From IMG/VR virus record IMGVR_UViG_3300034117_001582, positions 227,868 through 291,867 of that record: DNA of 64,000 nt, one strand, 5' to 3'. Both the position numbers and the translations under genes were made by a program. The notes under the pieces were generated by a model that saw only the letters and a list, made by a program, of their open reading frames with translations, had not been told where the DNA came from and did no database searches. This document shows, in pieces, positions 1-64,000 of this stretch (position 1 is the stretch's first letter; the number at the start of each line of letters is the position of its first letter).

Positions 1-80
1 TTTTCTTTTTTATTTTCATTAATAACTCGTCTAACAATTCTTGATAAATCGGATTCGGTAAGTCTTATTATTCTTGACAC
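1..80 (-). CDS. 5' part of a leader-A protein (runs off window): MSRIIRLTESDLSRIVRRVINENKKE...
   Basis: Manual translation from GTG at 80; perfect leader-A motif; not in ORF track because truncated. Confidence 0.85.
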   Translation of the reverse strand, partial: MSRIIRLTESDLSRIVRRVINENKKE

Positions 81-84
81 AATA

Positions 85-351
85 TTAATTTATTTTTGCA
101 TCGATAATAGCATCCATTAATGCGTCTTCAGCTTTTTTCCAATCGTCATTTGATGGAGTTTCTCCATTCTCAAATGAACCACCATTGTCCTCTACTTGTC
201 TTTTGGCTTCTTCTAGAATATCTGAAAAGCTATTCACTATAACCTCAGAAATTACGGCTAAACAAAACTCAGGGGTTTCAATGTCGCTTTCAGATTCTTC
301 TTTAATAACACGTCTAACAATACGTGATAAATCTCTTTCATTTAATCTCAT
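85..351 (-). CDS. Leader-A protein, small acidic cargo of unknown function
   Basis: MRLNERDLSRIVRRVIKEE; sense TATTTAT at 366-372. Confidence 0.85.
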   Translation of the reverse strand: MRLNERDLSRIVRRVIKEESESDIETPEFCLAVISEVIVNSFSDILEEAKRQVEDNGGSFENGETPSNDDWKKAEDALMDAIIDAKIN

Positions 352-426
352 AATACATTTTTATTATAAATACCACATGAACCAAAAAATAAGGATATTC
401 CCATGTAAAAGATTTTTATATAAAAC

Positions 427-840
427 TTATTTTTTTTGTTTGGGTACGCTAATACAGGATATCACTTTACCCTCACATTCCATATACTTCACAACCTCAA
501 CACCTGGAGGTATATTACCTGAAACGGTTGTTGTGGTTGTATTTCCTACCGTTACTGTAGATGAATTACCTTGTGCCATTAACCAGTTTCTTTCGGCATC
601 ATATTGGGCATACCTAAAAGCATCATACCCATAACCTTCACCTTTTATGGTGTTTGGTGGACAAGTAAATGTTTTTTCAACTTCACAACCAAATTTAACT
701 TGTTCAAATTCACCATCTTCCAAACGATTAAATAACTTATCAAAAAATTTACGGACCTTTTTTTTAAATCCACGTTCATTTTGTTCATATAATCCCATTA
801 TATGTTTTTTCTCTTCTTCGCTGATAATAAACTTATTCAT
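427..840 (-). CDS. Leader-E protein (MNKFIISEEEKKHIMGLYEQNE), Cys-containing cargo
   Basis: ORF track; TATTTAT at 852-862; upstream terminator. Confidence 0.85.
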   Translation of the reverse strand: MNKFIISEEEKKHIMGLYEQNERGFKKKVRKFFDKLFNRLEDGEFEQVKFGCEVEKTFTCPPNTIKGEGYGYDAFRYAQYDAERNWLMAQGNSSTVTVGNTTTTTVSGNIPPGVEVVKYMECEGKVISCISVPKQKK

Positions 841-868
841 ATTAATGATTTATAAATAAATACCATAT

Positions 869-903
869 AAAACAAAAAACCCCCTCCGTATAAGGAAAGG
901 GTT
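869..903 (-). terminator. Intrinsic terminator of the repeated cassette type
   Basis: C-run/G-run imperfect hairpin followed on minus strand by TTTTTTGTTTT. Confidence 0.75.
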
Positions 904-924
904 CACATATTAATATAAAATTAT

Positions 925-1155
925 TTACATACCATCTCTAAATCGAGATTCAGCGCCACGTCTTACTTTTCTAGACGATGTCATTTCATCAGCAATGTTT
1001 CTTAAAATACTAACGGTTTCTTCGTGACTAGAATTTGAGTTTCTTATAACATCCATAATATCGGAGTATAAAGTATTTTTTTCCATGTCCTCACTAACTA
1101 TACGTTTAACTAATCTTGTTAAATCTCTTTCTGTAAGTCTAATTATTTTTTTCAT
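925..1155 (-). CDS. Leader-A small protein (MKKIIRLTERDLTRLVKRIVSED)
   Basis: Start reassigned to ATG 1155; TATTTAT at 1160-1166 lies inside the longer track ORF. Confidence 0.85.
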   Translation of the reverse strand: MKKIIRLTERDLTRLVKRIVSEDMEKNTLYSDIMDVIRNSNSSHEETVSILRNIADEMTSSRKVRRGAESRFRDGM

Positions 1156-1172
1156 ATTAATAAATATCACAT

Positions 1173-1210
1173 AAAACAAAAAACCCCACCTTAATTAGAG
1201 AATGGGGGGT
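1173..1210 (-). terminator. Cassette terminator
   Basis: aaaacaaaaaaccccacc...atggggggt; 20-mer aaaaaaccccaccttaatta identical at 1178, 2303, 2829. Confidence 0.75.
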
Positions 1211-1212
1211 GA

Positions 1213-1305
1213 TTAACTTTTTCCGTGATAATCAAAATAATCTTTTCTGTCCTTAAGTACCGTTGCAATCACGAACGAAATACTTAATATACTAAATATT
1301 GCCAT
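1213..1305 (-). CDS. 30-aa hydrophobic peptide MAIFSILSISFVIATVLKDRKDYFDYHGKS
   Basis: Manual translation; TTGACT-N17-TATATA promoter-like site upstream (1312-1340); terminator downstream. Confidence 0.5.
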   Translation of the reverse strand: MAIFSILSISFVIATVLKDRKDYFDYHGKS

Positions 1306-1382
1306 ATACAATATATACTAAAAATTCATTCAATAGTCAATTATCGTAGGTTATGAAATAGTTAAGTTTAAACACCTAAAAC

Positions 1383-1820
1383 TTAATGAGTCGTTCTCTT
1401 TATCTTTTTATTCTTTTTCACATTAAAGTTATATCTTTTATCGTGAGAAGGACCCTTTTCATACCAAAACTCAATACAGTCAATATCAAGACCAGTTTTT
1501 TCATTAACATAAGAAAGAACGGTTTTAGAAAATAGTTTTTTTCTTGTTGCAACTTTTGGTATAAAATTATCTATTTCTTCTCCGGTCTCAGAATTAACAT
1601 ACATATCTTGTTTACACCCCTCACCTTTACCACCAACAGTATAAACTGTAAATATCGCATCACCGTATCCAATCGACTCATTTTCAAACGGATTACTATC
1701 ATTTGGATATATTCTTATCCTATCGGATTCTCTTTCATATGAAAGTTTTGGCCCATACAATACGTCCAACAAATTAAATACAATTTTCTGATACTGTGAT
1801 TTTGTTATGATTACGTCCAT
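1383..1820 (-). CDS. Leader-D-variant protein, paralog of 1869..2279
   Basis: MDVIITKSQYQKIVFNLLD; shares KKLFSxTxLSYVNEKTxLDIDCI with neighbour. Confidence 0.85.
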   Translation of the reverse strand: MDVIITKSQYQKIVFNLLDVLYGPKLSYERESDRIRIYPNDSNPFENESIGYGDAIFTVYTVGGKGEGCKQDMYVNSETGEEIDNFIPKVATRKKLFSKTVLSYVNEKTGLDIDCIEFWYEKGPSHDKRYNFNVKKNKKIKRTTH

Positions 1821-1868
1821 ATAAGATAAATATACAAGAAATAAAAACCACTACGAATATAGGGGGAC

Positions 1869-2279
1869 TTACTTAGTTGTTGTCTTTTTATTTTTTTTAA
1901 CGTTAAACCTATATCTATTTTCGAAATAAGTTTCATCATTATTATATATTTCATAAGGAAAATCAATACAGTCAATATCAAGATTTGTTTTTTCATTAAC
2001 ATAAGAAAGAATGGTTCTAGAAAATAGTTTTTTTCTTAATACCGCTGGTGGTAAATACCTTTCAATTTCCTCAATTGTTTGAGAAAGAACTAACATATCT
2101 CTTTTACATCCTTTAGATTTTCCCTGTTTTGTATAAACTCTAAAAATTTCTTCACCATGATCTGATAAAATCTCAAATATCTCCTCATCTTTTTTAACTG
2201 AAATATTTGGGCCATATAATGTGTCCAACAAATTAAAAACAATTTTCTGATATTGTGATACTGTTATAACAATTTTCAT
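1869..2279 (-). CDS. Leader-D-variant protein, paralog of 1383..1820
   Basis: MKIVITVSQYQKIVFNLLD; identical 17-nt start/promoter block catataagataaatata at 1818, 2277, 4752. Confidence 0.85.
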   Translation of the reverse strand: MKIVITVSQYQKIVFNLLDTLYGPNISVKKDEEIFEILSDHGEEIFRVYTKQGKSKGCKRDMLVLSQTIEEIERYLPPAVLRKKLFSRTILSYVNEKTNLDIDCIDFPYEIYNNDETYFENRYRFNVKKNKKTTTK

Positions 2280-2297
2280 ATAAGATAAATATAATGG

Positions 2298-2336
2298 AAA
2301 ACAAAAAACCCCACCTTAATTAAAAGATGGGGGTTT
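2298..2336 (-). terminator. Cassette terminator
   Basis: cccca..tggggg hairpin + T-tract on minus strand. Confidence 0.75.
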
Positions 2337-2358
2337 CTAAATTTATTATTTATATTTT

Positions 2359-2793
2359 TTAATGACCAGATTGTGAACCTCCATGGTCGTAACGTTCACG
2401 TGGGTCCTGTGAATATTGTGGGTCATACTTACTTGGTTTGCCGTAACTTGTATATTTTGATGTTTGATTGTCATCAACCATTTTCATTGCATCATTAGGA
2501 TTCATACCGTAATCGGCATAAATTAATCCTTTACCTTTTCTTTTTAAATCTCTCAATGATTCTTCATCACCTCTACAATATCTAATGATGATAACCTTGT
2601 TTCCGTCTTCATCTTCTTCAATATCAACATGACCTTTATTATCTTCTTCATCCATATATTCTTCTGATGAGTCACAATCAACGGCTTTTATATCAAATGT
2701 AAAATCCTCATTTGAATTTTCTTCCATTTCCATAATAGTTCTTTTAACAATTCTTGTTAAATCTCTTTCAGTTAATCTTATAATTCTTGCCAT
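2359..2793 (-). CDS. Leader-A protein, acidic cargo
   Basis: MARIIRLTERDLTRIVKRTIMEMEE; TATTTAT 2811-2817. Confidence 0.88.
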   Translation of the reverse strand: MARIIRLTERDLTRIVKRTIMEMEENSNEDFTFDIKAVDCDSSEEYMDEEDNKGHVDIEEDEDGNKVIIIRYCRGDEESLRDLKRKGKGLIYADYGMNPNDAMKMVDDNQTSKYTSYGKPSKYDPQYSQDPRERYDHGGSQSGH

Positions 2794-2828
2794 AATATTT
2801 TAATTTATTAATAAATACTTTGATATTC

Positions 2829-2864
2829 AAAAAACCCCACCTTAATTAAAAGATAGGGATTTTT
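2829..2864 (-). terminator. Cassette terminator
   Basis: Near copy of 2298-2336. Confidence 0.7.
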
Positions 2865-3164
2865 TTAGGATTTTAATTTATCCAAAACTTGAATAAGTTG
2901 GTCAGCTCGTTTGTCAGTGTGACTTCTAGAATCTTGGTGGACTTCCTCAATACGTCTATGGATATGTTCCAAAGTGATATCCAATTCACGTCTTTGGTCA
3001 TCCAATCTTCTTTGGGAGTATTCCATTTCCCGCAAATAAGACAATTCCAATTCTTTTAAATCTTTTTTTGTTCTAACAACCATAACTAACCCCCAAACAA
3101 GAGCAACAATAAAAATTATTGCAATAATCGAAAGGATACCTAAAGTAAAATAAAATGTTTCCAT
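2865..3164 (-). CDS. Single N-terminal TM helix + coiled-coil protein (no leader)
   Basis: METFYFTLGILSIIAIIFIVALVWGLVMVV then heptad-rich region; start reassigned to 3164. Confidence 0.75.
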   Translation of the reverse strand: METFYFTLGILSIIAIIFIVALVWGLVMVVRTKKDLKELELSYLREMEYSQRRLDDQRRELDITLEHIHRRIEEVHQDSRSHTDKRADQLIQVLDKLKS

Positions 3165-3230
3165 TAATTTAAGATTTTGTTGTTTATACCTCAAGGGTAT
3201 ATAAAGTATAATGAAAACATATTAAAAATA

Positions 3231-3260
3231 AATAAAAAACCCCTCTTTGTTGGGAGGGGA
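3231..3260 (-). terminator. Cassette terminator
   Basis: cccctc..gagggg hairpin + T-tract. Confidence 0.7.
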
Positions 3261-3289
3261 ATCATTTTAAATTTATCAAAATAATTGTT

Positions 3290-3727
3290 TTAGTGATTTT
3301 CTCCTGATAAGTACTTAGGATTTGGATATACTATCTTCTTATTATATAATTTATTCTTATCTTCATCGGATAACTTTGGGGTCTTGTCTTTGGATTTGGA
3401 TGCAAGTAGTGAAACAAGTGGTTCTAATGGTGTTAAAGGCACAGGAGATTTAATGAGCAAACAATTTAATACTTTTGTTACTTCTTTTAGATTATTGTAG
3501 GTCAACATATTTCCAATAGCATTTAGACATTCTTTACTTATTAAATCTCCAGTACCCATAGTACCAGACAAAGTCTTTTTAGGTTTTGTGTCACAAGATT
3601 TTGGTATACTTAGAGTTGTTTTACTAAAACAGCCACCGACCATTGATGTGGTGTCTTCCTCTTCTTTAAGAACTCTTCTTACAATACGTGATAAATCTCT
3701 TTCTGTTAATCTAACTATTCTTGCCAT
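3290..3727 (-). CDS. Leader-A protein, Cys-containing cargo
   Basis: MARIVRLTERDLSRIVRRVLKEEE; TATTTAT 3744-3750. Confidence 0.88.
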   Translation of the reverse strand: MARIVRLTERDLSRIVRRVLKEEEDTTSMVGGCFSKTTLSIPKSCDTKPKKTLSGTMGTGDLISKECLNAIGNMLTYNNLKEVTKVLNCLLIKSPVPLTPLEPLVSLLASKSKDKTPKLSDEDKNKLYNKKIVYPNPKYLSGENH

Positions 3728-3756
3728 AATATTTTAATTTATTATAAATACTTCGT

Positions 3757-3788
3757 AAAACAAAAAACCCCTCTGTTGGGAGGGGGAG
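3757..3788 (-). terminator. Cassette terminator
   Basis: cccctc tgttgg gagggg + T-tract. Confidence 0.75.
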
Positions 3789-3807
3789 TATTTTAATTTT
3801 TTTAAAA

Positions 3808-4254
3808 TTATAGATATGCTTTTATATGATTTCTTTTTAACCAACTTCTAACTTGTTCCTCTGTTTGACCTTTTTGTATTTTTGATAATACATGTTTACG
3901 GTCACCATTACCTAGTATTTCACCGGTTTTTGGAACATATTTTATCATGAGATACCCGTCCATTGGTTTTTTTAATTGAATCTCTATGCCGGTTTTAGCA
4001 GTTACGGTAACCTCTTGATATGTTTGTAACTTTGCATACCTATCGGTACCATCGTCTTTACAAGGAATTTCTTTATAATTATTATCAATACAACTGTCAG
4101 GATCTCCATACCTATCGGTATCATTGCCCTTACAAGCTATTCTATTACCTTTAAAATCAATACAGAATCCTTCTTCATCCGCAGTATTTTCATTAATTAT
4201 TCGTTTAACAATTCTTGCTAAATCAGATTCAGTTAATCTTATAATTCTTGCCAT
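3808..4254 (-). CDS. Leader-A protein with short internal repeat (CxxxxxxxxxC..D.TDRY twice)
   Basis: MARIIRLTESDLARIVKRIINE; TATTTAT 4270-4276. Confidence 0.88.
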   Translation of the reverse strand: MARIIRLTESDLARIVKRIINENTADEEGFCIDFKGNRIACKGNDTDRYGDPDSCIDNNYKEIPCKDDGTDRYAKLQTYQEVTVTAKTGIEIQLKKPMDGYLMIKYVPKTGEILGNGDRKHVLSKIQKGQTEEQVRSWLKRNHIKAYL

Positions 4255-4349
4255 AATTTATATTTTATTATAAATACATCATAAAACAAAAAAGGAAGGG
4301 GGCGGGGGGATGGTTCAATGTAAAAAATTTTTCCAGAAAATTAGCCGTG

Positions 4350-4754
4350 TTATAAATACAATTTTATTATATCAATAGGGTCCAACCCTATTTCACTAAT
4401 ATTAAATAGTTTGTTTAAACGGTCTCCCGTTAATGAGGAAGTTGCTCCAAGTTCATTATCTATTTCTATATCATAAAATATTTCCAAAGCAAATCCACCA
4501 TTGCGTTCGCTATCCACAAATAAAAAAGTTCTATCCTTAAATTTAATAAGATACAAAGGACCAAATGGTTTTACCTGAGACCTAAACCACCAACGGGTTA
4601 CCAAATCACGAACATTAGTTGGCATATCATCATACGTCTCAATAAGTTTAACTTCCAATTCAAAATCAAACTCATATTTCAAAAACTTTTTAAACTTATC
4701 GGTTTTTGATTCAAACAATAAGTTATACTGGTCTTCAGTTATAATGATTTTCAT
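4350..4754 (-). CDS. Leader-D protein (MKIIITEDQYNLLFES)
   Basis: Start reassigned to 4754; TATTTAT 4760-4766. Confidence 0.85.
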   Translation of the reverse strand: MKIIITEDQYNLLFESKTDKFKKFLKYEFDFELEVKLIETYDDMPTNVRDLVTRWWFRSQVKPFGPLYLIKFKDRTFLFVDSERNGGFALEIFYDIEIDNELGATSSLTGDRLNKLFNISEIGLDPIDIIKLYL

Positions 4755-4770
4755 ATAAGATAAATATAAG

Positions 4771-4804
4771 GAAACAAAAAACCCCACTGATGAGGTGGGG
4801 AATT
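4771..4804 (-). terminator. Cassette terminator
   Basis: ccccac tgatgag gtgggg + T-tract. Confidence 0.8.
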
Positions 4805-4826
4805 ATTTTACATATTATAAGGATTA

Positions 4827-5432
4827 CTAATCAAGTTCTGAACCCCATGATTTAATTATATTATTAATTGGTTTTTTGTGCCATTTTCTATAAATGTCAA
4901 TACTATCTTTAACATCTTCCATCATATCACCATTAAATCTTTGTTTATATAGGGTTACAACTTCATTATATTTTTTCCAACATTCAGGACAGTTTCCTTC
5001 TTTTTTTAAAGGTTTTGACATATTTAAAAATGCTGCTTCAATAGGGGCTTCCGCATTCCCATCAGTTATAAACTCAGGAGCGGAGTAATCTTTAGGTACC
5101 ATCTTTTTTCCAAATTCTTGTTGAATCAAGACCGCTAATGAGTGACTTTTCTGTAATGATGCGTAAATTAAATCGGCAAGTTCTTTTGTTGTCATTGAAT
5201 TTTCAATATAGTTATAATCAAGTTCTCCACCTTCAATAACGTCCCTATACAAATTTTTAATTTTTTGAATAAAGGATGGTTCATTTTGTTCAGAAATTAA
5301 AGGTTTAACATCTCCCAATGTTGATTCCATTAATTGTTTAAACCTTGAAGTATCAACCGACATACCCCCATTATGTTGTTCACGAATACTATTCTTTTCT
5401 TCGTCTGATAAATTATTTAATAAATGTTTCAT
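4827..5432 (-). CDS. Leader-E protein (MKHLLNNLSDEEKNSIREQH...QLMESTLGDVKPLISEQ)
   Basis: ORF track; TATTTAT 5451-5457. Confidence 0.85.
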   Translation of the reverse strand: MKHLLNNLSDEEKNSIREQHNGGMSVDTSRFKQLMESTLGDVKPLISEQNEPSFIQKIKNLYRDVIEGGELDYNYIENSMTTKELADLIYASLQKSHSLAVLIQQEFGKKMVPKDYSAPEFITDGNAEAPIEAAFLNMSKPLKKEGNCPECWKKYNEVVTLYKQRFNGDMMEDVKDSIDIYRKWHKKPINNIIKSWGSELD

Positions 5433-5463
5433 AATATATTTGTTTTATTTATAAATACCACAT

Positions 5464-5498
5464 AAAACAAAAACCCCCACTCGTTGGAATAGGGGTTT
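5464..5498 (-). terminator. Cassette terminator
   Basis: aacccc..ggggtt hairpin + T-tract. Confidence 0.75.
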
Positions 5499-5518
5499 AA
5501 TAATTTGACCGATATGAA

Positions 5519-5878
5519 TTAATATTTAGGTTCTCTACCACACGTTAGTTTATAGTAGTAAATTATAAAATCAAGTTTCTCATTAATTAGATATTCCCTT
5601 ATTGATAAATCCAATGAATTACCATCAGATTCAAATTCAGATTTAATCTGTTCATTATGTAAATATAACCTTAAAAACAATCTTTCCATTACATGATTAA
5701 AGTATGTTTTTAGTTTTAAATATTTACAAATTTTCATATCAGACAATATCCCTATTAACAATTCAGTTATATCAATCCCCCTTCTTCTGAAATATGTGTC
5801 ACTTATTGTTGATTCAGATATTACCTGTTTAACGATTCTTGTAATATCTGATTCCGTAAGTCTTATAGTTTTTTTCAT
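5519..5878 (-). CDS. Leader-A protein (MKKTIRLTESDITRIVKQVISE)
   Basis: Start reassigned to 5878; TATTTAT 5885-5891. Confidence 0.85.
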   Translation of the reverse strand: MKKTIRLTESDITRIVKQVISESTISDTYFRRRGIDITELLIGILSDMKICKYLKLKTYFNHVMERLFLRLYLHNEQIKSEFESDGNSLDLSIREYLINEKLDFIIYYYKLTCGREPKY

Positions 5879-5898
5879 ATAATGATAAATATATGGGG

Positions 5899-5930
5899 AA
5901 ATAAAAAACCCCACTAGTTGGAATGGGGGG
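5899..5930 (-). terminator. Cassette terminator
   Basis: acccca..tggggt hairpin + T-tract. Confidence 0.75.
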
Positions 5931-5934
5931 TATC

Positions 5935-6309
5935 TTATCTTTTATTCCATTTGGATTTTAATTTGGACTTGTATTTTTTTGGGATGTACTCAAATAAAAA
6001 CTCTTTCACCCTCTTTCTATATTTTTCATCTACCTGTTTAAAATAAAACCCCGAACCTCTAAGTAACTTAAATGTGATTAATCCCCCCATTTGTTCTAAA
6101 AAATGGTCTTCATTTTTAAAACCATTAGTATCTATGTCATCAATAGTTTTATTAACAACATTTAATATGTGGTCATTTAATGAAGTATCTTTTTTATTAT
6201 AGAATCTTTCTAAATCCGATATCTTTTTTATTTCATCACTTTCTTCAGTTATAACTCGTCTAACCATTTCTATAAGTTCTGATTCTGTAAGTCTAATTAC
6301 TTTTTTCAT
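5935..6309 (-). CDS. Leader-A protein (MKKVIRLTESELIEMVRRVITEE)
   Basis: ORF track; TATTTAT 6327-6333. Confidence 0.88.
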   Translation of the reverse strand: MKKVIRLTESELIEMVRRVITEESDEIKKISDLERFYNKKDTSLNDHILNVVNKTIDDIDTNGFKNEDHFLEQMGGLITFKLLRGSGFYFKQVDEKYRKRVKEFLFEYIPKKYKSKLKSKWNKR

Positions 6310-6641
6310 AGTATTATTGTTTAAATATAAATACCCCTATTTTCCTAAAATTTTTCTGGAATTTTTTTTTAACATATAGGGGGTATTCCGACTTTTAAAG
6401 AATTTTTACCAAAATATTTTTTAAGACCATATACCCTTTTTTATAACCCATACTCTGCAAGAGGGATTGACCCCCCTTTTGACCCCTGACATTGTGTCAG
6501 AAAGAGGGAGGATACGGGGGAGGGGGCCCCCATTAAATGAGGGGAGGGGGGTATGCCAAAGATATGAGGGGGGTAGACATAGGGGATGTTAGTTATCAAC
6601 ATAATGTTCATAAAGATATATGAAATAAATGTGGGGGATTG

Positions 6642-6673
6642 TTTGGCAGTATCAATAACATTCACTATCTTTG
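6642..6673 (+). promoter_or_regulatory. Bacteroidota sigma70-type promoter
   Basis: TTTG (6642-45) N20 TATCTTTG (6666-73), exact -33/-7 consensus. Confidence 0.75.
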
Positions 6674-6755
6674 TATAGACAATGTGAGAGAGATGTCGGG
6701 CTGAGGGAACAACACCCTTTGGAGTGTAGACTCCAACCTGCCTTTATAATATATA

Positions 6756-6968
6756 ATGGGACTTATAAATAATTATGTTAGACCCCCTTGTCATATGAGA
6801 TATTATACTTATCTTTGTTATATGATTTTTATATACATAACACTTATCTCGGTCATCCTTATTGTTGGGGTATCTATTATGATTCTTAAGTGTTCCCCAT
6901 CTTCTAAGGTGTCCTCGTTTATTCGTAGACATATCATTACTGATGAAGACCTTGAACCATTGGACTAA
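6756..6968 (+). CDS. Small membrane protein (start uncertain)
   Basis: One strong hydrophobic stretch; downstream of + promoter; converges on 6965..7282. Confidence 0.5.
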   Translation: MGLINNYVRPPCHMRYYTYLCYMIFIYITLISVILIVGVSIMILKCSPSSKVSSFIRRHIITDEDLEPLD

Positions 6969-7282
6969 TCCCCATAGAACTCTTCCATCTTTTGTATTCC
7001 CATGTTTACTATTGTAGTTCTTATATCATGGTAGTCATCCTCAGATAAATTATAGTATTGATTTAAAAACTGTAATACATCTGACATGTGGGCATCAACT
7101 ATTACAAATTGTCTTTTACTTACAATTGGTTTCTTACTCCATCCCTTCTTAGCAAATTCAAAATAGATTACACCATCATCGGTTAATCCCTCCTTATGTT
7201 TGAATATACATTTAATCCCCTTACTATCCTCAGTAATCATTGGGGAGTATTGTTCTATGATAAATTTTTCTATTACGTTCAT
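6965..7282 (-). CDS. Hypothetical protein
   Basis: 105-aa ORF; TATTTAT 7301-7307. Confidence 0.75.
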   Translation of the reverse strand: MNVIEKFIIEQYSPMITEDSKGIKCIFKHKEGLTDDGVIYFEFAKKGWSKKPIVSKRQFVIVDAHMSDVLQFLNQYYNLSEDDYHDIRTTIVNMGIQKMEEFYGD

Positions 7283-8050
7283 AACTATACATTAAGGTTA
7301 ATAAATATATTCCATAATGTGAATAACAAATGGGGATGACAGTATGTCAGGAGGGAATTGTTGATAACTATTTATGTTAATTTATTTGATTTTGTCAAAA
7401 TGTCAGTCAGCGAACACGAACGGGACAATCCCTTTTCCCACTTTATCCCACATCTTCTTACCACTATTTACCACCACAATTCCCTCTGTTGCTATAGTGA
7501 GACTAATAAATCCCCTCTATCAGTACCGCCATAAAGGTTTTTTTAGGTATACAGATTTTCCAGCTAAAAATTGTATTAATACTGTAGAGGCGGCCGAGAC
7601 GTAGTCTTATAGTTCTTCCAACGTATAGGGAACCGAAAATATCCCCTTCAACGTGTCATTAAGTCATATCACCAACGTTTAAGACCTCTATAGTTTAGTG
7701 GTAATATGTGGGACAATTAGTCATATCATATAAATCAGGTTTCACCTGACCACAGTGATATATAACATCAGTCCCTCTAATAAGTTCTATGTATATTATT
7801 CCCTTATACATAACGAAGTTATTCTATATATGAATTACTTTAAAGAACACCATATACCACATGTGAATGTCTACCACTATTATGGGGAGAGGTCGAAGAC
7901 CGATTAAATGGGGGGAACTATCAGGTAAACTTTCTATACCTGAGAACCTCATCATGTAAAAGAACTATACATTATCTTATCGTAATGTGGATTACTGTAA
8001 TGACCATTACATTACTGTTTAAGATATGTCCCATTAATTACCACATATCC

Positions 8051-8110
8051 TTTATACAAAGGTAACGATTACTCTTGTTTTTTATACGAAGGTAAAGATT
8101 ACTCTCGTTA
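8051..8110. repeat. Tandem 30-bp direct repeat, each copy holding a minus-strand TACCTT(T/C)G promoter-like element
   Basis: tttatacaaaggtaacgattactcttgttt / tttatacgaaggtaaagattactctcgtta, 26/30 identical. Confidence 0.75.
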
Positions 8111-8236
8111 AGAGTATAGGATAAATTTATGAGGTGAATTCCGTAGTGATAACGGAGGACTATGAACCGAATGAATTAATCGTATAGTCTAACTTACTTT
8201 CCCTATAATGTAGAGGATTAGTTATTTTATACATTA

Positions 8237-9358
8237 TTATGCGTAGTTAACGTCTCTTGTTGTATCTATTTTTGCAAACTCCTGAGAGTAATCGTATATC
8301 TTATTTAAATCCACCTCTATATATGAATCATACTCATCTTTTACTGTTTTTGTTGCGGTATTAAAAAGTGTTTTAACGTCATGTGCGTCAGTATCATTAA
8401 TAAACAATTTAAAATTTAATAACGTAATATCTTCTGTACTTTTGAATGGTATCTTCATTAAATTATTCTCGTAAACCACATTAAAAACATTATCACCACT
8501 TTTAATCTTAACATTATCTTTTATTAATTTAATAAAATTATCTAATGTTCCAAAATCATCTACCCCTAAAAGTCTTTTTAAATTTTGAACTCTTGATGAA
8601 TTTTCAGTAGCAGAGTTACCGTAATCGGTATTAGTATTAACGGAAATTTGGGGGCCTTTAGCGTCTTCTGGTAAATAATCCACACCCTTACTGATAAAAT
8701 ACCCGCTAAGGCAGTGATTAAACTCGTGTACTAAAATTAACATAATAGAGTTTTTATTAACGTCACTTGGAAATACATTTTTAACACAAAAATTCAACTT
8801 AGAATATTCACCTTTAATAACAAACCCACCTGTAGAATCGTCACATGTCAAACTAAAAACTAAATTTACACTATTTAAAAAGTTTTTTAATTCATTTTTT
8901 TGTTTGTTATCCCATGCCGTTATCACGCCTTTTAATTTTACCTCCTCTTCTTTTACCATATCATTAAAAAACTCAAGGGTTTCTTTTGCTCTTTGTAATT
9001 CAGAAATATTGGCATTTTTTAACCCATTAACTTTGTTTTGCCAATTAATTACTTGTTTTTTATATTTTTCTAAATCTTCTGTATTGTATTTAGAACCTTT
9101 TCCTATTTTTTCTTGAACTTTTTTATTGAACCACTCGCTATCTATGTATTTTAACATGTAAGTTTTTGCTTCTGTAAAAAATGGTTTAACAAAATTTTCA
9201 ACCTCTGTTATTTTTTCTTGTTCGGTTTTGGCTTTGTCTTCCCAATAGGCTCGAAGGGTATTTAAATTAATGTTTTTTAATTTACAAGCATCATCCACTT
9301 CCTCTTTAATTACACCCATTATTGATTGTATTCTTCTTATGTTTTCGTGTAAATTCAT
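8237..9358 (-). CDS. Leader-B protein, putative zincin metalloprotease (HEFNH), paralog of 11853..12920
   Basis: MNLHENIRRIQSIMGVIKEE; ILVHEFNHC plus downstream E; TATTTAT 9363-9369. Confidence 0.85.
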   Translation of the reverse strand: MNLHENIRRIQSIMGVIKEEVDDACKLKNINLNTLRAYWEDKAKTEQEKITEVENFVKPFFTEAKTYMLKYIDSEWFNKKVQEKIGKGSKYNTEDLEKYKKQVINWQNKVNGLKNANISELQRAKETLEFFNDMVKEEEVKLKGVITAWDNKQKNELKNFLNSVNLVFSLTCDDSTGGFVIKGEYSKLNFCVKNVFPSDVNKNSIMLILVHEFNHCLSGYFISKGVDYLPEDAKGPQISVNTNTDYGNSATENSSRVQNLKRLLGVDDFGTLDNFIKLIKDNVKIKSGDNVFNVVYENNLMKIPFKSTEDITLLNFKLFINDTDAHDVKTLFNTATKTVKDEYDSYIEVDLNKIYDYSQEFAKIDTTRDVNYA

Positions 9359-9375
9359 ATTAATAAATATATCAT

Positions 9376-9412
9376 AAATAAAAATCCCCCCATCTTTACA
9401 AGTGGAGGATTA
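9376..9412 (-). terminator. Intrinsic terminator
   Basis: aatcc..ggatt imperfect hairpin + T-tract; related sequence at 14705-14730. Confidence 0.6.
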
Positions 9413-9418
9413 GTCATT

Positions 9419-10120
9419 TTATGGTACTTGTTGTAACCCTAACTCAAAGTAGTCATACTCGTTGTTGTAAAATCTTGGATTGTTTACAAATATATTATAC
9501 ATTGGAAGTAAAATGTTATGTAACTCTTCTTTCCATTCGTCGTAGTCAGTTTCTGTCATATCACTTATAAAATATTTAGGTTTTACTTTTTCTAATGTTC
9601 GTTCTAAATTGTCTTGAAGATTAGTTTTTCTTAGGTTTGTTATATTTCCATAAACATATACTTCTACTTCAGGGTCATTTGTTGTGACATGCGTGGTTTC
9701 ATAATCAAAGTCAAACTCATAACGATAAAACACCCCCGAAAAATCAATATGTTTAATTTGTTTTCCACTAACATTAAGATGTGTTCTATCTTCTTTTGAT
9801 ACATAACAATTGTTTCTGATATTTTTCATCCATGAAGCAAAATGCTTATATTTGTTAAAATCAGTGTTTGTCATATCACAAAATGATTTAAACTCATCAT
9901 GTAAAACTTGAGTTAGTATTGTTTTTGAATATGAATAATCATTTGGGTTTTTAACTTTCCATTTTATTTGTAACCCTGTCCATTTTGGAACTAAAAAAAG
10001 TCCTTCGAATTCTATTGGGTTTTCATTTAAATAATTATAATAGTAATACTTTACAGGATTTTCTTTAGGGTTGGTTCTTTCTTCCCTTAATACTCTTCTT
10101 ATGTTCTCTTGTAGGTTCAT
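9419..10120 (-). CDS. Leader-B protein (MNLQENIRRVLREE), unknown cargo
   Basis: Start reassigned to 10120 (4-nt overlap with upstream stop). Confidence 0.85.
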   Translation of the reverse strand: MNLQENIRRVLREERTNPKENPVKYYYYNYLNENPIEFEGLFLVPKWTGLQIKWKVKNPNDYSYSKTILTQVLHDEFKSFCDMTNTDFNKYKHFASWMKNIRNNCYVSKEDRTHLNVSGKQIKHIDFSGVFYRYEFDFDYETTHVTTNDPEVEVYVYGNITNLRKTNLQDNLERTLEKVKPKYFISDMTETDYDEWKEELHNILLPMYNIFVNNPRFYNNEYDYFELGLQQVP

Positions 10121-10848
10121 TCTGATAAATCTATAAACCAAGCAGATATTGGCACGTTTAGTTGGTTGGCGATGGTTGATCGTTTGTGTCCACCAATTAA
10201 TGTATATTCATTTCCTTCTCTTCCGCCTGTTGGTAATTTCATTACAAATGGTGCTGGAAGTTCTCTATGTTTTTCATTTCTTATTTTTTCTATATTATCA
10301 ACATAACCTTTGTGACGTTGTTTAACTTCTCCATCATCGCCTGTCATTTGTTTAATTAAACCTGATGATGTGGTATCTTTAAACATTCCTGGAAACTCTT
10401 TTGAGAATCTACCCATATAAAATGTGTTATTTATCATATCATTATCCCATTCTTCCATTCTTCCTTTATTAAACAAATTAAACCCTTCCATTTGTGATTG
10501 TCCATCTTTTAATAAAACTTGTCTAAAATCCTCCCAATCATCCATTAAATCAGATATTTCTTTATCTAATAGAATGTCTTTAATTTCTTGTTCATCATCC
10601 ACTTCACTTCCTTTTGAATGTTCGGCAATCATTTTGAATGTATGAGGAAATATGGAATACATTAAATCATAATTTTGTGGGTGAAAGAATTCATCTTTAC
10701 TGAACCTCATATTATTTCCCAATAGTTCATCTAACTCTTGGTTAAAGTATTCTACTGTTGGTTCTAACCAAGTGATAGAATATGGATTTGATATCTCATT
10801 TAACCCCATCATTGATTTAATTCTTTGTATGTTTTCTTGTAGGTTCAT
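10117..10848 (-). CDS. Leader-B protein with C-terminal ParB/Sulfiredoxin-like domain
   Basis: PAPFVM...YTLIGGHKRSTIANQLNVPI resembles ParBc P.V...Y.IIDGHHR..A...LG. Confidence 0.7.
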   Translation of the reverse strand: MNLQENIQRIKSMMGLNEISNPYSITWLEPTVEYFNQELDELLGNNMRFSKDEFFHPQNYDLMYSIFPHTFKMIAEHSKGSEVDDEQEIKDILLDKEISDLMDDWEDFRQVLLKDGQSQMEGFNLFNKGRMEEWDNDMINNTFYMGRFSKEFPGMFKDTTSSGLIKQMTGDDGEVKQRHKGYVDNIEKIRNEKHRELPAPFVMKLPTGGREGNEYTLIGGHKRSTIANQLNVPISAWFIDLSE

Positions 10849-10861
10849 ATTAATGAATATA

Positions 10862-11071
10862 TTATTTTTTGATAATTCTTATTCTTTTTTTTTCAATCCA
10901 ATTTTTTAATTCTTGAGTTTCTGGTACTTCAGTTAAAACAAACTCCCTAATATAATCATCGGCTAAAAAATTTGGTAAATTAACGGGTTGAAATCCCATT
11001 TCGTTTTTTGTGATTAAGACCAAATGATTTTTTTTTCTTTTGTGTCTTTTGGTGGGTATTAGTTTTTTCAT
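10862..11071 (-). CDS. Small basic hypothetical protein
   Basis: 69-aa ORF in operon order. Confidence 0.6.
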   Translation of the reverse strand: MKKLIPTKRHKRKKNHLVLITKNEMGFQPVNLPNFLADDYIREFVLTEVPETQELKNWIEKKRIRIIKK

Positions 11072-11111
11072 TTATGTTTTATTATTCTTTTTATATAACC
11101 TTGTAGGTTCA

Positions 11112-11429
11112 TTACTTTGTCTTCTTAACACAATTAGGATATCGTTTACCAAACATTGTCTTCATACCTTTTTGAGTATATCCTGCCCAACATCTCTCTG
11201 TAAGTTCACCTTCTTTCATCTCACTTTGTTTACGTTTACCTTGACAGTGAGCTCTTTGACTAAATCCTTTTGGGTTATTGCAGTCGATTGATTTTTTATA
11301 CTTTTCTGACCACTTTTCTGTAACATCCCCTTCTCCCATCTCTTCGTCATTTTTTATTGTATTTTCATTGATTACTCTTTTAACTAACAAAATAAGGTCT
11401 GATTCCGTTAACCGTATTACTTTTTTCAT
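11112..11429 (-). CDS. Leader-A protein carrying two short basic Cys-pair modules
   Basis: VTE|KWSEKYKKSIDCNNPKGFSQRAHC and LTE|RCWAGYTQKGMKTMFGKRYPNCVKK, modules I recall from large T4-like phage proteins. Confidence 0.85.
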   Translation of the reverse strand: MKKVIRLTESDLILLVKRVINENTIKNDEEMGEGDVTEKWSEKYKKSIDCNNPKGFSQRAHCQGKRKQSEMKEGELTERCWAGYTQKGMKTMFGKRYPNCVKKTK

Positions 11430-11430
11430 A

Positions 11431-11838
11431 TTATCTATTGTATGGCCTAAACCTTGATGGGTTTGATTTTATTGCTGACTTTGGGAATTTTAATCCAACA
11501 CCCTGTTGTCTTGCGTTCTTTAATGTTCTTGCGTATTCGGTTAGTTCTTCATTTCCCATATCATCAATAGCCTTTACTAATTTATGGCATTTCTCTGATA
11601 CCTCACCCTTTTCGTGATCAGTTATTGATAATTTTACTTTGTTGTAATTTATTTTAATATCAGGATGATGATTTTGTGATTCGGCAATCTTCGCAACTTT
11701 ATTAACAAATTCCATTGATTCATTAAAATCTTTGAATTTAAAAGTTCTTTCTAATTTTTGCTCTGAATCACTCCAACCTTTGGATTCATTCATATTTATC
11801 ATTTCCTGTATTCTTCTTATGTTCTCTTGTAGGTTCAT
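11431..11838 (-). CDS. phhB: Leader-B + pterin-4-alpha-carbinolamine dehydratase (PCD/DCoH) + basic C-terminal peptide
   Basis: LERTFKFKDF..SMEFVNKVAKIAESQNHHPDIKINYNKVKLSITDH is the Pterin_4a signature. Confidence 0.85.
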   Translation of the reverse strand: MNLQENIRRIQEMINMNESKGWSDSEQKLERTFKFKDFNESMEFVNKVAKIAESQNHHPDIKINYNKVKLSITDHEKGEVSEKCHKLVKAIDDMGNEELTEYARTLKNARQQGVGLKFPKSAIKSNPSRFRPYNR

Positions 11839-11852
11839 ATTATATGAATATA

Positions 11853-12920
11853 TTATGCGTAGTTAACATCATTATTTGTATTTATTTTTGCAAATTGTAT
11901 TGAGTAGTCATATATTTCTTTTAAATTGATTTTTAGTAAAGAAAGATTTAAATCTATCATATAATCTCCTACTGATATGGCATCTGATGCCGTCATTTCA
12001 TATTTTTTTCTATAAAAATCATATTTGTTTACCATTTCAGGATCTTCAGTGTATTCATTAAATAACCACCAAACGTCAATAGCGTCTACATTGTTAATAT
12101 TAATCCTAACGTCTATCCATTTCAATCGTTTATCGGATTTTTTATTGTTTTTACCATATATTTTTATTAAATTACCATCATATTCCACTTTATCAATAAC
12201 TACCTTATCGTCTTGCCCTGAAAACTTAACGTTATCTTTTATTAATTTAATAAAATTATCTAATGTTCCAAAATCGGTTACATTTAAAAGTCTTTTAAGT
12301 GTTTTAATACGAGCCGAATGTTCGTTATTTGATTTACCATAATCCTTATCCCATTCTTTAGGATAACGTTCCCCATACCATTTTGAATCAATATTGGATG
12401 GTAAATAGTTAGATACACCAATATTTTTAAAATAAAAAGAAATACAATGGTCAAATTCATGGACTAAAATTAATATACCCTCATTTTTATTAACACCATT
12501 AGGAAATATATTTTTAGTACAAAAATTAAGATTAGAATATTTGTCTTCATTAACAAACCCACCTACTTTGGGTTGACAGATTGGATCATCCGAATTAAAA
12601 ACTAAATTTACATTATTTATAAAGTCTTTTAATTCTTTTTTTTGTTTATCACCCCAATCTCCATTTGTGAACTCAATAAGTTTTTTATTGAACCATTCAC
12701 TGTCTACGTATTTTAACATGTAAGTTCTTGCTTGAGTAAAAAATGGTTTAACAAAATTTTCAACCTCTGTTATTTTTTCTTGTTCGGTTTTAGATTTGTC
12801 TTCCCAATATTTTTTTAAAGTAATAGGGTCAACATGTTTTAATTTACAAGCATCATCCACTTCCTCTTTAATTACCCCCATCATTTCCTGTATTCTTCTT
12901 ATGTTCTCTTGTAGGTTCAT
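11853..12920 (-). CDS. Leader-B protein, putative zincin metalloprotease (HEFDH)
   Basis: Paralog of 8237..9358; both end AKI.T..DVNYA; TATTTAT 12925-12931. Confidence 0.85.
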   Translation of the reverse strand: MNLQENIRRIQEMMGVIKEEVDDACKLKHVDPITLKKYWEDKSKTEQEKITEVENFVKPFFTQARTYMLKYVDSEWFNKKLIEFTNGDWGDKQKKELKDFINNVNLVFNSDDPICQPKVGGFVNEDKYSNLNFCTKNIFPNGVNKNEGILILVHEFDHCISFYFKNIGVSNYLPSNIDSKWYGERYPKEWDKDYGKSNNEHSARIKTLKRLLNVTDFGTLDNFIKLIKDNVKFSGQDDKVVIDKVEYDGNLIKIYGKNNKKSDKRLKWIDVRININNVDAIDVWWLFNEYTEDPEMVNKYDFYRKKYEMTASDAISVGDYMIDLNLSLLKINLKEIYDYSIQFAKINTNNDVNYA

Positions 12921-12935
12921 AATGATAAATACTTT

Positions 12936-13649
12936 TTACATATGAATTATTTTCCACTTACCTTTAAAATCCTCCACAAGACATGTGGAGTTCTCACAGA
13001 AGTCCCCACTGTTCATATAGTCCACATCTAACTTAGGTTGATGGATGTGTCCACATACCGCGACATCACATCCTTTTTGTTTTGATAATCCTTTTGCGTT
13101 CTCCTCAAAATCAGATACAAAGTTGATTGCTCCCTTTACAGATTGTTTAATATCATTTGCCAAGGAATGGTATGGTAAGTTAAACTTTCTTCTAATATAG
13201 TTGTATATCGTATTTAATCTAATAACTAAATCGTATGACCATCCACCAAGAACTGCCAACCATCTTACTTTCATAATCACAAAGTCTAATACATCCCCAT
13301 GAAAACAATAATAACTTCTTCCGTCCGCTCCAATGTGTGTGTATTTTCTAACAATCTCTATGTTGTTTAATAAGAACGGAACAAATGGTTTTAAAAAGTC
13401 ATCGTGGTTTCCCCTGATATACACTACCTTTGTTCCATCTTCTGATCGTTTCATAAAACGTCTGAATATCTTTGAGCAATCTTTTTTCCATTTACCTCCA
13501 CCCTTTAATGCCCATCCATCAATAATATCACCATTTAATATTAGTGTTTCAGATTCATTCTCTTCCAAGAACTTAATTATCTTGTCTGTTTGTGATTGTC
13601 TGGCACCTAAGTGTAAATCACTCATTATAATTGTTCTCCACTTTTTCAT
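12936..13649 (-). CDS. LpxH/PlcP-like metallophosphoesterase (UDP-2,3-diacylglucosamine hydrolase family)
   Basis: SDLHLG, LNGDIIDGW, GNHD, HGD, RWLAVLG..SY, CGHIH, YMNSGDFCENSTCLVE. Confidence 0.88.
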   Translation of the reverse strand: MKKWRTIIMSDLHLGARQSQTDKIIKFLEENESETLILNGDIIDGWALKGGGKWKKDCSKIFRRFMKRSEDGTKVVYIRGNHDDFLKPFVPFLLNNIEIVRKYTHIGADGRSYYCFHGDVLDFVIMKVRWLAVLGGWSYDLVIRLNTIYNYIRRKFNLPYHSLANDIKQSVKGAINFVSDFEENAKGLSKQKGCDVAVCGHIHQPKLDVDYMNSGDFCENSTCLVEDFKGKWKIIHM

Positions 13650-13972
13650 ATAAATAAAGATATGTATTGTGCTAATTTATAACCTGTAAATGCCCCAATG
13701 GCGGCAGATCCAGGAAGAATAATAAATTTACCCAATTTTGTTTTATACTTTTCACGATTTACAATGTATGAGATTAATAAATAATATAATATAAAATTTA
13801 TAAATACCATAAAATCAAGCTCCTTTGACATAAAAACAACAATTGAGTTACCAATAAGTCCCCACATAAAATTTATAATGGTTTCTCTTATTAACTCAAA
13901 TGGTGTTGTAATGGCCCCAAATATATTAATTTGTTTGCTCATGGGATTTTGTTTATTTTTTTTCATTTCCAA
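13646..13972 (-). CDS. Small multi-pass membrane protein
   Basis: Three hydrophobic segments; overlaps both neighbours. Confidence 0.7.
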   Translation of the reverse strand: MEMKKNKQNPMSKQINIFGAITTPFELIRETIINFMWGLIGNSIVVFMSKELDFMVFINFILYYLLISYIVNREKYKTKLGKFIILPGSAAIGAFTGYKLAQYISLFI

Positions 13973-14685
13973 TAGTCTTTGTCGTTTGTAAAATATTCTT
14001 TATTTTTATTATTGAAGAATGATGACAACATTAGTCTTAACATATACATCACACCTTTGTTTTCAAATCTTCTTGGTGGTGTATATACAATATTGTTTAT
14101 TCTTCCGAATTTCTTTGGTTTAATTTGTTTTGAGAACATATAATCTTCTGCGACTTTAATCTCTTCATCAAAACCTCCAATTGATTTAAACGTCTCTGAA
14201 CGAACTAACATGTATCCACCTAAACAGAATGGTGTTGACCACTTGGAAAGTGCTTGTATTAAGTCAAACACCTTATATACGTAGTTATATCTTCCATTGT
14301 CTGAACGGAACTTTGTTGTTACTAAATCTAAATGGTATCTATGTATTCTTACTACCGATCGTTTTAGTACCTTTGGATCTAATAGGAACACATCAGCATC
14401 CATAAACAACACATATGGTGTTGTAACAAGTTTGAATCCGTTGTTTCTTGCTATTGCTGGAAGTCCACCATCCATTAAATGTAAATCAAACATATCTGAA
14501 TTATGTTCATATTCTATTCTACCCAACAGGGCAAATTTTGTTACACCATCGTTTGATGCGTCACATACAACAACTTTTACGTTATGTATATCAACCTGAT
14601 AGTTTAACAGGTCCAACGTTTTTAATATAATATCCTTCTCGTTCTTACAAGGTATTACGATCGTTACTAATTTACTTAAATCCAT
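13963..14685 (-). CDS. Glycosyltransferase family 2
   Basis: TIVIPCKNE, VVVCDAS.DG, ARNNG, VLFMDAD (DxD), GGFDEEIKVAED. Confidence 0.92.
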   Translation of the reverse strand: MDLSKLVTIVIPCKNEKDIILKTLDLLNYQVDIHNVKVVVCDASNDGVTKFALLGRIEYEHNSDMFDLHLMDGGLPAIARNNGFKLVTTPYVLFMDADVFLLDPKVLKRSVVRIHRYHLDLVTTKFRSDNGRYNYVYKVFDLIQALSKWSTPFCLGGYMLVRSETFKSIGGFDEEIKVAEDYMFSKQIKPKKFGRINNIVYTPPRRFENKGVMYMLRLMLSSFFNNKNKEYFTNDKDYWK

Positions 14686-14763
14686 ATTCGTTTAATATAA
14701 TAATAATCCACCATATTTACAAGTGGAGAATAAAATTTATATTCAGCAATATCCAAATTTAAT

Positions 14764-15273
14764 TTATTTTTGACACCCAGGACTTTTGGGGTTCATTTTT
14801 TTACAATGGGTTCCTGTATAATAATCCCAACCTTTTTCAGAGTGACCAATTGATGTTTTTTCAAAAATATTTGGTTCAAAAAAAGTATTTAATTTATTAA
14901 TAATTTCATTATATACTTTTATAACTTCGCCATCCCATTTTTTATTTTTTTCAGCATCAAATTTTACACTTTCCATACTTGATTTAAAATAACCAACTAA
15001 ACCAACTAATTTAGGAACGTCATCAATAGTTTCACCTTCTTTTAAATTTTCATATTTTTCTTTATCGTAGTATTTACCATCAACTTTAACATAAAAATTT
15101 AACATACGTTCCACATTGTCTTTTAACTCTAAAATTGCGCTTATATGTGTTTTTTCATTATTATCACTTTTTAAGTTTAATTTATTTTTTATATATTCTA
15201 AACTGTTAGTGTTTTCCTCAGATAAGGTTATCATCATTGATTTAATCCTTTGTATGTTTTCTTGTAGGTTCAT
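14764..15273 (-). CDS. Leader-B protein, unknown cargo
   Basis: MNLQENIQRIKSMMITLSEE; first 45 nt incl. flank near-identical to gene 10117..10848. Confidence 0.85.
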   Translation of the reverse strand: MNLQENIQRIKSMMITLSEENTNSLEYIKNKLNLKSDNNEKTHISAILELKDNVERMLNFYVKVDGKYYDKEKYENLKEGETIDDVPKLVGLVGYFKSSMESVKFDAEKNKKWDGEVIKVYNEIINKLNTFFEPNIFEKTSIGHSEKGWDYYTGTHCKKMNPKSPGCQK

Positions 15274-15322
15274 ATTATATAATTATCTTTGTGTTCATTA
15301 ATGTTATATTTCATATCACTTA

Positions 15323-16393
15323 TTAATCCCAATCACCATTTTTTATTGTTTCCATCATCCAAGAAATGATTGATAATAACTCTTCATTAGTTAGGTTGTT
15401 AATAGTTGTTATGTATTGGTCGTTTTGTTCAGTATGTCCGTATTCATCAATATCAAATTCCATTATCTCAACAGCAATTTGGTCGCTGTCTTGAACCATT
15501 ATATCGTCAACATATTTGTTATTACTTAATTGTATTTCATATCCACTAAGTATTCCACTATTATCTCCCCATTTATTACCATTTATTAAAACAAAATCCC
15601 TAATATATTGTTTTAATACTTCTTTAGGGTTATTCATGTTTTTTAACGCCGAACTAATTTGACGAATGTCTAACCCTGACATGTTTATAAAATCATATAA
15701 ACCATACTCATCTATAAGTTCCGTTAAAGATTGTTTTTTATTTTCTGATTCATTCATGGGTTTCCATTTGCAATTTGGTTTTGATATGGATCCAACATAT
15801 AAATTATCTATTGGCAAATAACCTTTAATAGCGTTTTTAACATCATTTCTTAAATTTTCTCCATGTCGCGCTCTTCCAACAAAACTAAAAAATAAATCAT
15901 TTAGTTCTTCCGACCCAAACACCAAATAAATCACATACATATCGTCTTCGAATGTTACTCTAATATCGCAAACACAATCTTCTTTTTTGAATGGTTCTAT
16001 AAGTTCTTTAATTATGTTAAGATACTTTGGTTGTTTTTCTTCGGATTCATTTATAACGTTTCCTTCACTATCGTATTTTAGTTTAATGGCATCCAAACGA
16101 AAATCTGCACTGTTATCTTGGTCATTGTGCCAATATGGAATAAGTTTAATACCTGTATATTCATAGATTTTACGTTGTATTTGTTCTGCAAAATAAGTCT
16201 CTTCATTACCAGCATATTCATCGTTATCAAAATAAACTCTTATCATTGGTTTATTTTCATATTTTTTAATATCAATAAAACTAACCTCATCAAAAAACTC
16301 ATGAATCATTCTTGTCACCAACTTAAGTTTTTTCTCTTCAGATTTGTCAACTGATTCCCTTAATATTTTTTTTATGGATTCTTGTAGGGTCAT
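15323..16393 (-). CDS. Leader-B three-module polyprotein-like protein
   Basis: ILRE|S, VINE|S, PMNE|S partition three modules. Confidence 0.85.
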   Translation of the reverse strand: MTLQESIKKILRESVDKSEEKKLKLVTRMIHEFFDEVSFIDIKKYENKPMIRVYFDNDEYAGNEETYFAEQIQRKIYEYTGIKLIPYWHNDQDNSADFRLDAIKLKYDSEGNVINESEEKQPKYLNIIKELIEPFKKEDCVCDIRVTFEDDMYVIYLVFGSEELNDLFFSFVGRARHGENLRNDVKNAIKGYLPIDNLYVGSISKPNCKWKPMNESENKKQSLTELIDEYGLYDFINMSGLDIRQISSALKNMNNPKEVLKQYIRDFVLINGNKWGDNSGILSGYEIQLSNNKYVDDIMVQDSDQIAVEIMEFDIDEYGHTEQNDQYITTINNLTNEELLSIISWMMETIKNGDWD

Positions 16394-16845
16394 ATAAAAA
16401 TTATATTAGTGGCTTTACAACCAAACTTTTCATTTATTAACTCTAATAACTCAATTTTCCAATTACCTTTACGTCCCAAGTAGTTCTCAATTTCTTCAGC
16501 AAACTGTTCGTAAAATATTATAAAATTAAAATTTGGATTTTTAACATCAGGCATTTCATAACATACTTCAGGTAACTCACCCATTACTTCTTTAAAGTAT
16601 TTACCATTATCGTCATAGTTATTACCATCAACCAATTTGAATAAATAATCATCATAATTATTTTTTGGAAGAACAAACCCAACAGCATATGGGTCACAAC
16701 AAACACCCATTCCACAATTATATTGAGCCCAATCATAATAGATATCATCAAATCCATCAAACAACATATTAAGTAAATTGCTTAAAACGGGTTTAATATT
16801 GGTTTCTTCCCTTAATATTTTTCTTATGGATTCTTGTTGGTTCAT
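16390..16845 (-). CDS. Leader-B protein (MNQQESIRKILREE)
   Basis: ORF track; Cys-rich cargo. Confidence 0.85.
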   Translation of the reverse strand: MNQQESIRKILREETNIKPVLSNLLNMLFDGFDDIYYDWAQYNCGMGVCCDPYAVGFVLPKNNYDDYLFKLVDGNNYDDNGKYFKEVMGELPEVCYEMPDVKNPNFNFIIFYEQFAEEIENYLGRKGNWKIELLELINEKFGCKATNIIFI

Positions 16846-18441
16846 CTATATATTATTTTTAACCATATTATAAAAGAACTCACTGATTTTATCAGGAGTT
16901 GTTATGTTCTGTTGTTTTAATTGTGACCGATAAAACCCTACCATCGCAATTATTTGTGACATAGGCGCGTTTTTATATAATGATGGAGGAATAAACCCTT
17001 TATCTAATAATCCTTGTTTTTGGAGTTGTTTAATCTTTTTTCCCGCAAACTCATCCGCAACTTCTTCAGTATGTTTCATTAGGTTTGCTGCCTCCTCAAC
17101 ACTTATATCACCAAGATAACACTCATACATTAAATCTTCACCATATTTTTTAAATTGGTACTGATGTGCAGTCTCGTGAAATATAATAAACAATAGATAT
17201 TCTAACCTTTGGTTTAACGCCATTTTATTTATTAACACACCATCATGTAAAGCAACTCCCATAGCCGGCATCTTGAAATTGGCAAATTCTATTTTTTTGC
17301 AGTTTGATTGTGAAATAAAATCTTTTACCTTTTCTATTAACTCATCAGACATTTCATGTCTTGATGTAATATCATCTATTAAGGTGTTAACACCATCAGT
17401 TTCTTCCTTTAATACTTTTCTTATGGATTCTTTTAGGTATATGTTTTTCTTTCCACAATCGTTAACTGTTTTGTAATACGTATCAACCGCCTCGTTTGTG
17501 TAATTATAAATTACCTGCCAAATCTCATCCAATATGTTATCATACATTTGTTTAATCCCTTGAGTTTGTGGAAAAAGTTTTGTTCCATGTCCACCAATAA
17601 ATGTTACGGTAACACTTACAAATTTAAATGTATTATTACCCAAAGTATTTCTTTCATTAGGTACCTTAACTTCAAACCCACATATTACGTGGTCATATTC
17701 AGGTAGTATTATATTATTTAATACATTCTCAATCATTTCTTTTTGTGACTCTTCTTTGGATTCTCTTATCATATCTCTGCCAGTACCTTCACGCATTAAT
17801 TCTATTGCTTCTGATGGTATGTTATCAAACGTAACTATATGTTTCTTAGATGATTCAAAATGTCTATCTTTATACCACTTAACATTAGGTATTAATTCTG
17901 TATTGATTGTCCATACATCGTCGTCATATGTAGAATCAAACCACGCTCGTTTATTTGTCGAGTTGGTTGCAAATATTGCAGGTATACATTTTTCACCATA
18001 TCCTGCGTATATTTTATAACATTCACCAGCAATTGCCTTTAACCCTTCATTTGATATTCTATCTCTAAACTTTGGATTGGATTTATGTATAACAATTTTG
18101 TTTGGTGTAATTTCTTTTCCTGCTGGGCTATAATTTTCATTAAGTTCTTCCTCATATCTTTCAGTATCTAAATAAAAATCAGGTTCCTTTTTTAATTCTG
18201 TTCGTTTCTTGTAGTCATACCAAGGAACAACATTTAAACCGGTAAACTTATTTATAGTATCACATATTTCTGAACTCTCTAACTCTTCCCATGCATCATA
18301 GTAAACCATAATCTCATTTCTTTTGGCGATGTATTCTAAATCTATAATATTATCAAACATGGTATATATAAAATTCTTAACTAACTCAAATTTATTAGTC
18401 TCCTCTTTTAATACTTTTTTTATGTTCTTTTTTATGTTCAT
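16846..18441 (-). CDS. Four-module polyprotein-like protein: unknown + ART/Tpt1-like + unknown + IrrE/ImmA-like HExxH peptidase
   Basis: VLKE|, ELNE|, MIRE|, embedded YLKESIRKVLKEE; HETAH...EEVADEFA. Confidence 0.8.
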   Translation of the reverse strand: MNIKKNIKKVLKEETNKFELVKNFIYTMFDNIIDLEYIAKRNEIMVYYDAWEELESSEICDTINKFTGLNVVPWYDYKKRTELKKEPDFYLDTERYEEELNENYSPAGKEITPNKIVIHKSNPKFRDRISNEGLKAIAGECYKIYAGYGEKCIPAIFATNSTNKRAWFDSTYDDDVWTINTELIPNVKWYKDRHFESSKKHIVTFDNIPSEAIELMREGTGRDMIRESKEESQKEMIENVLNNIILPEYDHVICGFEVKVPNERNTLGNNTFKFVSVTVTFIGGHGTKLFPQTQGIKQMYDNILDEIWQVIYNYTNEAVDTYYKTVNDCGKKNIYLKESIRKVLKEETDGVNTLIDDITSRHEMSDELIEKVKDFISQSNCKKIEFANFKMPAMGVALHDGVLINKMALNQRLEYLLFIIFHETAHQYQFKKYGEDLMYECYLGDISVEEAANLMKHTEEVADEFAGKKIKQLQKQGLLDKGFIPPSLYKNAPMSQIIAMVGFYRSQLKQQNITTPDKISEFFYNMVKNNI

Positions 18442-18442
18442 G

Positions 18443-18766
18443 TTACATTACTTGGGATAAAAACTTTTTAATTGTTCTAACCACTTTTTGTCTATATGGA
18501 TTGTTTTCATTTGAAAAATTATCAATTGGTTCTGTAACGTTATTATCTTCTAACATATTCAATATCAATCTTACTTGTCTTTTTTTATTATCAAAAGTTC
18601 CAATATTATAATAATCGTCATCTACTTTGAAATAAACTTTTTTAAATCTAATCTGGTCATCAATATTTATTTCTTCAACTTTATATCTTCGCATAAGAAA
18701 ATTCATAACTTTTTTGTCAATGTCCTCAGTTTCTTCTTTCAATATGTGTCTAATTAGTTTTCTCAT
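18443..18766 (-). CDS. Leader-C protein (MRKLIRHILKEE)
   Basis: ORF track. Confidence 0.85.
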   Translation of the reverse strand: MRKLIRHILKEETEDIDKKVMNFLMRRYKVEEINIDDQIRFKKVYFKVDDDYYNIGTFDNKKRQVRLILNMLEDNNVTEPIDNFSNENNPYRQKVVRTIKKFLSQVM

Positions 18767-19209
18767 TAAATAAAAATATAATCATCAACTTTTAATCCTT
18801 TATATCCTGTCACAGATCCATACGTATAACTCTCTTCTAATTTTAATTCGTCAGGTATATATTCATACATCTCAAACACATATTCACCTAATTTTTGAGA
18901 CTCTATATAGGGGTCAAATTTACCTTCATAATCAAATGGAGTAAGGACATATGCTATTTGTTTGTTTTTAATATATTCAAGGTTATACATCCGTTTTTTT
19001 TCCAAACCATAAAATTCTTTTACCTTTTCATATTCAACAACTAAATCAATATAAATACTTGTCCTATATTCCTCATAGTCGTTATGTAATTGCCAACCAA
19101 CAACAAATGGAAACTCGTTCTTTAATCCGTTAACAACAATATCAATACCCTTATCTATTTGTTGTTTAGATACCTCTTCATTTAATATGTGTTTAATAAG
19201 TCCTCTCAT
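18766..19209 (-). CDS. Leader-C protein (MRGLIKHILNEE)
   Basis: ORF track. Confidence 0.85.
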   Translation of the reverse strand: MRGLIKHILNEEVSKQQIDKGIDIVVNGLKNEFPFVVGWQLHNDYEEYRTSIYIDLVVEYEKVKEFYGLEKKRMYNLEYIKNKQIAYVLTPFDYEGKFDPYIESQKLGEYVFEMYEYIPDELKLEESYTYGSVTGYKGLKVDDYIFI

Positions 19210-19211
19210 TA

Positions 19212-20273
19212 TTATGCTTTTAACGTTTCTACTATATCCTGAATGTCAGACAAATCATAACTACGACTTATGTTGTTTGGTCGTTGTGCAGTCTTTCCGT
19301 TTATTTCCCCCAACTGAACATAGGTTTGAGGCATCCTATGTTCATTACTATCCAATTTAACAACTTTTACTGAAGACTCATCATTAAAAGAATCATATAA
19401 AAAATCTTTAAATTTATGATTCTCATCTTCCGTTAATTTATTTTCATTATAAATAATATTAACTATTGGCCAACTATTAGACATCCACCTATTCCATCCG
19501 GCATCGATAGTTTTAAATGGTAAAACAATTGATGGTTCGTCCCCATCCGTTGTCCAAGATACCTCAACCAAACCTTTTTGGTTTTCAATTCTTTCAACCA
19601 TTTCGGGGTCGTCTTTGAATATTTTTTTTAAATTGTCTAATCCTCCAACCAATTTTGCAGCATAAAATAATCCATCCGTTTTTATTAGATTAATAATGTC
19701 CGAATTATTACTTTCATTTAAACTTTCAGATTCGCCATAAAGTTTGTCGTGTATTCTCTCTACATCTTCTATTGAAAAAGAGTCATCATAATCATGTATA
19801 TCGACATCATTACCGTTTATTTGTGTAACATCAAAATAAGTGGACTTCCCAAAATCAAATGATTTAGTTTTTAACTTTCCTACAGTGTTGTCATTTTGAA
19901 TTACCGAAATAATGGTTATCAGTTTGTTTTTTTCCACCGAAGTTAATTTACTGTCATCATAAATAAGATTTAATTCAGGCCAAGAATGTGTGCCCCATAT
20001 ATTTTTTCCAATACCTATTATTTCATATTTAATTGGAAATACAACAAATTTATCACTTTTAAATTTCCCATCGTAATACATTTCAAAATCAACAACACCT
20101 GTTAATTCATCTAATATTTCAGAAACTTCGAGGTCATCTTTGAATATACTTTTAAGATTATCCAGTCCACCAACCATTTCAGCAGCATCAAAGATATTAT
20201 TATCTTCGATAAATTGTTTCAGCTCTTGTTGGAGTCTATTTTCTTTTAATATGTGTTTAATAAGTTCTCTCAT
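19212..20273 (-). CDS. Leader-C protein with two homologous modules
   Basis: AAEMVGGLDNLKSIFKDD / AAKLVGGLDNLKKIFKDD; HSWPELNLIYD / NSWPIVNIIYN; linker SLNE|S. Confidence 0.88.
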   Translation of the reverse strand: MRELIKHILKENRLQQELKQFIEDNNIFDAAEMVGGLDNLKSIFKDDLEVSEILDELTGVVDFEMYYDGKFKSDKFVVFPIKYEIIGIGKNIWGTHSWPELNLIYDDSKLTSVEKNKLITIISVIQNDNTVGKLKTKSFDFGKSTYFDVTQINGNDVDIHDYDDSFSIEDVERIHDKLYGESESLNESNNSDIINLIKTDGLFYAAKLVGGLDNLKKIFKDDPEMVERIENQKGLVEVSWTTDGDEPSIVLPFKTIDAGWNRWMSNSWPIVNIIYNENKLTEDENHKFKDFLYDSFNDESSVKVVKLDSNEHRMPQTYVQLGEINGKTAQRPNNISRSYDLSDIQDIVETLKA

Positions 20274-20275
20274 TA

Positions 20276-20932
20276 CTATCTACTTCCTCTTACTCTATCT
20301 ATTTCGACCTCACGAAGTTTATCTACATATAATTTATCAATATAACCAGGAGTTTCTTTTTCTTTTTTAATTAAATCGTTTGCTTTCCATAAAGTATTTT
20401 TGACAATAAAATCAATCATTTCATCATTTGTAACTCCTTCAGGTTTTGAAACAGGAGGAACGCAAATTTGAGTTTTTTCTGGATGTACAGAAAATTCATC
20501 TATTGTTATATCATTTCTTCCCATTTTATTTTGGATTGTTTCTAAAAATGTGTCTTCAAACCAGTCTTGAATAACATATTTTAAATAGTTTTTTCTTACG
20601 GGAATGTCTGAATTTAATTCATCAAATATATCTTTAGGCATTTGTAATTCACCACTTTCAAAATCTCTTTCTTCCGTTTTTCTTTTATCATCAAAAACAT
20701 TTTCATCATCATGGAAGAATAATATAACACTCATTATTTCTTTTCCGTCGTTACACCATTCAAAATCATGTCTTGTTTCCCAAGATTTGTCATGATACAT
20801 TTGTGCGCCATCAACATAGTCGTTTAACCACCTATAGATAAGTTTATCCACACTTGGTGTTGGCTTTGAGTATTTCTTATTAACCTCTTCTTTTAATATA
20901 TGTCTAATTAAATTTCTATTCTCCATCATCAT
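20276..20932 (-). CDS. Leader-C protein (..RNLIRHILKEE)
   Basis: Start among the MMM codons at 20932-20926. Confidence 0.8.
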   Translation of the reverse strand: MMMENRNLIRHILKEEVNKKYSKPTPSVDKLIYRWLNDYVDGAQMYHDKSWETRHDFEWCNDGKEIMSVILFFHDDENVFDDKRKTEERDFESGELQMPKDIFDELNSDIPVRKNYLKYVIQDWFEDTFLETIQNKMGRNDITIDEFSVHPEKTQICVPPVSKPEGVTNDEMIDFIVKNTLWKANDLIKKEKETPGYIDKLYVDKLREVEIDRVRGSR

Positions 20933-21347
20933 ATTCTTCTTGTACAAATTGGTATTTCATATTCATTGAATAGTCACCTCCCGCACTCCATTCACAACCA
21001 ATAAACCAAAACATCAAGTTATTATGTTTACCTTTCTTTTCCCCAAAAGACCCATTACTTGTAAATGAATAATTAAGTAAAATTTTATTCAATTCTTTAT
21101 CGACTGTTTTTAGTTGGTCGGTAAACGAAAAAAGGTCAGGGTCTTCACACCAAGATGTTATTAATAATTCACCCTCAATTTCGTTACTTCTGCTAATATA
21201 ATTAATATTCGCAGTTTCTATATTTGTTATTAAACTTGAATCTACATTACTTTGTAATATCCACGCAATTTTTTGAGCAGATCTAATAAACTTTTCTTTA
21301 AGATCTGAAGTATCTTCTTTTAATACTTTTCTAATTATTTCTTTCAT
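20916..21347 (-). CDS. Leader-C protein (MKEIIRKVLKED)
   Basis: ORF track. Confidence 0.85.
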   Translation of the reverse strand: MKEIIRKVLKEDTSDLKEKFIRSAQKIAWILQSNVDSSLITNIETANINYISRSNEIEGELLITSWCEDPDLFSFTDQLKTVDKELNKILLNYSFTSNGSFGEKKGKHNNLMFWFIGCEWSAGGDYSMNMKYQFVQEEYDDGE

Positions 21348-21988
21348 TTTACTGGCTTACCGTATTTGTAGAATTTCTGTTGTATGTTTATTGTGCCCTT
21401 ACATCCACCTGTCTTCTTAGTCCCATTATCATTAAAACATTTAGGTATGGTTTTATTAAAATAATAAACCATTTTAGGCTCCCCTGAATTGCCTGAGTGC
21501 ATGGATTGTAATTGTCCATTAACCGCAGACTCACCTCCACCAGCACTTCCTCTACTATCGAATTGCTCGTAAGTATATCCATCAGTACTAGGACCAATAG
21601 TAACTTCCCAATTTACCGTTAAAGTATTTGGGTCAATAAACACATACATGTCTTTAATATCAACGGCCTTAACATTTTTATTTTTAAATTTATAATCTTT
21701 AATACCATTTTGTACTATCGTATTAATTCTACCACCAAACCCATCGGACCGTCTTCTGTGAAATGAATGTAATGCGTCGTAAACTCCTGATTTACCAGCA
21801 GCACTATAACTTCCTTTTATTACTTCATCTGATGAAAATCCTTTTGATGGGTCTAACCATAGTGAACCTTTAAGGTCTTTAGTCGGGTCAGGTTTAATAT
21901 TAGCCCCTTTTTTCTTTTCGTTATCCTCTAATATATTAGGATTTAAACCAACATATTCTTTTAATACTTTTCTAATTAAATCTTTCAT
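21344..21988 (-). CDS. Leader-C protein (MKDLIRKVLKEY), Gly-rich cargo
   Basis: First gene of a long operon; TATTTAT 21993-21999. Confidence 0.85.
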   Translation of the reverse strand: MKDLIRKVLKEYVGLNPNILEDNEKKKGANIKPDPTKDLKGSLWLDPSKGFSSDEVIKGSYSAAGKSGVYDALHSFHRRRSDGFGGRINTIVQNGIKDYKFKNKNVKAVDIKDMYVFIDPNTLTVNWEVTIGPSTDGYTYEQFDSRGSAGGGESAVNGQLQSMHSGNSGEPKMVYYFNKTIPKCFNDNGTKKTGGCKGTINIQQKFYKYGKPVK

Positions 21989-22046
21989 AGTTATAAATAT
22001 CGCTTAATTATTTTGCGTCATCAATAGTTTATCGTATCTTTATGTT

Positions 22047-22319
22047 ATGAAAAAATTCTTAGCATATTACTTTATCTATCGAACCACTAAGGACCCTATG
22101 ACAGCGGCCAAAATATATCAAATGATATATCATCCAGAGAAAACAACAAATATGCAAATATTTGAATACGTAAAACCATCTGTGGTTGAAACACCAAGAG
22201 TCTCTGATAAAAAACAAGAGATAATTGCGTCATTAAACTACCTTAAAAATAAATCAATTAAGTCTAAACAAGATAAAGAATCTATCTATAGTTTGGAGAT
22301 GGTATTAAAGAATATGTGA
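22047..22319 (+). CDS. Hypothetical protein
   Basis: 90-aa ORF filling the gap between minus genes. Confidence 0.7.
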   Translation: MKKFLAYYFIYRTTKDPMTAAKIYQMIYHPEKTTNMQIFEYVKPSVVETPRVSDKKQEIIASLNYLKNKSIKSKQDKESIYSLEMVLKNM

Positions 22320-22325
22320 CGAGTA

Positions 22326-23093
22326 TTATAATTTCATATCTTTAATAAACTTATTGTGCGAATCCTTATACGATTTTTTACTTTCGTCATTCATATTTTT
22401 AGTGTATTGCCAATTCCAATAAAGTTTATCATTAGGTTTAAACCCATAATATTCATGACTTTCTTTTTGTGTTTCAGTAACGTTTTCACCATTCCAGTTT
22501 TGACCAACACAAATAAACCCCGATTCAATATCTTTGATTAAATTAGATTCACCTAGCGTTGAGTGTCGGTTTTGAATCCATGTAAGTCTTTCCATTAAGT
22601 TTTGGTAATACATATTTGCCTGTCCCCATCTTATTGATGAAAAGAATAACACAGCGTCCGATTCAAATAATTCTCTACTAACTTTCCATAGTTCGTCTGA
22701 TGGTTCATTAATGTTTACCCAACATCTGTGGTTACCTGTAGGGTTCTTTTTCTTATCTTTAAGTGTTGCCTTTAGTAATCCACAAGAGTTTCCATCTTTT
22801 CTTGATACATTACCTTCACAAGGTAATATTTTGAGTTCAGTAATATCTATGAACGTTGCTTTGTCACCTAACTCTTCTTGTATGTGTAAAGCCAATAACC
22901 TTGATTTTGGAATATCTATATTCTTTGGGTCAAACTGATACCTATTTGAACAAGACAATAAAAGAACTTTGTCTTTCTTTTTTAAAATATCGATGGTTTG
23001 TTTTAGTTTTTTATATCCGTCACTTTGAACCATCTCTTCAGACAACATTAATTGTCTAAGTCTATTTAATTCTTCTTGTAAAATAGTTTTCAT
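22326..23093 (-). CDS. Leader-B-like + multimeric flavodoxin (WrbA)/NADPH-dependent FMN reductase-like protein
   Basis: VLLLSCSNR, ITELKILPCEG, four Cys, ESDAVLFFSSIRWG...MERL; start reassigned to 23093; TATTTAT 23098-23104. Confidence 0.8.
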   Translation of the reverse strand: MKTILQEELNRLRQLMLSEEMVQSDGYKKLKQTIDILKKKDKVLLLSCSNRYQFDPKNIDIPKSRLLALHIQEELGDKATFIDITELKILPCEGNVSRKDGNSCGLLKATLKDKKKNPTGNHRCWVNINEPSDELWKVSRELFESDAVLFFSSIRWGQANMYYQNLMERLTWIQNRHSTLGESNLIKDIESGFICVGQNWNGENVTETQKESHEYYGFKPNDKLYWNWQYTKNMNDESKKSYKDSHNKFIKDMKL

Positions 23094-23175
23094 AATAATA
23101 AATATCACCTATTTTATTTATGAGGTAAAGAGCGTTTTGATATCATTACAATATGAGAAAATTATAATATAAAAT

Positions 23176-23205
23176 AAAAAAAGGGAGACTTTCTCCCCCC
23201 CTTTG
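23176..23205 (-). terminator. Intrinsic terminator
   Basis: gggaga cttt ctccc hairpin with T-tract on minus strand. Confidence 0.7.
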
Positions 23206-23207
23206 TC

Positions 23208-23936
23208 TTAGAACATTTTCAGAAGTAAGTCCCCGTTTCCTTCCCACATTTTGATTTGTCGTTTAGGAACCCAAAACTCCATTTCACCAATTTCTTCAAC
23301 TCTTTTGAGGTATTCGTTACGGAAACGCTCAGTTTCTGAACTGTTAGTGATGTATTCAACACCCATGTGACCAGCACAAGTCTTACCCATTTTAGTCAAC
23401 ATAGAGAACTCATCAGTCAAAGTTCTACCACAACATACACAAACATCACCACGTTTGATTGTCATTTTACCTACCAATTTTACAGCTTTAGGTGAAATGG
23501 CCAACACTTTAGTGAGGTCCAAAAGTGTTGGGTTGAATTTAAGTCCATAAGTTTCTTTCATCTTTTGACCAATGCTACGTCCTACGATAATAGTGTCACC
23601 GTCCAAAACAAGATTCATTTTACGAGTCGCATTTTTAGTCTCCTCTTTTTGGATTTGACCCAATGCTGCCGATACTTGTTTATCAGACAATTTACCAAAC
23701 TTCTCAAGTTTAGATTTGATATCGTTAACGAAGTCGTTTGGACCATCGTATGATTGAATTTTTTTCATGCCGTCAGACAATTCAACTTGTTTTGCTTCGA
23801 CAACAACTGATAAGATTTTTTCTACAGCGGCTACTTGTTTTGGTGTTAGTGTGCCGTATTTTTTGATTACATCATTCATCTTAATAACGAAAGTGTTAGA
23901 TCCTTGGTAGTTTTGTACTTGAGTGATAGTGGACAT
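23208..23936 (-). CDS. Hypothetical protein with DUF6011-like Zn ribbon
   Basis: CVCCGRTLTDEFSMLTKMGKTCA; short internal repeat (LTPKQVAAV / LSDKQVSAA). Confidence 0.7.
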   Translation of the reverse strand: MSTITQVQNYQGSNTFVIKMNDVIKKYGTLTPKQVAAVEKILSVVVEAKQVELSDGMKKIQSYDGPNDFVNDIKSKLEKFGKLSDKQVSAALGQIQKEETKNATRKMNLVLDGDTIIVGRSIGQKMKETYGLKFNPTLLDLTKVLAISPKAVKLVGKMTIKRGDVCVCCGRTLTDEFSMLTKMGKTCAGHMGVEYITNSSETERFRNEYLKRVEEIGEMEFWVPKRQIKMWEGNGDLLLKMF

Positions 23937-23962
23937 AGATATGTGTTTTATTGATTACCTTA

Positions 23963-23992
23963 CAAAGATAGTAATAAAACGGTAATTGCAAA
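23963..23992 (-). promoter_or_regulatory. Bacteroidota sigma70-type (early) promoter
   Basis: TTTG-N18-TATCTTTG. Confidence 0.75.
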
Positions 23993-24027
23993 AAAAATCC
24001 CCACTTTTTTGTGAGGATTTTAATTTT

Positions 24028-24780
24028 TTATAACATTTCCTCAGCCAATGTCCAAAGTTTTGTATTCACTTGGTTCACAGCCATAATGTTTTCAAGACCT
24101 CGTAGTTTAGTTCTACGTCCACGTTGTGATGTTGTTTCAATACCACCTCTAATGTATTTCTCTTGTACCACATTGAAGGTTGTCCACAAGTCGTCACCTT
24201 GATCCTCATCTCTGTTTGGTGTTAATAACCCAACAATCTGTAACTCATTTAACACTTTGTCTTGTCCGAATCGGATTCCAACTGACTTACGAACAAATTC
24301 AATCTTCTCGTCAATTGTCATCTCACGTTCCATCATTCTTTTAACCGAACCCTCAATTTTAGGTAGTTTTCCAGCAAATGACTCTGTAAGTCGTTTTACC
24401 TCATCTAAATCAAAACGTGAGTGTCGTATATTGAATGATTCTGCAAGTGCTGTTGGTACTGTTAGTCCGTTTGAGCAGACCAATCTGTGTAATCCTGCAC
24501 TTACTCGGAAGGACGCCATTCCGTTATGTGAATTACGTATGATAGCTTCAACCAATGTGTCTCCAACTTTTGGTAGTTCGCCATTACGTAATCGTAGTTC
24601 GTGTACTGAGTGAATACCTTTACCCACTTGTTTTGCTGATGCTAATTCCCATCCTTCACGTTCGAAGTTTTCAAGGATATCCATAGTTGGGACAAATACG
24701 TATTTGTCTGACATCTTTGTAGATGGTGACGTTGCAAATACAGAAGGTGTTTGTGATTTTAATTGGTCAAGTGTTATCAT
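24028..24780 (-). CDS. DUF932-family phage/plasmid protein
   Basis: PSVFA....MSDKYVFVPT, RNSHNG.ASFRVSAGLHRLVCSNGL, DLWTTFNVVQE. Confidence 0.85.
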   Translation of the reverse strand: MITLDQLKSQTPSVFATSPSTKMSDKYVFVPTMDILENFEREGWELASAKQVGKGIHSVHELRLRNGELPKVGDTLVEAIIRNSHNGMASFRVSAGLHRLVCSNGLTVPTALAESFNIRHSRFDLDEVKRLTESFAGKLPKIEGSVKRMMEREMTIDEKIEFVRKSVGIRFGQDKVLNELQIVGLLTPNRDEDQGDDLWTTFNVVQEKYIRGGIETTSQRGRRTKLRGLENIMAVNQVNTKLWTLAEEML

Positions 24781-24806
24781 ATGTCGTTTAGTTTTTAATT
24801 AGAATA

Positions 24807-24838
24807 CAAAGATATGTAATTGGTTACAAACTTCCAAA
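24807..24838 (-). promoter_or_regulatory. Bacteroidota sigma70-type (early) promoter
   Basis: TTTG-N20-TATCTTTG; -7 elements also upstream of minus genes at 31268, 34555, 38813, 39063, 43713, 45199, 47552, 50968. Confidence 0.8.
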
Positions 24839-24854
24839 CATTTTTAAATAAACT

Positions 24855-26213
24855 TTAACCATAAAAGTAAGTTTTTAACGTCTTTCTAACGTTTTCGTTA
24901 ACTTTTATTATTAATTCTTGATTTTTACTTTTTTTAAACTTTAAATCATTACCATCCCATATTGTATTTACCATTTTACCATTTACCAACGCATTTACCT
25001 TATCAAACTTATCTAACGTTAAACGAACGCTTGTTATTTTTTTATTAAATTTTGATTTTAAATATAAAATAAAGACATTAACGGTTCCTGTTTTAACGTC
25101 ATATTTAATCTTATGTTCTTTTTCTTTATCAATTTCAAAACTAGGCACGGTACCATCTAAAAGTGATTGGAAAATGTCATCCTCATTTGATAATAAGTCA
25201 TTTGGGTTAGTCATCGAAACATTATTAATTTTACTAAATAAATTTCCCCATGTAGTTCCGTTTAATATGCCGTCCTTGATTGTTAATGCCTCACCACTAC
25301 CAATACTAACCTTATACCCATTAAGTGTTTTTTTAAGTGATAAATAATAACCTGACCCATCAGGTATTTTTTTTGTTTTGCCATCATTTTCTAATGGTTC
25401 TCCATAAAAAATATATTCACCATCACCTAAAACACCCAAAGAAACGTTTTCATCTAACACAAAATTACTATATGAATCAACAACCCCTGTTGGTGTTGTA
25501 TTATTATTATTTAGTGTTGGTTTTGGTATTACCTCATCATTTGGCGTATCACTTTGCCCAAACTTTAAATCTTTACCATCCCATATTACGGTAACATCTT
25601 CCTGATTTATGGTGGCAGTTATACCATCGGACGAATTTAATTCTAACCGAACATATGGTATTTTTTTATCACATTTTGATTTTAATATTAACGTAACAAT
25701 AATAACGGTTCCGGTTTTAGGGTCAAACACAATGTTATTTGACACATCTTCTTTATCAATTTCAAAACAAGAAACGGTATTATTTAAAAGTGATTGGATG
25801 ATGTTATTTGCATCCGATGATAAACCATTTGGAGTATTAAATGAAACTTTATTAAATTTATAAAATAAATCTTTCCATGTGTTATCAATTAATTTACCAT
25901 CTTCGATTGTTAAATATGCATTATGGTCAATATTAACGTTAACCCCATTAATTGTTTTTTCAAGGGTTAAATAATATTTTGACCCGTCAGGTATATTTTT
26001 AGTTGTGTTATAATCTTTAAAAACACTTTCGACATTAAAAAAGTCATAAACACCACCATCTAAAATACCCAAAGAACTATTTTTATCTAATGTTATATAC
26101 TTACCACTTGAATTAGCAACCCCCGTTGGTGTTGTAGGATCAACATCTTCATTCAATATTCGTCTAACAATTCTTTTTAAATCGGATTCAGTAAGTCTTA
26201 TTACTTTTTTCAT
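24855..26213 (-). CDS. Leader-A protein with tandem duplicated ~190-aa domain
   Basis: TTPTGV...IPDGS.YYL...SLL..TV..FEIDKE...KTGTV...IWDG.DLKF twice. Confidence 0.9.
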   Translation of the reverse strand: MKKVIRLTESDLKRIVRRILNEDVDPTTPTGVANSSGKYITLDKNSSLGILDGGVYDFFNVESVFKDYNTTKNIPDGSKYYLTLEKTINGVNVNIDHNAYLTIEDGKLIDNTWKDLFYKFNKVSFNTPNGLSSDANNIIQSLLNNTVSCFEIDKEDVSNNIVFDPKTGTVIIVTLILKSKCDKKIPYVRLELNSSDGITATINQEDVTVIWDGKDLKFGQSDTPNDEVIPKPTLNNNNTTPTGVVDSYSNFVLDENVSLGVLGDGEYIFYGEPLENDGKTKKIPDGSGYYLSLKKTLNGYKVSIGSGEALTIKDGILNGTTWGNLFSKINNVSMTNPNDLLSNEDDIFQSLLDGTVPSFEIDKEKEHKIKYDVKTGTVNVFILYLKSKFNKKITSVRLTLDKFDKVNALVNGKMVNTIWDGNDLKFKKSKNQELIIKVNENVRKTLKTYFYG

Positions 26214-26252
26214 ATTAAATAAATATGTCTTAAGACATAAAACAATACTTTA

Positions 26253-26579
26253 TTAAACTAATAACGTAACCATTTCTTTAATGCTTTGTTCTGAAACGAC
26301 ACCAACACTTGTATTCGTTACTTCAGACCCATTAAACGATTTGATTGCAGGAATACTTCTAATACCAATAGACGTTACGTAATCCTTATTTTTATCTATG
26401 TCCATAGTATACATTTGGATTTCAGTTTGATTGTTTTTGGCCACTTTTTCAAATATTGGCATCATCATCTTACAGGGTCCGCACCATAATCCATGAAATT
26501 CAACAATAATTTTTTCACCATTGTTTAATTTTTCTTTTAATTCTTTTGCGGTAATTTCTAAATTATTATGTCCTTCCAT
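26253..26579 (-). CDS. trxA: Thioredoxin
   Basis: WCGPC active site; IRSIP cis-Pro motif. Confidence 0.93.
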   Translation of the reverse strand: MEGHNNLEITAKELKEKLNNGEKIIVEFHGLWCGPCKMMMPIFEKVAKNNQTEIQMYTMDIDKNKDYVTSIGIRSIPAIKSFNGSEVTNTSVGVVSEQSIKEMVTLLV

Positions 26580-27268
26580 CTTCTATTATTTTTTATACTA
26601 TATAAATATTGTTTATTAAATTTTGGGTATTTTTTATTTACATCGCTAATAGATGCGCCTTCTTTAAATTCTTTTTTTATTTCCTTAATAATTTCAACAC
26701 CATATTTTGATTGTTTTCTAATATTTTGTGTTGTTTTATTTATTCTTTTTTCTTTTTCTTCTTCGGACATATTGTCCCAACCATTTTTAACTGATAGTTT
26801 TCGTCTTTCTTTTTCTTCATTAGCCTTATCCCCATATAAGTCCTCATACGTTTTACCTTTATGTGATCTACCATCTTTTAATTTTTTAGAAATCTTTTCT
26901 CTAATTTCTTTAGAGTGTCTATACCCTAAACATCCTTCACCTCCGTGTGTTGAGTTTAAACCTTCTTTATATGTGTCAAGGTCATTTATGTGGTGTTTTT
27001 CTCTTTCGTATATGTTTGATGCATTACACTCTTCTAATAACTCTATTTGAAAGTTTTCAACCCCATACTTTCTTATAGAATTACAAAATTTTGTATTTAT
27101 GTCTGTTTTTAAACATCTCCAAGCGTGTTCTTCAAATCTTTTTTTTAATGATGTTATTGTGCAACCAACATATTGTTTACCGTTAATAATGTTTTTAATT
27201 ATATATATGTAACCTTTTTCTAACATTATGGTGTTTATATATAAATATCACCATACAGCTCAAATTTC
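26553..27268 (-). mobile_element. Free-standing homing endonuclease insertion flanked by GAAATT direct repeats
   Basis: Left ATG GAAATT TGA (27271-27260); right TTA GAAATT ACC in trxA. Confidence 0.65.
26558..27226 (-). CDS. GIY-YIG homing endonuclease with NUMOD3-like motif
   Basis: GYIYIIKNIINGKQYVGCT..RF..H; GYRHSKEIREKISKKLK. Confidence 0.92.
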   Translation of the reverse strand: MLEKGYIYIIKNIINGKQYVGCTITSLKKRFEEHAWRCLKTDINTKFCNSIRKYGVENFQIELLEECNASNIYEREKHHINDLDTYKEGLNSTHGGEGCLGYRHSKEIREKISKKLKDGRSHKGKTYEDLYGDKANEEKERRKLSVKNGWDNMSEEEKEKRINKTTQNIRKQSKYGVEIIKEIKKEFKEGASISDVNKKYPKFNKQYLYSIKNNRRWKDIII

Positions 27269-27276
27269 CATAATTA

Positions 27277-27534
27277 TTATATTTTAACGACACGATTCCT
27301 AAAAAAACTATTAACTTTATGTTCTTCTCTATAATAGTTATTTTTTGGATTTTTCTTCTTTTCTGCATCCATATGACCATAATGATAAGCTCTATTTATA
27401 GCACTTTCTTCGTGGTTTTCTAATGAATTTGTTTTATCTATAATTTCTTCAATTAATGACAAAATGTCAGGGTTTGTTTCATTACCCTTTTTTTCTTTTA
27501 ACCAATTTCTTAATTCTTGTCGGAATGTTTTCAT
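27277..27534 (-). CDS. Hypothetical protein
   Basis: 85-aa ORF; TTGACA-N17-TATATT upstream (~27543-27571). Confidence 0.75.
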   Translation of the reverse strand: MKTFRQELRNWLKEKKGNETNPDILSLIEEIIDKTNSLENHEESAINRAYHYGHMDAEKKKNPKNNYYREEHKVNSFFRNRVVKI

Positions 27535-27600
27535 AGTGAATAAAATATAATTTACAAATTTATAAATGTCAAATAATTTACGACTTTTTGAACTTATCTT

Positions 27601-28176
27601 TTAAATATAATATTCAATTAATTCTTTTATTGGTTTGATTAATTGTTTAGGGTAATCGTTATTTAAAAAATCAATAAGTTCCTGTATTGAGTTAAAACTT
27701 GATGGAGTGTATTCTATTTTTTTATCTGAATTACTGTATTCATCAACATATTCATCTGTTTTTTTATCCTCAAAATAACTACCATCAACAGGAGTTTCAC
27801 AATCACCACCCCAATAAGGTGTTGCAAAACCTGTTAACTTATATTCTTTATCATTAAACTCAAAATCTATAGTCCCACTAAAACCACCCGAACTTAAATT
27901 TAGAAACATTTGACCATTGTTAAAATTATAATTTTTATTAATAAAATCAGTGTTAAACATAAGTTTTAGGACTAAGTCCTCAGCAAATTTACAATCTATG
28001 TTTATTTCTCTATTTTTAAGATAAGAAATAATTTGATGATTACTCATTCCCGTATAATCTTTAATGTCATCTATTGACATTCCCTCCATCCACATACTAT
28101 ATAAAAGGTCTGACTTCTTTTCTTCTTTGGATTCAAAAAGATTCTTATATTGAGATTCTGTTAATATTATTTTCAT
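27601..28176 (-). CDS. Leader-D protein (MKIILTESQYKNLFES)
   Basis: ORF track. Confidence 0.87.
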   Translation of the reverse strand: MKIILTESQYKNLFESKEEKKSDLLYSMWMEGMSIDDIKDYTGMSNHQIISYLKNREINIDCKFAEDLVLKLMFNTDFINKNYNFNNGQMFLNLSSGGFSGTIDFEFNDKEYKLTGFATPYWGGDCETPVDGSYFEDKKTDEYVDEYSNSDKKIEYTPSSFNSIQELIDFLNNDYPKQLIKPIKELIEYYI

Positions 28177-28472
28177 CTTTTCTTTTTAACTTTATTAAAA
28201 CCGTTTCTAATTTTATTGTTAAATTGTCCCGACATTAACATTAAAAAATCGTGTTTTGTAAATTTAATATCTGGATTATTATCTTCAAAACTCCATTCAG
28301 TTCTATTCGTTACCCACCCTTCGTAAACACCAAAATTATCAGGTTTATTACCTGGACCACTATTCATTATATCCTTATTTAATTCTTTAATAGAAGTATC
28401 AAGAATTTGTTCTAATTCACTTATCCTTCTTAATAATGCTATTTGAGATTCTGTTATTATTATTTTCATCAC
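28173..28472 (-). CDS. Leader-D protein (MKIIITESQIALL)
   Basis: ORF track; ATGA-type overlap. Confidence 0.85.
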   Translation of the reverse strand: MMKIIITESQIALLRRISELEQILDTSIKELNKDIMNSGPGNKPDNFGVYEGWVTNRTEWSFEDNNPDIKFTKHDFLMLMSGQFNNKIRNGFNKVKKKR

Positions 28473-28876
28473 CAGTTAAAGTCTTTTCTTTTATTGATTA
28501 CTTCTCCTATTGATATAGACGCAACACTTCCCCCTAATATGTCTCTTACTTCCCCCTGTAACTGATAAATAAAATTATCTAAATCGTAAAATAAATATAT
28601 AGATTCAAGATGAATATCAACGGTAATATGTATTTGAGATAATTCTTTTTTTTCAAGGTAACCCATAGAGGTTGTTTTTGATACATCTACCACCTTTATT
28701 TCTTCAATCATTTCTATTGGGTCACATATGTAATTGTGGTGTGACCTTATATAAGAACCTCCCTCACATTTTTCTTTTACCCCATCAAAAGCCATGTCAA
28801 TAAGATTTTGCATCGACTCATTTTTATTTGATTCAAATAACATTTTATATTGTCTCTCTGTAATTATTATTTTCAT
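28469..28876 (-). CDS. Leader-D protein (MKIIITERQYKMLFES)
   Basis: ORF track. Confidence 0.87.
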   Translation of the reverse strand: MKIIITERQYKMLFESNKNESMQNLIDMAFDGVKEKCEGGSYIRSHHNYICDPIEMIEEIKVVDVSKTTSMGYLEKKELSQIHITVDIHLESIYLFYDLDNFIYQLQGEVRDILGGSVASISIGEVINKRKDFNW

Positions 28877-29985
28877 ATCTCCACGTAATTTACGGTAACG
28901 TACATTGCAGTTCTTGGGTATGTTAAATCATTCATACAATCTTGAATTACCCCTTCAACTTCGTTTTGAATTTCCCACCCAACATTACTATCGGCAATAG
29001 CATCATCTAATCTTTCAGTTTTACCATTCATTAAAGAAACCATTCCACCTTCAGATACTTGGGCGGATAAATATATTTCAAAATCTCTTACGTATACATC
29101 AGATATTCTCCATTCAAAATCATAACCACCAACAGTTTTTTCAGGAAAATCTTTGGTGTGAAAAGTATTAATTGCTATGTGGTTTATGATTTCCCTTATT
29201 TTTTCCTCTCCTCCAATGTAGTCACTAAAAAATTCCTCGTACATTACGATATCTTTTCTATTATTATGGGTACTAATACCAAAATATTTTAATACGTCAG
29301 GATCAAATGTAGCATAACCTTTTTCCTCCTTTTCTTTATCCCACATCTGTATAAGAATGTCAGATTTTCTGGTAGGTTTTTGTGTGTTCTCATTTATACC
29401 ATAAGGTGCTCCATATATCTCTTGTAAGTCAATATCCACATCAATTGGGATTCCGTATTTTTCTAATAAACCATAAAAGAAATCATATACTGAACTTCTA
29501 ATCATTCCTTCAAAATCAGAACCTTCATAATTAAGTAACGCCTCATGGTAAGCAGCATCTATTGTGTCGTTCACCGTATATTCTTCATCCGTATCTTCAT
29601 TCCATCCTTGAAATCTCATAGTTCCACGAGGATCAACATCAACCATAATTTCAAGAATTGGTCTTTCAAAATCAAGATGAACAACTTTCATTGTTGTTTC
29701 CAAATCAAATTCACCCTCAACTAACTTATATTCCTTGGCATCAATTTCATCTTCAAGTTTTTTAAACAACACCTCAGAACCTCCATTGTATTCATACCAA
29801 ATTGGTCTAATGGTATCGTAATCTTCACGAGTTTCTTTATTAATATCCAAAACTCTAAATAACATATAATCCAAACTTGGTTCTTCCCCATGTTTTTTTT
29901 GATTATCCCAAAAACCATATAAAAACTCCCGAAGTTTTTTTTCAGTGAGGTTTTGATATTGTGATTCTGTTATTATTATTTTCAT
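28873..29985 (-). CDS. Leader-D protein with two distantly related modules
   Basis: NLTE|KKLREFLYGFWD and GINE|N..RKSDILIQMWD. Confidence 0.87.
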   Translation of the reverse strand: MKIIITESQYQNLTEKKLREFLYGFWDNQKKHGEEPSLDYMLFRVLDINKETREDYDTIRPIWYEYNGGSEVLFKKLEDEIDAKEYKLVEGEFDLETTMKVVHLDFERPILEIMVDVDPRGTMRFQGWNEDTDEEYTVNDTIDAAYHEALLNYEGSDFEGMIRSSVYDFFYGLLEKYGIPIDVDIDLQEIYGAPYGINENTQKPTRKSDILIQMWDKEKEEKGYATFDPDVLKYFGISTHNNRKDIVMYEEFFSDYIGGEEKIREIINHIAINTFHTKDFPEKTVGGYDFEWRISDVYVRDFEIYLSAQVSEGGMVSLMNGKTERLDDAIADSNVGWEIQNEVEGVIQDCMNDLTYPRTAMYVTVNYVEI

Positions 29986-30905
29986 TTTATTTTTAATTTT
30001 TGACCAACTTTTATACTATCTGATTTCAAATTATTTAATTTTTTTATTGTTTCAGCCGTTACCGTTTTATCGTATTTAGCCGCTATTTTAGAAAGACTAT
30101 CACCTGGTTTTACCGTATAAAAGACATCATAAGAATTAATAGGTTTAGAGTTTAATGTTTTATCTGTTTCCTTACTAATTTTTTTATTTGGGGTAAAATA
30201 TTGGTTACACTCAGGATGTTGACTCATTTTATACATATCTAATCCCGATATTAATTGTGATAAACATTTTTCTTTACCCCATACCGCACCCTTTTCTAAT
30301 GGGTTATTAACTGGTTTTTTTGTTTTTAATTCGTTACCATATCTTTTAAAAGCCTCTTGATTTGTTACCATTCTATCGGCAACACCACCTTTATATTTTG
30401 GATTCTTTGCTTGTGAAAAATCTATATCCCAACCTTGTAAGTATTTTGTTGCAGCATCTTGCCAATTACCAGCGTTAATTGCTTCAACCCACTTGTAACC
30501 TTTTTTTGCTTCACCTCGATAAACTGAATTTACAAGAGCCTTTCTTACGTATAACGGATAGTTATCATACTTTGGGAAAAGAGATTTAGTTTTATTTTCT
30601 TCTTTTTGAATATCTGACGTTAATAATTGTTCCGCCTTAGATTTTGTTATAGTATTTCCAATTTTAGCTTCAGGTCCTGTGTGTCCCCAACCGATAGTCA
30701 AAGTGCCTCCTCTTTTTTTACTTGATGCGTTTACAAATGTTTTAGGGTCTTTAGGGTCTTTGTCATCAAAAACATAGTGTTTACCTGATGAATTGGTCAC
30801 TTCATTTTCGTAAGACTTAATAATTTTTCTAAAATCTTCATCATCAGTCAATGGCGTACCCTCCATTAATAAATTAAATTGTGATTCTGTTATTATTATT
30901 CTCAT
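29982..30905 (-). CDS. Leader-D + GH24 (T4-type) lysozyme + C-terminal LysM
   Basis: IKSYENE...D...GTLTIGWGH; YTVKPGDSLSKIAAKY....IKKLNNLKSDSIKVGQKLKI; no signal peptide. Confidence 0.88.
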   Translation of the reverse strand: MRIIITESQFNLLMEGTPLTDDEDFRKIIKSYENEVTNSSGKHYVFDDKDPKDPKTFVNASSKKRGGTLTIGWGHTGPEAKIGNTITKSKAEQLLTSDIQKEENKTKSLFPKYDNYPLYVRKALVNSVYRGEAKKGYKWVEAINAGNWQDAATKYLQGWDIDFSQAKNPKYKGGVADRMVTNQEAFKRYGNELKTKKPVNNPLEKGAVWGKEKCLSQLISGLDMYKMSQHPECNQYFTPNKKISKETDKTLNSKPINSYDVFYTVKPGDSLSKIAAKYDKTVTAETIKKLNNLKSDSIKVGQKLKIK

Positions 30906-30924
30906 AAACTATAAATAGTTTAAA

Positions 30925-30958
30925 CAAAAAAAAAAGTCAGGGATATCCCTGACCTTTT
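30925..30958 (-). terminator. Intrinsic terminator
   Basis: gtcaggga ta tccctgac perfect hairpin + 9-T tract. Confidence 0.85.
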
Positions 30959-30976
30959 CATATATATAGAGTGGGT

Positions 30977-31228
30977 CTATACTAACCCGTAGAGTGCCAC
31001 TTTATTACCCAATAGTTCAATAGCTTTGGTAATAGCCATGTCTTTTGTTTTAAAGTTCCCTTCTTTTAATTTTTTAGCGTGTACGATATTATAAACCGTA
31101 GACTTCACTTCGCCCTTCACAAAACTATACTTACTTTCTTTTTTTGGTTTTAAACTATCTTTAGCATAGATGTCATAAAATCCAACTTTGCAAATGTAAC
31201 GTCCTTTGTTTCCTGATTTTGTTGCCAT
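30977..31228 (-). CDS. Basic hypothetical protein
   Basis: 83-aa ORF; TATATTTG at 31268-31275. Confidence 0.75.
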   Translation of the reverse strand: MATKSGNKGRYICKVGFYDIYAKDSLKPKKESKYSFVKGEVKSTVYNIVHAKKLKEGNFKTKDMAITKAIELLGNKVALYGLV

Positions 31229-31319
31229 AATTTCTTTTGTTTATTTTTTAAGTGATTAATACTGATACAAATATATAAAACTTATTTCTATAATTCAAAA
31301 CTTTTATGAATTATTTTTA

Positions 31320-32348
31320 TTATTTTTTTTCATTACCAAGTATAAAACTCATATCAGTTATAAATTCTTGACTTTTTGCCAAATCCATAACAATATCTTG
31401 TGGTAGTTGACCACCTAAACCATTAACTCCGTACTTTCTACCAAATTTATTTAAAACATCTACGGTTGCCTTAGTTGTATCATCACCAATTAAAAATGCC
31501 TCATAATCTGCATCAGTCAGGTTTGGAAATATGACACTACCTGTTAGATCAGCTTCAGATAATATACTAGATGAAAGTCTTAATTGTTTACCTCCTTTAG
31601 TCTTAGGGGCCATAATAACACCTTTCGTTGTCGCTAACTGAACTAATCGTTCTTTAGTAAAGTAATATAAATCAACTCTATTATTTTCTTTTGGTATACC
31701 AATTAAAAGTGAATCAATACCTTCTAACGATAATCTAACAACATCTTCAGCAATGTTTACCATATCGTTGTTTTCAGAATTAACTAATTCTTTAATAGGG
31801 TTTTCTGAATTGAAGATGTTAAGTAATTCCTCCTTATTTTCGGGTGAACCATTATATGTGTTGTAATAAGTTTTTAAACTTGTAGATATAGATTTAATAA
31901 CCACAGATTCTGTTTCGTTATTTAAAGTTTTAAGTGATATTTTATTCCCTTTAGCGTCTACGTCAAATGGTGATGATTTACTTTCAGAAATATCCCCATC
32001 TAAAAATCCTGCTATCATTCCTTCAAAATCAAATCCCCTATTTCTTGATACGTAGAATCTTCTATAATAGTTATCAAATCTAAATTTAGAACGAGTGGTT
32101 ACGTTTGATAAATTCAAAGACATTAATGATGCAATTGTTCTATTAAAATTAATAGTTTTTCTTCCAATTTCTGCATATATAATGTTACTGATAGCGTCTC
32201 TAGCACTAAACATATCAAGTGGTATCAACTTAATTTTTTGTAGTTCTCTAGCCATTATCCTTTTTAGGTCTTCTTTTGGCATCTCATTTAATAAAAATGA
32301 AACCACTTCCATTTTTTGTTCGGCAATTTGGTAAAATATATTATTCAT
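31320..32348 (-). CDS. Putative PD-(D/E)xK restriction-endonuclease-like protein
   Basis: RGFDFEGMIA...PFDVDAKGNKISLKTL. Confidence 0.55.
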   Translation of the reverse strand: MNNIFYQIAEQKMEVVSFLLNEMPKEDLKRIMARELQKIKLIPLDMFSARDAISNIIYAEIGRKTINFNRTIASLMSLNLSNVTTRSKFRFDNYYRRFYVSRNRGFDFEGMIAGFLDGDISESKSSPFDVDAKGNKISLKTLNNETESVVIKSISTSLKTYYNTYNGSPENKEELLNIFNSENPIKELVNSENNDMVNIAEDVVRLSLEGIDSLLIGIPKENNRVDLYYFTKERLVQLATTKGVIMAPKTKGGKQLRLSSSILSEADLTGSVIFPNLTDADYEAFLIGDDTTKATVDVLNKFGRKYGVNGLGGQLPQDIVMDLAKSQEFITDMSFILGNEKK

Positions 32349-32354
32349 AGTTAG

Positions 32355-33476
32355 TTATATATAGTCGTAAAACATTTCGTTTATGTATTTTTGAGTTGTG
32401 GACCAATCTGGATAATCAGGAGTTCTAAAATCTATACAGTCATAATCTTGATCGTAGATTAGTTGTTTCATTAAAGTAGTATAACTACCAAAATAGTCTA
32501 AATATGAATCGGAATATGATTGACCTCTATTGTTTTCTAAAAATAAAGTGATGTTTCCAACAAAATCTCTAATTTTAATATAATTTAAGTATGTGGTCAC
32601 TTTTTTACCATCCGATTTGGTAGTTTCTTTTCGTACTTCATCAATTTTTCCTTCAAAGTATTCATTTAAACCATCATATACTAATTCATATATTTCATTT
32701 TCATATGCAGAATTATAAGCGTTCCAATAAATATTTTTTAATTCTTGACCTAACTCACTTAAATCTTTTTCACATAGTTCGTTTATTGCGTCGGAATCTT
32801 TAATTAATTCATTTAAGTCTTCAGCTTGAATTTTAAAATAACCTTCAGTTCCCTGTTCTTCTGATAAACTTTCAAAAAAATCGGAACTATAATCTTCTAA
32901 AGATAACTCAACATTACCAATTTCTTTAAAAATAGCATCTTTTAAATGAATAGTATTTTTTTCATTTAAATCGTCAATAACATCAGATGGTTTTGTATCA
33001 TTATCAAAATACCAATCGTTACCTAAACCATCTTCACTAAATACTAGTTTTGCAACATCTTGAGGAGAACTATCACGACGAGAGGAACCGCAAAAGAAAT
33101 CAGCTAATTCATCTCTATCATTACCTAAATATAGATAGAACCCATCAGGTCTAATTTCAACATCACCTAAAACGTTGCTTGTAATATATTTAACGGTATT
33201 TTCATAGTTATATTCTAAACCATGTAGTAAATAATTGTTTTGAAACTCTTCTGGAACAGAATTGTAGTCTAAATTAGCCATAATACCATTATCAACCAAA
33301 TAATCAAACAATTCATTACTAAAATCATTAGAAGGTATCGATCTTAAATCAAGGTCATCTAAACGATTATATTTGTTAATGAATTTAAAAAAAGTTATTA
33401 TATCATTAAAATATGGTTTGATTTCGGTATCAAAAAAACCGTCATTAAAGTTTTGTATAAGTTCTTCTACATCCAT
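32355..33476 (-). CDS. Acidic hypothetical protein
   Basis: 373-aa ORF, D/E/Y rich. Confidence 0.8.
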   Translation of the reverse strand: MDVEELIQNFNDGFFDTEIKPYFNDIITFFKFINKYNRLDDLDLRSIPSNDFSNELFDYLVDNGIMANLDYNSVPEEFQNNYLLHGLEYNYENTVKYITSNVLGDVEIRPDGFYLYLGNDRDELADFFCGSSRRDSSPQDVAKLVFSEDGLGNDWYFDNDTKPSDVIDDLNEKNTIHLKDAIFKEIGNVELSLEDYSSDFFESLSEEQGTEGYFKIQAEDLNELIKDSDAINELCEKDLSELGQELKNIYWNAYNSAYENEIYELVYDGLNEYFEGKIDEVRKETTKSDGKKVTTYLNYIKIRDFVGNITLFLENNRGQSYSDSYLDYFGSYTTLMKQLIYDQDYDCIDFRTPDYPDWSTTQKYINEMFYDYI

Positions 33477-33478
33477 AA

Positions 33479-34396
33479 TTAAAACTGAATTGGTGCCTCT
33501 TCAAATTGAATTGTGTCATTATCTAAGATTTTGTATTTATTAATCTTATTTCTAAATATATAAATATCATTATTACCACTAGATGCAAAAACAAAATAGT
33601 CAACAGGTTTTTTATCTAAGTTTTTAATATTATAACTTGTTATCTTATATTGGTTTCCATCTTTTTCAAGCGAACTAAAAGGTTTTACTTGGAACTTAGC
33701 AAGGTCATTGGTACCTTCTTTTTCCATTACAAAGTCAATACCTTTTCTATCCAATTTTGAACCAGGAACTGATCTACCCCTTAACTTCCAACCTTTTAAG
33801 TTTTTAAGTATTTTGATAAGGTATTCGTAAGCGTGTCTTTCATTTAATTCTCCCCGATAAAGTGACTCCGTATTTTGTTTAATTAACTTATCAAGGATTG
33901 GCCCGTTCTTAAATAATTTGTTTCTATTCATTGACATCCATTTAATGAAGTCGTTCATAGTGTCCTCATTGTTTATCACATTTTTTGTTTCATTTTCATA
34001 TAAACTAATAATTGTTTTTCTAACTTGTGGATTGGTGTCGAAGTAATTTAATATTGACCAATCACCACCTTCTGGATCATAATCATCTAATCCTTTTTTA
34101 ATTAATAAATCATGTACCGTATGAACATTAACAACACCACCTCCACCACCAGGACCTCTACTTCTATCACTATCCCAATTTGACTTATATAAGTCTTTCA
34201 ATATGAAATATACTTTTTCTTTGAACTTTTTTGTAAATTCATCTGAATTGATGGATATTGGTTTAGAAGTGTTTTTTTCTATAGGTGTTTCGGGTTCAAT
34301 GGTTTCATCCGAATTAAAATCAAACGTTAGTTGTTCATCGCTTTCAACTAACATTAACTGTTTGATTCTTATTATATCTTCATTTAATCCCTTCAT
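33479..34396 (-). CDS. Leader-B-like + putative PD-(D/E)xK nuclease
   Basis: MKGLNEDIIRIKQLMLVES; GELNERHA...DRKGIDFVM...FQVKP; TATTTAT 34402-34408. Confidence 0.7.
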   Translation of the reverse strand: MKGLNEDIIRIKQLMLVESDEQLTFDFNSDETIEPETPIEKNTSKPISINSDEFTKKFKEKVYFILKDLYKSNWDSDRSRGPGGGGGVVNVHTVHDLLIKKGLDDYDPEGGDWSILNYFDTNPQVRKTIISLYENETKNVINNEDTMNDFIKWMSMNRNKLFKNGPILDKLIKQNTESLYRGELNERHAYEYLIKILKNLKGWKLRGRSVPGSKLDRKGIDFVMEKEGTNDLAKFQVKPFSSLEKDGNQYKITSYNIKNLDKKPVDYFVFASSGNNDIYIFRNKINKYKILDNDTIQFEEAPIQF

Positions 34397-34408
34397 TAAT
34401 TATAAATA

Positions 34409-34549
34409 TCAACACTCTGTAAGTTTAAACTTATCTTTTCTATTATAAACTTTTTTTGAAGGTACAGATTTTTGAATCATCTTTCTTCTGACAATTTGAG
34501 CTACGTGTCGTAGAGATAAACCATTAATTTTTATTTCTTCTTTTTTCAT
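34409..34549 (-). CDS. 46-aa basic peptide MKKEEIKINGLSLRHVAQIVRRKMIQKSVPSKKVYNRKDKFKLTEC
   Basis: Manual translation; TATATTTG at 34555-34562 immediately upstream. Confidence 0.65.
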   Translation of the reverse strand: MKKEEIKINGLSLRHVAQIVRRKMIQKSVPSKKVYNRKDKFKLTEC

Positions 34550-34584
34550 AATTACAAATATACAAAAAGTTTTTTAATTAATAA

Positions 34585-35349
34585 TTAAACTAGTTTAAAT
34601 TCTCCAATATCTTGGACAAATTCATCCTCATAGTTCATATTATGTGATAACATGACAGTACCTTCTTCAAAATTAAATTTAATTCTACCGTCACCACCTT
34701 CATTGTTTTCCCATCCTGAATGGTACAAATCAATTATTTCATATCCCGTATACTCAATATCTTGGTTTAGTCGCACACTACTTGTTTCACTATCTCCGTA
34801 ATCATTAATTTGACCACTATCCCCTCCACCTTCATAAGTTATTTCTAAAGTATTTCCATAATCTTTTTTCATTTTTTCAATAAAATTAGAATCACCTAAT
34901 TTTTTTAGGTATTCATATTTAGCGCCCCATTGACTTTGTGTTTTATTTTTTAAATCATCAAAAGCCATAAAATTTTCACTCTCTTGGGAATCTCTTGTTG
35001 TTATATTTAAAAAAATATTAATTTTTGAATCCATTGGTGAGTATTTTACATTAATATTACCATAACCTGTGCAATTATCACAAAACAAAAAACTCATAAA
35101 TTCATCTTCATTGTTTTTGATGAATTCATCTATAATATCATTAAGTAAGATTGCCCCACTACTTCCTCTATCAATATCGTCTGAGGTATCATATCTTCTG
35201 GTATAAGGACCTTCAAAATCATAAAGACCATCATCTTCAGAGACATAACCATCCCAAAATATTCCAGAATCACCAACAACCGCCATTAGGTAATAGTTGT
35301 ATTTATTTATTATTTTTTTTTGTTCGTCAGTTATTTTAATATTTTCCAT
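34585..35349 (-). CDS. Protein with C-terminal DUF6878-like domain
   Basis: ITYEGGGDSGQI ... GWENNEGGDGRIKFNF; start reassigned to 35349. Confidence 0.7.
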   Translation of the reverse strand: MENIKITDEQKKIINKYNYYLMAVVGDSGIFWDGYVSEDDGLYDFEGPYTRRYDTSDDIDRGSSGAILLNDIIDEFIKNNEDEFMSFLFCDNCTGYGNINVKYSPMDSKINIFLNITTRDSQESENFMAFDDLKNKTQSQWGAKYEYLKKLGDSNFIEKMKKDYGNTLEITYEGGGDSGQINDYGDSETSSVRLNQDIEYTGYEIIDLYHSGWENNEGGDGRIKFNFEEGTVMLSHNMNYEDEFVQDIGEFKLV

Positions 35350-35362
35350 AATAATAAATATA

Positions 35363-35716
35363 CTAGTCCTCAAACTCTAACTTTTGAGTCCTTGTTGCCC
35401 ATAAAGGTCTTTGTTTATTTTCTACAATTTGGAACCACTCTCTTGCGGTTGGTATGTATCCATCACAATCTTCTTTTACATGTTGCTCACCAACGTATCG
35501 AGTATAAACCGTTTTCCCGTCACTATTTTTAAATTCAGGCCCAAACCTTTGTTCCATCTCAAATATCCCTTCTGAATGGTGTCTCCACATCCTATGAAAG
35601 GAATGGCCATGCCAACTCTTGGTCTCATCTAACCAATTATGTAAATGGATATAATCTTCCCATTTTCCGCCAAACTTTTTAACTGAACTTTTTGCATGTA
35701 AAATCGGATGTGCCAT
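35363..35716 (-). CDS. DUF6915-like His-rich protein
   Basis: MAHPILHAKSSVKKFGG.WEDY..LH.WLDETK...HR..RHHSEGIF...EQHV.ED. Confidence 0.8.
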   Translation of the reverse strand: MAHPILHAKSSVKKFGGKWEDYIHLHNWLDETKSWHGHSFHRMWRHHSEGIFEMEQRFGPEFKNSDGKTVYTRYVGEQHVKEDCDGYIPTAREWFQIVENKQRPLWATRTQKLEFED

Positions 35717-35718
35717 AA

Positions 35719-36084
35719 TTAATCTTCTAATGTTGGAAAATAGTTTATCATTTCTTGTATTGTTAAACTTACTGGTAAGTCCCCTTCTATTAATGTTTCA
35801 AACAAATCCCTTGATAGTTTATTTATATAAATATCTGAAAATAATTCAGTTAAATCTGTTACGTAATCTTTATGAAAATATTCAATTCCTGTGATTTCTT
35901 TTATGTTACCCCAAGATAAAATAACCTTTTTACCTTTAAAATTACCAATAGGTATAAAATTTGGTGATGACTCGCAAATCATACCCTCATTACTATCTTC
36001 AAAAAATATAACATTTCTTTTGGGTAGATAAGTAATGTGGTAGTATTCCCTGACAAAATCTTTAACCGCATTTTTGATACTCAT
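35719..36084 (-). CDS. Hypothetical protein
   Basis: 121-aa ORF. Confidence 0.75.
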   Translation of the reverse strand: MSIKNAVKDFVREYYHITYLPKRNVIFFEDSNEGMICESSPNFIPIGNFKGKKVILSWGNIKEITGIEYFHKDYVTDLTELFSDIYINKLSRDLFETLIEGDLPVSLTIQEMINYFPTLED

Positions 36085-36104
36085 ATCATTTTAATAATAG
36101 ATAA

Positions 36105-36120
36105 TATTTATTAATAAATA
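36105..36120. promoter_or_regulatory. Perfect 16-bp palindrome giving TATTTAT on both strands between divergent genes
   Basis: tatttattaataaata equals its own reverse complement. Confidence 0.7.
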
Positions 36121-36139
36121 AACTAAAAAACTATTAAGA

Positions 36140-36739
36140 ATGGGTTACACAAGAGAACAGGTTGTGGCTGCCGTTAAAGCCAAAGGTTACGTCTACTTTG
36201 AAGACGCAAATAATAAAAGTTATGATGTTAACATCATTGGAATTAGAAACTCAACAACAGGACAAAAAGTTACGAATGTGTTTGATGATTTATTAACCGT
36301 TTCTTATAAAGACGAAACCGGTGCTTGGCATTACCACGAATGGGCTGCAACTACAGACCCAGGAACAAAGGGTGTTAAACAATTTGGTAATAAAGCTGGT
36401 GTTGCTAGACTTGTTGAAGGTCAATACAGAGGTTCACACATTATTAGATTACATGGAGGAAAATACGAAGCGTTAGGACAAAACAAACCAGTAAAGGTAT
36501 ACCGAGACGCAAACCGTGATATGGCATATGACGAAAAATTAATTCAAGAAGGTGTTTTTGGTATAAACATTCATAAAGCAGGTGCCGATTCTACATATGT
36601 GGAAAATTGGTCTGAAGGATGTCAAGTATTTAAAAAATCAGCAAACTTTGAAGAATTTATGAAAATCTGTAGAAAATCGAAAGATATTCACGGCAATTCT
36701 TTCACTTATACACTAATTGAAAGTTCAGACATTAAGTAA
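36140..36739 (+). CDS. L,D-transpeptidase(YkuD)-fold peptidoglycan enzyme, endolysin candidate
   Basis: GINIHKAG......WSEGCQV matches H...SxGC catalytic motif; ATTDPG. Confidence 0.65.
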   Translation: MGYTREQVVAAVKAKGYVYFEDANNKSYDVNIIGIRNSTTGQKVTNVFDDLLTVSYKDETGAWHYHEWAATTDPGTKGVKQFGNKAGVARLVEGQYRGSHIIRLHGGKYEALGQNKPVKVYRDANRDMAYDEKLIQEGVFGINIHKAGADSTYVENWSEGCQVFKKSANFEEFMKICRKSKDIHGNSFTYTLIESSDIK

Positions 36740-36740
36740 T

Positions 36741-36770
36741 GAAAAAGGGAAGTAAAACTTCCCTTTTTTT
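36741..36770. terminator. Bidirectional terminator between convergent genes
   Basis: aaaaagggaag taaaa cttcccttttt. Confidence 0.85.
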
Positions 36771-37089
36771 ATATCTCTTCGTTGTTATTAACAACTTTTA
36801 TTTTACCATCTTCAACTTCAACAATAATAAAACCATCACCATTTCCAAACGCCCTTATTGTTTCATCATCCAAATCAATCTTTTCAGGTTTCATTATCAC
36901 TTTATGTCTTTTGGTCATCGATAACTTTGATTCTTGTATTAATTTAATTTGTTCATCATTTTTACATTCAACAACAGATGGATAAAAATCACCAACGGTA
37001 ACAATCGCAATATCCCCAACAGATATAGGTTCATCTGTGGTTAAGTATGGTTTTTCTTTCACCATAAAAAGTTTAAAGGTTTGTTTCAT
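36769..37089 (-). CDS. Hypothetical protein
   Basis: 106-aa ORF in operon. Confidence 0.75.
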   Translation of the reverse strand: MKQTFKLFMVKEKPYLTTDEPISVGDIAIVTVGDFYPSVVECKNDEQIKLIQESKLSMTKRHKVIMKPEKIDLDDETIRAFGNGDGFIIVEVEDGKIKVVNNNEEI

Positions 37090-37390
37090 CTTTTTTGTTA
37101 TATACTAAACTATATCCGTAATTACCACACGCATCACATTTATCATAATCTTTCGATTCATCATCATTCATTTCAAATTCATCAGATCGACTGGTAATGA
37201 TTTCAGCAATCGCCACCCAATCCATTATATCCAACTTATCTTTTATTTCATCTAATTTTAAAATAAACGTCGATTTAAGATTGTTAATATACTCAGGACT
37301 CCTATTGTCGTATTCATGAGTAAATAATGATTCACCATCTACTAAAACATCATGACCTAAACATGCCTCACTAATTTCTATTTTTTTCAT
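37073..37390 (-). CDS. Hypothetical protein with C-terminal CxxC
   Basis: CDACGNY. Confidence 0.75.
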   Translation of the reverse strand: MKKIEISEACLGHDVLVDGESLFTHEYDNRSPEYINNLKSTFILKLDEIKDKLDIMDWVAIAEIITSRSDEFEMNDDESKDYDKCDACGNYGYSLVYNKKDETNL

Positions 37391-37698
37391 AATCCAATTT
37401 TATATAAGGTATTTATGGTTTCAATATACTTTTTAAGGTTAACCACACTTTTTTCAAAATCAACTCTTGGTGTCTCATTAAACCTAATAGATTCCTCATT
37501 ATCATTAATTGTCTGTTCACAACTTTCTTTAATGTCTCTAATCACATTAATTAAGATGTCCTCTTTATCGTATTGTTTATTAATCTCCACTTCCATTAAT
37601 TTTCCCTCCAATTCTCTACAATAATCTATTAACTCTTGCACCTCAGGATGTTCGATTAAATGTTTATTATTTTTGAATATTTGATTTACGTTCTTCAT
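37387..37698 (-). CDS. Hypothetical coiled-coil protein
   Basis: 103-aa ORF. Confidence 0.75.
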   Translation of the reverse strand: MKNVNQIFKNNKHLIEHPEVQELIDYCRELEGKLMEVEINKQYDKEDILINVIRDIKESCEQTINDNEESIRFNETPRVDFEKSVVNLKKYIETINTLYKIGL

Positions 37699-38050
37699 GG
37701 TGTTTATTACATAATGTTTTATACCAACCTACAGACCTTAACTCTCCTTTTTCCCCACAGGTCTCACAAGTTTCATAACTTAAGTCCTCAGCAGTTTGTA
37801 TTCTTTTATAAATCTCTTCTGATGCCCCATTAATATAAAATCTTAAGCCACCAAACTTTTCCTTAACCTGGCAGGTTTGTTTGTCCCAACCTAACACTAT
37901 TAAATCGGTTATTAGGTCTTTAATTAATGGATACCAACCATCACCACACTCAAAGAACTTAGAGTCCTTAATTAGGTCTTTATCGGGATAAAAACCATTC
38001 TCAAGTCCACCTATGGACTCAAGGTATTCATTCATTTCTTTATCTTTCAT
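37667..38050 (-). CDS. Conserved phage protein (QVKEKFGGLRFY, CxxC Zn site)
   Basis: ECGDGW, QVKEKFGGLRFY, TCETCG, TLC..H. Confidence 0.8.
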   Translation of the reverse strand: MKDKEMNEYLESIGGLENGFYPDKDLIKDSKFFECGDGWYPLIKDLITDLIVLGWDKQTCQVKEKFGGLRFYINGASEEIYKRIQTAEDLSYETCETCGEKGELRSVGWYKTLCNKHHEERKSNIQK

Positions 38051-38149
38051 ACAACTTTAATTTACAGGTCCCAAATTGATTTTCGTTTCTTCTTTGGGAA
38101 CTTGAGTGATATCCACAGCACAATCTTTTGGATTATTCTTTTATTCACC

Positions 38150-38731
38150 TTAAGTCAAAAATTTTAATATTTTTTCTTTAATACCACTTTGTTTAATCCC
38201 TTCACTTGATCTTGGTGTTAATACAAAATTATCAATTGCCCAAACATCTTTCCACGGTTCACCAATTTTACCCATATTCAAATCATCAACTGAAACCCAA
38301 TGTGTAACCTCAGGATGGTCATGTAAATATTGTCTAATCTCAATAGTTCTGGTTTGTTCTAAATCCCATCGTGGTGACCATATAAAAACATTACCATGAA
38401 CCGTACAATTTTGTATATCCGGAGTTAACGCAATTGGTCGTTTAATGATACCTTGACTTTCGTAGTAATCACCAAGTTCTTCAAGAGTTGCGTGCAATTT
38501 CCAATCTGAACTTACAACTATTTCAGCACCGGTTTCTTCGATAATTTCATTTAGGACCTTAATTGCCTTTGTATCAAAGTCATCAAAACGATATTCAACA
38601 GGAGCAGTTTTTTTCTCATCACTACTTTCAGGATTTTCGCTTCTATATTTTTTCCATTTCTTTGTTCGTCCACCCCAATTATTGGATAGACAAATCACTC
38701 CATCGTGATCTAAAAATATTACTTTCATCAT
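38150..38731 (-). CDS. HAD phosphatase, Swiss-Army-knife RNA-repair type (HAD_SAK_2-like)
   Basis: IFLDHDGV, IVVSSDWK, EI..YL..HP, WVSVDD. Confidence 0.85.
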   Translation of the reverse strand: MMKVIFLDHDGVICLSNNWGGRTKKWKKYRSENPESSDEKKTAPVEYRFDDFDTKAIKVLNEIIEETGAEIVVSSDWKLHATLEELGDYYESQGIIKRPIALTPDIQNCTVHGNVFIWSPRWDLEQTRTIEIRQYLHDHPEVTHWVSVDDLNMGKIGEPWKDVWAIDNFVLTPRSSEGIKQSGIKEKILKFLT

Positions 38732-38835
38732 TTAAAGTGTTTTCCGTGTTTACCCCATATCCCAATACATAGGATTAAAACAATAAACAATATGGTCATA
38801 ATTAACATAACACAAAGATAAGTAAAAGAATTAAA

Positions 38836-38925
38836 TAAAAAAAGGGGGAGTAGCGAATTCCCCCCTTTAAATCGTTACCCTAACGGATAACGGCCCTAAA
38901 GCCCATCAACTAAGATGGGGTCTCT
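38836..38925 (-). ncRNA. Candidate small structured RNA 2 (two hairpins + terminator)
   Basis: CCCATC/GATGGG, CGTTATCC/GGGTAACG, GGGGA/TCCCC + T7; no ORF. Confidence 0.35.
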
Positions 38926-38927
38926 TA

Positions 38928-39055
38928 AAAAAAAATCCCCACATATTTCAGTGGGGATCAATTTCACCTAGGGGTGGGATTTTCAACCTGTGTCGGATTA
39001 CGCCAGACACCCTACGATTGGTATTTTTTTAATGATTGAACCAATAACAATCAAT
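38928..39055 (-). ncRNA. Candidate small structured RNA 1 between host-type promoter and terminator
   Basis: TATCTTTG 39063-70; TAGGG/CCCTA, GTGTC/GACAC; terminator CCCCAC/GTGGGG + T-tract; no ORF. Confidence 0.45.
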
Positions 39056-39078
39056 TCTTATACAAAGATAATACTTTT

Positions 39079-39582
39079 TTACAATTCTACAACTATATAA
39101 TCATTTTTACAAAAATTTTCTTCTAACCTTTCTTTTTTAGTTTTTACTTTATTAAGCAAAAAATTACCATCTTTCGAATAAGCGGAGGTAATTATTGATA
39201 GTTCATTTCCGTCCTTTTGGAGTATAAATTCAACAAAATCAAAATATTCTGAATTATTATTATTCTTAATTTTTTTTATAAAAATAATTCTATTGCTGCA
39301 CGGTTTATTTAATTTGAAACTTTCTACAATTTTTTGAATGTTATTTTTAATTGTTGGTGCCAAAATTGAGTCTGTCGCACCTATTCGATAGTCATATCCC
39401 TTTTTATCAAGTATGTCAATGTGTTTTAATAGTGAGTCATCACCATGTCTTTCAAACCACTGATGATATGTAGATATAATCTTATACATCATCTTATCAT
39501 AGACTTCAATACCTTTTTGCTTAGGAAATTTTTTTTCCTCCAAAAGATATTCTCTGAAAATTCTTTCTATTAATCTTTTCAT
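39079..39582 (-). CDS. Leader-C-like protein (MKRLIERIFREYLLEE)
   Basis: TATTTAT 39588-39594; terminator 39596-39628. Confidence 0.8.
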   Translation of the reverse strand: MKRLIERIFREYLLEEKKFPKQKGIEVYDKMMYKIISTYHQWFERHGDDSLLKHIDILDKKGYDYRIGATDSILAPTIKNNIQKIVESFKLNKPCSNRIIFIKKIKNNNNSEYFDFVEFILQKDGNELSIITSAYSKDGNFLLNKVKTKKERLEENFCKNDYIVVEL

Positions 39583-39650
39583 ATTCTATAAATATAAAAT
39601 CCCCACTTTTTTCAAAATGAGGACTTTTATATAGTTTGCGGAACTAAAAA

Positions 39651-40232
39651 TTATTTTCTATCCATTCTTGATTTGTCGGCGGCCTTGTAGTGAAAACCGG
39701 TTTTATACTTATCATATCCACCTCTTTTAAAGAACGCAGAGTCTTTTAAAGTCACACCCAACAAAGAAACAATACCAGCAACAAGAGCGGCTCCACCACC
39801 AATAAACATCGCGGCCGGCACAATTCCTAAACCAGCTATCAAACTAGTATTTTGAACAATTTTATCTAAAATTCCTCTTAATTTCATTTCAGTTTCACTC
39901 ATTCCGTATTGTTTTTCAAAATCCTCATACATCATTTCGTCAACTTCTGAATAATTAGCATCTTCCTCTTCCATTTGTGATACCACATCCATCAACATGT
40001 CTTCTAATTCATCTTTACCTTTACGTTTCATTAAATCACTAAGGAATCTCATTTCAGATGGTGAAATAGTATGTTGTAGTTCTTCTTTAGCGGTTTCTAA
40101 ATCCATTTTAGAAAAATCCGATTCCCCTTCCATTTCTTGGGAGTCTGCCATCCATTGTTCTTCATCTTCTTTGATAATTCTTTTTACCAAATTAATAAGT
40201 TCGGATTCTGTTAGTCTTATAGTTCTTTTCAT
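39651..40232 (-). CDS. Leader-A protein, acidic with C-terminal hydrophobic hairpin
   Basis: MKRTIRLTESELINLVKRIIKE; LIAGLGIVPAAMFIGGGAALVAGIVSLLGV. Confidence 0.87.
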   Translation of the reverse strand: MKRTIRLTESELINLVKRIIKEDEEQWMADSQEMEGESDFSKMDLETAKEELQHTISPSEMRFLSDLMKRKGKDELEDMLMDVVSQMEEEDANYSEVDEMMYEDFEKQYGMSETEMKLRGILDKIVQNTSLIAGLGIVPAAMFIGGGAALVAGIVSLLGVTLKDSAFFKRGGYDKYKTGFHYKAADKSRMDRK

Positions 40233-40258
40233 TTTTTTATAGTTTTATTATAAATACT

Positions 40259-41176
40259 TTATAGTTTTAAAATATCTCCAATTTTTACAAAATCATCATT
40301 AAATTCTTCCATTCGCATTCTATCTTCATAATCGTAGTCATCAATATCATTATAATTAGTGATAATTAATTCATATGAAAATGCGCTATCGTTAGCATTT
40401 AATTCTTCAAATTTTTCTAAAGTCATTTCGGTGTCTTCAAACTTTTTAATTTTTGAACCTAGCACAACAATACTCATATAATTTATATTAAAATAGTCTT
40501 CGGTAGATTCTTCTTGTCCACTACCATCACAATTTGAACATTGAACATCACCATCTCCACCACAATCACTACAGGATAAAGTTTGTGATCCGTCACATTC
40601 ATTACATTCATAATTACCCTCTCCACTACAATTTGAGCAAGCTTCTTTACCCGAACCATCACAACTTGAACATTCAACTTCTATCTCTTCACCTTCATCG
40701 TCATAATCAGTTTCTTCACCAGAACCATCACAATTTGAGCAATCTTCTTTACCCGAACCATCACATTCGTAACAATCTTCTTTACCCGAACCATCACAAC
40801 TTGGGCATTCAACTTGTCCATCTCCATCACATTCGTAACATCCCTCTTGACCTCCACCATCACAGTATGAACAATCCATGGTTTTTTTGGTTAACTCAGT
40901 AAAAATTTGAATTTGATATTCATAAAGATTACTAATAATTTTTACTAAACCGTCTGTTGGTATTTTTGGGTTTCTAATCATAAAGTAAGTAGCAAAAATA
41001 GTTTTTGTTCTTTCTCTATGTGTGTTTAGTTTAGAAAATAAAACATTAACCAAATGGTCATTGTCTGAAATACGTTTTAGATTGTTTAACGTTTTTATAC
41101 CCATACCTTCACTTTCAATATAATTTTTGAAAGTTTTAGCAATTGATAATATTTTTCTTATCTCTTCTTGATTCAT
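40259..41176 (-). CDS. Protein with ten CxxCxGx(G) repeats (DnaJ-type Zn finger array), no J-domain
   Basis: 11-aa period; no HPD; start reassigned to 41176. Confidence 0.85.
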   Translation of the reverse strand: MNQEEIRKILSIAKTFKNYIESEGMGIKTLNNLKRISDNDHLVNVLFSKLNTHRERTKTIFATYFMIRNPKIPTDGLVKIISNLYEYQIQIFTELTKKTMDCSYCDGGGQEGCYECDGDGQVECPSCDGSGKEDCYECDGSGKEDCSNCDGSGEETDYDDEGEEIEVECSSCDGSGKEACSNCSGEGNYECNECDGSQTLSCSDCGGDGDVQCSNCDGSGQEESTEDYFNINYMSIVVLGSKIKKFEDTEMTLEKFEELNANDSAFSYELIITNYNDIDDYDYEDRMRMEEFNDDFVKIGDILKL

Positions 41177-41192
41177 ATAAATAAATATATTA

Positions 41193-41231
41193 AAAAACAA
41201 AAAACCCCACCATTAAAATAAAGAGGGGTTT
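41193..41231 (-). terminator. Cassette-type terminator
   Basis: aaaaacaaaaaaccccacc...gaggggttt, same family as 1173/2298. Confidence 0.75.
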
Positions 41232-41241
41232 ATATTATTTA

Positions 41242-41424
41242 TTAATCAACAGTATCTATTAAATAGAAACTATATTGTTCATTTTCTATGTGGTAATTCC
41301 CTACTTTAACAATAGTTGAATCTTTTTGTGTGTCATATGAACTATATGCGTCGCAACCAGCTTTAGATGTTTTACAGGACATTAAAATAACAACAAGTCC
41401 AAGTAAATAAATTAGTTTTTTCAT
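41242..41424 (-). CDS. Small lipoprotein
   Basis: MKKLIYLLGLVVILMS-C lipobox; start reassigned to 41424. Confidence 0.7.
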   Translation of the reverse strand: MKKLIYLLGLVVILMSCKTSKAGCDAYSSYDTQKDSTIVKVGNYHIENEQYSFYLIDTVD

Positions 41425-41462
41425 TTTTATATTTTTTATGATTTTATTTTCTCTCATAGTTC

Positions 41463-41639
41463 TTAAGTTTTTTGTAATTCTTCCCAATCTTCTTTTTTTA
41501 CCGAAACTCTGATACCATCGATATTAAAAAATACCTCATTAGTAAATATCATAGGTTTTTCTATTTTTTTAGGGTCTACCATAATTCTAGTATAATAAAC
41601 ACTTTCATTTGCAAATCTTACGAACACTTCTTTTTTCAT
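41463..41639 (-). CDS. 58-aa hypothetical protein MKKEVFVRFANES...
   Basis: Manual translation; ATGA overlap with 41636..41845. Confidence 0.6.
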   Translation of the reverse strand: MKKEVFVRFANESVYYTRIMVDPKKIEKPMIFTNEVFFNIDGIRVSVKKEDWEELQKT

Positions 41640-41845
41640 TTTTTTTCATTTTCAGAAAAGGTTGATGTTAGAATACCTAACTCTAAAAGAACTAATAATA
41701 CTCTACCCCACACATTTTGTGTTAACCACCACTCTAATGGGTTAATATTAGCATATATTGTTGAAAATATTAAAAACCAAAAAAGATTTTTAAATATTAA
41801 CTCGGTCAAAACTAACCCAGTTGGTTTATCTGTTTCCATTTTCAT
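41636..41845 (-). CDS. Two-TM small membrane protein
   Basis: Two hydrophobic segments. Confidence 0.7.
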   Translation of the reverse strand: MKMETDKPTGLVLTELIFKNLFWFLIFSTIYANINPLEWWLTQNVWGRVLLVLLELGILTSTFSENEKK

Positions 41846-41892
41846 AATTTGTTATTTTTTTAATAGTAAGTAATAAAAGTGACCCCATCAAG

Positions 41893-43011
41893 TTAATGGG
41901 AGTCACCTACGTTATGTTTTTCACTAAATATGCTATAGTCAGGATTAATTACTTTACCTACTTTGTGTCTATCACCAGTAACAGATTTAACAACTACACC
42001 TTCGTGAGGAACTTTGGTTCCCTCTATATTATTATTAAATACGTATTTATCTTGTTTTTCTTTGCACCAAGTCCCCAAATAAAGAACCTCAACTCTTTGT
42101 AACCCCAAAGATTTGAAGACATTCTTTTCATCGTAATAAGGTCTGTAATTACCATTTAATTCAACATCAAAACCAGCAAATTTAACATCAGTTAAACCAT
42201 AATCATAATTTTTTTGTATACCATGACCATATATCTCACCATAGATGATTAACCCATCACCCAAATAGTCAGGACGACTATATGTCTTAACATAATCCCA
42301 TAGTTTATCTTTTATTTTGTAATTATCTGCGACAGTTCTCCAAACATCGGTTTCATAAAAACCTTGAGAGTCAGAACCTTTCTCTACATTGTGAGACCCG
42401 TAAACATATTCATACCCAGCCCATTTGTTTCCAAAGAACTTTTTAACATAGTCCCAAAAAGATAATCTTTTCTTTTTAACAATACCATAACGAGCATTTG
42501 TTCCGTGAAGTTTACGAGTGATAGTAACTATGTCTTCCTCGTTAAACATTTCAGGTGCGTTCTTCAAGTTAGGAAACTTGTAGTAGATATGGAAGTTAGG
42601 GTTTTGGTGGTACTTAAATTTTCTACCCCCACTTAACTGAACCATCTTAACAGGTGGTTCGTATTTGAACACTTCAAGTAACTCCATGCAGTCAGAACCA
42701 TCGTATCTGTATTCCTCAGGAACAAAACTTATTGGTATTATTAAACATTCAGAATAAACCTTACGAAGTTTTATAGTTCTTACTCTCTGACCCTTACGAA
42801 GATAACTTGTAACACCTAATTCATCAGAAAGTTTTTGTGGTATAACCGCATCGGTAGTTGCAACAACAACTAAATCACCTTCTGTATATTCACCTTTTTT
42901 AGTTATAGCGTTCCAACCATTAACGATTGCAAGCTCTATGTTGTCAGCACCTTCTATTGTCTTAACCTCTCCGATTGCACCAACATAACATACACTATTT
43001 AAATTTTCCAT
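41893..43011 (-). CDS. ATP-dependent RNA ligase, DRB0094 family
   Basis: N-terminal OB-like (EGADNIEL..V.GW, RVRTIKLR..YSE), motif I TRKLHGTN, IYGEIYG, FAGFDV, HEGVVVK. Confidence 0.88.
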   Translation of the reverse strand: MENLNSVCYVGAIGEVKTIEGADNIELAIVNGWNAITKKGEYTEGDLVVVATTDAVIPQKLSDELGVTSYLRKGQRVRTIKLRKVYSECLIIPISFVPEEYRYDGSDCMELLEVFKYEPPVKMVQLSGGRKFKYHQNPNFHIYYKFPNLKNAPEMFNEEDIVTITRKLHGTNARYGIVKKKRLSFWDYVKKFFGNKWAGYEYVYGSHNVEKGSDSQGFYETDVWRTVADNYKIKDKLWDYVKTYSRPDYLGDGLIIYGEIYGHGIQKNYDYGLTDVKFAGFDVELNGNYRPYYDEKNVFKSLGLQRVEVLYLGTWCKEKQDKYVFNNNIEGTKVPHEGVVVKSVTGDRHKVGKVINPDYSIFSEKHNVGDSH

Positions 43012-43014
43012 TTC

Positions 43015-43275
43015 TTATACTTTTTCAAATTCTTCTTTAACTAAATTTATTTCTTCATCCAACTTTTCAAGTTCTTTAATCATCATTTCTTTTATAATCT
43101 CTTTATCATATAATCCGACTTCACCTGGCGTTTGGAATTTACCTCCATACGTATACTTAATCGTAACCCCCAAACTACAAGATTTAAGTGCGGATTCTAA
43201 TTTATGTTTCCGTGTTTTTAACCTTTCAAGGTTTTCTTTAACTTTTTTTGCTTGTTCAAATTTTTCTAATTCCAT
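43015..43275 (-). CDS. Hypothetical coiled-coil protein
   Basis: Start reassigned to MELEKF at 43275. Confidence 0.7.
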   Translation of the reverse strand: MELEKFEQAKKVKENLERLKTRKHKLESALKSCSLGVTIKYTYGGKFQTPGEVGLYDKEIIKEMMIKELEKLDEEINLVKEEFEKV

Positions 43276-43285
43276 AACTATTTTT

Positions 43286-43708
43286 TTATACTGTATGTTC
43301 AATTTTAACTCTTACACAATTTTGTTCCATTCTATTCAAGTGTCGGTAATTGTTGATGTAACCCATCATGTTTCCACTACCCACCGCATTTGCTGAATGT
43401 ACTACAACTTCAACAATATGTTTACCATCTAACCATTGATTAACTAACCACTTGGTGCAATCCATACCAGTTTTTTCGGTGATGTTATCGTAATTGATAG
43501 TATAGTTTTTTACAACTCCGTAATGCCATTCTCTCATTGCGGTATCACCCAAATCATGATCCAAAGATATTAGTTCAATGTTCTCCAAACCAATTTCATT
43601 TATCTTACTAACAAATTCATCATAAGAACGAACAACAATCCAACTTGGATCTACCGGTGTACGAACATCATCTAGATAGATTCTGTATTTTTGTTTTTCT
43701 AATTCCAT
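43286..43708 (-). CDS. Cyclic-phosphate-processing receiver-like domain protein
   Basis: IYLDDVR.P, VRSYDEF, ISLDHDLG, KTGMD, VHSAN.VG; TATATTTG 43713-20. Confidence 0.82.
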   Translation of the reverse strand: MELEKQKYRIYLDDVRTPVDPSWIVVRSYDEFVSKINEIGLENIELISLDHDLGDTAMREWHYGVVKNYTINYDNITEKTGMDCTKWLVNQWLDGKHIVEVVVHSANAVGSGNMMGYINNYRHLNRMEQNCVRVKIEHTV

Positions 43709-43732
43709 ATCACAAATATATTAATTATTTTT

Positions 43733-44257
43733 TTAATCTTCACCATCTTCTTCAGAATATTTTACCTTCATAGATCTTGGTTCAACAAAATCCCACTTAT
43801 TACTTTCAAACTCTGTAACCCATTCATTAACATCTTCTCTTGTCCAATGTGGAGCAAAAGAAGGACGATACTTAAATGGTAAATTTTTACTTTCATCCCA
43901 CTCATCAAGTCGTTGTGTTACATCTTCAATAAGATTTTTACTTTTAGTGTGTTTAATCCACTCTCTGTAATCGTCCTCAGATTTAATAAACATAACGTCA
44001 CCATAATTTTCAAACTCCATTTCAGAAAATTCTAAATTTGGATTGTTGGTATAAACATCAACAATACCATTGTCACCGTAATATGAATCACAAAGTTCTC
44101 TTAAACCATATAAACTACTTGGTTTTTCTTCCCATACACTACCGAACTGACGAACAGAACAGATATACAAATACCCATCTGTGTAGGAATGTATTTTTCC
44201 TTGAATTTCATTTCTTAATGAAATAAGTTCGTCCATTGTTAATTTGTCTAAATTCAT
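43733..44257 (-). CDS. Hypothetical protein
   Basis: 174-aa ORF. Confidence 0.75.
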   Translation of the reverse strand: MNLDKLTMDELISLRNEIQGKIHSYTDGYLYICSVRQFGSVWEEKPSSLYGLRELCDSYYGDNGIVDVYTNNPNLEFSEMEFENYGDVMFIKSEDDYREWIKHTKSKNLIEDVTQRLDEWDESKNLPFKYRPSFAPHWTREDVNEWVTEFESNKWDFVEPRSMKVKYSEEDGED

Positions 44258-44559
44258 TTTGCGTATTTTCTAATTAGTTTAAAAATTTCTGTAATATCCG
44301 TAAACTCGGATGGTGGACTATCGTTTCTACCCGGTAAAAATATTAATGTAAATCCGTGATTCCCTTCAAACTTTTCAGTTACTCTTTTACCACAGATTTC
44401 AGTAATATATACCCAAGGAAAGTTTCCTGATAGTTTTACATCAATACCAATTTTTTTCAATCTTTCTACAAATACCGTGATTTTATCACCAGTTAATTTT
44501 GTGCTTGTTTCTGTTTCCATATCTATATATGTTCCAAATTTAGTTTCTATTGTTTTCAT
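44254..44559 (-). CDS. Hypothetical protein
   Basis: 101-aa ORF. Confidence 0.75.
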   Translation of the reverse strand: MKTIETKFGTYIDMETETSTKLTGDKITVFVERLKKIGIDVKLSGNFPWVYITEICGKRVTEKFEGNHGFTLIFLPGRNDSPPSEFTDITEIFKLIRKYAK

Positions 44560-44819
44560 TTAATTAATTCTAAAAATATTATTACAACAAAGGACCCAAA
44601 CAAATATCCAAGTCCCGAACATAATGCCAATCTCATTCTTTCCTTCCAAGTTTTTGACTCAACCATAAATCCCACGAAAGGTAGTGATAAAAATGGTCCG
44701 ATGAATGCAAAGAACAACATTCCAATATAGTTCTTGTCAGCAACAACTGTAATGTAAAATGTGCTTCCAATCTCTAATATAAGTGCCGAAAAGAAAACAA
44801 TCAAATATTTTTTAATCAT
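44556..44819 (-). CDS. Three-TM small membrane protein
   Basis: Hydrophobic segments. Confidence 0.75.
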   Translation of the reverse strand: MIKKYLIVFFSALILEIGSTFYITVVADKNYIGMLFFAFIGPFLSLPFVGFMVESKTWKERMRLALCSGLGYLFGSFVVIIFLELIK

Positions 44820-45037
44820 CTAAGAACGTATCTATGAATTACTATTACCAGATTACCACCAAATAACGCTCGGTCTGTTTGAATGTCAATCTCCATCATA
44901 CCCAAGTCTTCCTTGAGTCTGTTAGCTTGTACCCCAACTTCGTGTTCAGCGTCTTTTTCATTTTTGAAAAAACCAAAGTAGGAATCACACCCACCTGTTT
45001 TATCACATACTCCGTAAATCATCTCTCTTTGATCCAT
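44816..45037 (-). CDS. Hypothetical protein
   Basis: 73-aa ORF. Confidence 0.7.
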   Translation of the reverse strand: MDQREMIYGVCDKTGGCDSYFGFFKNEKDAEHEVGVQANRLKEDLGMMEIDIQTDRALFGGNLVIVIHRYVLR

Positions 45038-45194
45038 AACATTCTAATTTTTTATCTGTAACATTCCATAAATCTTTAACACCCTCCGTCATATGACAAT
45101 TATGTTTCTTACCAGTCCTACGACCAAATTCAACAATCATATCATTATGACGATTCTTAATAACGTGGGGACATTCTTTGCACGGTTTTTTCAC
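45003..45194 (-). CDS. Small Cys/His metal-binding protein
   Basis: CKECP...HNCHM...C; TATATTTG 45199-45206. Confidence 0.7.
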   Translation of the reverse strand: MKKPCKECPHVIKNRHNDMIVEFGRRTGKKHNCHMTEGVKDLWNVTDKKLECYGSKRDDLRSM

Positions 45195-45226
45195 AATACA
45201 AATATAATAAATAAATTTAGATTAAA

Positions 45227-46471
45227 CTATTTTTTTTTGAATTTAAATTCGGTTTCTATTTTTCTTTTACCGTATTTTTTTTCCATTAGTTTTTGGTGTA
45301 GTTCCCAATTGATAATTGATTCGCTGACAGGTTGATTATCATCTTTTGCCATTGCATATAATTTTGATATTTTCTTTAACATTTTAGTTGATATATAATT
45401 AAATTTTTCACATTCAGCCTCAAAGAATCCCGTTGGGTCATTTTGAAATTTAATAAGGTAATTTAAAAACTTAGTTCTTAAGTTATCCATTTTTTCTTTA
45501 TTGTCATCCTCCATAAAAGATGGGACATTTTTAGACATTAGTTTTAAAAAATTTCTTATCTCATCAGCTTTATCTGAAATCATATCATTAAAAATCCCCA
45601 TTCTAAGATTTACTAAGTTAACATAAACAAGATTTAGAACCTCATCAATTTTTTCATTTTCCGACATATTTTCAGGATCAGTACCAATGTGTTCAAGTAA
45701 AGCGTCCACCCTATTCATTTGTTCTTTCATTCCTTCAATTAAATTATTAAATGTAAAATTTTTAATTTCAATAAATTCTTTATAAACACTGTTATTTTCT
45801 AAAAATTCTTTGAATTGTGATTTGGTAATATTTTTACTTTTAAGTTCTGAAGCGACCTCTGTTGTTCTAACCAAATTTTCAGCAATTGAGGTATAATACA
45901 TATATCTAAAGAATTTATGATCAATTACCGGAATACCAAAAGTAGACATTCTTTGTGTTGCAGTATATTCGGCATCTCTACCAACTAAATCTAATTCTTT
46001 TGCTTGTTTATCATATTTGTGTTTTAATTCGTGAGCAATAGCCGATAAATGTTTTACCCTTTCTTTCATTATCGTATCATATAACTCATGTGGTTCCCAA
46101 TTTTCTGAAACACCAAATGTTATTTCAATCTCAGCGGTTGTGGATGGTTCAATTCTTTTCATCATCACTTCTCTATCAAAGTTAAATGATTGACCCATAC
46201 CCATTGACATAATCAAAACATTACCATCATAACCATCAAGTTCTTCCACATTAACCGTTAACTCATAACCATCAATTACGATTTTTTTCTTATCTCCCAA
46301 TTCAAAATCTAAATCACCACTAAACGCATATGTGTTTTCTTTTTCATCTATTGATTTAACATCATTTACAACAATATCAAAAACTTCTTCAGCAGCAGCT
46401 AAAATAGAATCAGGAACCCCTAACGCTTCGTTAATAAATTTAAGTTGTGATTCTGTTATAATAATTTTCAT
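45227..46471 (-). CDS. Leader-D protein with HExxH (AHELKH) putative metalloprotease
   Basis: MKIIITESQLKFINE; HELKH then AENL; C-terminal VSE|SIINWELHQ module; TATTTAT 46476-82. Confidence 0.8.
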   Translation of the reverse strand: MKIIITESQLKFINEALGVPDSILAAAEEVFDIVVNDVKSIDEKENTYAFSGDLDFELGDKKKIVIDGYELTVNVEELDGYDGNVLIMSMGMGQSFNFDREVMMKRIEPSTTAEIEITFGVSENWEPHELYDTIMKERVKHLSAIAHELKHKYDKQAKELDLVGRDAEYTATQRMSTFGIPVIDHKFFRYMYYTSIAENLVRTTEVASELKSKNITKSQFKEFLENNSVYKEFIEIKNFTFNNLIEGMKEQMNRVDALLEHIGTDPENMSENEKIDEVLNLVYVNLVNLRMGIFNDMISDKADEIRNFLKLMSKNVPSFMEDDNKEKMDNLRTKFLNYLIKFQNDPTGFFEAECEKFNYISTKMLKKISKLYAMAKDDNQPVSESIINWELHQKLMEKKYGKRKIETEFKFKKK

Positions 46472-46497
46472 ATTTATAAATATATTGAAGTTATGGT

Positions 46498-47151
46498 TTA
46501 ACCCACAACTCCATCTATATCATCTAAGTGGTGGTCATTCACTATTTCTGAACGAACTTCACGGCGGTCCATCATATGAACAATCTCAGTTAATTTATAA
46601 GGTTGGTAGTTATTACCATCAACACCAACATCCAATCGTTTCCCATTACCCCATTTTTTATTTGTAGGTAAGTGAACGTGTCCGTGAAGTTGGATTGCCC
46701 CTTTTGATAGTTGATTCCAACTACATAATGGATAGTGAGACAATACAAAGTCAGCACCACCAATATTTACTTCCAAATAATTTTGAATAGATAAAAACCT
46801 ATCATGGATATTTTCTCGATTATTTTTAATGTGGTGGTCGTGGTTTCCTAATACAAGGTGAATGTTTTTACAAACCAAACGATCCAAGAATTGCCCTATT
46901 TTATCAAACCCACCAAAAGAGAAATCACCCAAGTGAATCAACGTATCGTCAGGTCCAATTTTTGAATTGATGTTATCAACAATAACACTATTCATATCCT
47001 CAATACTATTAAAGTCTCTTGTCGATTCTATAGGGGTTTTACCGTCTTTGGTTCTCCAATTGGTAACTCCGCGACAAATGTTTTTGTGCGAATAGTGAGT
47101 GTCTGAAGTAATCCAAACAACCCCACTAGTTAATATTTTATCAAATTTCAT
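46498..47151 (-). CDS. Calcineurin-like metallophosphoesterase
   Basis: SDTHY.H, HLGDF, GNHD, SHYP, HGHVH. Confidence 0.9.
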   Translation of the reverse strand: MKFDKILTSGVVWITSDTHYSHKNICRGVTNWRTKDGKTPIESTRDFNSIEDMNSVIVDNINSKIGPDDTLIHLGDFSFGGFDKIGQFLDRLVCKNIHLVLGNHDHHIKNNRENIHDRFLSIQNYLEVNIGGADFVLSHYPLCSWNQLSKGAIQLHGHVHLPTNKKWGNGKRLDVGVDGNNYQPYKLTEIVHMMDRREVRSEIVNDHHLDDIDGVVG

Positions 47152-47154
47152 TTC

Positions 47155-47547
47155 TTATATTTTTATCTCAAAACGGTTTTTCATTTGTTCTAATTTATCG
47201 TCAGGAACTCCATGTTTGTTTGTTCCTCCGTGTCTATTTTCCACAATAATAGAGGTCACATAATAACCATACTTAATTGCCAATTCATAATATGGTTGAA
47301 GTTCCCATTCTTGTGTGAATGTGTTTGACACTGCAATTTTTGGTGTGTTTGACTCCATTGCATATCCAACATATTGTTGACACTCTTTATGAGCATCTTT
47401 TATTTCAGATGCAATAAAATTGTAGTTACCATCATTATCATAAAAATAATGGTCTGCCTCAAAAACCCAATTTGGGGCTAATTGTTTTGCTAAAGTTGTC
47501 TTACCACTTCCTGGTATTCCTCTAACTAAATATATCATTTTTTCCAT
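47155..47547 (-). CDS. P-loop polynucleotide-kinase-like protein (AAA_33)
   Basis: RGIPGSGKTT, EAD.YF, VSNTFTQ.WE, HGVP...M..RF; TATATTTG 47552-59. Confidence 0.85.
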   Translation of the reverse strand: MEKMIYLVRGIPGSGKTTLAKQLAPNWVFEADHYFYDNDGNYNFIASEIKDAHKECQQYVGYAMESNTPKIAVSNTFTQEWELQPYYELAIKYGYYVTSIIVENRHGGTNKHGVPDDKLEQMKNRFEIKI

Positions 47548-47588
47548 AGTACAAATATAATAAACAATTTGATAATATTTATCAATAT

Positions 47589-48152
47589 ATGAAAATAATA
47601 ATTACAGAAGAACAATACAAAACAATTTTAACCGAAAACATATTAAAGGATATTTTAAAAGACTTTAATATTACTTCCGGAATATTATTTACGTTTGGTT
47701 CCGGAATGGCCGCACTTATGGGACCAGTGGATAGGTTATTAAACAACTCAGGATTTTCATTAAGTGAAAAAGAAATATTACTATTATTAATCACATCAAT
47801 TGCAATTATCATTAAGGACTCCGAATCTAATATATTATTAGATGAGGTTAAAGAAAAAGGATTGACTGAGGCCCTTAATGGTGTTGGTGAATTTTTAATT
47901 AACACTAAAAAACTAATTAATAATATATCAAGTAAAGTGATTGGTGTTACTTATTCTCTATTAGATATTTTAGGTTTTGCATTATTATTAAACCCAACGA
48001 TGAATATCGTAAACGACATAATATCTGATGAAAATATAACCTCATCAGACACAAATAGATTATTATCAGGTGCCGCATTTGCAACGGTAGTTTACGGATT
48101 AAAAAGCGTAATGTCTAAAATTAAAAATAAAATAACCCCAATCGAAGATTAA
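47589..48152 (+). CDS. Leader-D protein with several hydrophobic helices
   Basis: MKIIITEEQYKTILTEN; plus-strand TATTTAT at 47576-47582. Confidence 0.85.
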   Translation: MKIIITEEQYKTILTENILKDILKDFNITSGILFTFGSGMAALMGPVDRLLNNSGFSLSEKEILLLLITSIAIIIKDSESNILLDEVKEKGLTEALNGVGEFLINTKKLINNISSKVIGVTYSLLDILGFALLLNPTMNIVNDIISDENITSSDTNRLLSGAAFATVVYGLKSVMSKIKNKITPIED

Positions 48153-48168
48153 AATAATCATTCATATT

Positions 48169-50037
48169 TTATCTTATCACTCGTCTAATGGTTCCATCCG
48201 TATAAATTTCAATAACAATTCCTGTAGCATTTGGGCCAACTTCTTGTCCTGCAGCATTAATAGTTTTGGCAATTATTTTAATGGCATCTCTATTGTTAAT
48301 AGCTATTGGTCCAAATACCTCATTAACACCATCAATATCATATTGATGTAATCTATAGTAGTTAATTACTTGGGACACATCTTTATCCTCTAAACTATAG
48401 TCTATTTTTTGAGTTGAGTTACCAACAGATTGTACTTGTCCGATACCACCCCATTTAAAACCATCTTCACTTTTTTCAATAATAAAGTGACTAGTATTGT
48501 GTTCAGACGCGGTTGACCAATATAATAGATTTGAGTTAGTTTGTTTCTTACCTTCAAACGATAACAACTCAATAGGTAACGCAGACATTCTAGTCACAGA
48601 AACATCCCTACATACATTTACTGTTCCACATAATGAGTTTGTATTAACATGTATGTATAAGGTATTATTGTTTGTAGGTGTGAAAGATAATGGCGATAAC
48701 CCTACGGCAATAACAGACCCATTAGATGTCCCACTTCTCACTGTTATCCAGTCAGTTGCGACCGTAGTCATTGCAATATATGGTGTTCCTACCACAGCAC
48801 CACTCCAAACTGAATATTCACCGGCAAATTGACACGGCACCGTAGTATATGATATTCCACCAAATACCGGTAAACTTTGTGTTCCATATGCAATGGTATT
48901 GATACAAGGTCCTGGTGTAGGAGGTGAAACGCAAGTTAAGTTTATAGAAAAACCACTATTCGTACTATACCCATGAACTAGTATATAATAATTTGTTCCT
49001 ACCACAGAAGACCATGAAAATGAAGCGGATGAACTACCACAAGCAGGACCATAATCATCATTACCCCCCACACAAGTTAGACTTCCGCACCCTACCCCTG
49101 AAAATACAGACATTTTACTATCCCATGCCGTTGCACAAAGATTTGCAGTCATGATTTGTCCATTTCCTGGAATAACATACCAAACACCAGGTTGCGTTTG
49201 ACTAACAGAACAAAATCCACCTTCACCCGTTCCAGAGTTAGTGGCATTTACTGTTGTTCCTGCTATGGTTTGGCCACAAGTAATAGGTGTTGAATTACAC
49301 ACTAAATCATTTGATGGGGCTGCAGGTGCTGAGCAAGTTAAACAAGAAATAGATGATGTTCCGCAGTTCATAGCGGTACCACAAGTATTATTTGTGTTGT
49401 AATGAACGAAATACGTTCCTGAGGATGGACATGTCCAATTTAGTGGAGCATTTCCACTAGCAATTACCGTACCATTATATGTTCCTGATCTAACCGTTAT
49501 GAATCCACCTAAATTGTAAGCTGATTGATATGTACGACCTACAATACAAGAATATATCGTACTGTATTCTGCTTGAAATTGACAAGTACTAATAATTACT
49601 GTTGTTGGTGTTGATGGTGCCGTTGCCGATCCGTATGATGTGGTATTAATACATGGACCTACAGCGGCACCTGCACAACTTGCTAATACGGTTTGCCCTC
49701 CAGCGGTTGCAGATCCAGCAACCGGTTGGATAGTATTGATTATGGTGGTTCCTGCTCCATTGATAACTCGTATACGCATTTCGGAAGGATAAAGTCCTGC
49801 AGTGGTTCGGAATACTCTAATTGTTGCCCCTACAGCAGCACTAAAGGAAGAAGAAGTAGGTCCGGCTCCAACACAACTTAAATTAGATAAAACAGTTACA
49901 CCGTTAACGGAAACAGATACCAAACCTCCATTCCAACCATCACCCCAAGTGTCGGTTCTTTGTATGGTATGTAAGCATGATTGTGAAAATAAGAGAGATG
50001 AAAATAGGACAAAAAATCCAAGTAGTATATTCTTCAT
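48169..50037 (-). CDS. Secreted Cys-rich multidomain protein with Flavobacteria-type T9SS C-terminal signal
   Basis: Signal peptide; duplicated GPCINT...CQF..EYS domain; LPIELLSF domain; INAAGQEV...IEIYTDGTIRRV end. Confidence 0.8.
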   Translation of the reverse strand: MKNILLGFFVLFSSLLFSQSCLHTIQRTDTWGDGWNGGLVSVSVNGVTVLSNLSCVGAGPTSSSFSAAVGATIRVFRTTAGLYPSEMRIRVINGAGTTIINTIQPVAGSATAGGQTVLASCAGAAVGPCINTTSYGSATAPSTPTTVIISTCQFQAEYSTIYSCIVGRTYQSAYNLGGFITVRSGTYNGTVIASGNAPLNWTCPSSGTYFVHYNTNNTCGTAMNCGTSSISCLTCSAPAAPSNDLVCNSTPITCGQTIAGTTVNATNSGTGEGGFCSVSQTQPGVWYVIPGNGQIMTANLCATAWDSKMSVFSGVGCGSLTCVGGNDDYGPACGSSSASFSWSSVVGTNYYILVHGYSTNSGFSINLTCVSPPTPGPCINTIAYGTQSLPVFGGISYTTVPCQFAGEYSVWSGAVVGTPYIAMTTVATDWITVRSGTSNGSVIAVGLSPLSFTPTNNNTLYIHVNTNSLCGTVNVCRDVSVTRMSALPIELLSFEGKKQTNSNLLYWSTASEHNTSHFIIEKSEDGFKWGGIGQVQSVGNSTQKIDYSLEDKDVSQVINYYRLHQYDIDGVNEVFGPIAINNRDAIKIIAKTINAAGQEVGPNATGIVIEIYTDGTIRRVIR

Positions 50038-50270
50038 ATTAAAAATAAATAAATAAAGTTATTTACTCACTTGAAGAATCTTTTAAGAAACCCCCATATT
50101 CCATGGGCCGGTCGAGACGTACATAAATATAGAAGTACCACAAAACAATTAAAGGTAATTGCGTTATAGATGAATATTTATGGTGTTTTAATTATTATTT
50201 AGAATATATCTTTATCGAATACTATTTAAACCCAAAAACAATAACCCCAATCGAAGGTCAATTGGGATTA

Positions 50271-50963
50271 TTATAAAAAGTCAATTTCATTGGTTACTGG
50301 ATTCCAATCAATAATCCAAGGCTTGTGAGAATAAAGGTATTGTTCATTCAACACAGACGCATTGAAGTAGTGTGTGTATCCATCAAAGTAATGTCCGTGT
50401 CCACTATGGATGTGACCACAGATGTGAATCTTAGGTTTGATTTGTTTGATTTTCTCAGCAAGTAATTCACAACCCAAGTGAACATTGCGGTTACCTTCAA
50501 CATCATCCAATATTCCCCAAGCCGGTCCGTGAGTAATTAAGATATCAATTCCTTCAGGAATCATATCCCATACCGCTTTTAACTCCTCACCATTTTTTGG
50601 TAAGTTAAACGCCCAATTGTAGAACTCAGGTTGCCAAGGAGATCCCCAAATTTTAATCTCAGGTCCATCACCATCTTGAATGGTCATTAACTCATCTTGA
50701 ATATATTCAATAGTTTTGTAACCTGTCAAGATACCTTTTACTTTCTCAACATTGTTTTGGAATCCCCAATCGTGATTACCCGCAATAAATACTTTGTGAT
50801 CGTAGGTTACGATTTTGTCATACCAACCCGCAAACTGAGTGATCTCGTGTTCGTAACCCATAGAACTGATGTCACCTGCGTGTAACAACAAATCGCCACC
50901 AGGTAAATCGTGGTGTACGTGTTTGTGTTTTCCGTGAGTGTCTGATATGATAGTTAATTTCAT
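50271..50963 (-). CDS. Metallophosphoesterase (MPPED2/239FB-like)
   Basis: ISDTHG.H, LHAGD, IAGNHD, IWGSPWQP, THGP, CGHIH; TATATTTG 50968-75. Confidence 0.9.
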   Translation of the reverse strand: MKLTIISDTHGKHKHVHHDLPGGDLLLHAGDISSMGYEHEITQFAGWYDKIVTYDHKVFIAGNHDWGFQNNVEKVKGILTGYKTIEYIQDELMTIQDGDGPEIKIWGSPWQPEFYNWAFNLPKNGEELKAVWDMIPEGIDILITHGPAWGILDDVEGNRNVHLGCELLAEKIKQIKPKIHICGHIHSGHGHYFDGYTHYFNASVLNEQYLYSHKPWIIDWNPVTNEIDFL

Positions 50964-51037
50964 AATACAAATATAATCATTTTTTTAATTTTAATAAAAT
51001 ATATTTTAATAATTTGTATTTTAATTTGTAAAACATC

Positions 51038-51433
51038 TTAATTTATTTTAATCCATTTATTGTCGTGATTATATTTAAAAGACCCAATGTGTTCACGATT
51101 CCATTCTTTTGGGTCTATTAATGATAAGAAAACATTTCCTTTTTTACCATAATAAAGATGATATATTTTTCCAATCACAGGTTCAAAACTAAACTTTGCA
51201 TTATAAACCAAGTCATTCCACTTGTATTCGTCAATTAGTTTTTGATATTCATTCTTTAATTCCTCAACCTTATCTTGGAATTGTTGGTTAACGTGAATTA
51301 CTCTTGGTTGTTTCCAACTTTCTATATTAGGAACATGTATAGCAGGTGCCCCAATATTACTACCATAAGGTAATAATCCTGCGTTTTCCACATAATTATC
51401 AGGTTTTTTTGAATTAATAGTTTCCTCTTCCAC
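51038..51433 (-). CDS. DUF2452-family protein
   Basis: LPYG.N.GAP, FSFEPVIGKIYHLY, FLSLI.P.EW. Confidence 0.8.
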   Translation of the reverse strand: MEEETINSKKPDNYVENAGLLPYGSNIGAPAIHVPNIESWKQPRVIHVNQQFQDKVEELKNEYQKLIDEYKWNDLVYNAKFSFEPVIGKIYHLYYGKKGNVFLSLIDPKEWNREHIGSFKYNHDNKWIKIN

Positions 51434-51500
51434 AGTGAACCATAGCTTTTATTCTTTCTTGTTCTAACCAAGAAAGGTATTTAAATAATCTTTTCATGTC

Positions 51501-51734
51501 TTAACTTATTATTTTAATTTCACTTTCAGTTTCTATTACTACTCTTGCCCCACAACTTAATAACGGTTTCTCATCCCCACTACCACAATATATAATTCTA
51601 CTTGGTCCAAGTATTTCGACCTCATTACAATACGTGTTCTTTCTACCTTGTTTAATTGTTATTACCGGTAAGTCCGTATTCTTTGTTTTGTTTGACCTAA
51701 TATGGTGTTGGTTAACGTGGATTTTTGTTTTCAA
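51501..51734 (-). CDS. Conserved phage protein (IHVNQH.I..N...CGARV.IET)
   Basis: Probable TTG start at 51734. Confidence 0.75.
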   Translation of the reverse strand: MKTKIHVNQHHIRSNKTKNTDLPVITIKQGRKNTYCNEVEILGPSRIIYCGSGDEKPLLSCGARVVIETESEIKIIS

Positions 51735-52002
51735 AATGAATTGGGTTTTCACAATTTCCTTTATGTGAACCCCAAGTATTTTCTCCAAAACCAACTTTAA
51801 TGTATTCACAACCTCCATATGTAAATTCTGTTACATTTTTGAAACGGTCATTAGATTTCTGTCTTAACTCTATAGGTTTTTCTATTTGTTCAGATATTGT
51901 TTTATCACACGATGTTAACGATATAAGAACCATACCAAGTAGGAATCCAATTATCATCACAAATAATGGTCCAATATCTATTTCTTTTTTTTTCATATAC
52001 AA
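51712..52002 (-). CDS. Lipoprotein-like membrane protein
   Basis: Hydrophobic helix ending LTS-C. Confidence 0.7.
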   Translation of the reverse strand: MYMKKKEIDIGPLFVMIIGFLLGMVLISLTSCDKTISEQIEKPIELRQKSNDRFKNVTEFTYGGCEYIKVGFGENTWGSHKGNCENPIHFENKNPR

Positions 52003-52031
52003 AAATTAAATGATTTGTGTTCTAAAATCAA

Positions 52032-52484
52032 CTATGGTTTTGAATAAAATTTGATTTTGTTTTTGGCGTTTTCTATTAACCATTCATCAACATATGGAAT
52101 CTTTTTTAAGAAATCCAACTCATGTTGATAAGTTATTACTTCTTCAACGTTTGGTGCCAAGTTAAAGTTAGTTGTTAAAAAATATAAATGTAATGACTCG
52201 TGAACAAGGATTGCGGCTATATTGTATATATTACCGTTGTTCATCTCTTTTGTTGGAATTGTAATTATACTATCCGATTCTGTTGTTGAAAACCCTCCAT
52301 TCCAAAAAGCAACTACCTTACATGTTTCCATAATAAGGTAGTATTTTTCTATATCATATTTTTGTACAGTATCTAAAGCCTGTTCTACTTTACCTTTCCA
52401 CCCATCCCCAACATCAGTAATTCTGATTTGAGAGAAAGAGTATGAGGACAAAATTAACAATATCAAAAGTGTCCATATCTTCAC
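52032..52484 (-). CDS. Secreted HExxH metalloprotease-like protein
   Basis: Signal peptide; AAILVHESLH...EE. Confidence 0.7.
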   Translation of the reverse strand: MKIWTLLILLILSSYSFSQIRITDVGDGWKGKVEQALDTVQKYDIEKYYLIMETCKVVAFWNGGFSTTESDSIITIPTKEMNNGNIYNIAAILVHESLHLYFLTTNFNLAPNVEEVITYQHELDFLKKIPYVDEWLIENAKNKIKFYSKP

Positions 52485-52936
52485 GGCAATTTAGTTGCAG
52501 CCTCGTGTATTGCTTTTTTTAACGCTGACGATACCGTCATCTTTTCAAATGGAATTGACCCTTCTTGAACCTCAATCATTATCGCTCTAATCTCAGTGTC
52601 TGATTCACCAATACCTTGGTAACAATTACCTTTATAGTGAAGTTTAACTCCGACCTGAGTTATTGTGTTTGTTTTTTCTACACCAACAACTCTTATGGTT
52701 GTTTTAGGTAATCCAAAATAATACACCTCAACATCAATATCATCACCATTGTCAGATAAACAATACTTTTCAGATAACTCTTCTTCAACAATTTGTTTAA
52801 TACCAAAACGAATATCTCTATTACCCAGTTCTCTTAATTTTGCCGTATTATATATTGAATCAACATGAACACATTGTTGAGCCGTTGCGAGGTTACCAAG
52901 TAGTAACATACCAAAGAGTAAGATTAAATTCTTCAT
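52481..52936 (-). CDS. Secreted CsgG/TolB-N-like small protein
   Basis: Signal peptide; G.G.SDT; F...TV..ALKKA, similar to C-terminus of 58314..59054; start reassigned to 52936. Confidence 0.6.
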   Translation of the reverse strand: MKNLILLFGMLLLGNLATAQQCVHVDSIYNTAKLRELGNRDIRFGIKQIVEEELSEKYCLSDNGDDIDVEVYYFGLPKTTIRVVGVEKTNTITQVGVKLHYKGNCYQGIGESDTEIRAIMIEVQEGSIPFEKMTVSSALKKAIHEAATKLP

Positions 52937-52938
52937 AT

Positions 52939-53949
52939 TTAAAACCAATTTTTTGGATTCCATTTTGATTTTTCAGCATCTCTAGCAGCTCTATCTAACG
53001 CGTCTTGAGCCTCTCTTGCCTGTCTATTAATTTCATCTTGTGCCGCTCTTGCTTGTCTATCAAGTTCATCTTGTGCTGCTCTCGCTTGTCTATCAAGTTC
53101 TTGTTGTGCCTCTCTCGCCTTTCTATCTAATTCTTCCTGAGCAATTCTTGCCAATCTATCAGTTTCCTCTTTAGCAGCTTTCGCTTGTCTATCAAATTCT
53201 TCTTGAGCTTCTCTCGCCTTTCTTTCAGTTTCTTCTTGGGCTATTTTTGCAAGTCGTTCAGTTTCTCTTTGTGTTGCTTCAGATAATGCTTGTGCTTCTG
53301 CCGCCACACGTTCTGATTCTTCAGCCGCCAATCTAGCGTCTTCAGCAATTTGGTTTGTATCAACACTAACACTTAAATCAACATCAACACCAAGTAAAAC
53401 CGCCACTTCACCACTAACTCCAACAGTTGCAACTCCATCCACAAAGGTAGCTTCACCACCACCACCAATTCCAACTTGTTCTCCAACCGATACTCCTGCT
53501 CCAGCAGTTACTGAACCTTCTCTAAAATCGGCAGTTCCTTCACCATCAACACCTACTGATGTACCTGCAGATACACTTCCGTTTGCAACTACACCTTCAT
53601 CTCCCGCTCTTACTTCTAAACTTGCCTCATTTCCTGTTTTAGCATAAGCGTCTACAGAACCACCAACTCCAAATCCTTCAGCATTTGCTTGACCTTCTAC
53701 CGTCACATGAACTTCAGTTGTATCTGAGTAGTTTGCTTCTACATATACGTTATTACCGTCTAATCCACCTTCCACAGATGCCTCTGTTCCGGTTTTAGCA
53801 GACGCTTCAATACCAATTGAGGCATTTTCATCTCCGACTTCCACACCCGCAGATGCAGTGGTTGTATTGTCAATTGATGCTCCACCTGAGGTTTCATTTG
53901 AATGTGTTTCGGCGGTTTCGTTGTGTTTGATGTGTGCGTGTTTTTTCAT
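52939..53949 (-). CDS. G/A/V-rich beta-strand domain + 11-residue-repeat coiled coil
   Basis: Alternating xAxAxGxV strands; (RQAREAQEELD)n; 33-bp DNA repeats. Confidence 0.85.
   Translation of the reverse strand: MKKHAHIKHNETAETHSNETSGGASIDNTTTASAGVEVGDENASIGIEASAKTGTEASVEGGLDGNNVYVEANYSDTTEVHVTVEGQANAEGFGVGGSVDAYAKTGNEASLEVRAGDEGVVANGSVSAGTSVGVDGEGTADFREGSVTAGAGVSVGEQVGIGGGGEATFVDGVATVGVSGEVAVLLGVDVDLSVSVDTNQIAEDARLAAEESERVAAEAQALSEATQRETERLAKIAQEETERKAREAQEEFDRQAKAAKEETDRLARIAQEELDRKAREAQQELDRQARAAQDELDRQARAAQDEINRQAREAQDALDRAARDAEKSKWNPKNWF
52990..53240. repeat. Imperfect 33-bp tandem repeats in coding sequence
   Basis: ctctcgcttgtctatcaagttc variants repeated. Confidence 0.8.
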
Positions 53950-53967
53950 TTTTACTTAGTTTTTAAT

Positions 53968-54252
53968 TTATTTATCTTTTAATTCATTTATTGCATCCTC
54001 AACATACTTATCTCTTTGGTCTTGGAGATACGTAATTCTTTGTAAGAGTATTTCTTTATCTTCTTTGGCCGTTTTATCTATAAGTTGGTCCTTTTCTTCG
54101 TATTGTACTTGCCAAAATGAAACTCTTTCTTCCATCATACGATGTTGATAATAAATTACACCTAACATAAGTATAATAATAAAAGATTGTTCTTTAAGTT
54201 TAGATAAGAACGTATCTGCGAATCCTGAAATTGGGTTTGTGTTTCCTGACAT
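53968..54252 (-). CDS. Single-TM + coiled-coil protein
   Basis: FIIILMLGVIYY then heptads. Confidence 0.75.
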   Translation of the reverse strand: MSGNTNPISGFADTFLSKLKEQSFIIILMLGVIYYQHRMMEERVSFWQVQYEEKDQLIDKTAKEDKEILLQRITYLQDQRDKYVEDAINELKDK

Positions 54253-54279
54253 AACGTTTAGTTTTATAAATAAATAGTC

Positions 54280-54873
54280 TTAACTTTTAATAATGTATTT
54301 AGTAAAGTCAGTGGATAAAGGTTTTTCATTTTTGAAGTAATATTTCTCCATTTTATTACCATATTTTATTGTTTTAATATACCCATCAGGAACTGTTGCC
54401 CCTGTTGGTAAAACAATTGATTTTTTAGAAAATATACATCTGATTTCAACGACAACATTTTTACCTGTTTTTGCTAATTCCCTTTCTCTAACTTCTAATA
54501 ATCTCCAAGTCGTTCTATTTAAGTTTTCTTGTTGTAATGAACAATTTAGATAAGTGAACGTTTTAAATAATAAATCTTTTGTGCAATTAAAGTCAGCCGC
54601 TGGTGCCATATGACCTTTATCATATGAATTATTAAAATAATCTTTATCATCAGAGGTAAGTATTGAATCACAAGTATAGAAATCCATCCCTGTTCTTGGT
54701 GCCGATCCATTAGGACATTGTACCGTATACCGAATAAACTTTGGTTGTTGTAATTTCTCTGAATAAACAATCTCAAACATATCTGTTTTAATATAGATAG
54801 AATCTCTTAACGTCTTCTGACTGAATACGAATAATGGTAATGTTAATAATAGTGTTAATAATAATTTTTTCAT
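54280..54873 (-). CDS. Secreted DNA/RNA non-specific endonuclease (His-Me finger)
   Basis: Signal peptide; YDKGHMAPAAD, TF.YLN..LQ..NLNR..W..LE. Confidence 0.92.
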   Translation of the reverse strand: MKKLLLTLLLTLPLFVFSQKTLRDSIYIKTDMFEIVYSEKLQQPKFIRYTVQCPNGSAPRTGMDFYTCDSILTSDDKDYFNNSYDKGHMAPAADFNCTKDLLFKTFTYLNCSLQQENLNRTTWRLLEVRERELAKTGKNVVVEIRCIFSKKSIVLPTGATVPDGYIKTIKYGNKMEKYYFKNEKPLSTDFTKYIIKS

Positions 54874-54878
54874 ATCAG

Positions 54879-55751
54879 TTAAAGTTGGAATCTTGTACCT
54901 ATCATAAATAAAATAGGATTACTTTTTTTATACGTTGTAATTGTTTTATCTATTGTGTTGTTTAATCTAAAGTTTGTATTTAAAACAAATTTATTAGTAA
55001 TTTTCCAATTCATAGAAATTCCGTAATAAATGTCTAAGTTGAAATTTTCAAAATACCCAATATTTAAATCATCGCTTTTAAACACTTTATAAATATCTCC
55101 TGTGGTAAATATCTGTGGTGAAATATCAACGATTTTCGTCTTTATCGGGTAAGTATACATTAACATAACTCTAATTGTTAGTTGAGTTGATGGTGGGTTT
55201 ATTGGGTAAATATTCTCAACCCAATTACCACTTGAATCAACCACAAACTGACCTTCCCAAGGACCTTCCCACTCACCCCAAAATGTTTTTGATGTTATAA
55301 AATTGTAACCAAACTTTCCAAATTTTTTAGTGTTGATTACATCAATAAATGATACGGTTATATTTTTTTGGAAAACAAAATCACAAGACCCAATTGTTTG
55401 TAATGTAATTACCCTATTTTTTTTTGTTTTTGAAATCCCATATCCAATCCCATAATACTTCCATATTGGGTTTATTGATGTTATAAATGCGTGATTCCAT
55501 TTTTGAGTGTTTGATGTTATATTATAACTTAAATTAAGAGTTGTTGATAAACGATTATTAACATAACCTAAAGATATGTCAGATGAAGAAAGTATGTCTT
55601 TTGAATAATCAACGTAAGATTGGGTAGTCCCTAAATTATTCCATTTTGAGTTATAATCAAATAGTTCTTGTGGTGTTAATTTAATAGTATCTTGAGCTTG
55701 AAGTAAAAACCCCAAAAAAGACAAAATAAAAAGTAATGTTAGTTTTTTCAT
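54879..55751 (-). CDS. Outer-membrane beta-barrel-like protein
   Basis: Signal peptide; alternating aromatic strands; ends MIGTRFQL. Confidence 0.65.
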   Translation of the reverse strand: MKKLTLLFILSFLGFLLQAQDTIKLTPQELFDYNSKWNNLGTTQSYVDYSKDILSSSDISLGYVNNRLSTTLNLSYNITSNTQKWNHAFITSINPIWKYYGIGYGISKTKKNRVITLQTIGSCDFVFQKNITVSFIDVINTKKFGKFGYNFITSKTFWGEWEGPWEGQFVVDSSGNWVENIYPINPPSTQLTIRVMLMYTYPIKTKIVDISPQIFTTGDIYKVFKSDDLNIGYFENFNLDIYYGISMNWKITNKFVLNTNFRLNNTIDKTITTYKKSNPILFMIGTRFQL

Positions 55752-56758
55752 TAGTAATTTACTGTTGTTTTATATCCAGGAGCAATCAAGTAATAGTTTT
55801 GTGACCCCCCACTTACGGGTGAGTTTATTGTCATAGATGGCATACCAGGAATACTTATTCTTAGGTCTGTTGTGTTTGTTGTTAGTGTTGTATATTGTGC
55901 TGGTGTGAATAATTTAGATGGTGTCATTGTAACCCAATTTGTTAATGTGTTATACCTTCTTAAGTTAATATAATTTTGGTCAGCAATGTTTATTTTACCA
56001 TCGTAGTTCACATCATATCTATGGTAATGAATACTTTTAATGGCTGTCGTTCCCAAAACTAACTTTGATACCTCAACCATATCTGTTATTTGTAATGCGG
56101 TTACAGGTGTTGTGGCATCGTATTGTAAATACCACTCAACCGCAGGACTTGTTGGTTGTGAGAAACTATAATACCCCGACGCATTTGTATATGCCGTTTG
56201 ATGTAATACCCAAGAAGTGTATGTAACAATGTATTCAAATTCCAACACATACGGCAACGACATATTAGGTAAATCATTCCATCTTCCACCACCAACAAAT
56301 TGTATGTAATCCTCATTATTAGAGTTATTCGGTTCACCACCATTCCAATATGACCAAGAATATGGTTCTCCAGTTACCCATTGCCAAACACCTTCGGTAA
56401 CCTCATCGGTTAAACCAATCCACCCACTTGGCCATAATCCAAATAAAAAATTATTTTCAGCCAATGTAGTTGAGGTAACAAGATGTCCTCCCATATTAAT
56501 ACAGGCTTGTTTGGCCGCAGTCCAAGTCATTGACCCTGTTGATCTATAGTATGAATGTCCATTAAAATTATTTTGTGATGTAAACCCATTCATTACGGGT
56601 GTAGTTCTTTTATACAACTTAACAGGTACATTAACCGCACCCGTTCCATCCGCATTATAAATGTATCCCGAATATGTAAAGTTTTGAGTAAACCCTATAA
56701 ACGGAATAACAAATAACATTAACGTTATTATTGTCCTACTAACATTCTTGCTCCACAT
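55751..56758 (-). CDS. Secreted C-type lectin + dockerin-like protein
   Basis: TWTAAKQAC...GGHLVT, WIGLTD, W.W..GE, W..GEPNN..EDY, WND; DVNYDGKINIAD; start reassigned to 56758. Confidence 0.85.
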   Translation of the reverse strand: MWSKNVSRTIITLMLFVIPFIGFTQNFTYSGYIYNADGTGAVNVPVKLYKRTTPVMNGFTSQNNFNGHSYYRSTGSMTWTAAKQACINMGGHLVTSTTLAENNFLFGLWPSGWIGLTDEVTEGVWQWVTGEPYSWSYWNGGEPNNSNNEDYIQFVGGGRWNDLPNMSLPYVLEFEYIVTYTSWVLHQTAYTNASGYYSFSQPTSPAVEWYLQYDATTPVTALQITDMVEVSKLVLGTTAIKSIHYHRYDVNYDGKINIADQNYINLRRYNTLTNWVTMTPSKLFTPAQYTTLTTNTTDLRISIPGMPSMTINSPVSGGSQNYYLIAPGYKTTVNY

Positions 56759-58317
56759 GTTACCGTATAATTTAAAGCACTTGATTTCAAATCCCAAGCA
56801 CCACCTGCGTTTATGTTAAATTTAAACTTTTTTGTTATTTTAATATTTGTACCAATACTTGGTAACATTACATAAGGAGATTTCATTACCACATCATTAT
56901 AGTAACTCACATAAGGAGCATAAACAAATAGGTTCATTAATTTAATATCAAATCGTTTACCTATTTTCATATCATAAGTTGCCCCACCAATAACGGCAGT
57001 ACCTAAAAAAGATTCTCTATATACTTGACCATAAGATACGGTTGCCATATAAAGAAGTTTAAGTGATTTAGGTTTTTTAAATGTAAACATTTGACCTACC
57101 GCTATTGTTCCATATAATGATTTATTACCAAAAAACCCTACGGTCAGTGTACCTGAACCTATTATGATTGATTTAGACCTAATGAATGCATAAAATCCTG
57201 TTATGTTAGGACCTCTAAGTGCTGAGGTGTAATCAACTAAAACCCCAGAACTTCGTTTACCATCCCATCTCATTGCAGTATAACCACCCGTTAACTTTAA
57301 CCCCGACTTAACGTCATTGTTTCTAAAGTTAAACCCAATAAAATCTCCACTACCCACTATTGTTGGTTTACCACCTTCTTTAGATGTTGGTGTTGAGTTT
57401 ATTGTTGTGGTTGCACCTCCTGTTATATTTGTTTGTCCTCCTCCTTCTTCCGTTGTTGTTTGGCTTTCTTCCGTCTGATTATTTCCTGAACCAGACCCTG
57501 TACTCCCATTCCCACCGTTATTCCCAGTAGTCCCGACGCCGCTATTGTTACTATTACCACCATTTTCCGTTGTTGTTTGATTGTTTATTTGACCACCTAT
57601 CTGACCGCCTATCTGACCACCTACAGACGATTCAGACGACTGAGTTCCTGTTTCATTTGATCCACCTTCAGTTGTAGTTCCTCCTGTTTGTGTTGAATTT
57701 TGAGTTCCAACATTTTGATTAGTGGTTCCATTTCCTCCGTTTGTAGTTCCTTCATTTGATCCAGAAGTGGTTGTACCTCCTTGAGTAGAGTTACCTGTTC
57801 CATTCGTTTGATTTTGAGTATTATTGGTTGTGGAATTATTAGTATTTGTTGTATTACTTCCACTTCCATTTTGGGAATTATTCCCTTTTTTGTTTTTATT
57901 GCCAGACCCCCCATTACTTAAAGAACTAACAGCCCCTCCCAATATGTTGGTGGACCCACCGGCTAAATCAGATATTGACGATAATGAGTTTAGAATCCCA
58001 ATAACATTTAATGCGGTTCCTTGGGTTACATTTATTGTGGTACCTAAACCCACGATTTCAGAGCAAGGACTATTCGTACCATATTGTGAAAATATGTTAT
58101 TAGTCCAATTGTCAAATGTTCCGTTTGTAAAATCGTTTTGACTAAACGACCCGATTTCTCCGTAGTATGCAACGGTGACGTTTCCGTTGATAGGCACTAC
58201 TATTGTTTTTAGATTACCCGTACAAGGGTCTGTGTAACTATAATTGTAAGTTTGTGCATTCAGGTTTAAGAACCAAAACACACAAAAAAACAATAGTATA
58301 ATAACATTTAGTTTCAA
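56728..58317 (-). CDS. Secreted protein: Gly/Asn/Thr/Gln low-complexity linker + C-terminal beta-barrel-like domain
   Basis: Signal peptide; ~170-aa G/N/T/S/Q tract; amphipathic C-terminal strands. Confidence 0.75.
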   Translation of the reverse strand: MKLNVIILLFFCVFWFLNLNAQTYNYSYTDPCTGNLKTIVVPINGNVTVAYYGEIGSFSQNDFTNGTFDNWTNNIFSQYGTNSPCSEIVGLGTTINVTQGTALNVIGILNSLSSISDLAGGSTNILGGAVSSLSNGGSGNKNKKGNNSQNGSGSNTTNTNNSTTNNTQNQTNGTGNSTQGGTTTSGSNEGTTNGGNGTTNQNVGTQNSTQTGGTTTEGGSNETGTQSSESSVGGQIGGQIGGQINNQTTTENGGNSNNSGVGTTGNNGGNGSTGSGSGNNQTEESQTTTEEGGGQTNITGGATTTINSTPTSKEGGKPTIVGSGDFIGFNFRNNDVKSGLKLTGGYTAMRWDGKRSSGVLVDYTSALRGPNITGFYAFIRSKSIIIGSGTLTVGFFGNKSLYGTIAVGQMFTFKKPKSLKLLYMATVSYGQVYRESFLGTAVIGGATYDMKIGKRFDIKLMNLFVYAPYVSYYNDVVMKSPYVMLPSIGTNIKITKKFKFNINAGGAWDLKSSALNYTVTCGARMLVGQ

Positions 58318-59054
58318 TTTTTAAATACGCCTTTAGTAATAAGTCTACTAACGACTCTTGACGATGCCGTTTCCAATGCCTTCTTGGTAGTAATACCTAT
58401 CGTTGATTGATTGAATTTAACCTCGTCTGATATATCACCTAATAATGATGATGTTTTCACCGTACTTGCTTCACCAAGACCTGATCCTACAATCACTTGA
58501 CTTGTTTCAGCATCTACAAATTTAATTTGTAACCCTAAACGAGTTGTTTGTGTTGTTGTCTGTTGACCATTAACTTTTACAACCTCATCCTCAGATACAC
58601 TGAAATCGTAGACTTCAATATAAACAAAGTACTTCGCCAATATCACATTTCCTTTTACATCGATTTTATTAACTGAGATTCCTTTATCAGAAGCCTTGTC
58701 CTGAGCAATCATTCGTTGTTTGATGTCTTCCTTTTCTTCAGTAAATACAAATCTACCCGTATACTCCAAATACTCAATTACAATGTTTGTAACCCCCAAA
58801 CCAACTCGTTTGTCTTTAAGTTCAGGATATAGCTCATACAACTCCTCATTAATACCAATCTTTAATAATTGGATGGGTACTTGTATTGTATCAGTATAAT
58901 TTGCAACATCATTAATAGATTGTTTCTTTTCAAATTCAGCCTGATATTGTTCAGTCTTTACAGAACCAATACCCCCACTGGTTTGTGGGGGTTGGGCTTG
59001 TACTGTTTTACATCCAATCAGAAATAGTGATAATATGTAAAGTATTTTTCTCAT
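58314..59054 (-). CDS. CsgG-like (curli assembly/transport family) lipoprotein
   Basis: LIG-C lipobox; LG.TN...EYL..TGRF..TE; A.YFV...V.DF; LQ.KFVDAET.Q.I.GSG. Confidence 0.7.
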   Translation of the reverse strand: MRKILYILSLFLIGCKTVQAQPPQTSGGIGSVKTEQYQAEFEKKQSINDVANYTDTIQVPIQLLKIGINEELYELYPELKDKRVGLGVTNIVIEYLEYTGRFVFTEEKEDIKQRMIAQDKASDKGISVNKIDVKGNVILAKYFVYIEVYDFSVSEDEVVKVNGQQTTTQTTRLGLQIKFVDAETSQVIVGSGLGEASTVKTSSLLGDISDEVKFNQSTIGITTKKALETASSRVVSRLITKGVFKN

Positions 59055-59099
59055 AATGTGTAAAGTATTTTTCTAATAATATGTAAAGTGGATTTTTTA

Positions 59100-59381
59100 T
59101 TATCCCTCTACTTCTTCGTCTTTATCTTTGTTTTTACCAGCAAAGTATTTATCAACAGACGCAATACCAAATGAACCTAAAGTTATCCATAAAAACCCAT
59201 CATAGATAAATTGATTTATTGGCATTTCTTGTCCGTGTAATCCCGTCCATATATCAACACCAAGACAAATAACCATCATGATAAATGACCCAAAACCTAC
59301 TATCGATTTTTCATTAATGTCGTTATGATCCATAAACATTCTTACTAAGAATGATTTCTTTTTTGTTTTCTTTTCTACCAT
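59100..59381 (-). CDS. Two-TM membrane protein, holin-like
   Basis: Two TM helices, charged C-terminus. Confidence 0.55.
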   Translation of the reverse strand: MVEKKTKKKSFLVRMFMDHNDINEKSIVGFGSFIMMVICLGVDIWTGLHGQEMPINQFIYDGFLWITLGSFGIASVDKYFAGKNKDKDEEVEG

Positions 59382-59418
59382 TTTAATTTTAATTTTAATT
59401 GTTTATTTTAATTGTTTA

Positions 59419-59751
59419 TTACCAAGATTCTTCCTCTTTTTTAGGTTGAGGTTGAACCGGTTGGGGATTAGATGCGGGTTTCTCAATAACTCTTTCATGA
59501 ATTACTGTATTACCCCCATTGTTTTCAGTTTTTTGTTTATTTTCTTGGTTTTGTTCCACATTAATAGTGATTGGTGCTTGACCTCCACTTTGTTCTGTTT
59601 TAGTTTCTTCTTTTGGTTCTTCATGACTACCAAATAATGTAACACCTAACCATGTACCCCCACCAGCAATTACTGTTGTTAATGTACCAATAATTGTTTT
59701 TTTCAAACCTGACCATGTTCCGTCATTGGTCTCTTGTGCTTCTTCTGACAT
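59419..59751 (-). CDS. Single-TM protein with polar tail
   Basis: IIGTLTTVIAGGGTWLGVTLFG. Confidence 0.75.
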   Translation of the reverse strand: MSEEAQETNDGTWSGLKKTIIGTLTTVIAGGGTWLGVTLFGSHEEPKEETKTEQSGGQAPITINVEQNQENKQKTENNGGNTVIHERVIEKPASNPQPVQPQPKKEEESW

Positions 59752-59772
59752 TTTTTGTTTTTATTTATTTGT

Positions 59773-61683
59773 TTATTGTTTTACTATTCTTTCAAATGAT
59801 GGAACACCATTTTCTACAGTAAGTTTAACTATATATACACCAGGAGCTAATTGTCCTAAATCTTTAGTGTAGTTATAAACTCCGTTAGGAATTTGTGTAT
59901 CCAAAATTGTAACTAACTTTCTACCCACAATATCATAAATTGATAACGTAGCGTTTGTAGTTTCTTCAACTTTAAAAGTGATGTTAACCTCATCTTGATA
60001 TGGGTTAGGATAAACTTCCATGTTGTTACCATTTAGAATTTTTCCACCTTCCATCTTTAATACTTGAAGGATTCCATTTGTAGGAGTTAAAGTTAAATCT
60101 TTAGATAATGTATTTCCTGCAAATTTTCTTGTAGTATATAATGGACTTGCTTCCCATAAGTTTTGTGGTTGTAACGCCAAGAATTGTAATGTAACTACTT
60201 GGTCACCATCTTTTAATGTGTTCGTATTATTTGTTGGGTCAAATCCACCCCAATCAATTTCATTATCATTTGGGTTAACATATGTAATCCATTTCATAGC
60301 ACCTGCCGAAGAAATTATCCCTTTAAATTCTAATAATGTGTCATCATATATAAAACCAAATTGTAATGAACTTAACTCTACCCCGTTAGTATTAACTTTA
60401 ACGGGAAGTTCAACCAAGTTTCCAGCTTGTACTGAAATGTGTGGTACGTTTACCTCAATAGATTGTGTAGGGAAATCGTATTCAACTTTAGTGTCGATAA
60501 CATTATAGATTTGATTCTCTAAACCAGGTGCCGGTCCAACAACCACTTCAATAGGTGTAACACGAGCCATATGATAACCTGTACCATTTGCGTCACCCGG
60601 TACCATTACATAATAAACAACTGAATCAGGTTGACCCGGTAATATATTAAATGTAAAGTTGGTGACTCCACCAATTGTTGATGTGTAGTTAGTTGCCGAT
60701 CCGTTAATTGTTGTGTATTCTGATGATGTAAAGAATTTAACATCTTTAGTGTTGTTAGGCCACTGAGTAAATCTACCTGACACTCTACCAAACACACCCC
60801 ATACGTCAGATATTGTTGTACCATATGATCCATTAACATCTGCAGTATAGTAGTTAAATCCTGTCATAGTACCGTTGCCCAATACCCACTGATTGATTAA
60901 TTGAGCATCTGTTGATGAGATAACATTACCCACACCCATACTATCACCTTGAACCGCTAAACGAACATCCCAAAAAGTAGTATCCAATGGAACTGAAATT
61001 GCAAAATCTCCGTCGTTATCTGTTATATATGTAGAGTGTTGTGTCCAAGTATTACTACCTAATGGTTTCTTTTCTAAAGCTAAAGTTAAAGTTTTTGCTC
61101 CCGTACCGGTTACGTTTGTAAATGTTCCGTGATACGCAAAGTTTACAGGTGTAAACACACCACCATAGTTATGAACACTTAAAGTAGTATCCATACCATC
61201 TTGTTTTGCGGCATATGGTGTGAAAGTTTGAGCTCCTGTCCATGTTAAGTTACTTATGGATGCTAAGTTGTTGAAAGTAGCCGCAGGTGCATGAGTAAAT
61301 GTAATTAAGAATTTTTCACCATTTGGTACTGTGTACGCCGCACTTGGTCCTGTGTAACTTAAAGTAACGGTAATATAACCATTCACAGTATTTGTTATAT
61401 ACTGAAGGTCTAAGTTGGTTGATGATCCGATTAATGTTACGGCAGCATTTGTAAATGCAATATTATCGTAAAACACTCGGAATTGAACCCCCGCAAATTT
61501 TGTAAGGGTTGTATTTTGTAATGTGATTTTTGCTTGGGTCGTTCCCTGAGCAGTAGTTCCTACTTGATATTGTGATGCGATGATACCCCACAAACCATTA
61601 GATGGTGCTGCGGGTACCTGTGCAAAAACGAATAAAGGAGATAAAAGAACTAAGGTTAATAGTAATTTAAATAGAATAGACAT
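59773..61683 (-). CDS. T9SS type-A cargo: signal peptide + cohesin-like + dockerin-like + cohesin-like + CTD
   Basis: VYPNP..D.VNI.F...ATLSIYDIVGRKL...LAPGVYIVKL (Por CTD); VQAGNLVELPVKV...SSLQFGFIYDD..L; ADVNGSYGTTISD. Confidence 0.88.
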   Translation of the reverse strand: MSILFKLLLTLVLLSPLFVFAQVPAAPSNGLWGIIASQYQVGTTAQGTTQAKITLQNTTLTKFAGVQFRVFYDNIAFTNAAVTLIGSSTNLDLQYITNTVNGYITVTLSYTGPSAAYTVPNGEKFLITFTHAPAATFNNLASISNLTWTGAQTFTPYAAKQDGMDTTLSVHNYGGVFTPVNFAYHGTFTNVTGTGAKTLTLALEKKPLGSNTWTQHSTYITDNDGDFAISVPLDTTFWDVRLAVQGDSMGVGNVISSTDAQLINQWVLGNGTMTGFNYYTADVNGSYGTTISDVWGVFGRVSGRFTQWPNNTKDVKFFTSSEYTTINGSATNYTSTIGGVTNFTFNILPGQPDSVVYYVMVPGDANGTGYHMARVTPIEVVVGPAPGLENQIYNVIDTKVEYDFPTQSIEVNVPHISVQAGNLVELPVKVNTNGVELSSLQFGFIYDDTLLEFKGIISSAGAMKWITYVNPNDNEIDWGGFDPTNNTNTLKDGDQVVTLQFLALQPQNLWEASPLYTTRKFAGNTLSKDLTLTPTNGILQVLKMEGGKILNGNNMEVYPNPYQDEVNITFKVEETTNATLSIYDIVGRKLVTILDTQIPNGVYNYTKDLGQLAPGVYIVKLTVENGVPSFERIVKQ

Positions 61684-61758
61684 TTTTTTATTTTTTAGGT
61701 TTAATTGATATAAATAAATATATCTTAAAACCCAAACTGAATAAAAAAATTCAATTTT

Positions 61759-62067
61759 TTATTTACTTTTGCTATCTACCCATTCCCAACCCAAAAATAG
61801 TTTCATACAGTTTCTATGTAACCAATTTGGTTTAGTCTCTAAATGTATACAAAATCGTTTTCCATTACCCATACAATAGCTTCCAACTGATTTTGGAATT
61901 TTTAATCCTTGCGATGCGGCAACAAATGGTTTTTCAGAATTTGCAACCACGTCGGTTAATACATTTTCTACATTTTTTGTTTTAGTTTTGTAATACTTTT
62001 TTTTTGGTTTTTTTTCAATTTCAGGTTTCCCTTTAGTAATTGTTTCTTTTAATATTTCTTTTTCCAT
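61759..62067 (-). CDS. Hypothetical basic protein
   Basis: 102-aa ORF. Confidence 0.65.
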   Translation of the reverse strand: MEKEILKETITKGKPEIEKKPKKKYYKTKTKNVENVLTDVVANSEKPFVAASQGLKIPKSVGSYCMGNGKRFCIHLETKPNWLHRNCMKLFLGWEWVDSKSK

Positions 62068-62089
62068 AATCTTATTATAATCATTATTA

Positions 62090-62329
62090 TTAATAATGTA
62101 AATGTTCTAATTGATCCTCATTAAAGATATGGAGTAGTCCATACTCATCCATCTCACCCACTACTCGGACATTACCATCTACGGTTTTGAATACCGATAC
62201 GATTGTACATGGGAACTTATATCCTTTAACTTTTACTGCTTTGTCTCCTACTTGGAATTTTGTTTTGTTTACTTGGGGGAAATCCCCGTCTGATAACACA
62301 GGGTCATTCCAATTGTTTTGTTCATTCAT
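62090..62329 (-). CDS. Hypothetical SH3-like small protein
   Basis: FQVGDKAVKVKGYKFPCTIVSVF. Confidence 0.7.
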   Translation of the reverse strand: MNEQNNWNDPVLSDGDFPQVNKTKFQVGDKAVKVKGYKFPCTIVSVFKTVDGNVRVVGEMDEYGLLHIFNEDQLEHLHY

Positions 62330-62331
62330 AA

Positions 62332-62565
62332 TTATATTTTTTCGTAAGTCATTTCAAAAATGTCAGGTTTACAAGGATAAAACTCGCCCATAACTCCTTT
62401 GATTATGTAGTCACCAATACTAGCAGTCATAGATCCCTCTAAAGTTTGAATTCTTAACTCTTGATTAGTGATATAAGACATGTTACAAAAATCAAAAATC
62501 TCTAATTTGTTATCTCCTGTCCATTGGATTGCGTCAATCTCTACCGGTTTCTTTCTATATTTCAT
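62332..62565 (-). CDS. Conserved phage protein (YRKKPVEIDAIQW...TLEG.M.A..GDYIIKG..GEFYPCKPDIF..TY)
   Basis: Widely recurring phage motif. Confidence 0.85.
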   Translation of the reverse strand: MKYRKKPVEIDAIQWTGDNKLEIFDFCNMSYITNQELRIQTLEGSMTASIGDYIIKGVMGEFYPCKPDIFEMTYEKI

Positions 62566-62572
62566 AATTTTA

Positions 62573-63724
62573 TTAATTTGATAATGGTGCCTTTATTGGT
62601 GGATGTGATTGATAATCTTTTAATGTAAAATCACCAACAACATACGATTCAATACTTGGTCTTGTTCCTGTGTAAGTTGGGAACTGATTTAGTGTTGGTA
62701 ATTCAAATGGTTCTCTTGTATGTGTTGGTGTAGTTTTTTTATATAATTCTTCTGTTATTAAAACATTATCCATTTCAAGACCAGTATTTTTTATTACCCA
62801 TTGAATTTTTTCTTCCCATGTCATTTGTCTACCAATCTGTTCTTTTGCTTGTTCAATGTGATTTAAATATAAATGTGTATCACCCAAATTACCAATCAAT
62901 TCATCAGGAACCATATTAACTTCTTTTGATAAGATTTCAAGTAGTAGTCCATAAGAAGCAATATTGAATGGGATTCCCAAAAATAAATCCGCAGATCTTT
63001 GGTTCCACATTAAAGAGATTGATCTGGTTGGAATGTTTGCTTCATCTAAATCTTTATTGGTAATCTTTTCTAAAAATCTTTCAACTTTCTTACCTTGCAT
63101 AAACAAATTTACTCTTTCACTTATACTCAACTCTCTTGTATAAACTTGAAATCCATAATGACAAGGTGGAAGAACCATTTGATCCAATTCACCCACATTC
63201 CAAGCATTAACCATTAATCGTCTTGAGTCTGGGTTTGTTTTGAGGTCGTTGATTAGGTTTTGGATTTGGTCTATTTGATAAGTATCAATAGTTTTTTCAC
63301 CTTTGTATTGTTGAAATTTAGTCCAATTACGCCATTGCTTACCGTAGATTTGCCCCATATCAAACATTGAATCGTGAAAAGAATGATTACCATCTTTTAC
63401 TTTCTGTTTAACCTCTTCTATTGTATATGGTTCTGAACAAGTAGTTTTGTAATTTTTTTCCCAATCACCGTCCCATATTTTACAATTATTTTCCCATAAA
63501 AACCTAATATCTGAATCACCACGAAGGAACCACAATAATTCTGTTGTAATTGTTTTGAATGACATTTTCTTTGTTGTAAGTAATGGGAATCCCTCACTCA
63601 TTTTATGACGGATCTGTCTACCAAACACTGAAAGAGTCCCAGTACCAGTACGATCCGATTTTGTAACTCCATTTTCAAGAATGTCCTGTAATAAATCTGT
63701 GTATTGTTTATCTAAGTTATTCAT
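62573..63724 (-). CDS. thyA: Thymidylate synthase
   Basis: DRTGTGT, FPLLTTKK, ELLWFLRG, SRR, LPPCH, NQRSADLFLGIPFNIASY, GDTHLY.NH. Confidence 0.97.
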   Translation of the reverse strand: MNNLDKQYTDLLQDILENGVTKSDRTGTGTLSVFGRQIRHKMSEGFPLLTTKKMSFKTITTELLWFLRGDSDIRFLWENNCKIWDGDWEKNYKTTCSEPYTIEEVKQKVKDGNHSFHDSMFDMGQIYGKQWRNWTKFQQYKGEKTIDTYQIDQIQNLINDLKTNPDSRRLMVNAWNVGELDQMVLPPCHYGFQVYTRELSISERVNLFMQGKKVERFLEKITNKDLDEANIPTRSISLMWNQRSADLFLGIPFNIASYGLLLEILSKEVNMVPDELIGNLGDTHLYLNHIEQAKEQIGRQMTWEEKIQWVIKNTGLEMDNVLITEELYKKTTPTHTREPFELPTLNQFPTYTGTRPSIESYVVGDFTLKDYQSHPPIKAPLSN

Positions 63725-64000
63725 TATTTCTCACCTATAAACTTAAGTGCCGATGTGCTTCCGGCCATGTTGAAGGTAAAAACTTCAGATGAGCAAGTTA
63801 TGTCATTTACCCTAATTTTTAATATACTACATAGTTTAAAGTCGTTAAGTATAGTACTTTCCATTAAGTTATTAACTATCCATATAATTGTTCTATCTTC
63901 AGAAACTTCCATAGGTTCAGAGTATTTCACATAAGAACCATTAACTAAAAAAGACAAGTCTACCGTTGGGTATTCATCACAAGTATATCCACCCTGAAGA
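63724..64000 (-). CDS. 3' part of a hypothetical protein (starts beyond window)
   Basis: Frame stays open to the window edge (LQGGYTCDEYPTVDLSFLVNG...). Confidence 0.7.
   Translation of the reverse strand, partial: LQGGYTCDEYPTVDLSFLVNGSYVKYSEPMEVSEDRTIIWIVNNLMESTILNDFKLCSILKIRVNDITCSSEVFTFNMAGSTSALKFIGEK

What the first reader, a model, noticed from the sequence alone, without database searches (positions are those of the whole stretch)
15323..20273. Polyprotein-like genes: modules separated by internal x-x-E linkers, one with a complete embedded leader
Seen: 15323..16393 splits at ILRE|S, VINE|S, PMNE|S; 16846..18441 at VLKE|, ELNE|, MIRE| and YLKESIRKVLKEE; 19212..20273 at SLNE|S; also 28873..29985 at GINE|N and 45227 at VSE|S. 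The embedded leader (17401-17439) shares ttttcttatggattctt with the start of the separate gene 16390..16845. Module 1 of 15323 (KLV..MI..FFD, VYFD, YTGIKLIPYW, DFRLD) matches module 1 of 16846 (ELV..FI..MFD, VYYD, FTGLNVVPWY, DFYLD). Module 3 of 15323 resembles the duplicated module of 19212. Inference: leader-cargo genes fuse in frame and the protease that removes the leader also releases each module, as in viral polyproteins, so several cargoes ride one targeting event.
Basis: partly seen in the sequence, partly recalled or inferred. Interest (0 to 1): 0.82.

Follow-up and report, generated by a model that had tools for sequence, protein, structure and literature searches.

The report
Phage cargo polyproteins with protease-site junctions
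An uncultured giant T4-like phage of Bacteroidota strings small independent protein modules into single genes. The modules are joined by the short motif that its head-maturation protease is expected to cut, so one N-terminal address tag could load several cargo proteins into the capsid at once.

Summary
Genes 15323-16393, 16846-18441 and 19212-20273 (minus strand), and also 28873-29985, are chains of independent modules. The modules are joined by [L/I/M]-x-E-[S/N], usually L/I-N-E-S.

- **Shuffling:** In relatives the same modules occur alone behind any of four N-terminal leader types, or in other orders. A strain whose shared module is 94% identical has ten of them in one 1057-aa ORF.
- **Junction motif:** Among 150 cluster representatives the modules occur in more than 60 orders. 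166 of 188 internal module starts sit at a phi-x-E, against 26% of random positions.
- **Structure:** AlphaFold2 of the 15323 protein has pLDDT below 50 only at 14-16, 117-121 and 210-219, which are the three proposed sites.
- **Protease:** A contig 100% identical to window 1-11820 carries a T4-type head module with a Peptidase_S77 (gp21-type) protease. T4 gp21 cuts after Glu in L/I-x-E. The phage's Gp23 capsid protein has L-I-N-E|A aligned to the T4 gp23 E65|A66 maturation site.

Best reading: these are T4-style capsid-targeted cargo proteins fused into polyproteins that the prohead protease releases. Modularity, the motif and the protease are shown. Cleavage and packaging are inferred. I rate it a new variant of a known kind.

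The parts
15323..16393 (-). Three-module polyprotein gene (356 aa). Leader aa 1-13 (16355-16393); module 1 aa 14-116 (16046-16354); module 2 aa 117-215 (15749-16045); module 3 aa 216-356 (15326-15748). Junctions VINE116|S and PMNE215|S.
   Evidence: Sites. Each module recurs separately or in another order in relatives. AlphaFold2 gives pLDDT below 50 only at 14-16, 117-121 and 210-219.
16390..16845 (-). Single-cargo leader gene (151 aa). Leader aa 1-13 (16807-16845), cargo aa 14-151.
   Evidence: In L003/L004 the same cargo (96% identity) sits behind another domain, joined by an internal KESIRRILREE leader. In other relatives it sits behind a type C leader.
16846..18441 (-). Four-module polyprotein gene (531 aa). 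Leader aa 1-13 (18403-18441); m1 aa 14-102 (18136-18402); m2 aa 103-227 (17761-18135, ART/Tpt1-like fold); m3 aa 228-338 (17428-17760); m4 aa 347-531 (16849-17403, HExxH zinc-peptidase-like).
   Evidence: Relatives match residues 89-249, 229-531 or 336-531 separately. Upstream context of each module. AlphaFold2 low-confidence segments 1-14, 83-106, 224-230 and 317-337 bracket the sites; m4 is above 90. m2 hits Tpt1/KptA (Foldseek E 0.01, probability 1.0). m4 hits proabylysin (E 0.003).
17401..17439 (-). Complete embedded leader YLKESIRKVLKEE (aa 335-347) between m3 and m4. It is probably the scar of a recent in-frame fusion.
   Evidence: In the strain whose m4 is 94% identical (L003), m4 is a stand-alone gene starting MNLQENIRRILKEE|TDG. 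The 17-nt identity with the start of gene 16390-16845.
18443..18766 (-). Single-cargo leader gene (107 aa, leader type D).
   Evidence: In L007 the same cargo is internal (aa 183-277) behind KIIKEE|.
18766..19209 (-). Single-cargo leader gene (147 aa, leader type D).
   Evidence: Orthologues behind type D leaders in L003-L010.
19212..20273 (-). Two-module polyprotein gene (353 aa). Leader aa 1-11 (20241-20273); module 1 aa 12-187 (19713-20240); paralogous module 2 aa 188-353 (19215-19712). Junction SLNE187|S.
   Evidence: The halves are 35% identical, E 3e-22. Module 2 is stand-alone behind a leader in L005 and L010, and is the first module of the 1057-aa ORF in L003.
28873..29985 (-). Two-module gene behind a type C leader. 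Junction GINE199|N; module 2 = aa 200-370 (28876-29388).
   Evidence: Relatives match residues 1-191 only or 199-370 only. L246 ends with a stop after module 1. L268 has module 2 directly behind MKIIITESQMKMVVE|N.
85..46471 (-). Field of about 37-40 genes that carry one of four N-terminal leader types, each ending in phi-x-E: A (IRLTExDLxRIVxRVIxE), B (MNLQENIRRI...), C (MKIIITESQ...xLxE), D (MxxLIRHILKEE).
   Evidence: Leader-only similarity between otherwise unrelated proteins.

Best explanation
The window is the last 64 kb of a 292-kb genome of an uncultured T4-like jumbo phage of Bacteroidota.

**Leaders.** Many of its genes encode a short N-terminal amphipathic leader that ends in [L/I/V/M]-x-E, followed by a small cargo domain. 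[quoted passage not shown] The gp21-type serine protease (Peptidase_S77) would then cut after the Glu and free the cargo inside the capsid, to be ejected with the DNA.

**Polyproteins.** The genes in the finding are in-frame fusions of several such cargo domains. Each junction keeps only the minimal protease motif, with consensus L/I-N-E|S. A single leader would therefore bring in the whole chain, and the same protease would release each module.

**Evolution.** Fusion, fission and reordering of modules are frequent between strains and relatives. The embedded full leader at 17401-17439 is a fresh fusion scar.

**Cargo.** It includes a Tpt1/ART-fold module and an HExxH zinc-peptidase-like module, so at least some cargoes look like enzymes delivered into the host.

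**Shown:** the modular architecture, shuffling, the junction motif, disordered linkers, and a T4-type protease and capsid-protein site in the same genome.

**Inferred:** targeting, cleavage, packaging, ejection and cargo function.
For: 1. **Modules are evolutionary units.**
- Each recurs alone behind a leader or internally behind phi-x-E, starting at the same residue. For example, YSPAGKE follows LNEN| in the window, HILREET| in L010 and RILREED| in L019.
- m4 is found behind all four leader types.
- L003 has ten modules in one 1057-aa ORF and L008 has a 1018-aa ORF.
- phmmer of the L003 ORF finds 545 cluster representatives. The best 150 show more than 60 module orders.

2. **Junction motif.**
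- 166 of 188 internal module starts lie at phi-x-E, against 26% of control positions.
- Residue counts at the junction: L87/I55/M19/V5, then N107/R26, then E, then S126/N13/E11/D9.
- Of 44 module copies at the end of a representative protein, 37 lack the motif, and many stop at phi-N. 193 of 237 internal ends have it. In three of the four loci read at DNA level the stop is TAA in the Glu position.
- In the window the motif occurs only in leader-bearing genes.

3. **Structure.**
- AlphaFold2 of the 15323 protein has pLDDT below 50 only at the three sites, and pTM is 0.43.
- In the 16846 model, three of the four sites lie in or next to low-confidence segments.

4. **Protease.**
- Contig Ga0335048_0000009 is 100% identical to window 1-11820. 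It carries Terminase_6N, Portal_T4, Peptidase_S77 and Gp23 genes about 67-77 kb beyond the window start.
- The related L100 protease is 32% identical to T4 gp21 (E 1e-21), with H85 and S140 aligned.
- The capsid protein's HLINE|A aligns with T4 gp23 FLTE65|A66, and both columns are invariant. T4 gp23 loses 65 N-terminal residues (PMC9958956).
- gp21 cuts after Glu in L/I-X-E. A 10-aa N-terminal CTS suffices to load foreign proteins, and IPIII fusions are packaged (PMC9026906).
- The core-like 242-aa protein has 9 phi-x-E-[S/N/A/E/Q] sites and the 516-aa scaffold-like protein has 15. The portal has none.

5. **Position.** In distant relatives the leader-m4 gene lies between the protease and scaffold genes.
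Against: - There is no proteomic or biochemical evidence. Cleavage and packaging are inferred by analogy.
- The phage is uncultured and has no relative among cultured phages.
- The leaders have no demonstrated homology to the T4 CTS.
- About 40 leader genes in 46 kb, with more beyond the window start, is far more than the handful of internal proteins known in T4. Not all need be capsid cargo.
- phi-x-E also occurs inside modules, so the motif alone does not define a cut.
- The second site of the embedded leader (VLKE346|E) lies in a helix predicted to continue into m4.
- The protease was found on a second contig from another sample, not on the window's own record. Its specificity is inferred from one aligned capsid-protein site.
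Confidence: 0.72

Rival explanations
1. These are ordinary multidomain proteins. The modules are joined by flexible linkers that are never cut. The N-terminal leader is a docking or oligomerisation helix, and the phi-N-E-S motif is simply a favoured linker or a leftover of gene fusion.
For: Shuffling of domains and disordered linkers are also expected for uncleaved multidomain proteins. No cleavage has been observed.
Against: - The junction motif is constant across more than 160 junctions between unrelated modules. It equals the leader ends and the T4-aligned capsid-protein maturation site.
- 37 of 44 module copies at the end of a representative protein lack it.
- It is absent from non-leader genes in the window.
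- A neutral fusion scar would decay rather than converge on L/I-N-E-S.
Confidence: 0.15
2. The chains are cut, but by another enzyme. One candidate is the widespread HExxH zinc-peptidase-like module (m4) acting in cis or trans, as in self-processing viral polyproteins. Another is a host protease acting in the cytoplasm rather than in the prohead.
For: - m4 is the most widespread module (58 loci). It has invariant H-E-x-x-H and a weak profile match to proabylysin.
- In distant relatives its gene lies next to the head protease gene.
Against: - Most polyproteins lack m4.
- Cutting after Glu in L/I-x-E is the documented specificity of the gp21 family (PMC9026906), and this genome encodes such a protease.
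- The capsid protein carries the same kind of site at the T4 position.
Confidence: 0.06
3. The leaders address the proteins to something other than the prohead, such as a secretion route, a membrane or another phage compartment. Alternatively, they are conserved for reasons at the DNA or RNA level, such as recombination or translation signals.
For: - The number of leader genes is unusually high.
- Codons at identical leader residues are the same more often than codon usage predicts, 158 against 116 of 215. Some of the conservation therefore reflects recent duplication.
Against: - The leaders are kept at protein level in relatives whose cargo is only 40-60% identical, and they are interchangeable between cargoes.
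- All four types end in the protease motif.
- Leader genes sit inside the head gene module in distant relatives.
- No signal-peptide-like hydrophobic core is present. The window's true secreted proteins have classic signal peptides and T9SS C-terminal domains instead.
Confidence: 0.07

Closest known systems
T4 internal proteins (IPI, IPII, IPIII, Alt) with the N-terminal capsid-targeting sequence, processed by the gp21 prohead protease
   Same: - A short N-terminal leader ends in L/I-x-E.
- The same leader is shared by unrelated cargoes.
- The phage has a gp21-family (Peptidase_S77) protease, a Portal_T4 portal and a Gp23 capsid protein with an aligned propeptide site.
- An ART-fold cargo parallels Alt.
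- Engineered IPIII or CTS fusions to foreign proteins are packaged and processed in T4 (PMC9026906).
   Different: - There are four leader classes of 11-24 aa, with no demonstrated homology to the T4 CTS.
- There are dozens of leader genes rather than a few.
- Natural multi-cargo chains have up to ten modules and a minimal L/I-N-E-S junction, and their order is reshuffled between strains.
- Nothing has been shown experimentally.
T4 prohead core proteins gp22, gp67 and gp68, which gp21 cuts into several fragments
   Same: One polypeptide has several L/I-x-E sites for the same protease. The core-like 242-aa and scaffold-like 516-aa proteins of this phage look the same.
   Different: Those fragments are scaffold debris that mostly leaves the head. 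Here the pieces between sites are folded, conserved and independently mobile domains.
Head and inner-body proteins of phiKZ, 201phi2-1 and SPN3US, cleaved by a diverged gp21-like protease
   Same: These are giant phages with many head-internal or ejected proteins. Cutting is after Glu, a Ser is preferred at P1', and some substrates have multiple cuts (PMC10052503, PMC9026906).
   Different: - The motif there is A-x-E or S/A/G-x-E, with long propeptides that are degraded.
- No shared short leader and no shuffled cargo modules are described.
- Here P3 is L, I or M and the head genes are of T4 type.
Polyproteins of RNA viruses
   Same: Several functional units are translated as one chain and released at a short conserved motif by a viral protease.
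   Different: There the units are replication and structural proteins of a whole genome, processed in the cytoplasm. Here they are accessory cargo modules of a dsDNA phage, presumably processed inside the prohead, and each is also viable as a separate gene.

Membership tests
T4-type capsid-targeted (CTS) head cargo processed by a gp21-type protease | The phage encodes a gp21-family prohead serine protease with the catalytic His and Ser. | tested here: met
   Peptidase_S77 lies on the contig that is 100% identical to window 1-11820. Pfam E 1.6e-22 for the L037 homologue. 32% identity to T4 gp21 with H85 and S140 aligned.
T4-type capsid-targeted (CTS) head cargo processed by a gp21-type protease | A T4-type head module, with the capsid protein carrying a protease site at the gp23 position. 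| tested here: met
   Portal_T4 and Gp23 are present. HLINE|A aligns with T4 FLTE65|A66 and both columns are invariant.
T4-type capsid-targeted (CTS) head cargo processed by a gp21-type protease | A short N-terminal leader ending in L/I-x-E, shared by otherwise unrelated proteins. | tested here: met
   Four leader types occur on about 37-40 genes, and similarity between them is confined to the first 22-37 residues. One cargo is found behind all four types.
T4-type capsid-targeted (CTS) head cargo processed by a gp21-type protease | The leader is homologous to the T4 IPIII CTS. | not tested
   At 10-24 residues the leaders are too short for a meaningful test. Only length and the terminal motif are comparable (PMC9026906).
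T4-type capsid-targeted (CTS) head cargo processed by a gp21-type protease | The protein is incorporated into proheads, the leader is removed, and the cargo is present in virions. | not testable with these tools
   The phage is uncultured and no proteome is available.
Protease-released polyprotein | One ORF holds several independently folding units that also exist as separate genes. | tested here: met
Protease-released polyprotein | A conserved protease-recognition motif lies at every junction and not elsewhere. | tested here: met
   166 of 188 junctions against 26% of control positions. The motif is missing from 37 of 44 terminal module copies. In the window it occurs only in leader genes. 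Some phi-x-E also occur inside modules.
Protease-released polyprotein | Observed cleavage products. | not testable with these tools
   No data.
phiKZ/SPN3US-type head protein processing | Cleavage motif with a small residue at P3 (A-x-E or S/A/G-x-E). | tested here: not met
   P3 at the junctions is L87/I55/M19/V5 of 166. The motif of that family is taken from PMC10052503.
Tpt1/KptA-like ADP-ribosyltransferase fold (module m2 only) | Fold match and conserved NAD-site residues. | tested here: inconclusive
   Foldseek E 0.01, probability 1.0, TM 0.37-0.40 over about 110 columns. There is no sequence-level hit in Pfam or PDB. Atlas gives only weak leads to Arr and PARP.
Minigluzincin-type zinc metallopeptidase (module m4 only) | The HExxH helix with surrounding fold. 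| tested here: inconclusive
   H75, E76 and H79 are invariant in 31 sequences. Profile match to proabylysin 4jiu, E 0.003. pLDDT is above 90 but no convincing fold hit was obtained.

The most novel reading that the evidence does not exclude
A widespread clade of uncultured T4-like jumbo phages of Bacteroidota uses a plug-and-play cargo system. Dozens of effector domains are addressed to the capsid by interchangeable leaders. They are routinely fused into, and split out of, polyproteins whose junctions are minimal prohead-protease sites. One targeting event would then co-deliver a fixed-ratio set of effectors, and the set is rewired between strains, possibly by single GAA/TAA changes at the junction Glu codon.
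Probability: 0.5. Interest if true: 0.82.

Novelty: new variant of a known kind. Interest (0 to 1): 0.72.

Why it matters
If the chains are cut as proposed, this is the first natural case I could find of a tailed phage packaging accessory proteins as polyproteins. Five literature searches found no earlier description.

- **Extends the T4 model.** It would take the T4 capsid-targeting idea from a few internal proteins to a large, modular and fast-evolving arsenal. It would also show how new cargo can be recruited or combined without each piece needing its own address tag.
- **Gives a search rule.** Leader plus L/I-N-E-S junctions would find ejected effectors, which are candidate anti-defence or host-takeover proteins, in uncultured phage genomes.
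- **Offers a design template.** T4 engineers already build CTS fusions by hand, and these chains show a natural way to load several proteins into a capsid.

Tried and rejected
- **Cultured-phage relatives.** blastn, tblastn and a leader peptide query against 50,697 phage records gave nothing, apart from a 150-bp thymidylate-synthase match.
- **Family searches.** Pfam and PHROGs on the genes of the finding gave no significant family.
- **15323 module 3 against the 19212 module.** Only a 21-column motif aligned, so I rejected homology.
- **N-glycosylation sequon (N-x-S).** I rejected this as the main reading of the junction. N is present in 107 of 166 junctions, whereas phi and E are constant.
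- **A purely DNA-level repeat.** Leader codons are only moderately more alike than codon usage predicts, and the leaders persist at protein level in distant relatives.
- **Fragment alignments.** Alignments mixing fragments of several modules were misplaced by the aligner. I replaced them with cleaned or collinear alignments (A6, A8).
- **Finding the protease on the window's own record.** A nine-step walk along an identical contig solved it.
- **Fold search of the 15323 model.** It gave only generic small alpha/beta repeats.

Full report
**Setting**

The window is the last 64 kb (positions 227,868-291,867) of IMG/VR contig IMGVR_UViG_3300034117_001582, which is 291,867 bp and about 30% G+C. Nearly all genes lie on the minus strand. 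No tRNA was found. There is no relative among 50,697 cultured-phage records, apart from a 150-bp thymidylate-synthase match to Flavobacterium phages. Phage-encoded proteins with type 9 secretion C-terminal domains point to a Bacteroidota host.

**The observation**

- The embedded leader YLKESIRKVLKEE is at 17401-17439. Its 17-nt identity with the start of gene 16390-16845 is exact and unique.
- With leaders removed, module 1 of 15323 and module 1 of 16846 are paralogues (27% identity, E 2e-5).
- The two halves of 19212 are paralogues (35% identity, E 3e-22).
- The claimed likeness of 15323 module 3 to the 19212 module reduces to 21 columns (probability 22%).
- About 37-40 of the 97 minus-strand ORFs kept after filtering in the window carry one of four N-terminal leader types. 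All four end in [L/I/V/M]-x-E, and similarity between these proteins is confined to the leader.

**The modules are real evolutionary units**

- A scan of viral contigs with the 531-aa protein gave 58 loci. They match residues 89-249, 229-531 or 336-531 separately.
- In L003, a strain whose shared m4 module is 94% identical, one 1057-aa ORF holds ten modules. They include all three of 15323, three of 16846 and one of 19212, in a different order. m4 of 16846 is there a stand-alone gene starting MNLQENIRRILKEE|TDG. L008 has a 1018-aa ORF of the same kind.
- For every module, the copy in relatives starts at the same residue, either just behind a leader or internally behind phi-x-E. m4 occurs behind all four leader types.
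- 18 of 24 internal starts have phi-x-E within three residues, against 9.8% of random positions.
- phmmer of the L003 ORF against 1.84 billion cluster representatives gave 545 hits at E <= 1e-3 and 126 at E <= 1e-30.
- In the best 150 hits the nine modules occur in more than 60 orders. 166 of 188 internal starts lie at phi-x-E, against 26% of control positions. The junction counts are L87/I55/M19/V5, then N107/R26, then E, then S126.
- 37 of 44 module copies at the end of a representative protein lack the motif, many stopping at phi-N, while 193 of 237 internal ends have it. In three of the four loci read at DNA level the stop is TAA in the Glu position.
- In the window, phi-N-E-[S/N] occurs 7 times in leader genes (1.4 expected) and never in the other 60 genes.
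- The same split holds for 28873-29985 at GINE199|N.

**Structure**

- AlphaFold2 of the 15323 protein, on a collinear 28-row alignment, gave a mean pLDDT of 76.8 and a pTM of 0.43. The only segments below 50 are 14-16, 117-121 and 210-219, which are the three proposed sites.
- The 16846 model has low confidence at 1-14, 83-106, 224-230 and 317-337. Module m4 is above 90.
- The best fold matches of the 16846 model are Tpt1/KptA, an ADP-ribosyltransferase fold (E 0.01, probability 1.0, about 110 aligned columns). I attribute them to m2. m4 has an invariant HExxH and a weak profile match to proabylysin. These functional assignments are leads only.

**The protease**

- More distant relatives place the leader-m4 gene inside a T4-type head module. 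The order is terminase, portal, Peptidase_S77 protease (E 1.6e-22), leader genes, an acidic scaffold-like protein and a Gp23 capsid protein (E 2e-74).
- The same protease (92% identical) lies on the contig that carries the 635-aa polyprotein of L009.
- I walked nine steps from the window start along contig Ga0335048_0000009, which is also NCBI JBFDAV010000869.1. It is 100.000% identical to window 1-11820.
- The walk reached Terminase_6N, Portal_T4, Peptidase_S77 and Gp23 genes 67-77 kb away.
- The related L100 protease aligns to T4 gp21 with H85 and S140 conserved.
- The capsid protein's HLINE|A aligns with the T4 gp23 E65|A66 maturation site. T4 gp23 loses 65 residues (PMC9958956).
- The core-like 242-aa protein carries 9 phi-x-E-[S/N/A/E/Q] sites and the scaffold-like 516-aa protein carries 15. 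The portal has none.
- In T4, gp21 cuts after Glu in L/I-X-E. A 10-residue N-terminal sequence targets internal proteins, and engineered fusions, into the prohead core, and it is then removed (PMC9026906).

**Explanation**

The best-supported reading is that these are capsid-targeted cargo proteins of the T4 kind, fused into polyproteins whose junctions are minimal sites for the prohead protease. Architecture, shuffling, motif, linkers and protease are shown. Targeting, cleavage and packaging are inferred.

The rivals are less likely but not excluded:
- uncut multidomain proteins;
- cutting by the HExxH module or by a host enzyme;
- a leader with another destination.

Five literature searches found no earlier description of such cargo polyproteins. 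The nearest precedents are the T4 internal proteins and the multiply cleaved head proteins of phiKZ-like phages, whose motif (A-x-E) differs (PMC10052503).

Noticed in passing
window 16846-18441; L002 end; contig Ga0335048_0000009 start (about window 17.83 kb): Two independent assemblies break inside the 16846 polyprotein gene. A strain whose shared m4 module is 94% identical has the modules in another order. The locus therefore looks like a strain-level rearrangement hot spot.
   Followed up: partly
L007 2264-2291, L010 8032-8059, L005 11890-11917; P-series proteins: Terminal copies of a module often end at phi-N followed by TAA, exactly where internal copies read phi-N-GAA-TCN. A single G/T change could fuse or split cargo genes.
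   Followed up: partly
window 29982-30905 (-): A type C leader is followed by Phage_lysozyme and LysM domains. This is a candidate virion-carried cell-wall hydrolase.
   Followed up: no
window 48169-61683 (-); L064 17292-19751: A run of phage genes has classic signal peptides. One carries Por_Secre_tail (T9SS) plus Cohesin, one a C-type lectin domain, and one CHU_C. These are secreted or surface proteins encoded by the phage and indicate a Bacteroidota host.
   Followed up: partly
L279 15343-15537 (-): A ribosomal protein S21 gene sits inside the head gene module, between the core-like genes and the protease gene.
   Followed up: no
L037 3751-6729: The portal gene of a distant relative is 992 aa, against 601-603 aa elsewhere, because of an insert with HNH endonuclease matches. 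This looks intein-like.
   Followed up: no
L276 10407-19283: A 2958-aa gene with no Pfam hit lies next to large genes that may be tail or baseplate genes (871, 1031 and 641 aa).
   Followed up: no
architectures: Module I (15323 module 3) is last in every architecture printed. Module A (19212 type) is nearly always first. Some modules may be specialised as chain ends.
   Followed up: no
window 40259-41200 (-), 41893-43011 (-), 24028-24780 (-), 62573-63724 (-): Other annotated genes: a DnaJ-type CxxCxGxG repeat protein, an RNA ligase with an OB domain, a DUF932 protein, and a gene whose DNA matches the thymidylate-synthase gene of Flavobacterium phages.
   Followed up: no

Follow-up and report, generated by a model that had tools for sequence, protein, structure and literature searches.

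A predicted Tpt1/KptA-like ADP-ribosyltransferase-fold module in a cassette polyprotein of a T4-like jumbo phage

A 125-residue piece of a 531-residue polyprotein encoded by a 292-kb T4-like jumbo phage has, as structure modeling confirms, the split β-sheet core fold of ADP-ribosyltransferases (ARTs). The models resemble the NAD+-binding C-lobe of Tpt1/KptA most closely. On balance, the piece is probably an NAD+-using ART-fold domain of a cassette polyprotein that is cleaved in the prohead and injected, and is not an RNA 2′-phosphotransferase. The domain would act on a host target as an NAD+-using transferase, or possibly as an NAD+ hydrolase. By analogy with T4 Alt and the T4 internal proteins, the polyprotein would be directed into the core of the prohead. 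Its cassettes, which appear to be separated by short leaders or their remnants (hydrophobic-x-Glu followed by Ser or Asn), would be cut into free modules by the gp21-type prohead protease of the phage, and the freed modules would be injected along with the DNA. Packaging, cleavage, injection, NAD+ binding or catalysis and the target are all proposed here from analogy and motif statistics.

Coordinates refer to the window, the whole 64-kb stretch of viral DNA that was analyzed. The minus strand must be named because the plus-strand reading of 17761..18135 is full of stops. Translated from the minus strand, this interval yields aa 103-227 of ORF 16846..18441 and contains all the motifs quoted in the first-pass annotation, among them KIVIHKSNPKFRDRISNEGL, PAIFATNS, DDDVWTINT, KWYKD and KHIVTFDNIPSEAIEL. 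The features are:

16846..18441, minus: four-module cassette polyprotein, intact, 531 aa (N1, ART-like module, M and HExxH module), from the ORF listing
18400..18441, minus: N-terminal leader, aa 1-14, MNIKKNIKKVLKEE, class A, common to neighboring genes
18136..18441, minus: module N1, aa 1-102, acidic, with the end ...EELNE
18136..18144, minus: entry junction L-N-E, aa 100-102, then Asn103; putative prohead-protease site
17761..18135, minus: ART-fold module, aa 103-227, from the AF2 model, fold searches, conservation, and HMM and hhalign alignments
17761..17769, minus: exit junction I-R-E, aa 225-227, then Ser228; putative prohead-protease site
17440..17760, minus: module M, aa 228-334, small α/β, recurrent in relatives
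17401..17445, minus: internal copy of the leader, aa 333-347, NIYLKESIRKVLKEE, with L-K-E followed by S; fusion point before the C-terminal module
16849..17439, minus: C-terminal module, aa 335-531, with HETAH at aa 422-426 (nt 17164..17178)
14764..21988, minus: ten leader-bearing genes, tightly packed (gaps of 0-50 nt), the polyprotein among them

Fold, family and distribution of the module

AF2 modeling on an alignment of 70 diverse relatives gives a pLDDT of 91.9 and a pTM of 0.84, and all five models from this deep alignment lie between 89 and 92 in pLDDT. A first run on a shallow alignment (20 sequences, 72-89% identity) reached a pLDDT of 58.9 and was discarded for the 70-sequence run. 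A Foldseek comparison of the model with the PDB places Tpt1/KptA in each of the first 17 positions (best E 2.8e-5); PltA, TreX, PARP14/15, pertussis toxin and RES come next, and the top 50 PDB structural neighbors are almost exclusively ARTs. VIA-align assigns a Z of 10.3 over Tpt1 residues about 80-182, compared with 7.5 or less for other ARTs, and the model superposes on Tpt1 with an rmsd of 2.2-2.8 Å across about 90 residues. When VIA is run exhaustively on 48,161 chains, only two reach a Z of 8 or more, both of them Tpt1. Predicted structures lead to the same family. The best 30 matches in AFDB Swiss-Prot are all KptA, restricted to the C-lobe (Tpt1 residues about 80-185), and BFVD, the AFDB clusters and the ESM Atlas are concordant with a Tpt1/KptA-like fold, which thus tops four to five structure libraries via two independent aligners. 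A feature-based ESM Atlas search with the module alone stays below the recognition threshold and returns unnamed matches. The first-pass annotation had read a Tpt1/KptA-like ART pattern from the letters by eye. The closest solved and predicted structures now agree with that call, structure prediction returns a confident ART fold rather than a non-ART one, and the β1 His, the I..xGL helix, the hydrophobic β2 and the terminal IP strand all align to their Tpt1 equivalents.

The module belongs to a family for which a search of 1.84 billion proteins gives 366 relatives (cluster representatives) with E≤1e-3, and this family has no Pfam, NCBIfam or PHROG name. Its conserved pattern, judged from aligned sequences, is far beyond chance: 59 columns are invariant among 20 copies at 72-89% identity, and pairwise dN/dS is 0.08-0.25. 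The family appears to be carried mainly by T4-like jumbo phages; the ORF has no blastn or tblastn match in 50,697 phage records. The models and the relatives are consistent with an autonomous domain some 120 residues long. Among the relatives, P0235 (2925 aa, polyvalent) carries the module beside ART-PolyVal and LPD38, while others have it fused to GNAT, HD or DUF3990/PARP-like domains. A stand-alone relative, P0168, has no annotated neighbors on its 2.5-kb contig. Another relative that consists of the module by itself has 133 aa. If these assignments are correct, the ART superfamily gains a widespread, unnamed family, a 14-kDa viral module can consist of the Tpt1 NAD+ lobe standing by itself, and environmental jumbo phages offer a compact candidate for a new host-takeover or anti-defense enzyme.

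Cassette layout, leaders and the prohead protease

The four segments of the polyprotein recur in shuffled orders and combinations among 120 homologues mapped by BLAST. The borders of the ART module are exact, with ...EELNE (aa 98-102) before it and ...MIRE (aa 224-227) as its end, and the same borders are used where relatives reshuffle it. In counts drawn from related, non-independent sequences, Glu occupies P1 in 127 of 134 entry junctions (against a background of 9%), mostly as L/I-x-E with L/I at P3 in 97 of the 134, and a Glu lies within six residues of the GTGxx end in 107 of 122 exit junctions, 89 of these being followed by Ser. Segment shuffling and junction statistics therefore uphold the earlier suggestion of a modular polyprotein with borders ...LNE and ...IRE.

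The modules flanking the ART fold are less well characterized. Module N1, which mostly but not invariably adjoins the ART module on its upstream side in relatives, is possibly a long propeptide or a targeting domain. Module M matches no family when the ORF is scanned against Pfam, PHROGs and NCBIfam. The C-terminal module, whose HExxH is invariant in 8 copies, is probably a zincin-type metallopeptidase. Its PDB profile gives weak matches only (Proabylysin at E 0.68 and a chance match to Erlin-2), and the ESM Atlas neighbors of its nearest cluster include SprT-like, Peptidase_M78 (ImmA-IrrE) and ArdC-type domains. The IrrE/ImmA-like peptidase proposed at first pass is thus supported in its HExxH and in zincin-like neighbors that include M78/ImmA-IrrE, while the peptidase assignment itself is weakly backed.

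Leaders extend well beyond this gene. All ten consecutive genes at 14764..21988 begin with variants of the class A leader, and a Pfam scan finds nothing for nine of them. Across the 64-kb genome arm, three leader classes of unrelated sequence (A, B and C) are present on about 35 ORFs, about a third of its genes, and all three share hydrophobic-x-E-(S/N). The internal leader of the 531-residue protein is also retained by many relatives. The leader-coding DNA contains identical stretches of up to about 30 nt between unrelated genes. A literature search for the literal leader peptide sequences found nothing.

The genome also encodes the machinery that could act on such sites. A Peptidase_S77/gp21-type prohead protease (88.5 bits, genome 154.8-155.5 kb) and a gp23 capsid homologue (213 bits) are both present, which bears out the T4-like setting presumed at the outset, and an acidic scaffold-like ORF lies between the two genes. 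The junction motif L/I-x-E matches the specificity of gp21-type prohead proteases, and the gp23 homologue itself reads ...LINE followed by AAS where T4 has its maturation site. In the 531-residue protein, cuts by the protease would fall after Glu102, Glu227 and Glu338. The cleavage motif is short; the ORF holds 15 [LIVMFW]-x-E sites, some within folded domains. A gp21-type protease is found in 11 of 12 near-complete module-carrying genomes, an association that may simply reflect lineage. In T4, gp21 trims the packaged ART Alt at either end, and diverse proteins enter the head by means of the capsid-targeting sequence (CTS) (PMC9026906, PMC3012670, PMC5694885).

A different account of the same junctions, doubtful but with a real share of the probability, dispenses with prohead processing. 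The polyprotein would then act as an intact polyvalent protein, either in the cytoplasm or after injection, or its own HExxH peptidase would cut it, and the leaders would be recombination or translation-initiation cassettes. Autoprocessing by zincin MPTase domains has been proposed for polyvalent proteins (Iyer et al. 2017, PMC5512222), the shared leader DNA is long enough for recombination, and the x-E motif is frequent as well as short. Moreover, some 35 leader genes in 64 kb represent much capsid cargo, far above the roughly eight core and internal proteins of T4, so the leaders may serve another purpose. However, the reading frame of leaders is kept at internal fusion points and their protein sequence is conserved in many relatives, three dissimilar classes converge on one motif that recurs at the gp23 maturation position, and the HExxH module is missing from many architectures with identical junctions. 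These features speak against this account.

If prohead cleavage is accepted, a broader but tentative proposal, possible rather than probable, is that a lineage of T4-like jumbo phages, probably infecting Bacteroidota, runs a combinatorial system of leader cassettes. Effector modules by the dozen, unrelated to one another, would each bear a short leader that is cleavable in the prohead. Because the leader DNA would double as recombination microhomology, modules would be continually fused, split and reshuffled, and then packaged, cut and injected, the minimal ART of the Tpt1-lobe type being one of them. Were this the case, the system would account for a large share of unannotated jumbo-phage genes, and a leader plus hydrophobic-x-Glu would provide a simple sequence rule to predict virion-delivered proteins from metagenomes.

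The putative NAD+ site and its possible functions

In alignments, the module retains the positions with which Tpt1 holds the adenosine and ribose of NAD+: the β1 His, a Ser/Thr two residues on, the adenine-stacking Ile of helix 1, the G-L-x-P turn and the β2 aromatic. The NAD+ contacts of TkoTpt1 include His98, and its H98A variant is inactive (PMC12678800). HMM and hhalign alignments match His119 of the module with His98, Ser121 with Thr100, Ile129 with Ile108, Gly133-Leu134 with Gly112-Leu113 and Phe157 with His122. The essential β1 His that contacts the adenosine ribose in Tpt1 is thus present as His119, which also corresponds to His105 of E. coli KptA and is invariant (70/70 sequences). 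The β2 aromatic is Phe157 in 67 of 70 sequences and Tyr in the remaining three. Conservation further covers Ser121, Arg126, Ile129, Gly133-Leu134, Ala158 next to Phe157, Asp173, Asp175, Trp189, Asp192, Thr204, Ile208-Pro209 and Gly219. A His, an Arg, an Ile and two Asp are invariant across the 70 sequences (34-89% identity). Arg126, Asp175 and Asp192 are invariants specific to this family, and Asp175 ends an acidic D-D-D loop.

At the sequence level, the link to Tpt1 is local (29 columns) and of moderate significance only. A PDB profile search ranks Tpt1 best, yet sub-threshold, and hhalign against the KptA family alignment gives a probability of 69.6% (E 4.2e-5). Scans of the ORF, the module and its relatives against Pfam, PHROGs and NCBIfam return no family above threshold, and no Pfam ART model reaches threshold for the module. 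Pfam PARP overlaps it weakly in two divergent relatives. The sole recurrent weak match, DUF5820 (best E 2e-4, under the cut-off), occurs in 19 of 20 close copies versus 5 of 70 diverse relatives.

In the ART fold, the third canonical catalytic position lies where the penultimate strand begins and is the E of H-Y-E or R-S-E; in this family, 50 of 70 sequences have a His there (His201), a residue that is neither invariant nor acidic. Tpt1-type ARTs are classed as H-H-h and are not known to have the catalytic Glu. This position leaves room for an inert ART-fold domain that performs no transfer, whether as a binder or inhibitor of a host NAD+-processing defense, a sponge for ADP-ribose signals or a structural head protein. 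We consider this unlikely. It would agree with the missing acidic residue and the missing Tpt1 tetrad, and phage anti-defense proteins are often small binders. One structural neighbor in the ESM Atlas is a viral cluster annotated as Tad6, which binds the Thoeris enzyme ThsB and is not itself an enzyme (PMC13728456). An identity with Tad6 was rejected: PF25188 has no match in the genome, Tad6 genes occupy other loci in related phages, and hhalign finds no sequence kinship (probability 0.2%). More generally, His119, Ser121, Ile129, Phe157 and four charged residues vary little or not at all at 34-89% identity; such invariance of contact and charged residues is typical of an active site, which argues against an inert fold, as does the joining of the module to other enzymes in polyvalent-type proteins. 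If the module works within a leader-cassette system, the D-D-D loop together with the Arg and Asp would be a candidate active site with a new target specificity, the substrate lobe being absent.

The first-pass annotation had left room for RNA repair. A true Tpt1/KptA enzyme, acting as an RNA 2′-phosphotransferase or 5′-phosphate capping enzyme and repairing RNA with a phage RNA ligase, is very improbable. Tpt1 structures are the closest, Tpt1 enzymes can also ADP-ribosylate 5′-phosphate ends (PMC6182162, PMC12678800), and an RNA ligase is encoded in the window (phrog_968, E 1.4e-56). However, that gene lies 24 kb off and is unlinked to the module, and RNA repair is disfavored because the module has neither the RNA-binding N-lobe nor the Arg-His-Arg-Arg tetrad and gives no PF01885 match. 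The two-lobe architecture of Tpt1 is reduced to the NAD+ lobe, to which structural matches are limited, and relatives have the module either by itself or immediately after a leader of 14 residues. Three tetrad residues belong to the missing N-lobe, and the column aligned with the fourth, five residues past G-L (Arg118 in TkoTpt1, Arg125 in E. coli KptA), holds Gly in 54 of the 70 sequences and Ser in 14. PF01885 matches neither the ORF nor the module, nor anything genome-wide at E≤1, in searches that detected their controls. The strongly acidic, conserved D-D-D loop is also a poor fit to a phosphate substrate. The module is therefore Tpt1-like in fold and not a Tpt1 enzyme. Finally, an artefact of modeling or chance in a segment without an ART fold, for which the poor shallow-alignment model and the lack of a curated family model at threshold might speak, is scarcely credible given the uniformly confident deep-alignment models, the agreement of two independent aligners and five libraries, and independent sequence-profile searches that also rank Tpt1 first.

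Comparison with known systems

Tpt1/KptA (PF01885) shares with the module its ART-type fold and equivalents of the β1 His, Ser/Thr, adenine-stacking Ile, G-L-x-P, β2 and terminal I-P. The module differs by having neither the N-terminal winged-helix lobe nor the tetrad, by an extra helix (aa 140-146) and an N-terminal β strand, and by its acidic D-D-D loop and invariant Arg126 and Asp192. It also fails PF01885, is viral and is set in a cassette polyprotein. DarT (DUF4433) and DUF952 are ART domains of comparable size with a similar H-x-(S/T)...I-L..G-L start. DUF4433 models reach a TM of 0.62-0.63 in the AFDB clusters and DUF952/CC0527 a VIA Z of 7.5, whereas solved DarT structures score lower (Z 5.4-5.7). 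Unlike these, the module has no DarG-like partner, matches neither Pfam model and has other conserved loops.

A functional parallel to the present proposal is T4 Alt. This ART travels in a T4-type head, is cleaved after Glu by the prohead protease, and modifies host proteins once injected (PMC9026906, PMC5512222). Alt is of the R-S-E clade (Alt/VIP2), a single protein of about 76 kDa with no sequence kinship to the module. By contrast, the module has 14 kDa, is of the Tpt1-like clade and lies in a multi-cassette protein whose packaging is inferred.

Polyvalent proteins (Iyer, Burroughs, Anand, de Souza and Aravind 2017) likewise combine ART, zincin peptidase and effector domains in variable order, and a GNAT domain typically adjoins their ART domain (Iyer et al. 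2017, PMC5512222). The module is not ART-PolyVal, as it has no match to PF18760, whose signature is H-Y-D, and the 531-residue ORF has no Pfam matches to ART-PolyVal PF18760, MPTase-PolyVal or LPD. Polyvalent Pfam domains are found in the distant relatives P0235 and P0193 only, beside the module and with no overlap. The phage proteins described here are also short, and their modules are parted by conserved leader- or cleavage-like junctions that are undescribed for polyvalent proteins.

The internal proteins IPI-III of T4 are diverse, fast-evolving small proteins with clustered genes that have in common just a short N-terminal leader ending in a protease site (PMC3012670), a pattern seen here too. 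None of the leader-bearing proteins here is homologous to any T4 internal protein, and the present arrangement differs in its at least three leader classes, its about 35 leader ORFs in 64 kb and its internal leaders at gene fusions. This suggests that these phages have scaled up the capsid-targeting principle of T4 into a shuffling library of injected effectors.

An ADP-ribosyltransferase-like module in a reshuffled ORF

The virus record measures 291,867 bp, is estimated to be 99% complete and carries the window (GC ~30%) at its end. The plus strand of 17761-18135 contains many stops, and the minus strand gives a stop-free translation of the 125 residues quoted in the first-pass annotation, in which all of its listed motifs and flanks are present. 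The segment belongs to an intact ORF:

16846..18441, minus strand: ORF of 531 aa, with the module as residues 103-227
aa 1-102: segment N1
aa 103-227: candidate module
aa 228-334: segment M
aa 335-531: segment C
aa 98-102: ...EELNE, entry flank of the module
aa 117-121: VIHKS
aa 154-161: PAIFATNS
aa 170-177: STYDDDVW
aa 188-192: KWYKD
aa 200-205: KHIVTF
aa 224-227: MIRE, exit flank

A search of 5.8 billion clustered proteins returned 589 relatives of the ORF, all unannotated metagenomic proteins of 311-930 aa. When mapped onto the best 120 of these, the four segments reappear in varied orders and combinations with breakpoints at identical residues. The module is the most conserved of the four, with 74-98% identity versus 45-60% for M and ~54% for C in the same proteins. 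An alignment of twenty copies at 72-89% identity has 59 columns without variation, and comparison with 16 related viral loci gives pairwise dN/dS values of 0.08-0.25. Among 1.84 billion cluster representatives, 366 module relatives were detected by profile at E<=1e-3, ranging from stand-alone proteins of 109-150 aa to a 2925-aa giant; in many, the module is free-standing or sits directly behind a 14-residue leader. It occurs on at least 84 IMG/VR viral contigs, many of them 200-373 kb long.

No curated family model from Pfam, PHROGs or NCBIfam scored above threshold for the module or the ORF. AlphaFold2 performed poorly with a shallow alignment (pLDDT 58.9), while an alignment of 70 sequences (34-89% identity) gave five models at 89-92, the best with pLDDT 91.9 and pTM 0.84. 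Foldseek against the PDB places Tpt1/KptA RNA 2'-phosphotransferases in the first 17 entries (best E 2.8e-5, probability 1.0), followed by other ADP-ribosyltransferases (ARTs): PltA, typhoid toxin, TreX, PARP14/15, pertussis toxin, RES and scabin. VIA-align superposes Tpt1 with Z 10.3 (rmsd 2.4 A, 92 residues), ahead of DUF952/CC0527 (Z 7.5) and bacterial toxins (Z ~7). A Foldseek-independent alignment to all 48,161 PDB representatives found only two chains at Z>=8, both Tpt1, and nearly all of its top 50 are ARTs. The best 30 matches among Swiss-Prot AlphaFold models are all KptA. Further matches comprise DUF4433 (DarT) and DUF952 in AFDB clusters, uncharacterised phage proteins and putative viral Tpt1s in BFVD, and unnamed viral clusters, a GNAT-fused viral cluster and PF01885 in the ESM Atlas.

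Sequence profiles agree weakly, and independently, on the likeness to Tpt1. Tpt1 accounts for five of the seven best PDB matches of the family profile (E 0.15-0.9, weak). When hhalign compared the family with 24 aligned KptA sequences, collected with E. coli kptA as the starting point, the probability was 69.6% (E 4.2e-5, 29 columns). The Pfam PARP model overlaps the module weakly in two divergent relatives. Since structure searches and profiles both point to Tpt1 and other ARTs rather than to a non-ART fold, the Tpt1/KptA-like ART fold that had been proposed by eye is borne out. Pfam DUF5820, a family without an assigned function, repeatedly matches residues 148-201 (window ~17839-18000) below threshold (19 of 20 close copies, best E 2e-4) and may itself be an unrecognised ART-like family.

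Leaders, junctions and proposed prohead processing

About 35 of the ~95 ORFs of the window open with one of three leader classes, which have hydrophobic-x-Glu-[Ser/Asn] in common and otherwise differ in sequence:

Class A: MNLQE[NS]IRRI...
Class B: M..IRLTESDL.RIVRRV..E
Class C: MKIIITESQY..L.ES
Examples of leader genes, minus strand: 85-351, 1383-5432, 8237-12920, 14764-21988, 24855-26213, 27601-30905, 39079-40232, 45227-46471

Ten consecutive, tightly packed genes (14764..21988) start with variants of M-x-L-Q-E-S-I-R-R-I-L-R-E-E. Divergent module relatives bear class A or C leaders, and a fourth class (MKHIKLFE...), found in a 373-kb genome, is common to module relatives and their neighbours. 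Searching the literature for the literal leader peptides gave no match. An array of ~135-148-aa ORFs at 1383-4787 (minus strand), with leaders C, C, B, then a 99-aa leaderless ORF, then B, B, C, looks like another cassette cluster. A family 2 glycosyltransferase (13963-14685, minus strand; Pfam PF00535, E 8e-14) directly adjoins the leader-gene cluster.

Leader remnants flank the module on both sides, and a full internal leader copy occupies aa 333-347 of the ORF (NIYLKESIRKVLKEE). Counts from related sequences place Glu at P1 of the entry junction in 127 of 134 close copies (background 9%), whatever module precedes, and Leu or Ile at P3 in 97 of the 134. On the exit side, Glu lies within six residues in 107 of 122 copies and is followed by Ser in 89 of those 107. 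The [LIVMFW]-x-E motif is short and occurs 15 times in the 531-aa ORF, in some cases within domains.

A prohead protease of the T4 gp21 type (Peptidase_S77, 88.5 bits; 236-aa ORF) and a capsid protein of the gp23 type (213 bits; 602 aa) are encoded, with an acidic scaffold-like ORF between them, in a head-morphogenesis block at ~150.9-155.5 kb of source genome G000 (loci L002, L005, L006). An extremely acidic, repeat-rich 415-aa ORF of this block (EMYEEDD repeats) is probably a scaffold, and a 149-aa ORF lies upstream of the protease. The gp23 homologue reads ...H-L-I-N-E/A-A-S at the T4 maturation-cut position; the cultured phages closest to it, those of Flavobacterium, Microcystis and Rhodothermus, are T4-like and only distantly related. 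A gp21-type protease is found in 11 of 12 near-complete module-bearing genomes.

Proteases of the gp21 family recognise a short X-x-E motif and cleave behind its Glu (PMC5694885). In T4, the head contains the ART Alt, which gp21 trims at both ends (PMC9026906), and the internal proteins, diverse as they are, have just a capsid targeting sequence in common (PMC3012670). This published work supports the analogy. Taking together the leaders and junction motifs, the encoded gp21 and gp23 homologues and the T4 analogues, the best reading of the ORF is a fusion of internal-protein cassettes, which the prohead would take up and its protease would separate, freeing an ART module of ~14 kDa for injection. 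A caveat to packaging is that ~35 capsid cargo genes in one genome arm are very many.

The leader DNA bears on an alternative. The first 42 nt of class A genes (8237-21988) average 52% identity, and reach up to 98%, between otherwise unrelated genes, versus only 33% over the next 80 nt. Such similarity could drive module shuffling among relatives, and because runs of ~30 identical nt are shared between unrelated genes, recombination may be a further or an alternative role of the leaders. It is somewhat unlikely that they are recombination cassettes with no gp21 processing at all, the protein staying intact or being cut by its own HExxH peptidase. Segment C, the putative peptidase, has an invariant HExxH (aa 422-426) and a weak Proabylysin match, and its nearest cluster in the ESM Atlas has SprT-like, Peptidase_M78 (ImmA/IrrE) and ArdC-type zincins as structural neighbours. 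The earlier assignment to IrrE/ImmA-like peptidases is plausible, on weak support.

Residues kept and lost relative to Tpt1

All structural matches to Tpt1 cover only its residues ~80-185, the NAD+-binding lobe; the module has nothing equivalent to the N-terminal RNA-binding lobe. NAD+ contacts of TkoTpt1 (PMC12678800) were mapped through the profile and hhalign alignments.

Module residues, TkoTpt1 equivalents with their roles (PMC12678800), and conservation in the family
His119: His98, adenosine-ribose contact, H98A inactive; invariant
Ser121: Thr100, ribose hydroxyls; 58/70
Ile129: Ile108, adenine stacking; invariant
Gly133-Leu134: Gly112-Leu113, turn after helix 1; Gly 69/70, Leu 56/70
Phe157: His122, packs on nicotinamide ribose; 67/70

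Because these positions are conserved, the adenosine and ribose half of the putative NAD+ site looks preserved. Of the Arg-His-Arg-Arg tetrad of Tpt1, three residues lie in the lobe absent from the module, and the fourth, Arg118, aligns with a column of Gly or Ser. PF01885 matches the control genomes but nothing in the whole source genome. The family has invariants of its own, Arg126, Asp175 and Asp192, with Asp175 ending an acidic loop, F-D-S-T-Y-D-D-D. The module is therefore Tpt1-like but not a Tpt1.

An inert ART-fold binder or sponge would fit the non-acidic third catalytic position and a Tad6-annotated neighbour in the ESM Atlas. The Pfam Tad6 family (Thoeris anti-defence) occurs in 5 of 18 related module-bearing phages (E 1e-13 to 1e-17; jumbo phages G008, G010, G011, G012 and G016, loci L087-L090) and is missing from the source genome. 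However, Tad6 has no sequence relation to the module and is located at other loci, and the active-site-like invariants argue for an enzyme, making an inert protein unlikely. The first-pass annotation had envisaged an injected NAD-dependent enzyme for host modification or RNA repair. As a proposal, this functional story is reasonable apart from RNA repair: a phosphate nucleophile pairs poorly with an acidic loop, so genuine Tpt1 activity is very improbable despite an RNA ligase gene 24 kb from the module. An artefact is scarcely credible.

Other genes of the window and relation to known systems

Further ORFs of the window were identified by profile or by eye:

26253-26579, minus strand: thioredoxin-like (WCGPC), by eye; overlaps the end of the next ORF
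26558-27226, minus strand: GIY-YIG-like (GYIYIIKN...YVG), by eye; may be a homing endonuclease
41893-43011, minus strand: RNA ligase (phrog_968, E 1.4e-56)
46498-47151, minus strand: metallophosphoesterase-like, by eye
47155-47547, minus strand: P-loop kinase-like (GIPGSGKTT), by eye
48169-61683, minus strand: run of ORFs with signal-peptide-like N-termini ending ..LFSQ, ..LQAQ, ..VFAQ, by eye
62573-63724, minus strand: thymidylate synthase homologue, 383 aa (phrog_160, E 4e-101)

The phosphoesterase-like and kinase-like ORFs lie a few kb upstream of the ligase on the coding strand (higher window coordinates), and the three might together make up an RNA repair set like that of T4, without linkage to the ART module. 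N-termini of the ..LFSQ type are typical of Bacteroidota secreted proteins or lipoproteins; together with 30% GC and the Flavobacterium-phage capsid relatives, they hint at a Bacteroidota host.

The following occur next to the module in distant relatives:

2925-aa polyvalent protein: ART-PolyVal with LPD38
626-aa protein: ART-PolyVal
HD domain
GNAT acetyltransferase
DUF3990/PARP-like domain

The same domain vocabulary characterizes the polyvalent proteins of phages and plasmids, which were read as multi-effector proteins delivered early and in which ART-GNAT adjacency was pointed out (Iyer et al. 2017, PMC5512222). Neither head-delivered phage ARTs nor polyvalent proteins combining ART and peptidase are new in themselves. 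Three things appear to be: a widespread, unnamed ART family that corresponds to the Tpt1 NAD+-lobe standing by itself and has a distinct set of conserved Arg/Asp residues; the position of this family within cassettes of T4-like jumbo phages that are delimited by leaders and reshuffled; and the scale of the leader system.

What the first reader, a model, noticed from the sequence alone, without database searches (positions are those of the whole stretch)
26253..27271. Homing endonuclease inserted after codon 3 of thioredoxin and supplying it a new start
Seen: an orphan ATG GAA ATT TGA (M-E-I-stop) at 27271-27260 right after the upstream gene. The thioredoxin body continues TTA GAA ATT ACC GCA AAA (L-E-I-T-A-K). 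GAAATT is directly repeated at 27263-68 and 26553-58, 710 nt apart. Removing the insert gives ATG GAA ATT ACC GCA..., a natural M-E-I-T-A-K-E start. The current trxA start (MEGHNNL) lies inside the endonuclease 3' end. Inference: intronless invasion that rescues the target gene through an overlapping start.
Basis: partly seen in the sequence, partly recalled or inferred. Interest (0 to 1): 0.6.

Follow-up and report, generated by a model that had tools for sequence, protein, structure and literature searches.

The report
Homing endonuclease captured thioredoxin's start codon

Summary
On the minus strand lie an 85-codon gene, an orphan ATGGAAATT+TGA, a 710-nt cassette (36-nt leader and a 222-codon I-TevI-type GIY-YIG endonuclease), and a thioredoxin (Trx) body that resumes at Leu-Glu-Ile. 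Its only usable ATG lies in the endonuclease's Arg-Trp codons, with a 22-nt overlap.

- Four endonuclease-free contigs share the window's exact left flank and start MEITNSE.
- A sister lineage without the endonuclease starts MEITAKE.
- MEGHNNL starts occur only behind this endonuclease.

No intron or intein is present.

New points:
- The arrangement is shared by a clade of lake phages. Trx dN/dS there is 0.05-0.20, so the gene is maintained.
- About twenty related endonucleases all sit at the 5' end of trx, normally with an intact trx start after their stop. Some also keep the orphan. The overlap type is one nested clade, so it looks derived in two steps.
- The window's phage imported the cassette plus about 65 trx codons by recombination. 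The left breakpoint is inside ATGGAAAT.
- The orphan decays in sister lineages, which rules out splicing and makes loss of the endonuclease costly.

Use of the new ATG and cleavage activity are inferred, not shown.

The parts
27277..27534 (-). Upstream 85-codon gene of unknown function. It is the conserved left neighbour of trx in this phage group.
   Evidence: ORF. No Pfam or PHROG hit. It lies directly next to trx in the endonuclease-free relatives L016-L018, L020, L021, L003, L112-L115 and L121.
27260..27271 (-). Orphan trx start: ATG GAA ATT (27271-27263), closed by TGA, which is the first cassette bases. It is a relic of the first three trx codons.
   Evidence: The spacer and first 8 nt are identical to the real trx start of L109, L110, L121 and L122. 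Sister overlap-type loci show it intact (L118), degenerate (L123, L125, L116) or partly deleted (L126).
26553..27262 (-). The 710-nt inserted cassette. Its register is ambiguous by up to 6 nt because GAAATT flanks both ends.
   Evidence: Window minus this stretch aligns colinearly with endonuclease-free relatives. A 151-nt contig of a lake run skips it.
27227..27262 (-). Cassette leader. It holds the conserved motif GTGATATTTATATATAAA (27251-27234) and a 7-bp stem (27255-27249 pairs with 27233-27227) that ends at the endonuclease ATG. It is a candidate promoter, operator or translational hairpin.
   Evidence: The motif is conserved in all 15 cassettes compared. Fold energy is -10.3 kcal/mol, z -1.7. 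Function is inferred by analogy with T4 endonuclease regulation (PMC2988022).
26558..27226 (-). Free-standing GIY-YIG homing endonuclease gene, 222 codons, I-TevI type.
   Evidence: PF01541. TIGR01453 matches over residues 4-219. PHROG homing endonuclease families match. The I-TevI catalytic domain 1LN0/1MK0 aligns over residues 4-92, with the motif residues aligned. dN/dS is 0.13-0.21 among clade members.
26558..26579 (-). 22-nt overlap of the two genes. The presumed new trx start ATG (26579-26577) is made from the endonuclease's Arg-Trp codons (AGA TGG). The endonuclease stop TAG (26560-26558) stands where the old trx ATG stood.
   Evidence: A stop lies two codons upstream of this ATG in the trx frame. 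No other ATG, GTG or TTG lies in frame before the CGPC site. The junction is the same in L116-L120 and L123-L126, apart from one base.
26253..26579 (-). Thioredoxin gene, 108 codons: six extra N-terminal residues (MEGHNN), Leu in place of the old Met, and WCGPC intact. It is the only Trx gene in the 292-kb genome.
   Evidence: PF00085 covers residues 8-104. TIGR01068 E 3e-25. Single copy in the genome. dN/dS is 0.05-0.20 among overlap-type genes.
26367..27262 (-). Imported tract: the cassette plus trx codons 7 to about 70. It resembles the overlap-type donor lineage, whereas both flanks resemble endonuclease-free siblings.
   Evidence: Segment identities. Against L116/L118: leader 80-88%, endonuclease 87-89%, codons 7-70 85-90%, but codons 71-end 62-66% and flanks about 50%. 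Against L110/L121: flanks and codons 71-end 94-98%, codons 24-70 64%. Alignment.

Best explanation
A free-standing, I-TevI-type GIY-YIG homing endonuclease cassette lies inside the first three codons of the phage's only thioredoxin gene. There is no intron and no intein.

The first 8-9 nt of trx survive as a dead orphan just after the upstream gene. The Trx body follows the endonuclease without its own ATG. It is most likely translated from an ATG that the endonuclease's conserved Arg-Trp codons create 18 nt upstream, in the trx frame. That start adds six residues.

Likely history (inferred):
1. Endonucleases of this family target the conserved 5' end of trx. They integrate there with a duplicated trx start, giving an orphan on the left and a working start on the right, as still seen in L137 and L032.
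2. In one lineage the right-hand ATG and the old endonuclease stop were lost. The in-frame Arg-Trp ATG took over.
3. That cassette then spread. The window's phage acquired it together with about 65 trx codons by recombination. The exchange was homologous inside trx on the right, and within the 8-nt ATGGAAAT on the left.

Because the host gene's start now lies inside the endonuclease gene, and the orphan decays, loss of the endonuclease would cost the phage its thioredoxin.
For: Anatomy.

Endonuclease-free alleles at the same locus:
- MEITNSE in L109, L110, L121 and L122, with a left flank identical to the window's.
- MEITAKE in L112-L115 / P0012.
- A lake-run contig that lacks the 710 nt.

The MEGHNNL start always lies behind the endonuclease: six complete loci, counting the window, and four partial contigs.

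About 20 endonuclease relatives (54-77% identical) all abut the trx 5' end, with different upstream genes.

L137 has an intact orphan and an intact start, with the Arg-Trp ATG already open and in frame. L032 also carries an orphan.

The overlap type is one clade (100/100 support), grouped with the standard types L127, L139 and L137 and apart from the distant standard types.

Mosaic identities support import of the cassette and part of trx.

The orphan decays in L116, L123, L125 and L126, while Trx stays under purifying selection (dN/dS 0.05-0.20). The endonuclease shows 0.13-0.21.

Trx is a single copy in the genome.

Genes in the window lack Shine-Dalgarno sequences. The new ATG has the usual A-rich upstream context with A at -3 and -2.

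No RNA family was detected.
Against: - No direct evidence shows which start codon is used. G at position -1 is unusual for this genome (3% of genes).
- Endonuclease activity and its target are inferred only from family membership, linkage to trx and mosaic flanks.
- The rooting of the endonuclease tree rests on a midpoint root. Distant outgroups gave no resolution.
- The exact mutational path from the standard type to the overlap type cannot be reconstructed.
- A donor whose upstream gene resembled the window's cannot be excluded. The 8-nt left exchange is therefore the simplest reading, not a proven one.
- The RNA-library contigs may derive from carried-over DNA.
Confidence: 0.85

Rival explanations
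1. One-step origin. A single illegitimate insertion at the GAAATT microhomology after codon 3 created the orphan, the start-less body and the overlapping start at once. The standard-type cassettes would then be separate or later events.
For: GAAATT flanks the insert exactly. Removing 710 nt restores a perfect MEITAKE frame. The root of the endonuclease tree is not firmly fixed.
Against: The nearest endonuclease relatives outside the overlap clade (L127, L139, L137) are all of the standard type, with the same 85-codon upstream gene and a leader of about the same length. L137 has both the orphan and an intact start. The right junction of the overlap type still resembles a spacer (AACAATT) followed by TAG where the others have AAATT + ATGG.
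Confidence: 0.12
2. The insert is removed at the RNA or protein level (group I or II intron, or intein), so that Trx is made from the orphan ATG as MEITAKE.
For: Enzymes of TIGR01453 are often intron-encoded. Deleting the insert is in frame.
Against: No Rfam family is found at the gathering threshold or up to E 10. Only 36 non-coding nt lie on the left and none on the right. The endonuclease has its own start and stop, in another frame than trx, so it is not an intein. The orphan ATG is mutated or deleted in L116, L123, L125 and L126, yet Trx there is under purifying selection. The only contig that skips the insert carries 10 different letters, so it is another allele and not a splice product.
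Confidence: 0.02
3. The ATG at 26579 is not used. Either Trx is initiated by re-initiation after the endonuclease stop at a non-AUG codon (for example ATT at 26555-26553), or the gene is silent in this phage.
For: The new ATG has an atypical G at -1. The endonuclease stop lies 19-21 nt downstream of it, inside the window in which ribosomes can re-initiate according to PMC2988022.
Against: The ATG-to-Leu7 frame is open and MEGHNN is identical in all nine overlap-type proteins retrieved. The one DNA difference there (AAC/AAT) is silent in the trx frame but changes Thr to Ile in the endonuclease frame. Trx dN/dS of 0.05-0.20 argues against a silent gene. It is the only Trx gene in the genome.
Confidence: 0.08

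Closest known systems
Aeromonas phage Aeh1 mobE inside nrdA ('genes in pieces'; Crona et al. 2011, PMC3045599)
   Same: A free-standing homing endonuclease that is normally intergenic has landed inside a coding sequence. The downstream gene piece overlaps the endonuclease's 3' end and carries an N-terminal tail that arose with the insertion. The host function is kept.
   Different: mobE is an HNH enzyme and cuts NrdA in the middle into two polypeptides that need the new tails to assemble. Here a GIY-YIG enzyme cuts off only three codons. The upstream piece is a dead orphan, and the downstream piece is a complete Trx with six extra residues.
T4 seg/mob free-standing endonucleases and intronless homing (Edgell, Gibb & Belfort 2010, PMC2988022)
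   Same: A GIY-YIG enzyme lies next to a conserved gene. It is present in some close relatives and absent in others. Flanking sequence is co-converted. Host expression signals lie inside the endonuclease gene, as with the gene 32 promoters inside segG, which favours retention. A hairpin or promoter lies at the endonuclease start.
   Different: In T4 the embedded signals are promoters, and the reported overlaps are with upstream ORFs. Here the embedded signal is the start codon of the downstream host gene, and a relic of the old start remains.
I-TevI (PDB 1LN0/1MK0; NCBIfam TIGR01453)
   Same: Full-length match to the family model. The GIY/YIG, Arg, Glu and Asn motif residues align.
   Different: I-TevI is encoded inside a self-splicing group I intron. 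No intron is present here.
T4 mobA / gene 60 bypass cassette (bioRxiv 10.1101/2022.08.31.505936, listed; abstract only read)
   Same: An endonuclease-linked insertion in a coding region is made harmless by a translational fix.
   Different: That case uses ribosomal bypass of a 50-nt gap. This one simply substitutes the start codon.
Nuclease genes at boundaries of genetic exchange between phages (Barth, Dunham & Seed 2023, PMC10448857)
   Same: The endonuclease marks a sharp boundary between stretches of different ancestry. The endonuclease lies beside or within an important gene.
   Different: That work describes exchange tracts of more than 10 kb. Here the imported tract is about 0.9 kb and ends inside the target gene.

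Membership tests
GIY-YIG homing endonuclease, I-TevI / Seg type | N-terminal GIY-YIG catalytic domain with conserved Tyr, Arg, Glu and Asn residues | tested here: met
   PF01541 E 2e-8. The alignment to I-TevI 1LN0 over residues 4-92 has YIY..YVG, Arg30, the ERE Glu and GLN Asn aligned.
GIY-YIG homing endonuclease, I-TevI / Seg type | C-terminal DNA-binding region (NUMOD or helix-turn-helix modules) joined by a linker | tested here: inconclusive
   TIGR01453 matches full length (residues 4-219; 86.7 bits, above the cut-off), and PHROG 7168 covers residues 5-221. Scanned alone, the C-terminal half gives only a sub-threshold NUMOD3 hit (E 1.2).
GIY-YIG homing endonuclease, I-TevI / Seg type | Presence/absence polymorphism at one locus among close relatives, with mosaic (co-converted) flanks | tested here: met
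   Endonuclease-free siblings L109, L110, L121, L122 and L112-L115. Segment identities. L006 against L005.
GIY-YIG homing endonuclease, I-TevI / Seg type | Site-specific cleavage of the endonuclease-free allele | not testable with these tools
   This needs a cleavage assay. There is only indirect support: all ~20 relatives abut the trx 5' end.
Group I or II intron-encoded endonuclease | Ribozyme core around the ORF, with splice boundaries | tested here: not met
   No Rfam match at the gathering threshold or up to E 10. 36 nt of non-coding sequence lie on one side and 0 nt on the other. The orphan 'exon 1' is destroyed in sister loci.
Intein | In-frame fusion with the host protein, with no start or stop of its own | tested here: not met
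   The endonuclease has its own ATG and TAG and is read in a different frame from trx.
Endonuclease-split 'genes in pieces' (Aeh1 nrdA type) | Both fragments encode polypeptides that reassemble into the enzyme | tested here: not met
   The upstream fragment is three codons long and decays in relatives. The downstream fragment holds the whole Trx domain (Pfam match over residues 8-104).
Endonuclease-split 'genes in pieces' (Aeh1 nrdA type) | The downstream fragment overlaps the endonuclease's 3' end and gains an N-terminal tail from the insertion | tested here: met
   22-nt overlap and a six-residue MEGHNN tail.
Thioredoxin | Thioredoxin fold profile with the WCGPC active site | tested here: met
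   PF00085 E 1e-21. TIGR01068 gives E 3e-25 but scores 88.4 bits, below its 96.8 equivalog cut-off. WCGPC is present.

The most novel reading that the evidence does not exclude
Start-codon capture may act as an 'addiction' device. By placing the host gene's only start codon inside its own 3' end, while the orphan start decays, the endonuclease makes its own deletion equivalent to loss of the phage's single thioredoxin. This would let it escape the usual cycle of invasion, decay and loss. The shared +8/+9 end of the orphans in two cassette subfamilies would mark the enzyme's cleavage site.
Probability: 0.35. Interest if true: 0.6.

Novelty: new variant of a known kind. Interest (0 to 1): 0.45.

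Why it matters
Free-standing homing endonucleases are thought to survive by staying harmless, for example by sitting between genes or hiding in introns and inteins. Here metagenomes preserve a natural series of states at one locus:
- the empty site;
- a cassette with a duplicated start;
- a cassette whose Arg-Trp ATG is already in frame with trx;
- loss of the host start, with take-over by the endonuclease-embedded ATG;
- decay of the orphan;
- transfer of the whole arrangement into a new phage background.

This shows stepwise how a selfish gene can become entangled with the expression of an important host gene. It also gives a concrete substrate set for testing target recognition by a new GIY-YIG lineage. 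For annotation, it warns that the true start of a gene next to an endonuclease may lie inside the endonuclease ORF.

Tried and rejected
- blastn of the 1.8-kb region against the GenBank phage collection gave no match.
- Rfam found nothing relevant, over the whole window at the gathering threshold and over 26100-27600 at E up to 10. The only hits were a sub-threshold miRNA and a snoRNA.
- Searches with the single endonuclease protein returned only the window's own phage. An alignment query was needed.
- An exact search for the reconstructed window junction (21 nt) in viral contigs gave 0 hits. The MEITAKE alleles that exist differ at silent positions.
- The first endonuclease tree, with distant GIY-YIG outgroups, suffered long-branch problems and gave no root. 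It was replaced by a tree with close standard-type relatives.
- I first took the 9-nt extension of the flanking repeat (ATAATAATT) as proof of an 18-nt target duplication. I downgraded this after finding ATAACAATT in sister loci.
- Pfam on the endonuclease's C-terminal half gave only a sub-threshold NUMOD3 hit.
- Read laying used assembled contigs only, so it cannot show transcript ends, strand or rare spliced forms. A second 'joint' in run X18 (24-nt sides) was disregarded as unreliable.
- DNA of the P0125 contig, a second overlap variant, was not retrievable.
- Structure prediction, complex prediction and the large representative-protein search were not used, because the family scans had already settled the identities.

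Full report
**1. What is in the sequence**

The window is the last 64 kb of a 291,867-bp virus record, judged 99% complete. It has 31% G+C, nearly all genes lie on the minus strand, and there are no Shine-Dalgarno sequences: 1 of 64 ORFs has one. Upstream regions are A-rich, with A at -3 and -2.

Read on the minus strand, the finding consists of these parts:
- An 85-codon ORF (27534-27277).
- The spacer TAATT, then ATG GAA ATT TGA (27271-27260).
- A 36-nt leader.
- A 222-codon ORF (27226-26558).
- A 108-codon ORF (26579-26253) that overlaps the previous one by 22 nt.

The 222-codon product is a GIY-YIG enzyme. Pfam PF01541 gives E 2e-8. NCBIfam TIGR01453 matches from residue 4 to 219 with 86.7 bits, above its cut-off of 56. 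PHROG homing endonuclease families match. The I-TevI catalytic domain aligns with the motif residues in place.

The 108-codon product is a thioredoxin with WCGPC. PF00085 gives E 1e-21 and matches from residue 8. It is the only Trx gene in the genome.

In the trx frame a stop lies two codons upstream of the ATG at 26579. No other ATG, GTG or TTG precedes the active site. That ATG is made from the endonuclease's Arg-Trp codons (AGA TGG). The endonuclease's stop TAG stands where relatives have the trx ATG.

**2.

Relatives were fetched in several ways:
- with the Trx protein and the 85-codon protein;
- with an endonuclease alignment;
- with DNA patterns;
- with protein word searches followed by context look-ups.

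Every relative that has the 85-codon gene directly followed by trx starts Trx with ATGGA(A/G)AT = Met-Glu-Ile.

Four contigs share the window's exact left context, the last 40 nt of the 85-codon gene plus TAATT with one substitution (L109, L110, L121, L122). They continue ATGGAAATC ACA AAT AGT = MEITNSE. A 151-nt contig of a lake-water run shows the same empty allele.

A sister lineage has Trx proteins that begin MEITAKELQEK, the predicted sequence. These are P0012 (recorded on 58 contigs) and P0014. At the four loci examined, L112-L115, no endonuclease is present.

Trx proteins that begin MEGHNNLEITAKE exist in at least nine sequence clusters. Every context examined has the 222-codon endonuclease directly upstream, with the same 22-nt overlap and the same junction apart from one base. 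L116, L118, L123, L125 and L126 show the complete arrangement. L117, L119, L120 and L124 show the endonuclease 3' end. The refuting outcome, an endonuclease-free relative starting MEGHNN, was not seen.

**3. Not an intron or intein, and not chance**

- Rfam finds nothing over the window, or at a permissive threshold over the region.
- There is no room for a ribozyme, and the endonuclease is read in a different frame with its own start and stop.
- In sister loci the orphan is mutated or partly deleted: ATGGTATTT in L123 and L125, ATAATATTT in L116, and five bases missing in L126. The Trx genes behind them are nevertheless under strong purifying selection (dN/dS 0.05-0.20 at dS up to 0.95). The orphan is therefore a relic and not an exon.
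- The endonuclease itself shows dN/dS of 0.13-0.21.
- ATGGAAATT occurs once in the window, at the natural start position.

**4. The endonuclease family and the order of events**

About twenty full-length relatives of the endonuclease (54-77% identical) all lie immediately 5' of a trx gene, behind at least three different upstream genes. The trx 5' end, conserved as ATGGAAAT in nearly all alleles, is therefore the likely homing target. This is an inference.

In all of these relatives the endonuclease stops 4-17 nt before an intact trx ATG ('standard type').

A close pair, L006 (occupied) and L005 (empty) with 96% identical flanks, shows a cassette flanked by an imperfect 17-nt duplication that ends at the ATG.

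L032 and L137 carry an orphan ATGGAAAT(G/T) on the left as well as a working start on the right. In L137 the Arg-Trp ATG is already in frame with trx and open, so the gene caller extends Trx to MGKYLKIMEIT.

In a tree of 23 endonucleases the overlap-type enzymes form one clade (100/100 support). This clade groups with the standard types L127, L139 and L137 (99/98) and lies apart from the distant standard types.

The simplest reading has two steps. First, integration with a duplicated start, which is harmless. Then, in one lineage, loss of the right-hand ATG and of the old stop, tolerated because an in-frame ATG inside the endonuclease could take over. The root is a midpoint root, and an earlier attempt with distant outgroups was unresolved. 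A one-step origin keeps about 12% of my belief.

**5. How the window's phage got it**

Segment-by-segment identities show a mosaic.

| Segment | vs empty-site siblings L110/L121 | vs overlap-type L116/L118 |
|---|---|---|
| 3' end of the 85-codon gene | 98% | 48-60% |
| Leader | absent in these | 80-88% |
| Endonuclease | absent in these | 87-89% |
| trx codons 7-23 | 78-82% | 90% |
| trx codons 24-70 | 64%, with indels | 85-86% |
| trx codons 71-end | 94-96% | 62-66% |
| Downstream 120 nt | 98% | about 48% |

So the cassette and about 65 trx codons were imported into an L110-like genome. This is one-sided co-conversion, as expected for homing (PMC2988022; compare PMC10448857).

The left exchange lies within ATGGAAAT. 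Before it the window equals the empty-site siblings. After it the window follows the donors (T at 27263, then TGAGCTG against TGTGCAG). Unless an unsampled donor had a window-like upstream gene, the donor's orphan served as an 8-nt left homology arm.

The Trx gene is a recombination hot spot in general: P0009, P0010 and P0048 are other mosaics.

**6. Expression (inferred)**

The leader holds a motif conserved in all 15 cassettes compared, GTGATATTTATA(A/T)(T/A)AAA. In most cassettes it also holds a GGTG/CACC stem that ends at the endonuclease ATG. This recalls the promoter-in-hairpin control of T4 endonucleases, but it is untested.

Trx can be translated either by independent initiation at the A-rich region before 26579, or by re-initiation linked to the endonuclease stop 19-21 nt downstream.

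Contigs from three metatranscriptome libraries cover parts of the endonuclease and the left junction. This is weak evidence, because DNA carry-over is possible.

**7. Comparison with known cases, and novelty**

The closest precedent is mobE inside nrdA of phage Aeh1. There the downstream piece overlaps the endonuclease and carries a tail born of the insertion (PMC3045599). T4 also has host promoters embedded in seg and mob genes, which favour their retention.

New here:
- the host gene's start codon is the captured element;
- the cut is so close to the N-terminus that no protein reassembly is needed;
- the intermediate states survive in nature.

I found no report of a thioredoxin-targeting free-standing endonuclease, but the literature library is incomplete.

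I rate this a new variant of a known kind, with interest 0.45.

Noticed in passing
window 24855-26213, 27601-28176, 28173-28472, 28469-28876, 28873-29985 (all minus strand): At least four adjacent ORFs begin with nearly the same ~15 residues (MKIIITESQYKNLFE-like), and the 452-codon ORF begins with a looser version (MKKVIRLTESDLKR). The rest of each protein differs, and the two scanned had no significant Pfam or PHROG hit. The shared N-terminus also hits several places in relatives. It could be a common targeting or packaging signal, or a recombination module.
   Followed up: no
window 24855-26213 (minus strand): The 452-residue protein downstream of trx looks like an internal duplication: two halves with parallel motifs (…PTGV…LG(I/V)L…G…Y…F… and …SFEIDKE…). 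It has no family hit. Relatives have 439-473-residue versions.
   Followed up: no
window 27227-27255 (minus strand); L027, L029, L032, L034, L036, L116-L139 leaders: The motif GTGATATTTATA(A/T)(T/A)AAA is conserved 10-15 nt before every endonuclease ATG. The GGTG/CACC stem has one compensatory difference (A-T in the overlap type, T-A in the standard type). L006, L030 and L033 keep the motif but not the stem, so it may act at the DNA level as a promoter or operator.
   Followed up: partly
contig of P0125 (run ERR10034886; no DNA available): This is a second overlap variant inside the same endonuclease clade. The endonuclease has 220 aa and ends RRWKDL. The downstream gene is called from the Arg-Trp ATG with a 16-nt overlap.
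   Followed up: partly
G000:C1:209272-209499 (outside the window): The genome holds a second GIY-YIG domain, inside a 431-codon open frame.
   Followed up: no
L006 4308-4595, L011, L029 3484-3771, L032 3491-3790: In the distant standard-type lineages trx is followed, with a short overlap, by a glutaredoxin/NrdH-like CxxC gene (MKSCGHC, MKGCPHC, MKGCPFC). That gene is not at this position in the window.
   Followed up: no
L005, L006, L010, L011, L013 Trx; L007-L009, L027/L028, L003 and L033 Trx: Several relatives have altered active-site motifs: WCRPC, WCQPC, WCLPC, WCSPC or FCGPC instead of WCGPC. WCRPC occurs with and without the endonuclease.
   Followed up: no
window 24028-24780 (minus strand): A 250-residue ORF corresponds to the DUF932 (PF06067) gene that is conserved two to three genes downstream of trx in all related contigs.
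   Followed up: no
P0009, P0010, P0048 (Trx variants from metagenomes): These Trx alleles match the window's C-terminal ~37 residues exactly or nearly so, and in P0010 also its middle part. They have other N-terminal blocks, for example MQEISVSELKKK. This shows repeated recombination inside this 300-nt gene.
   Followed up: partly
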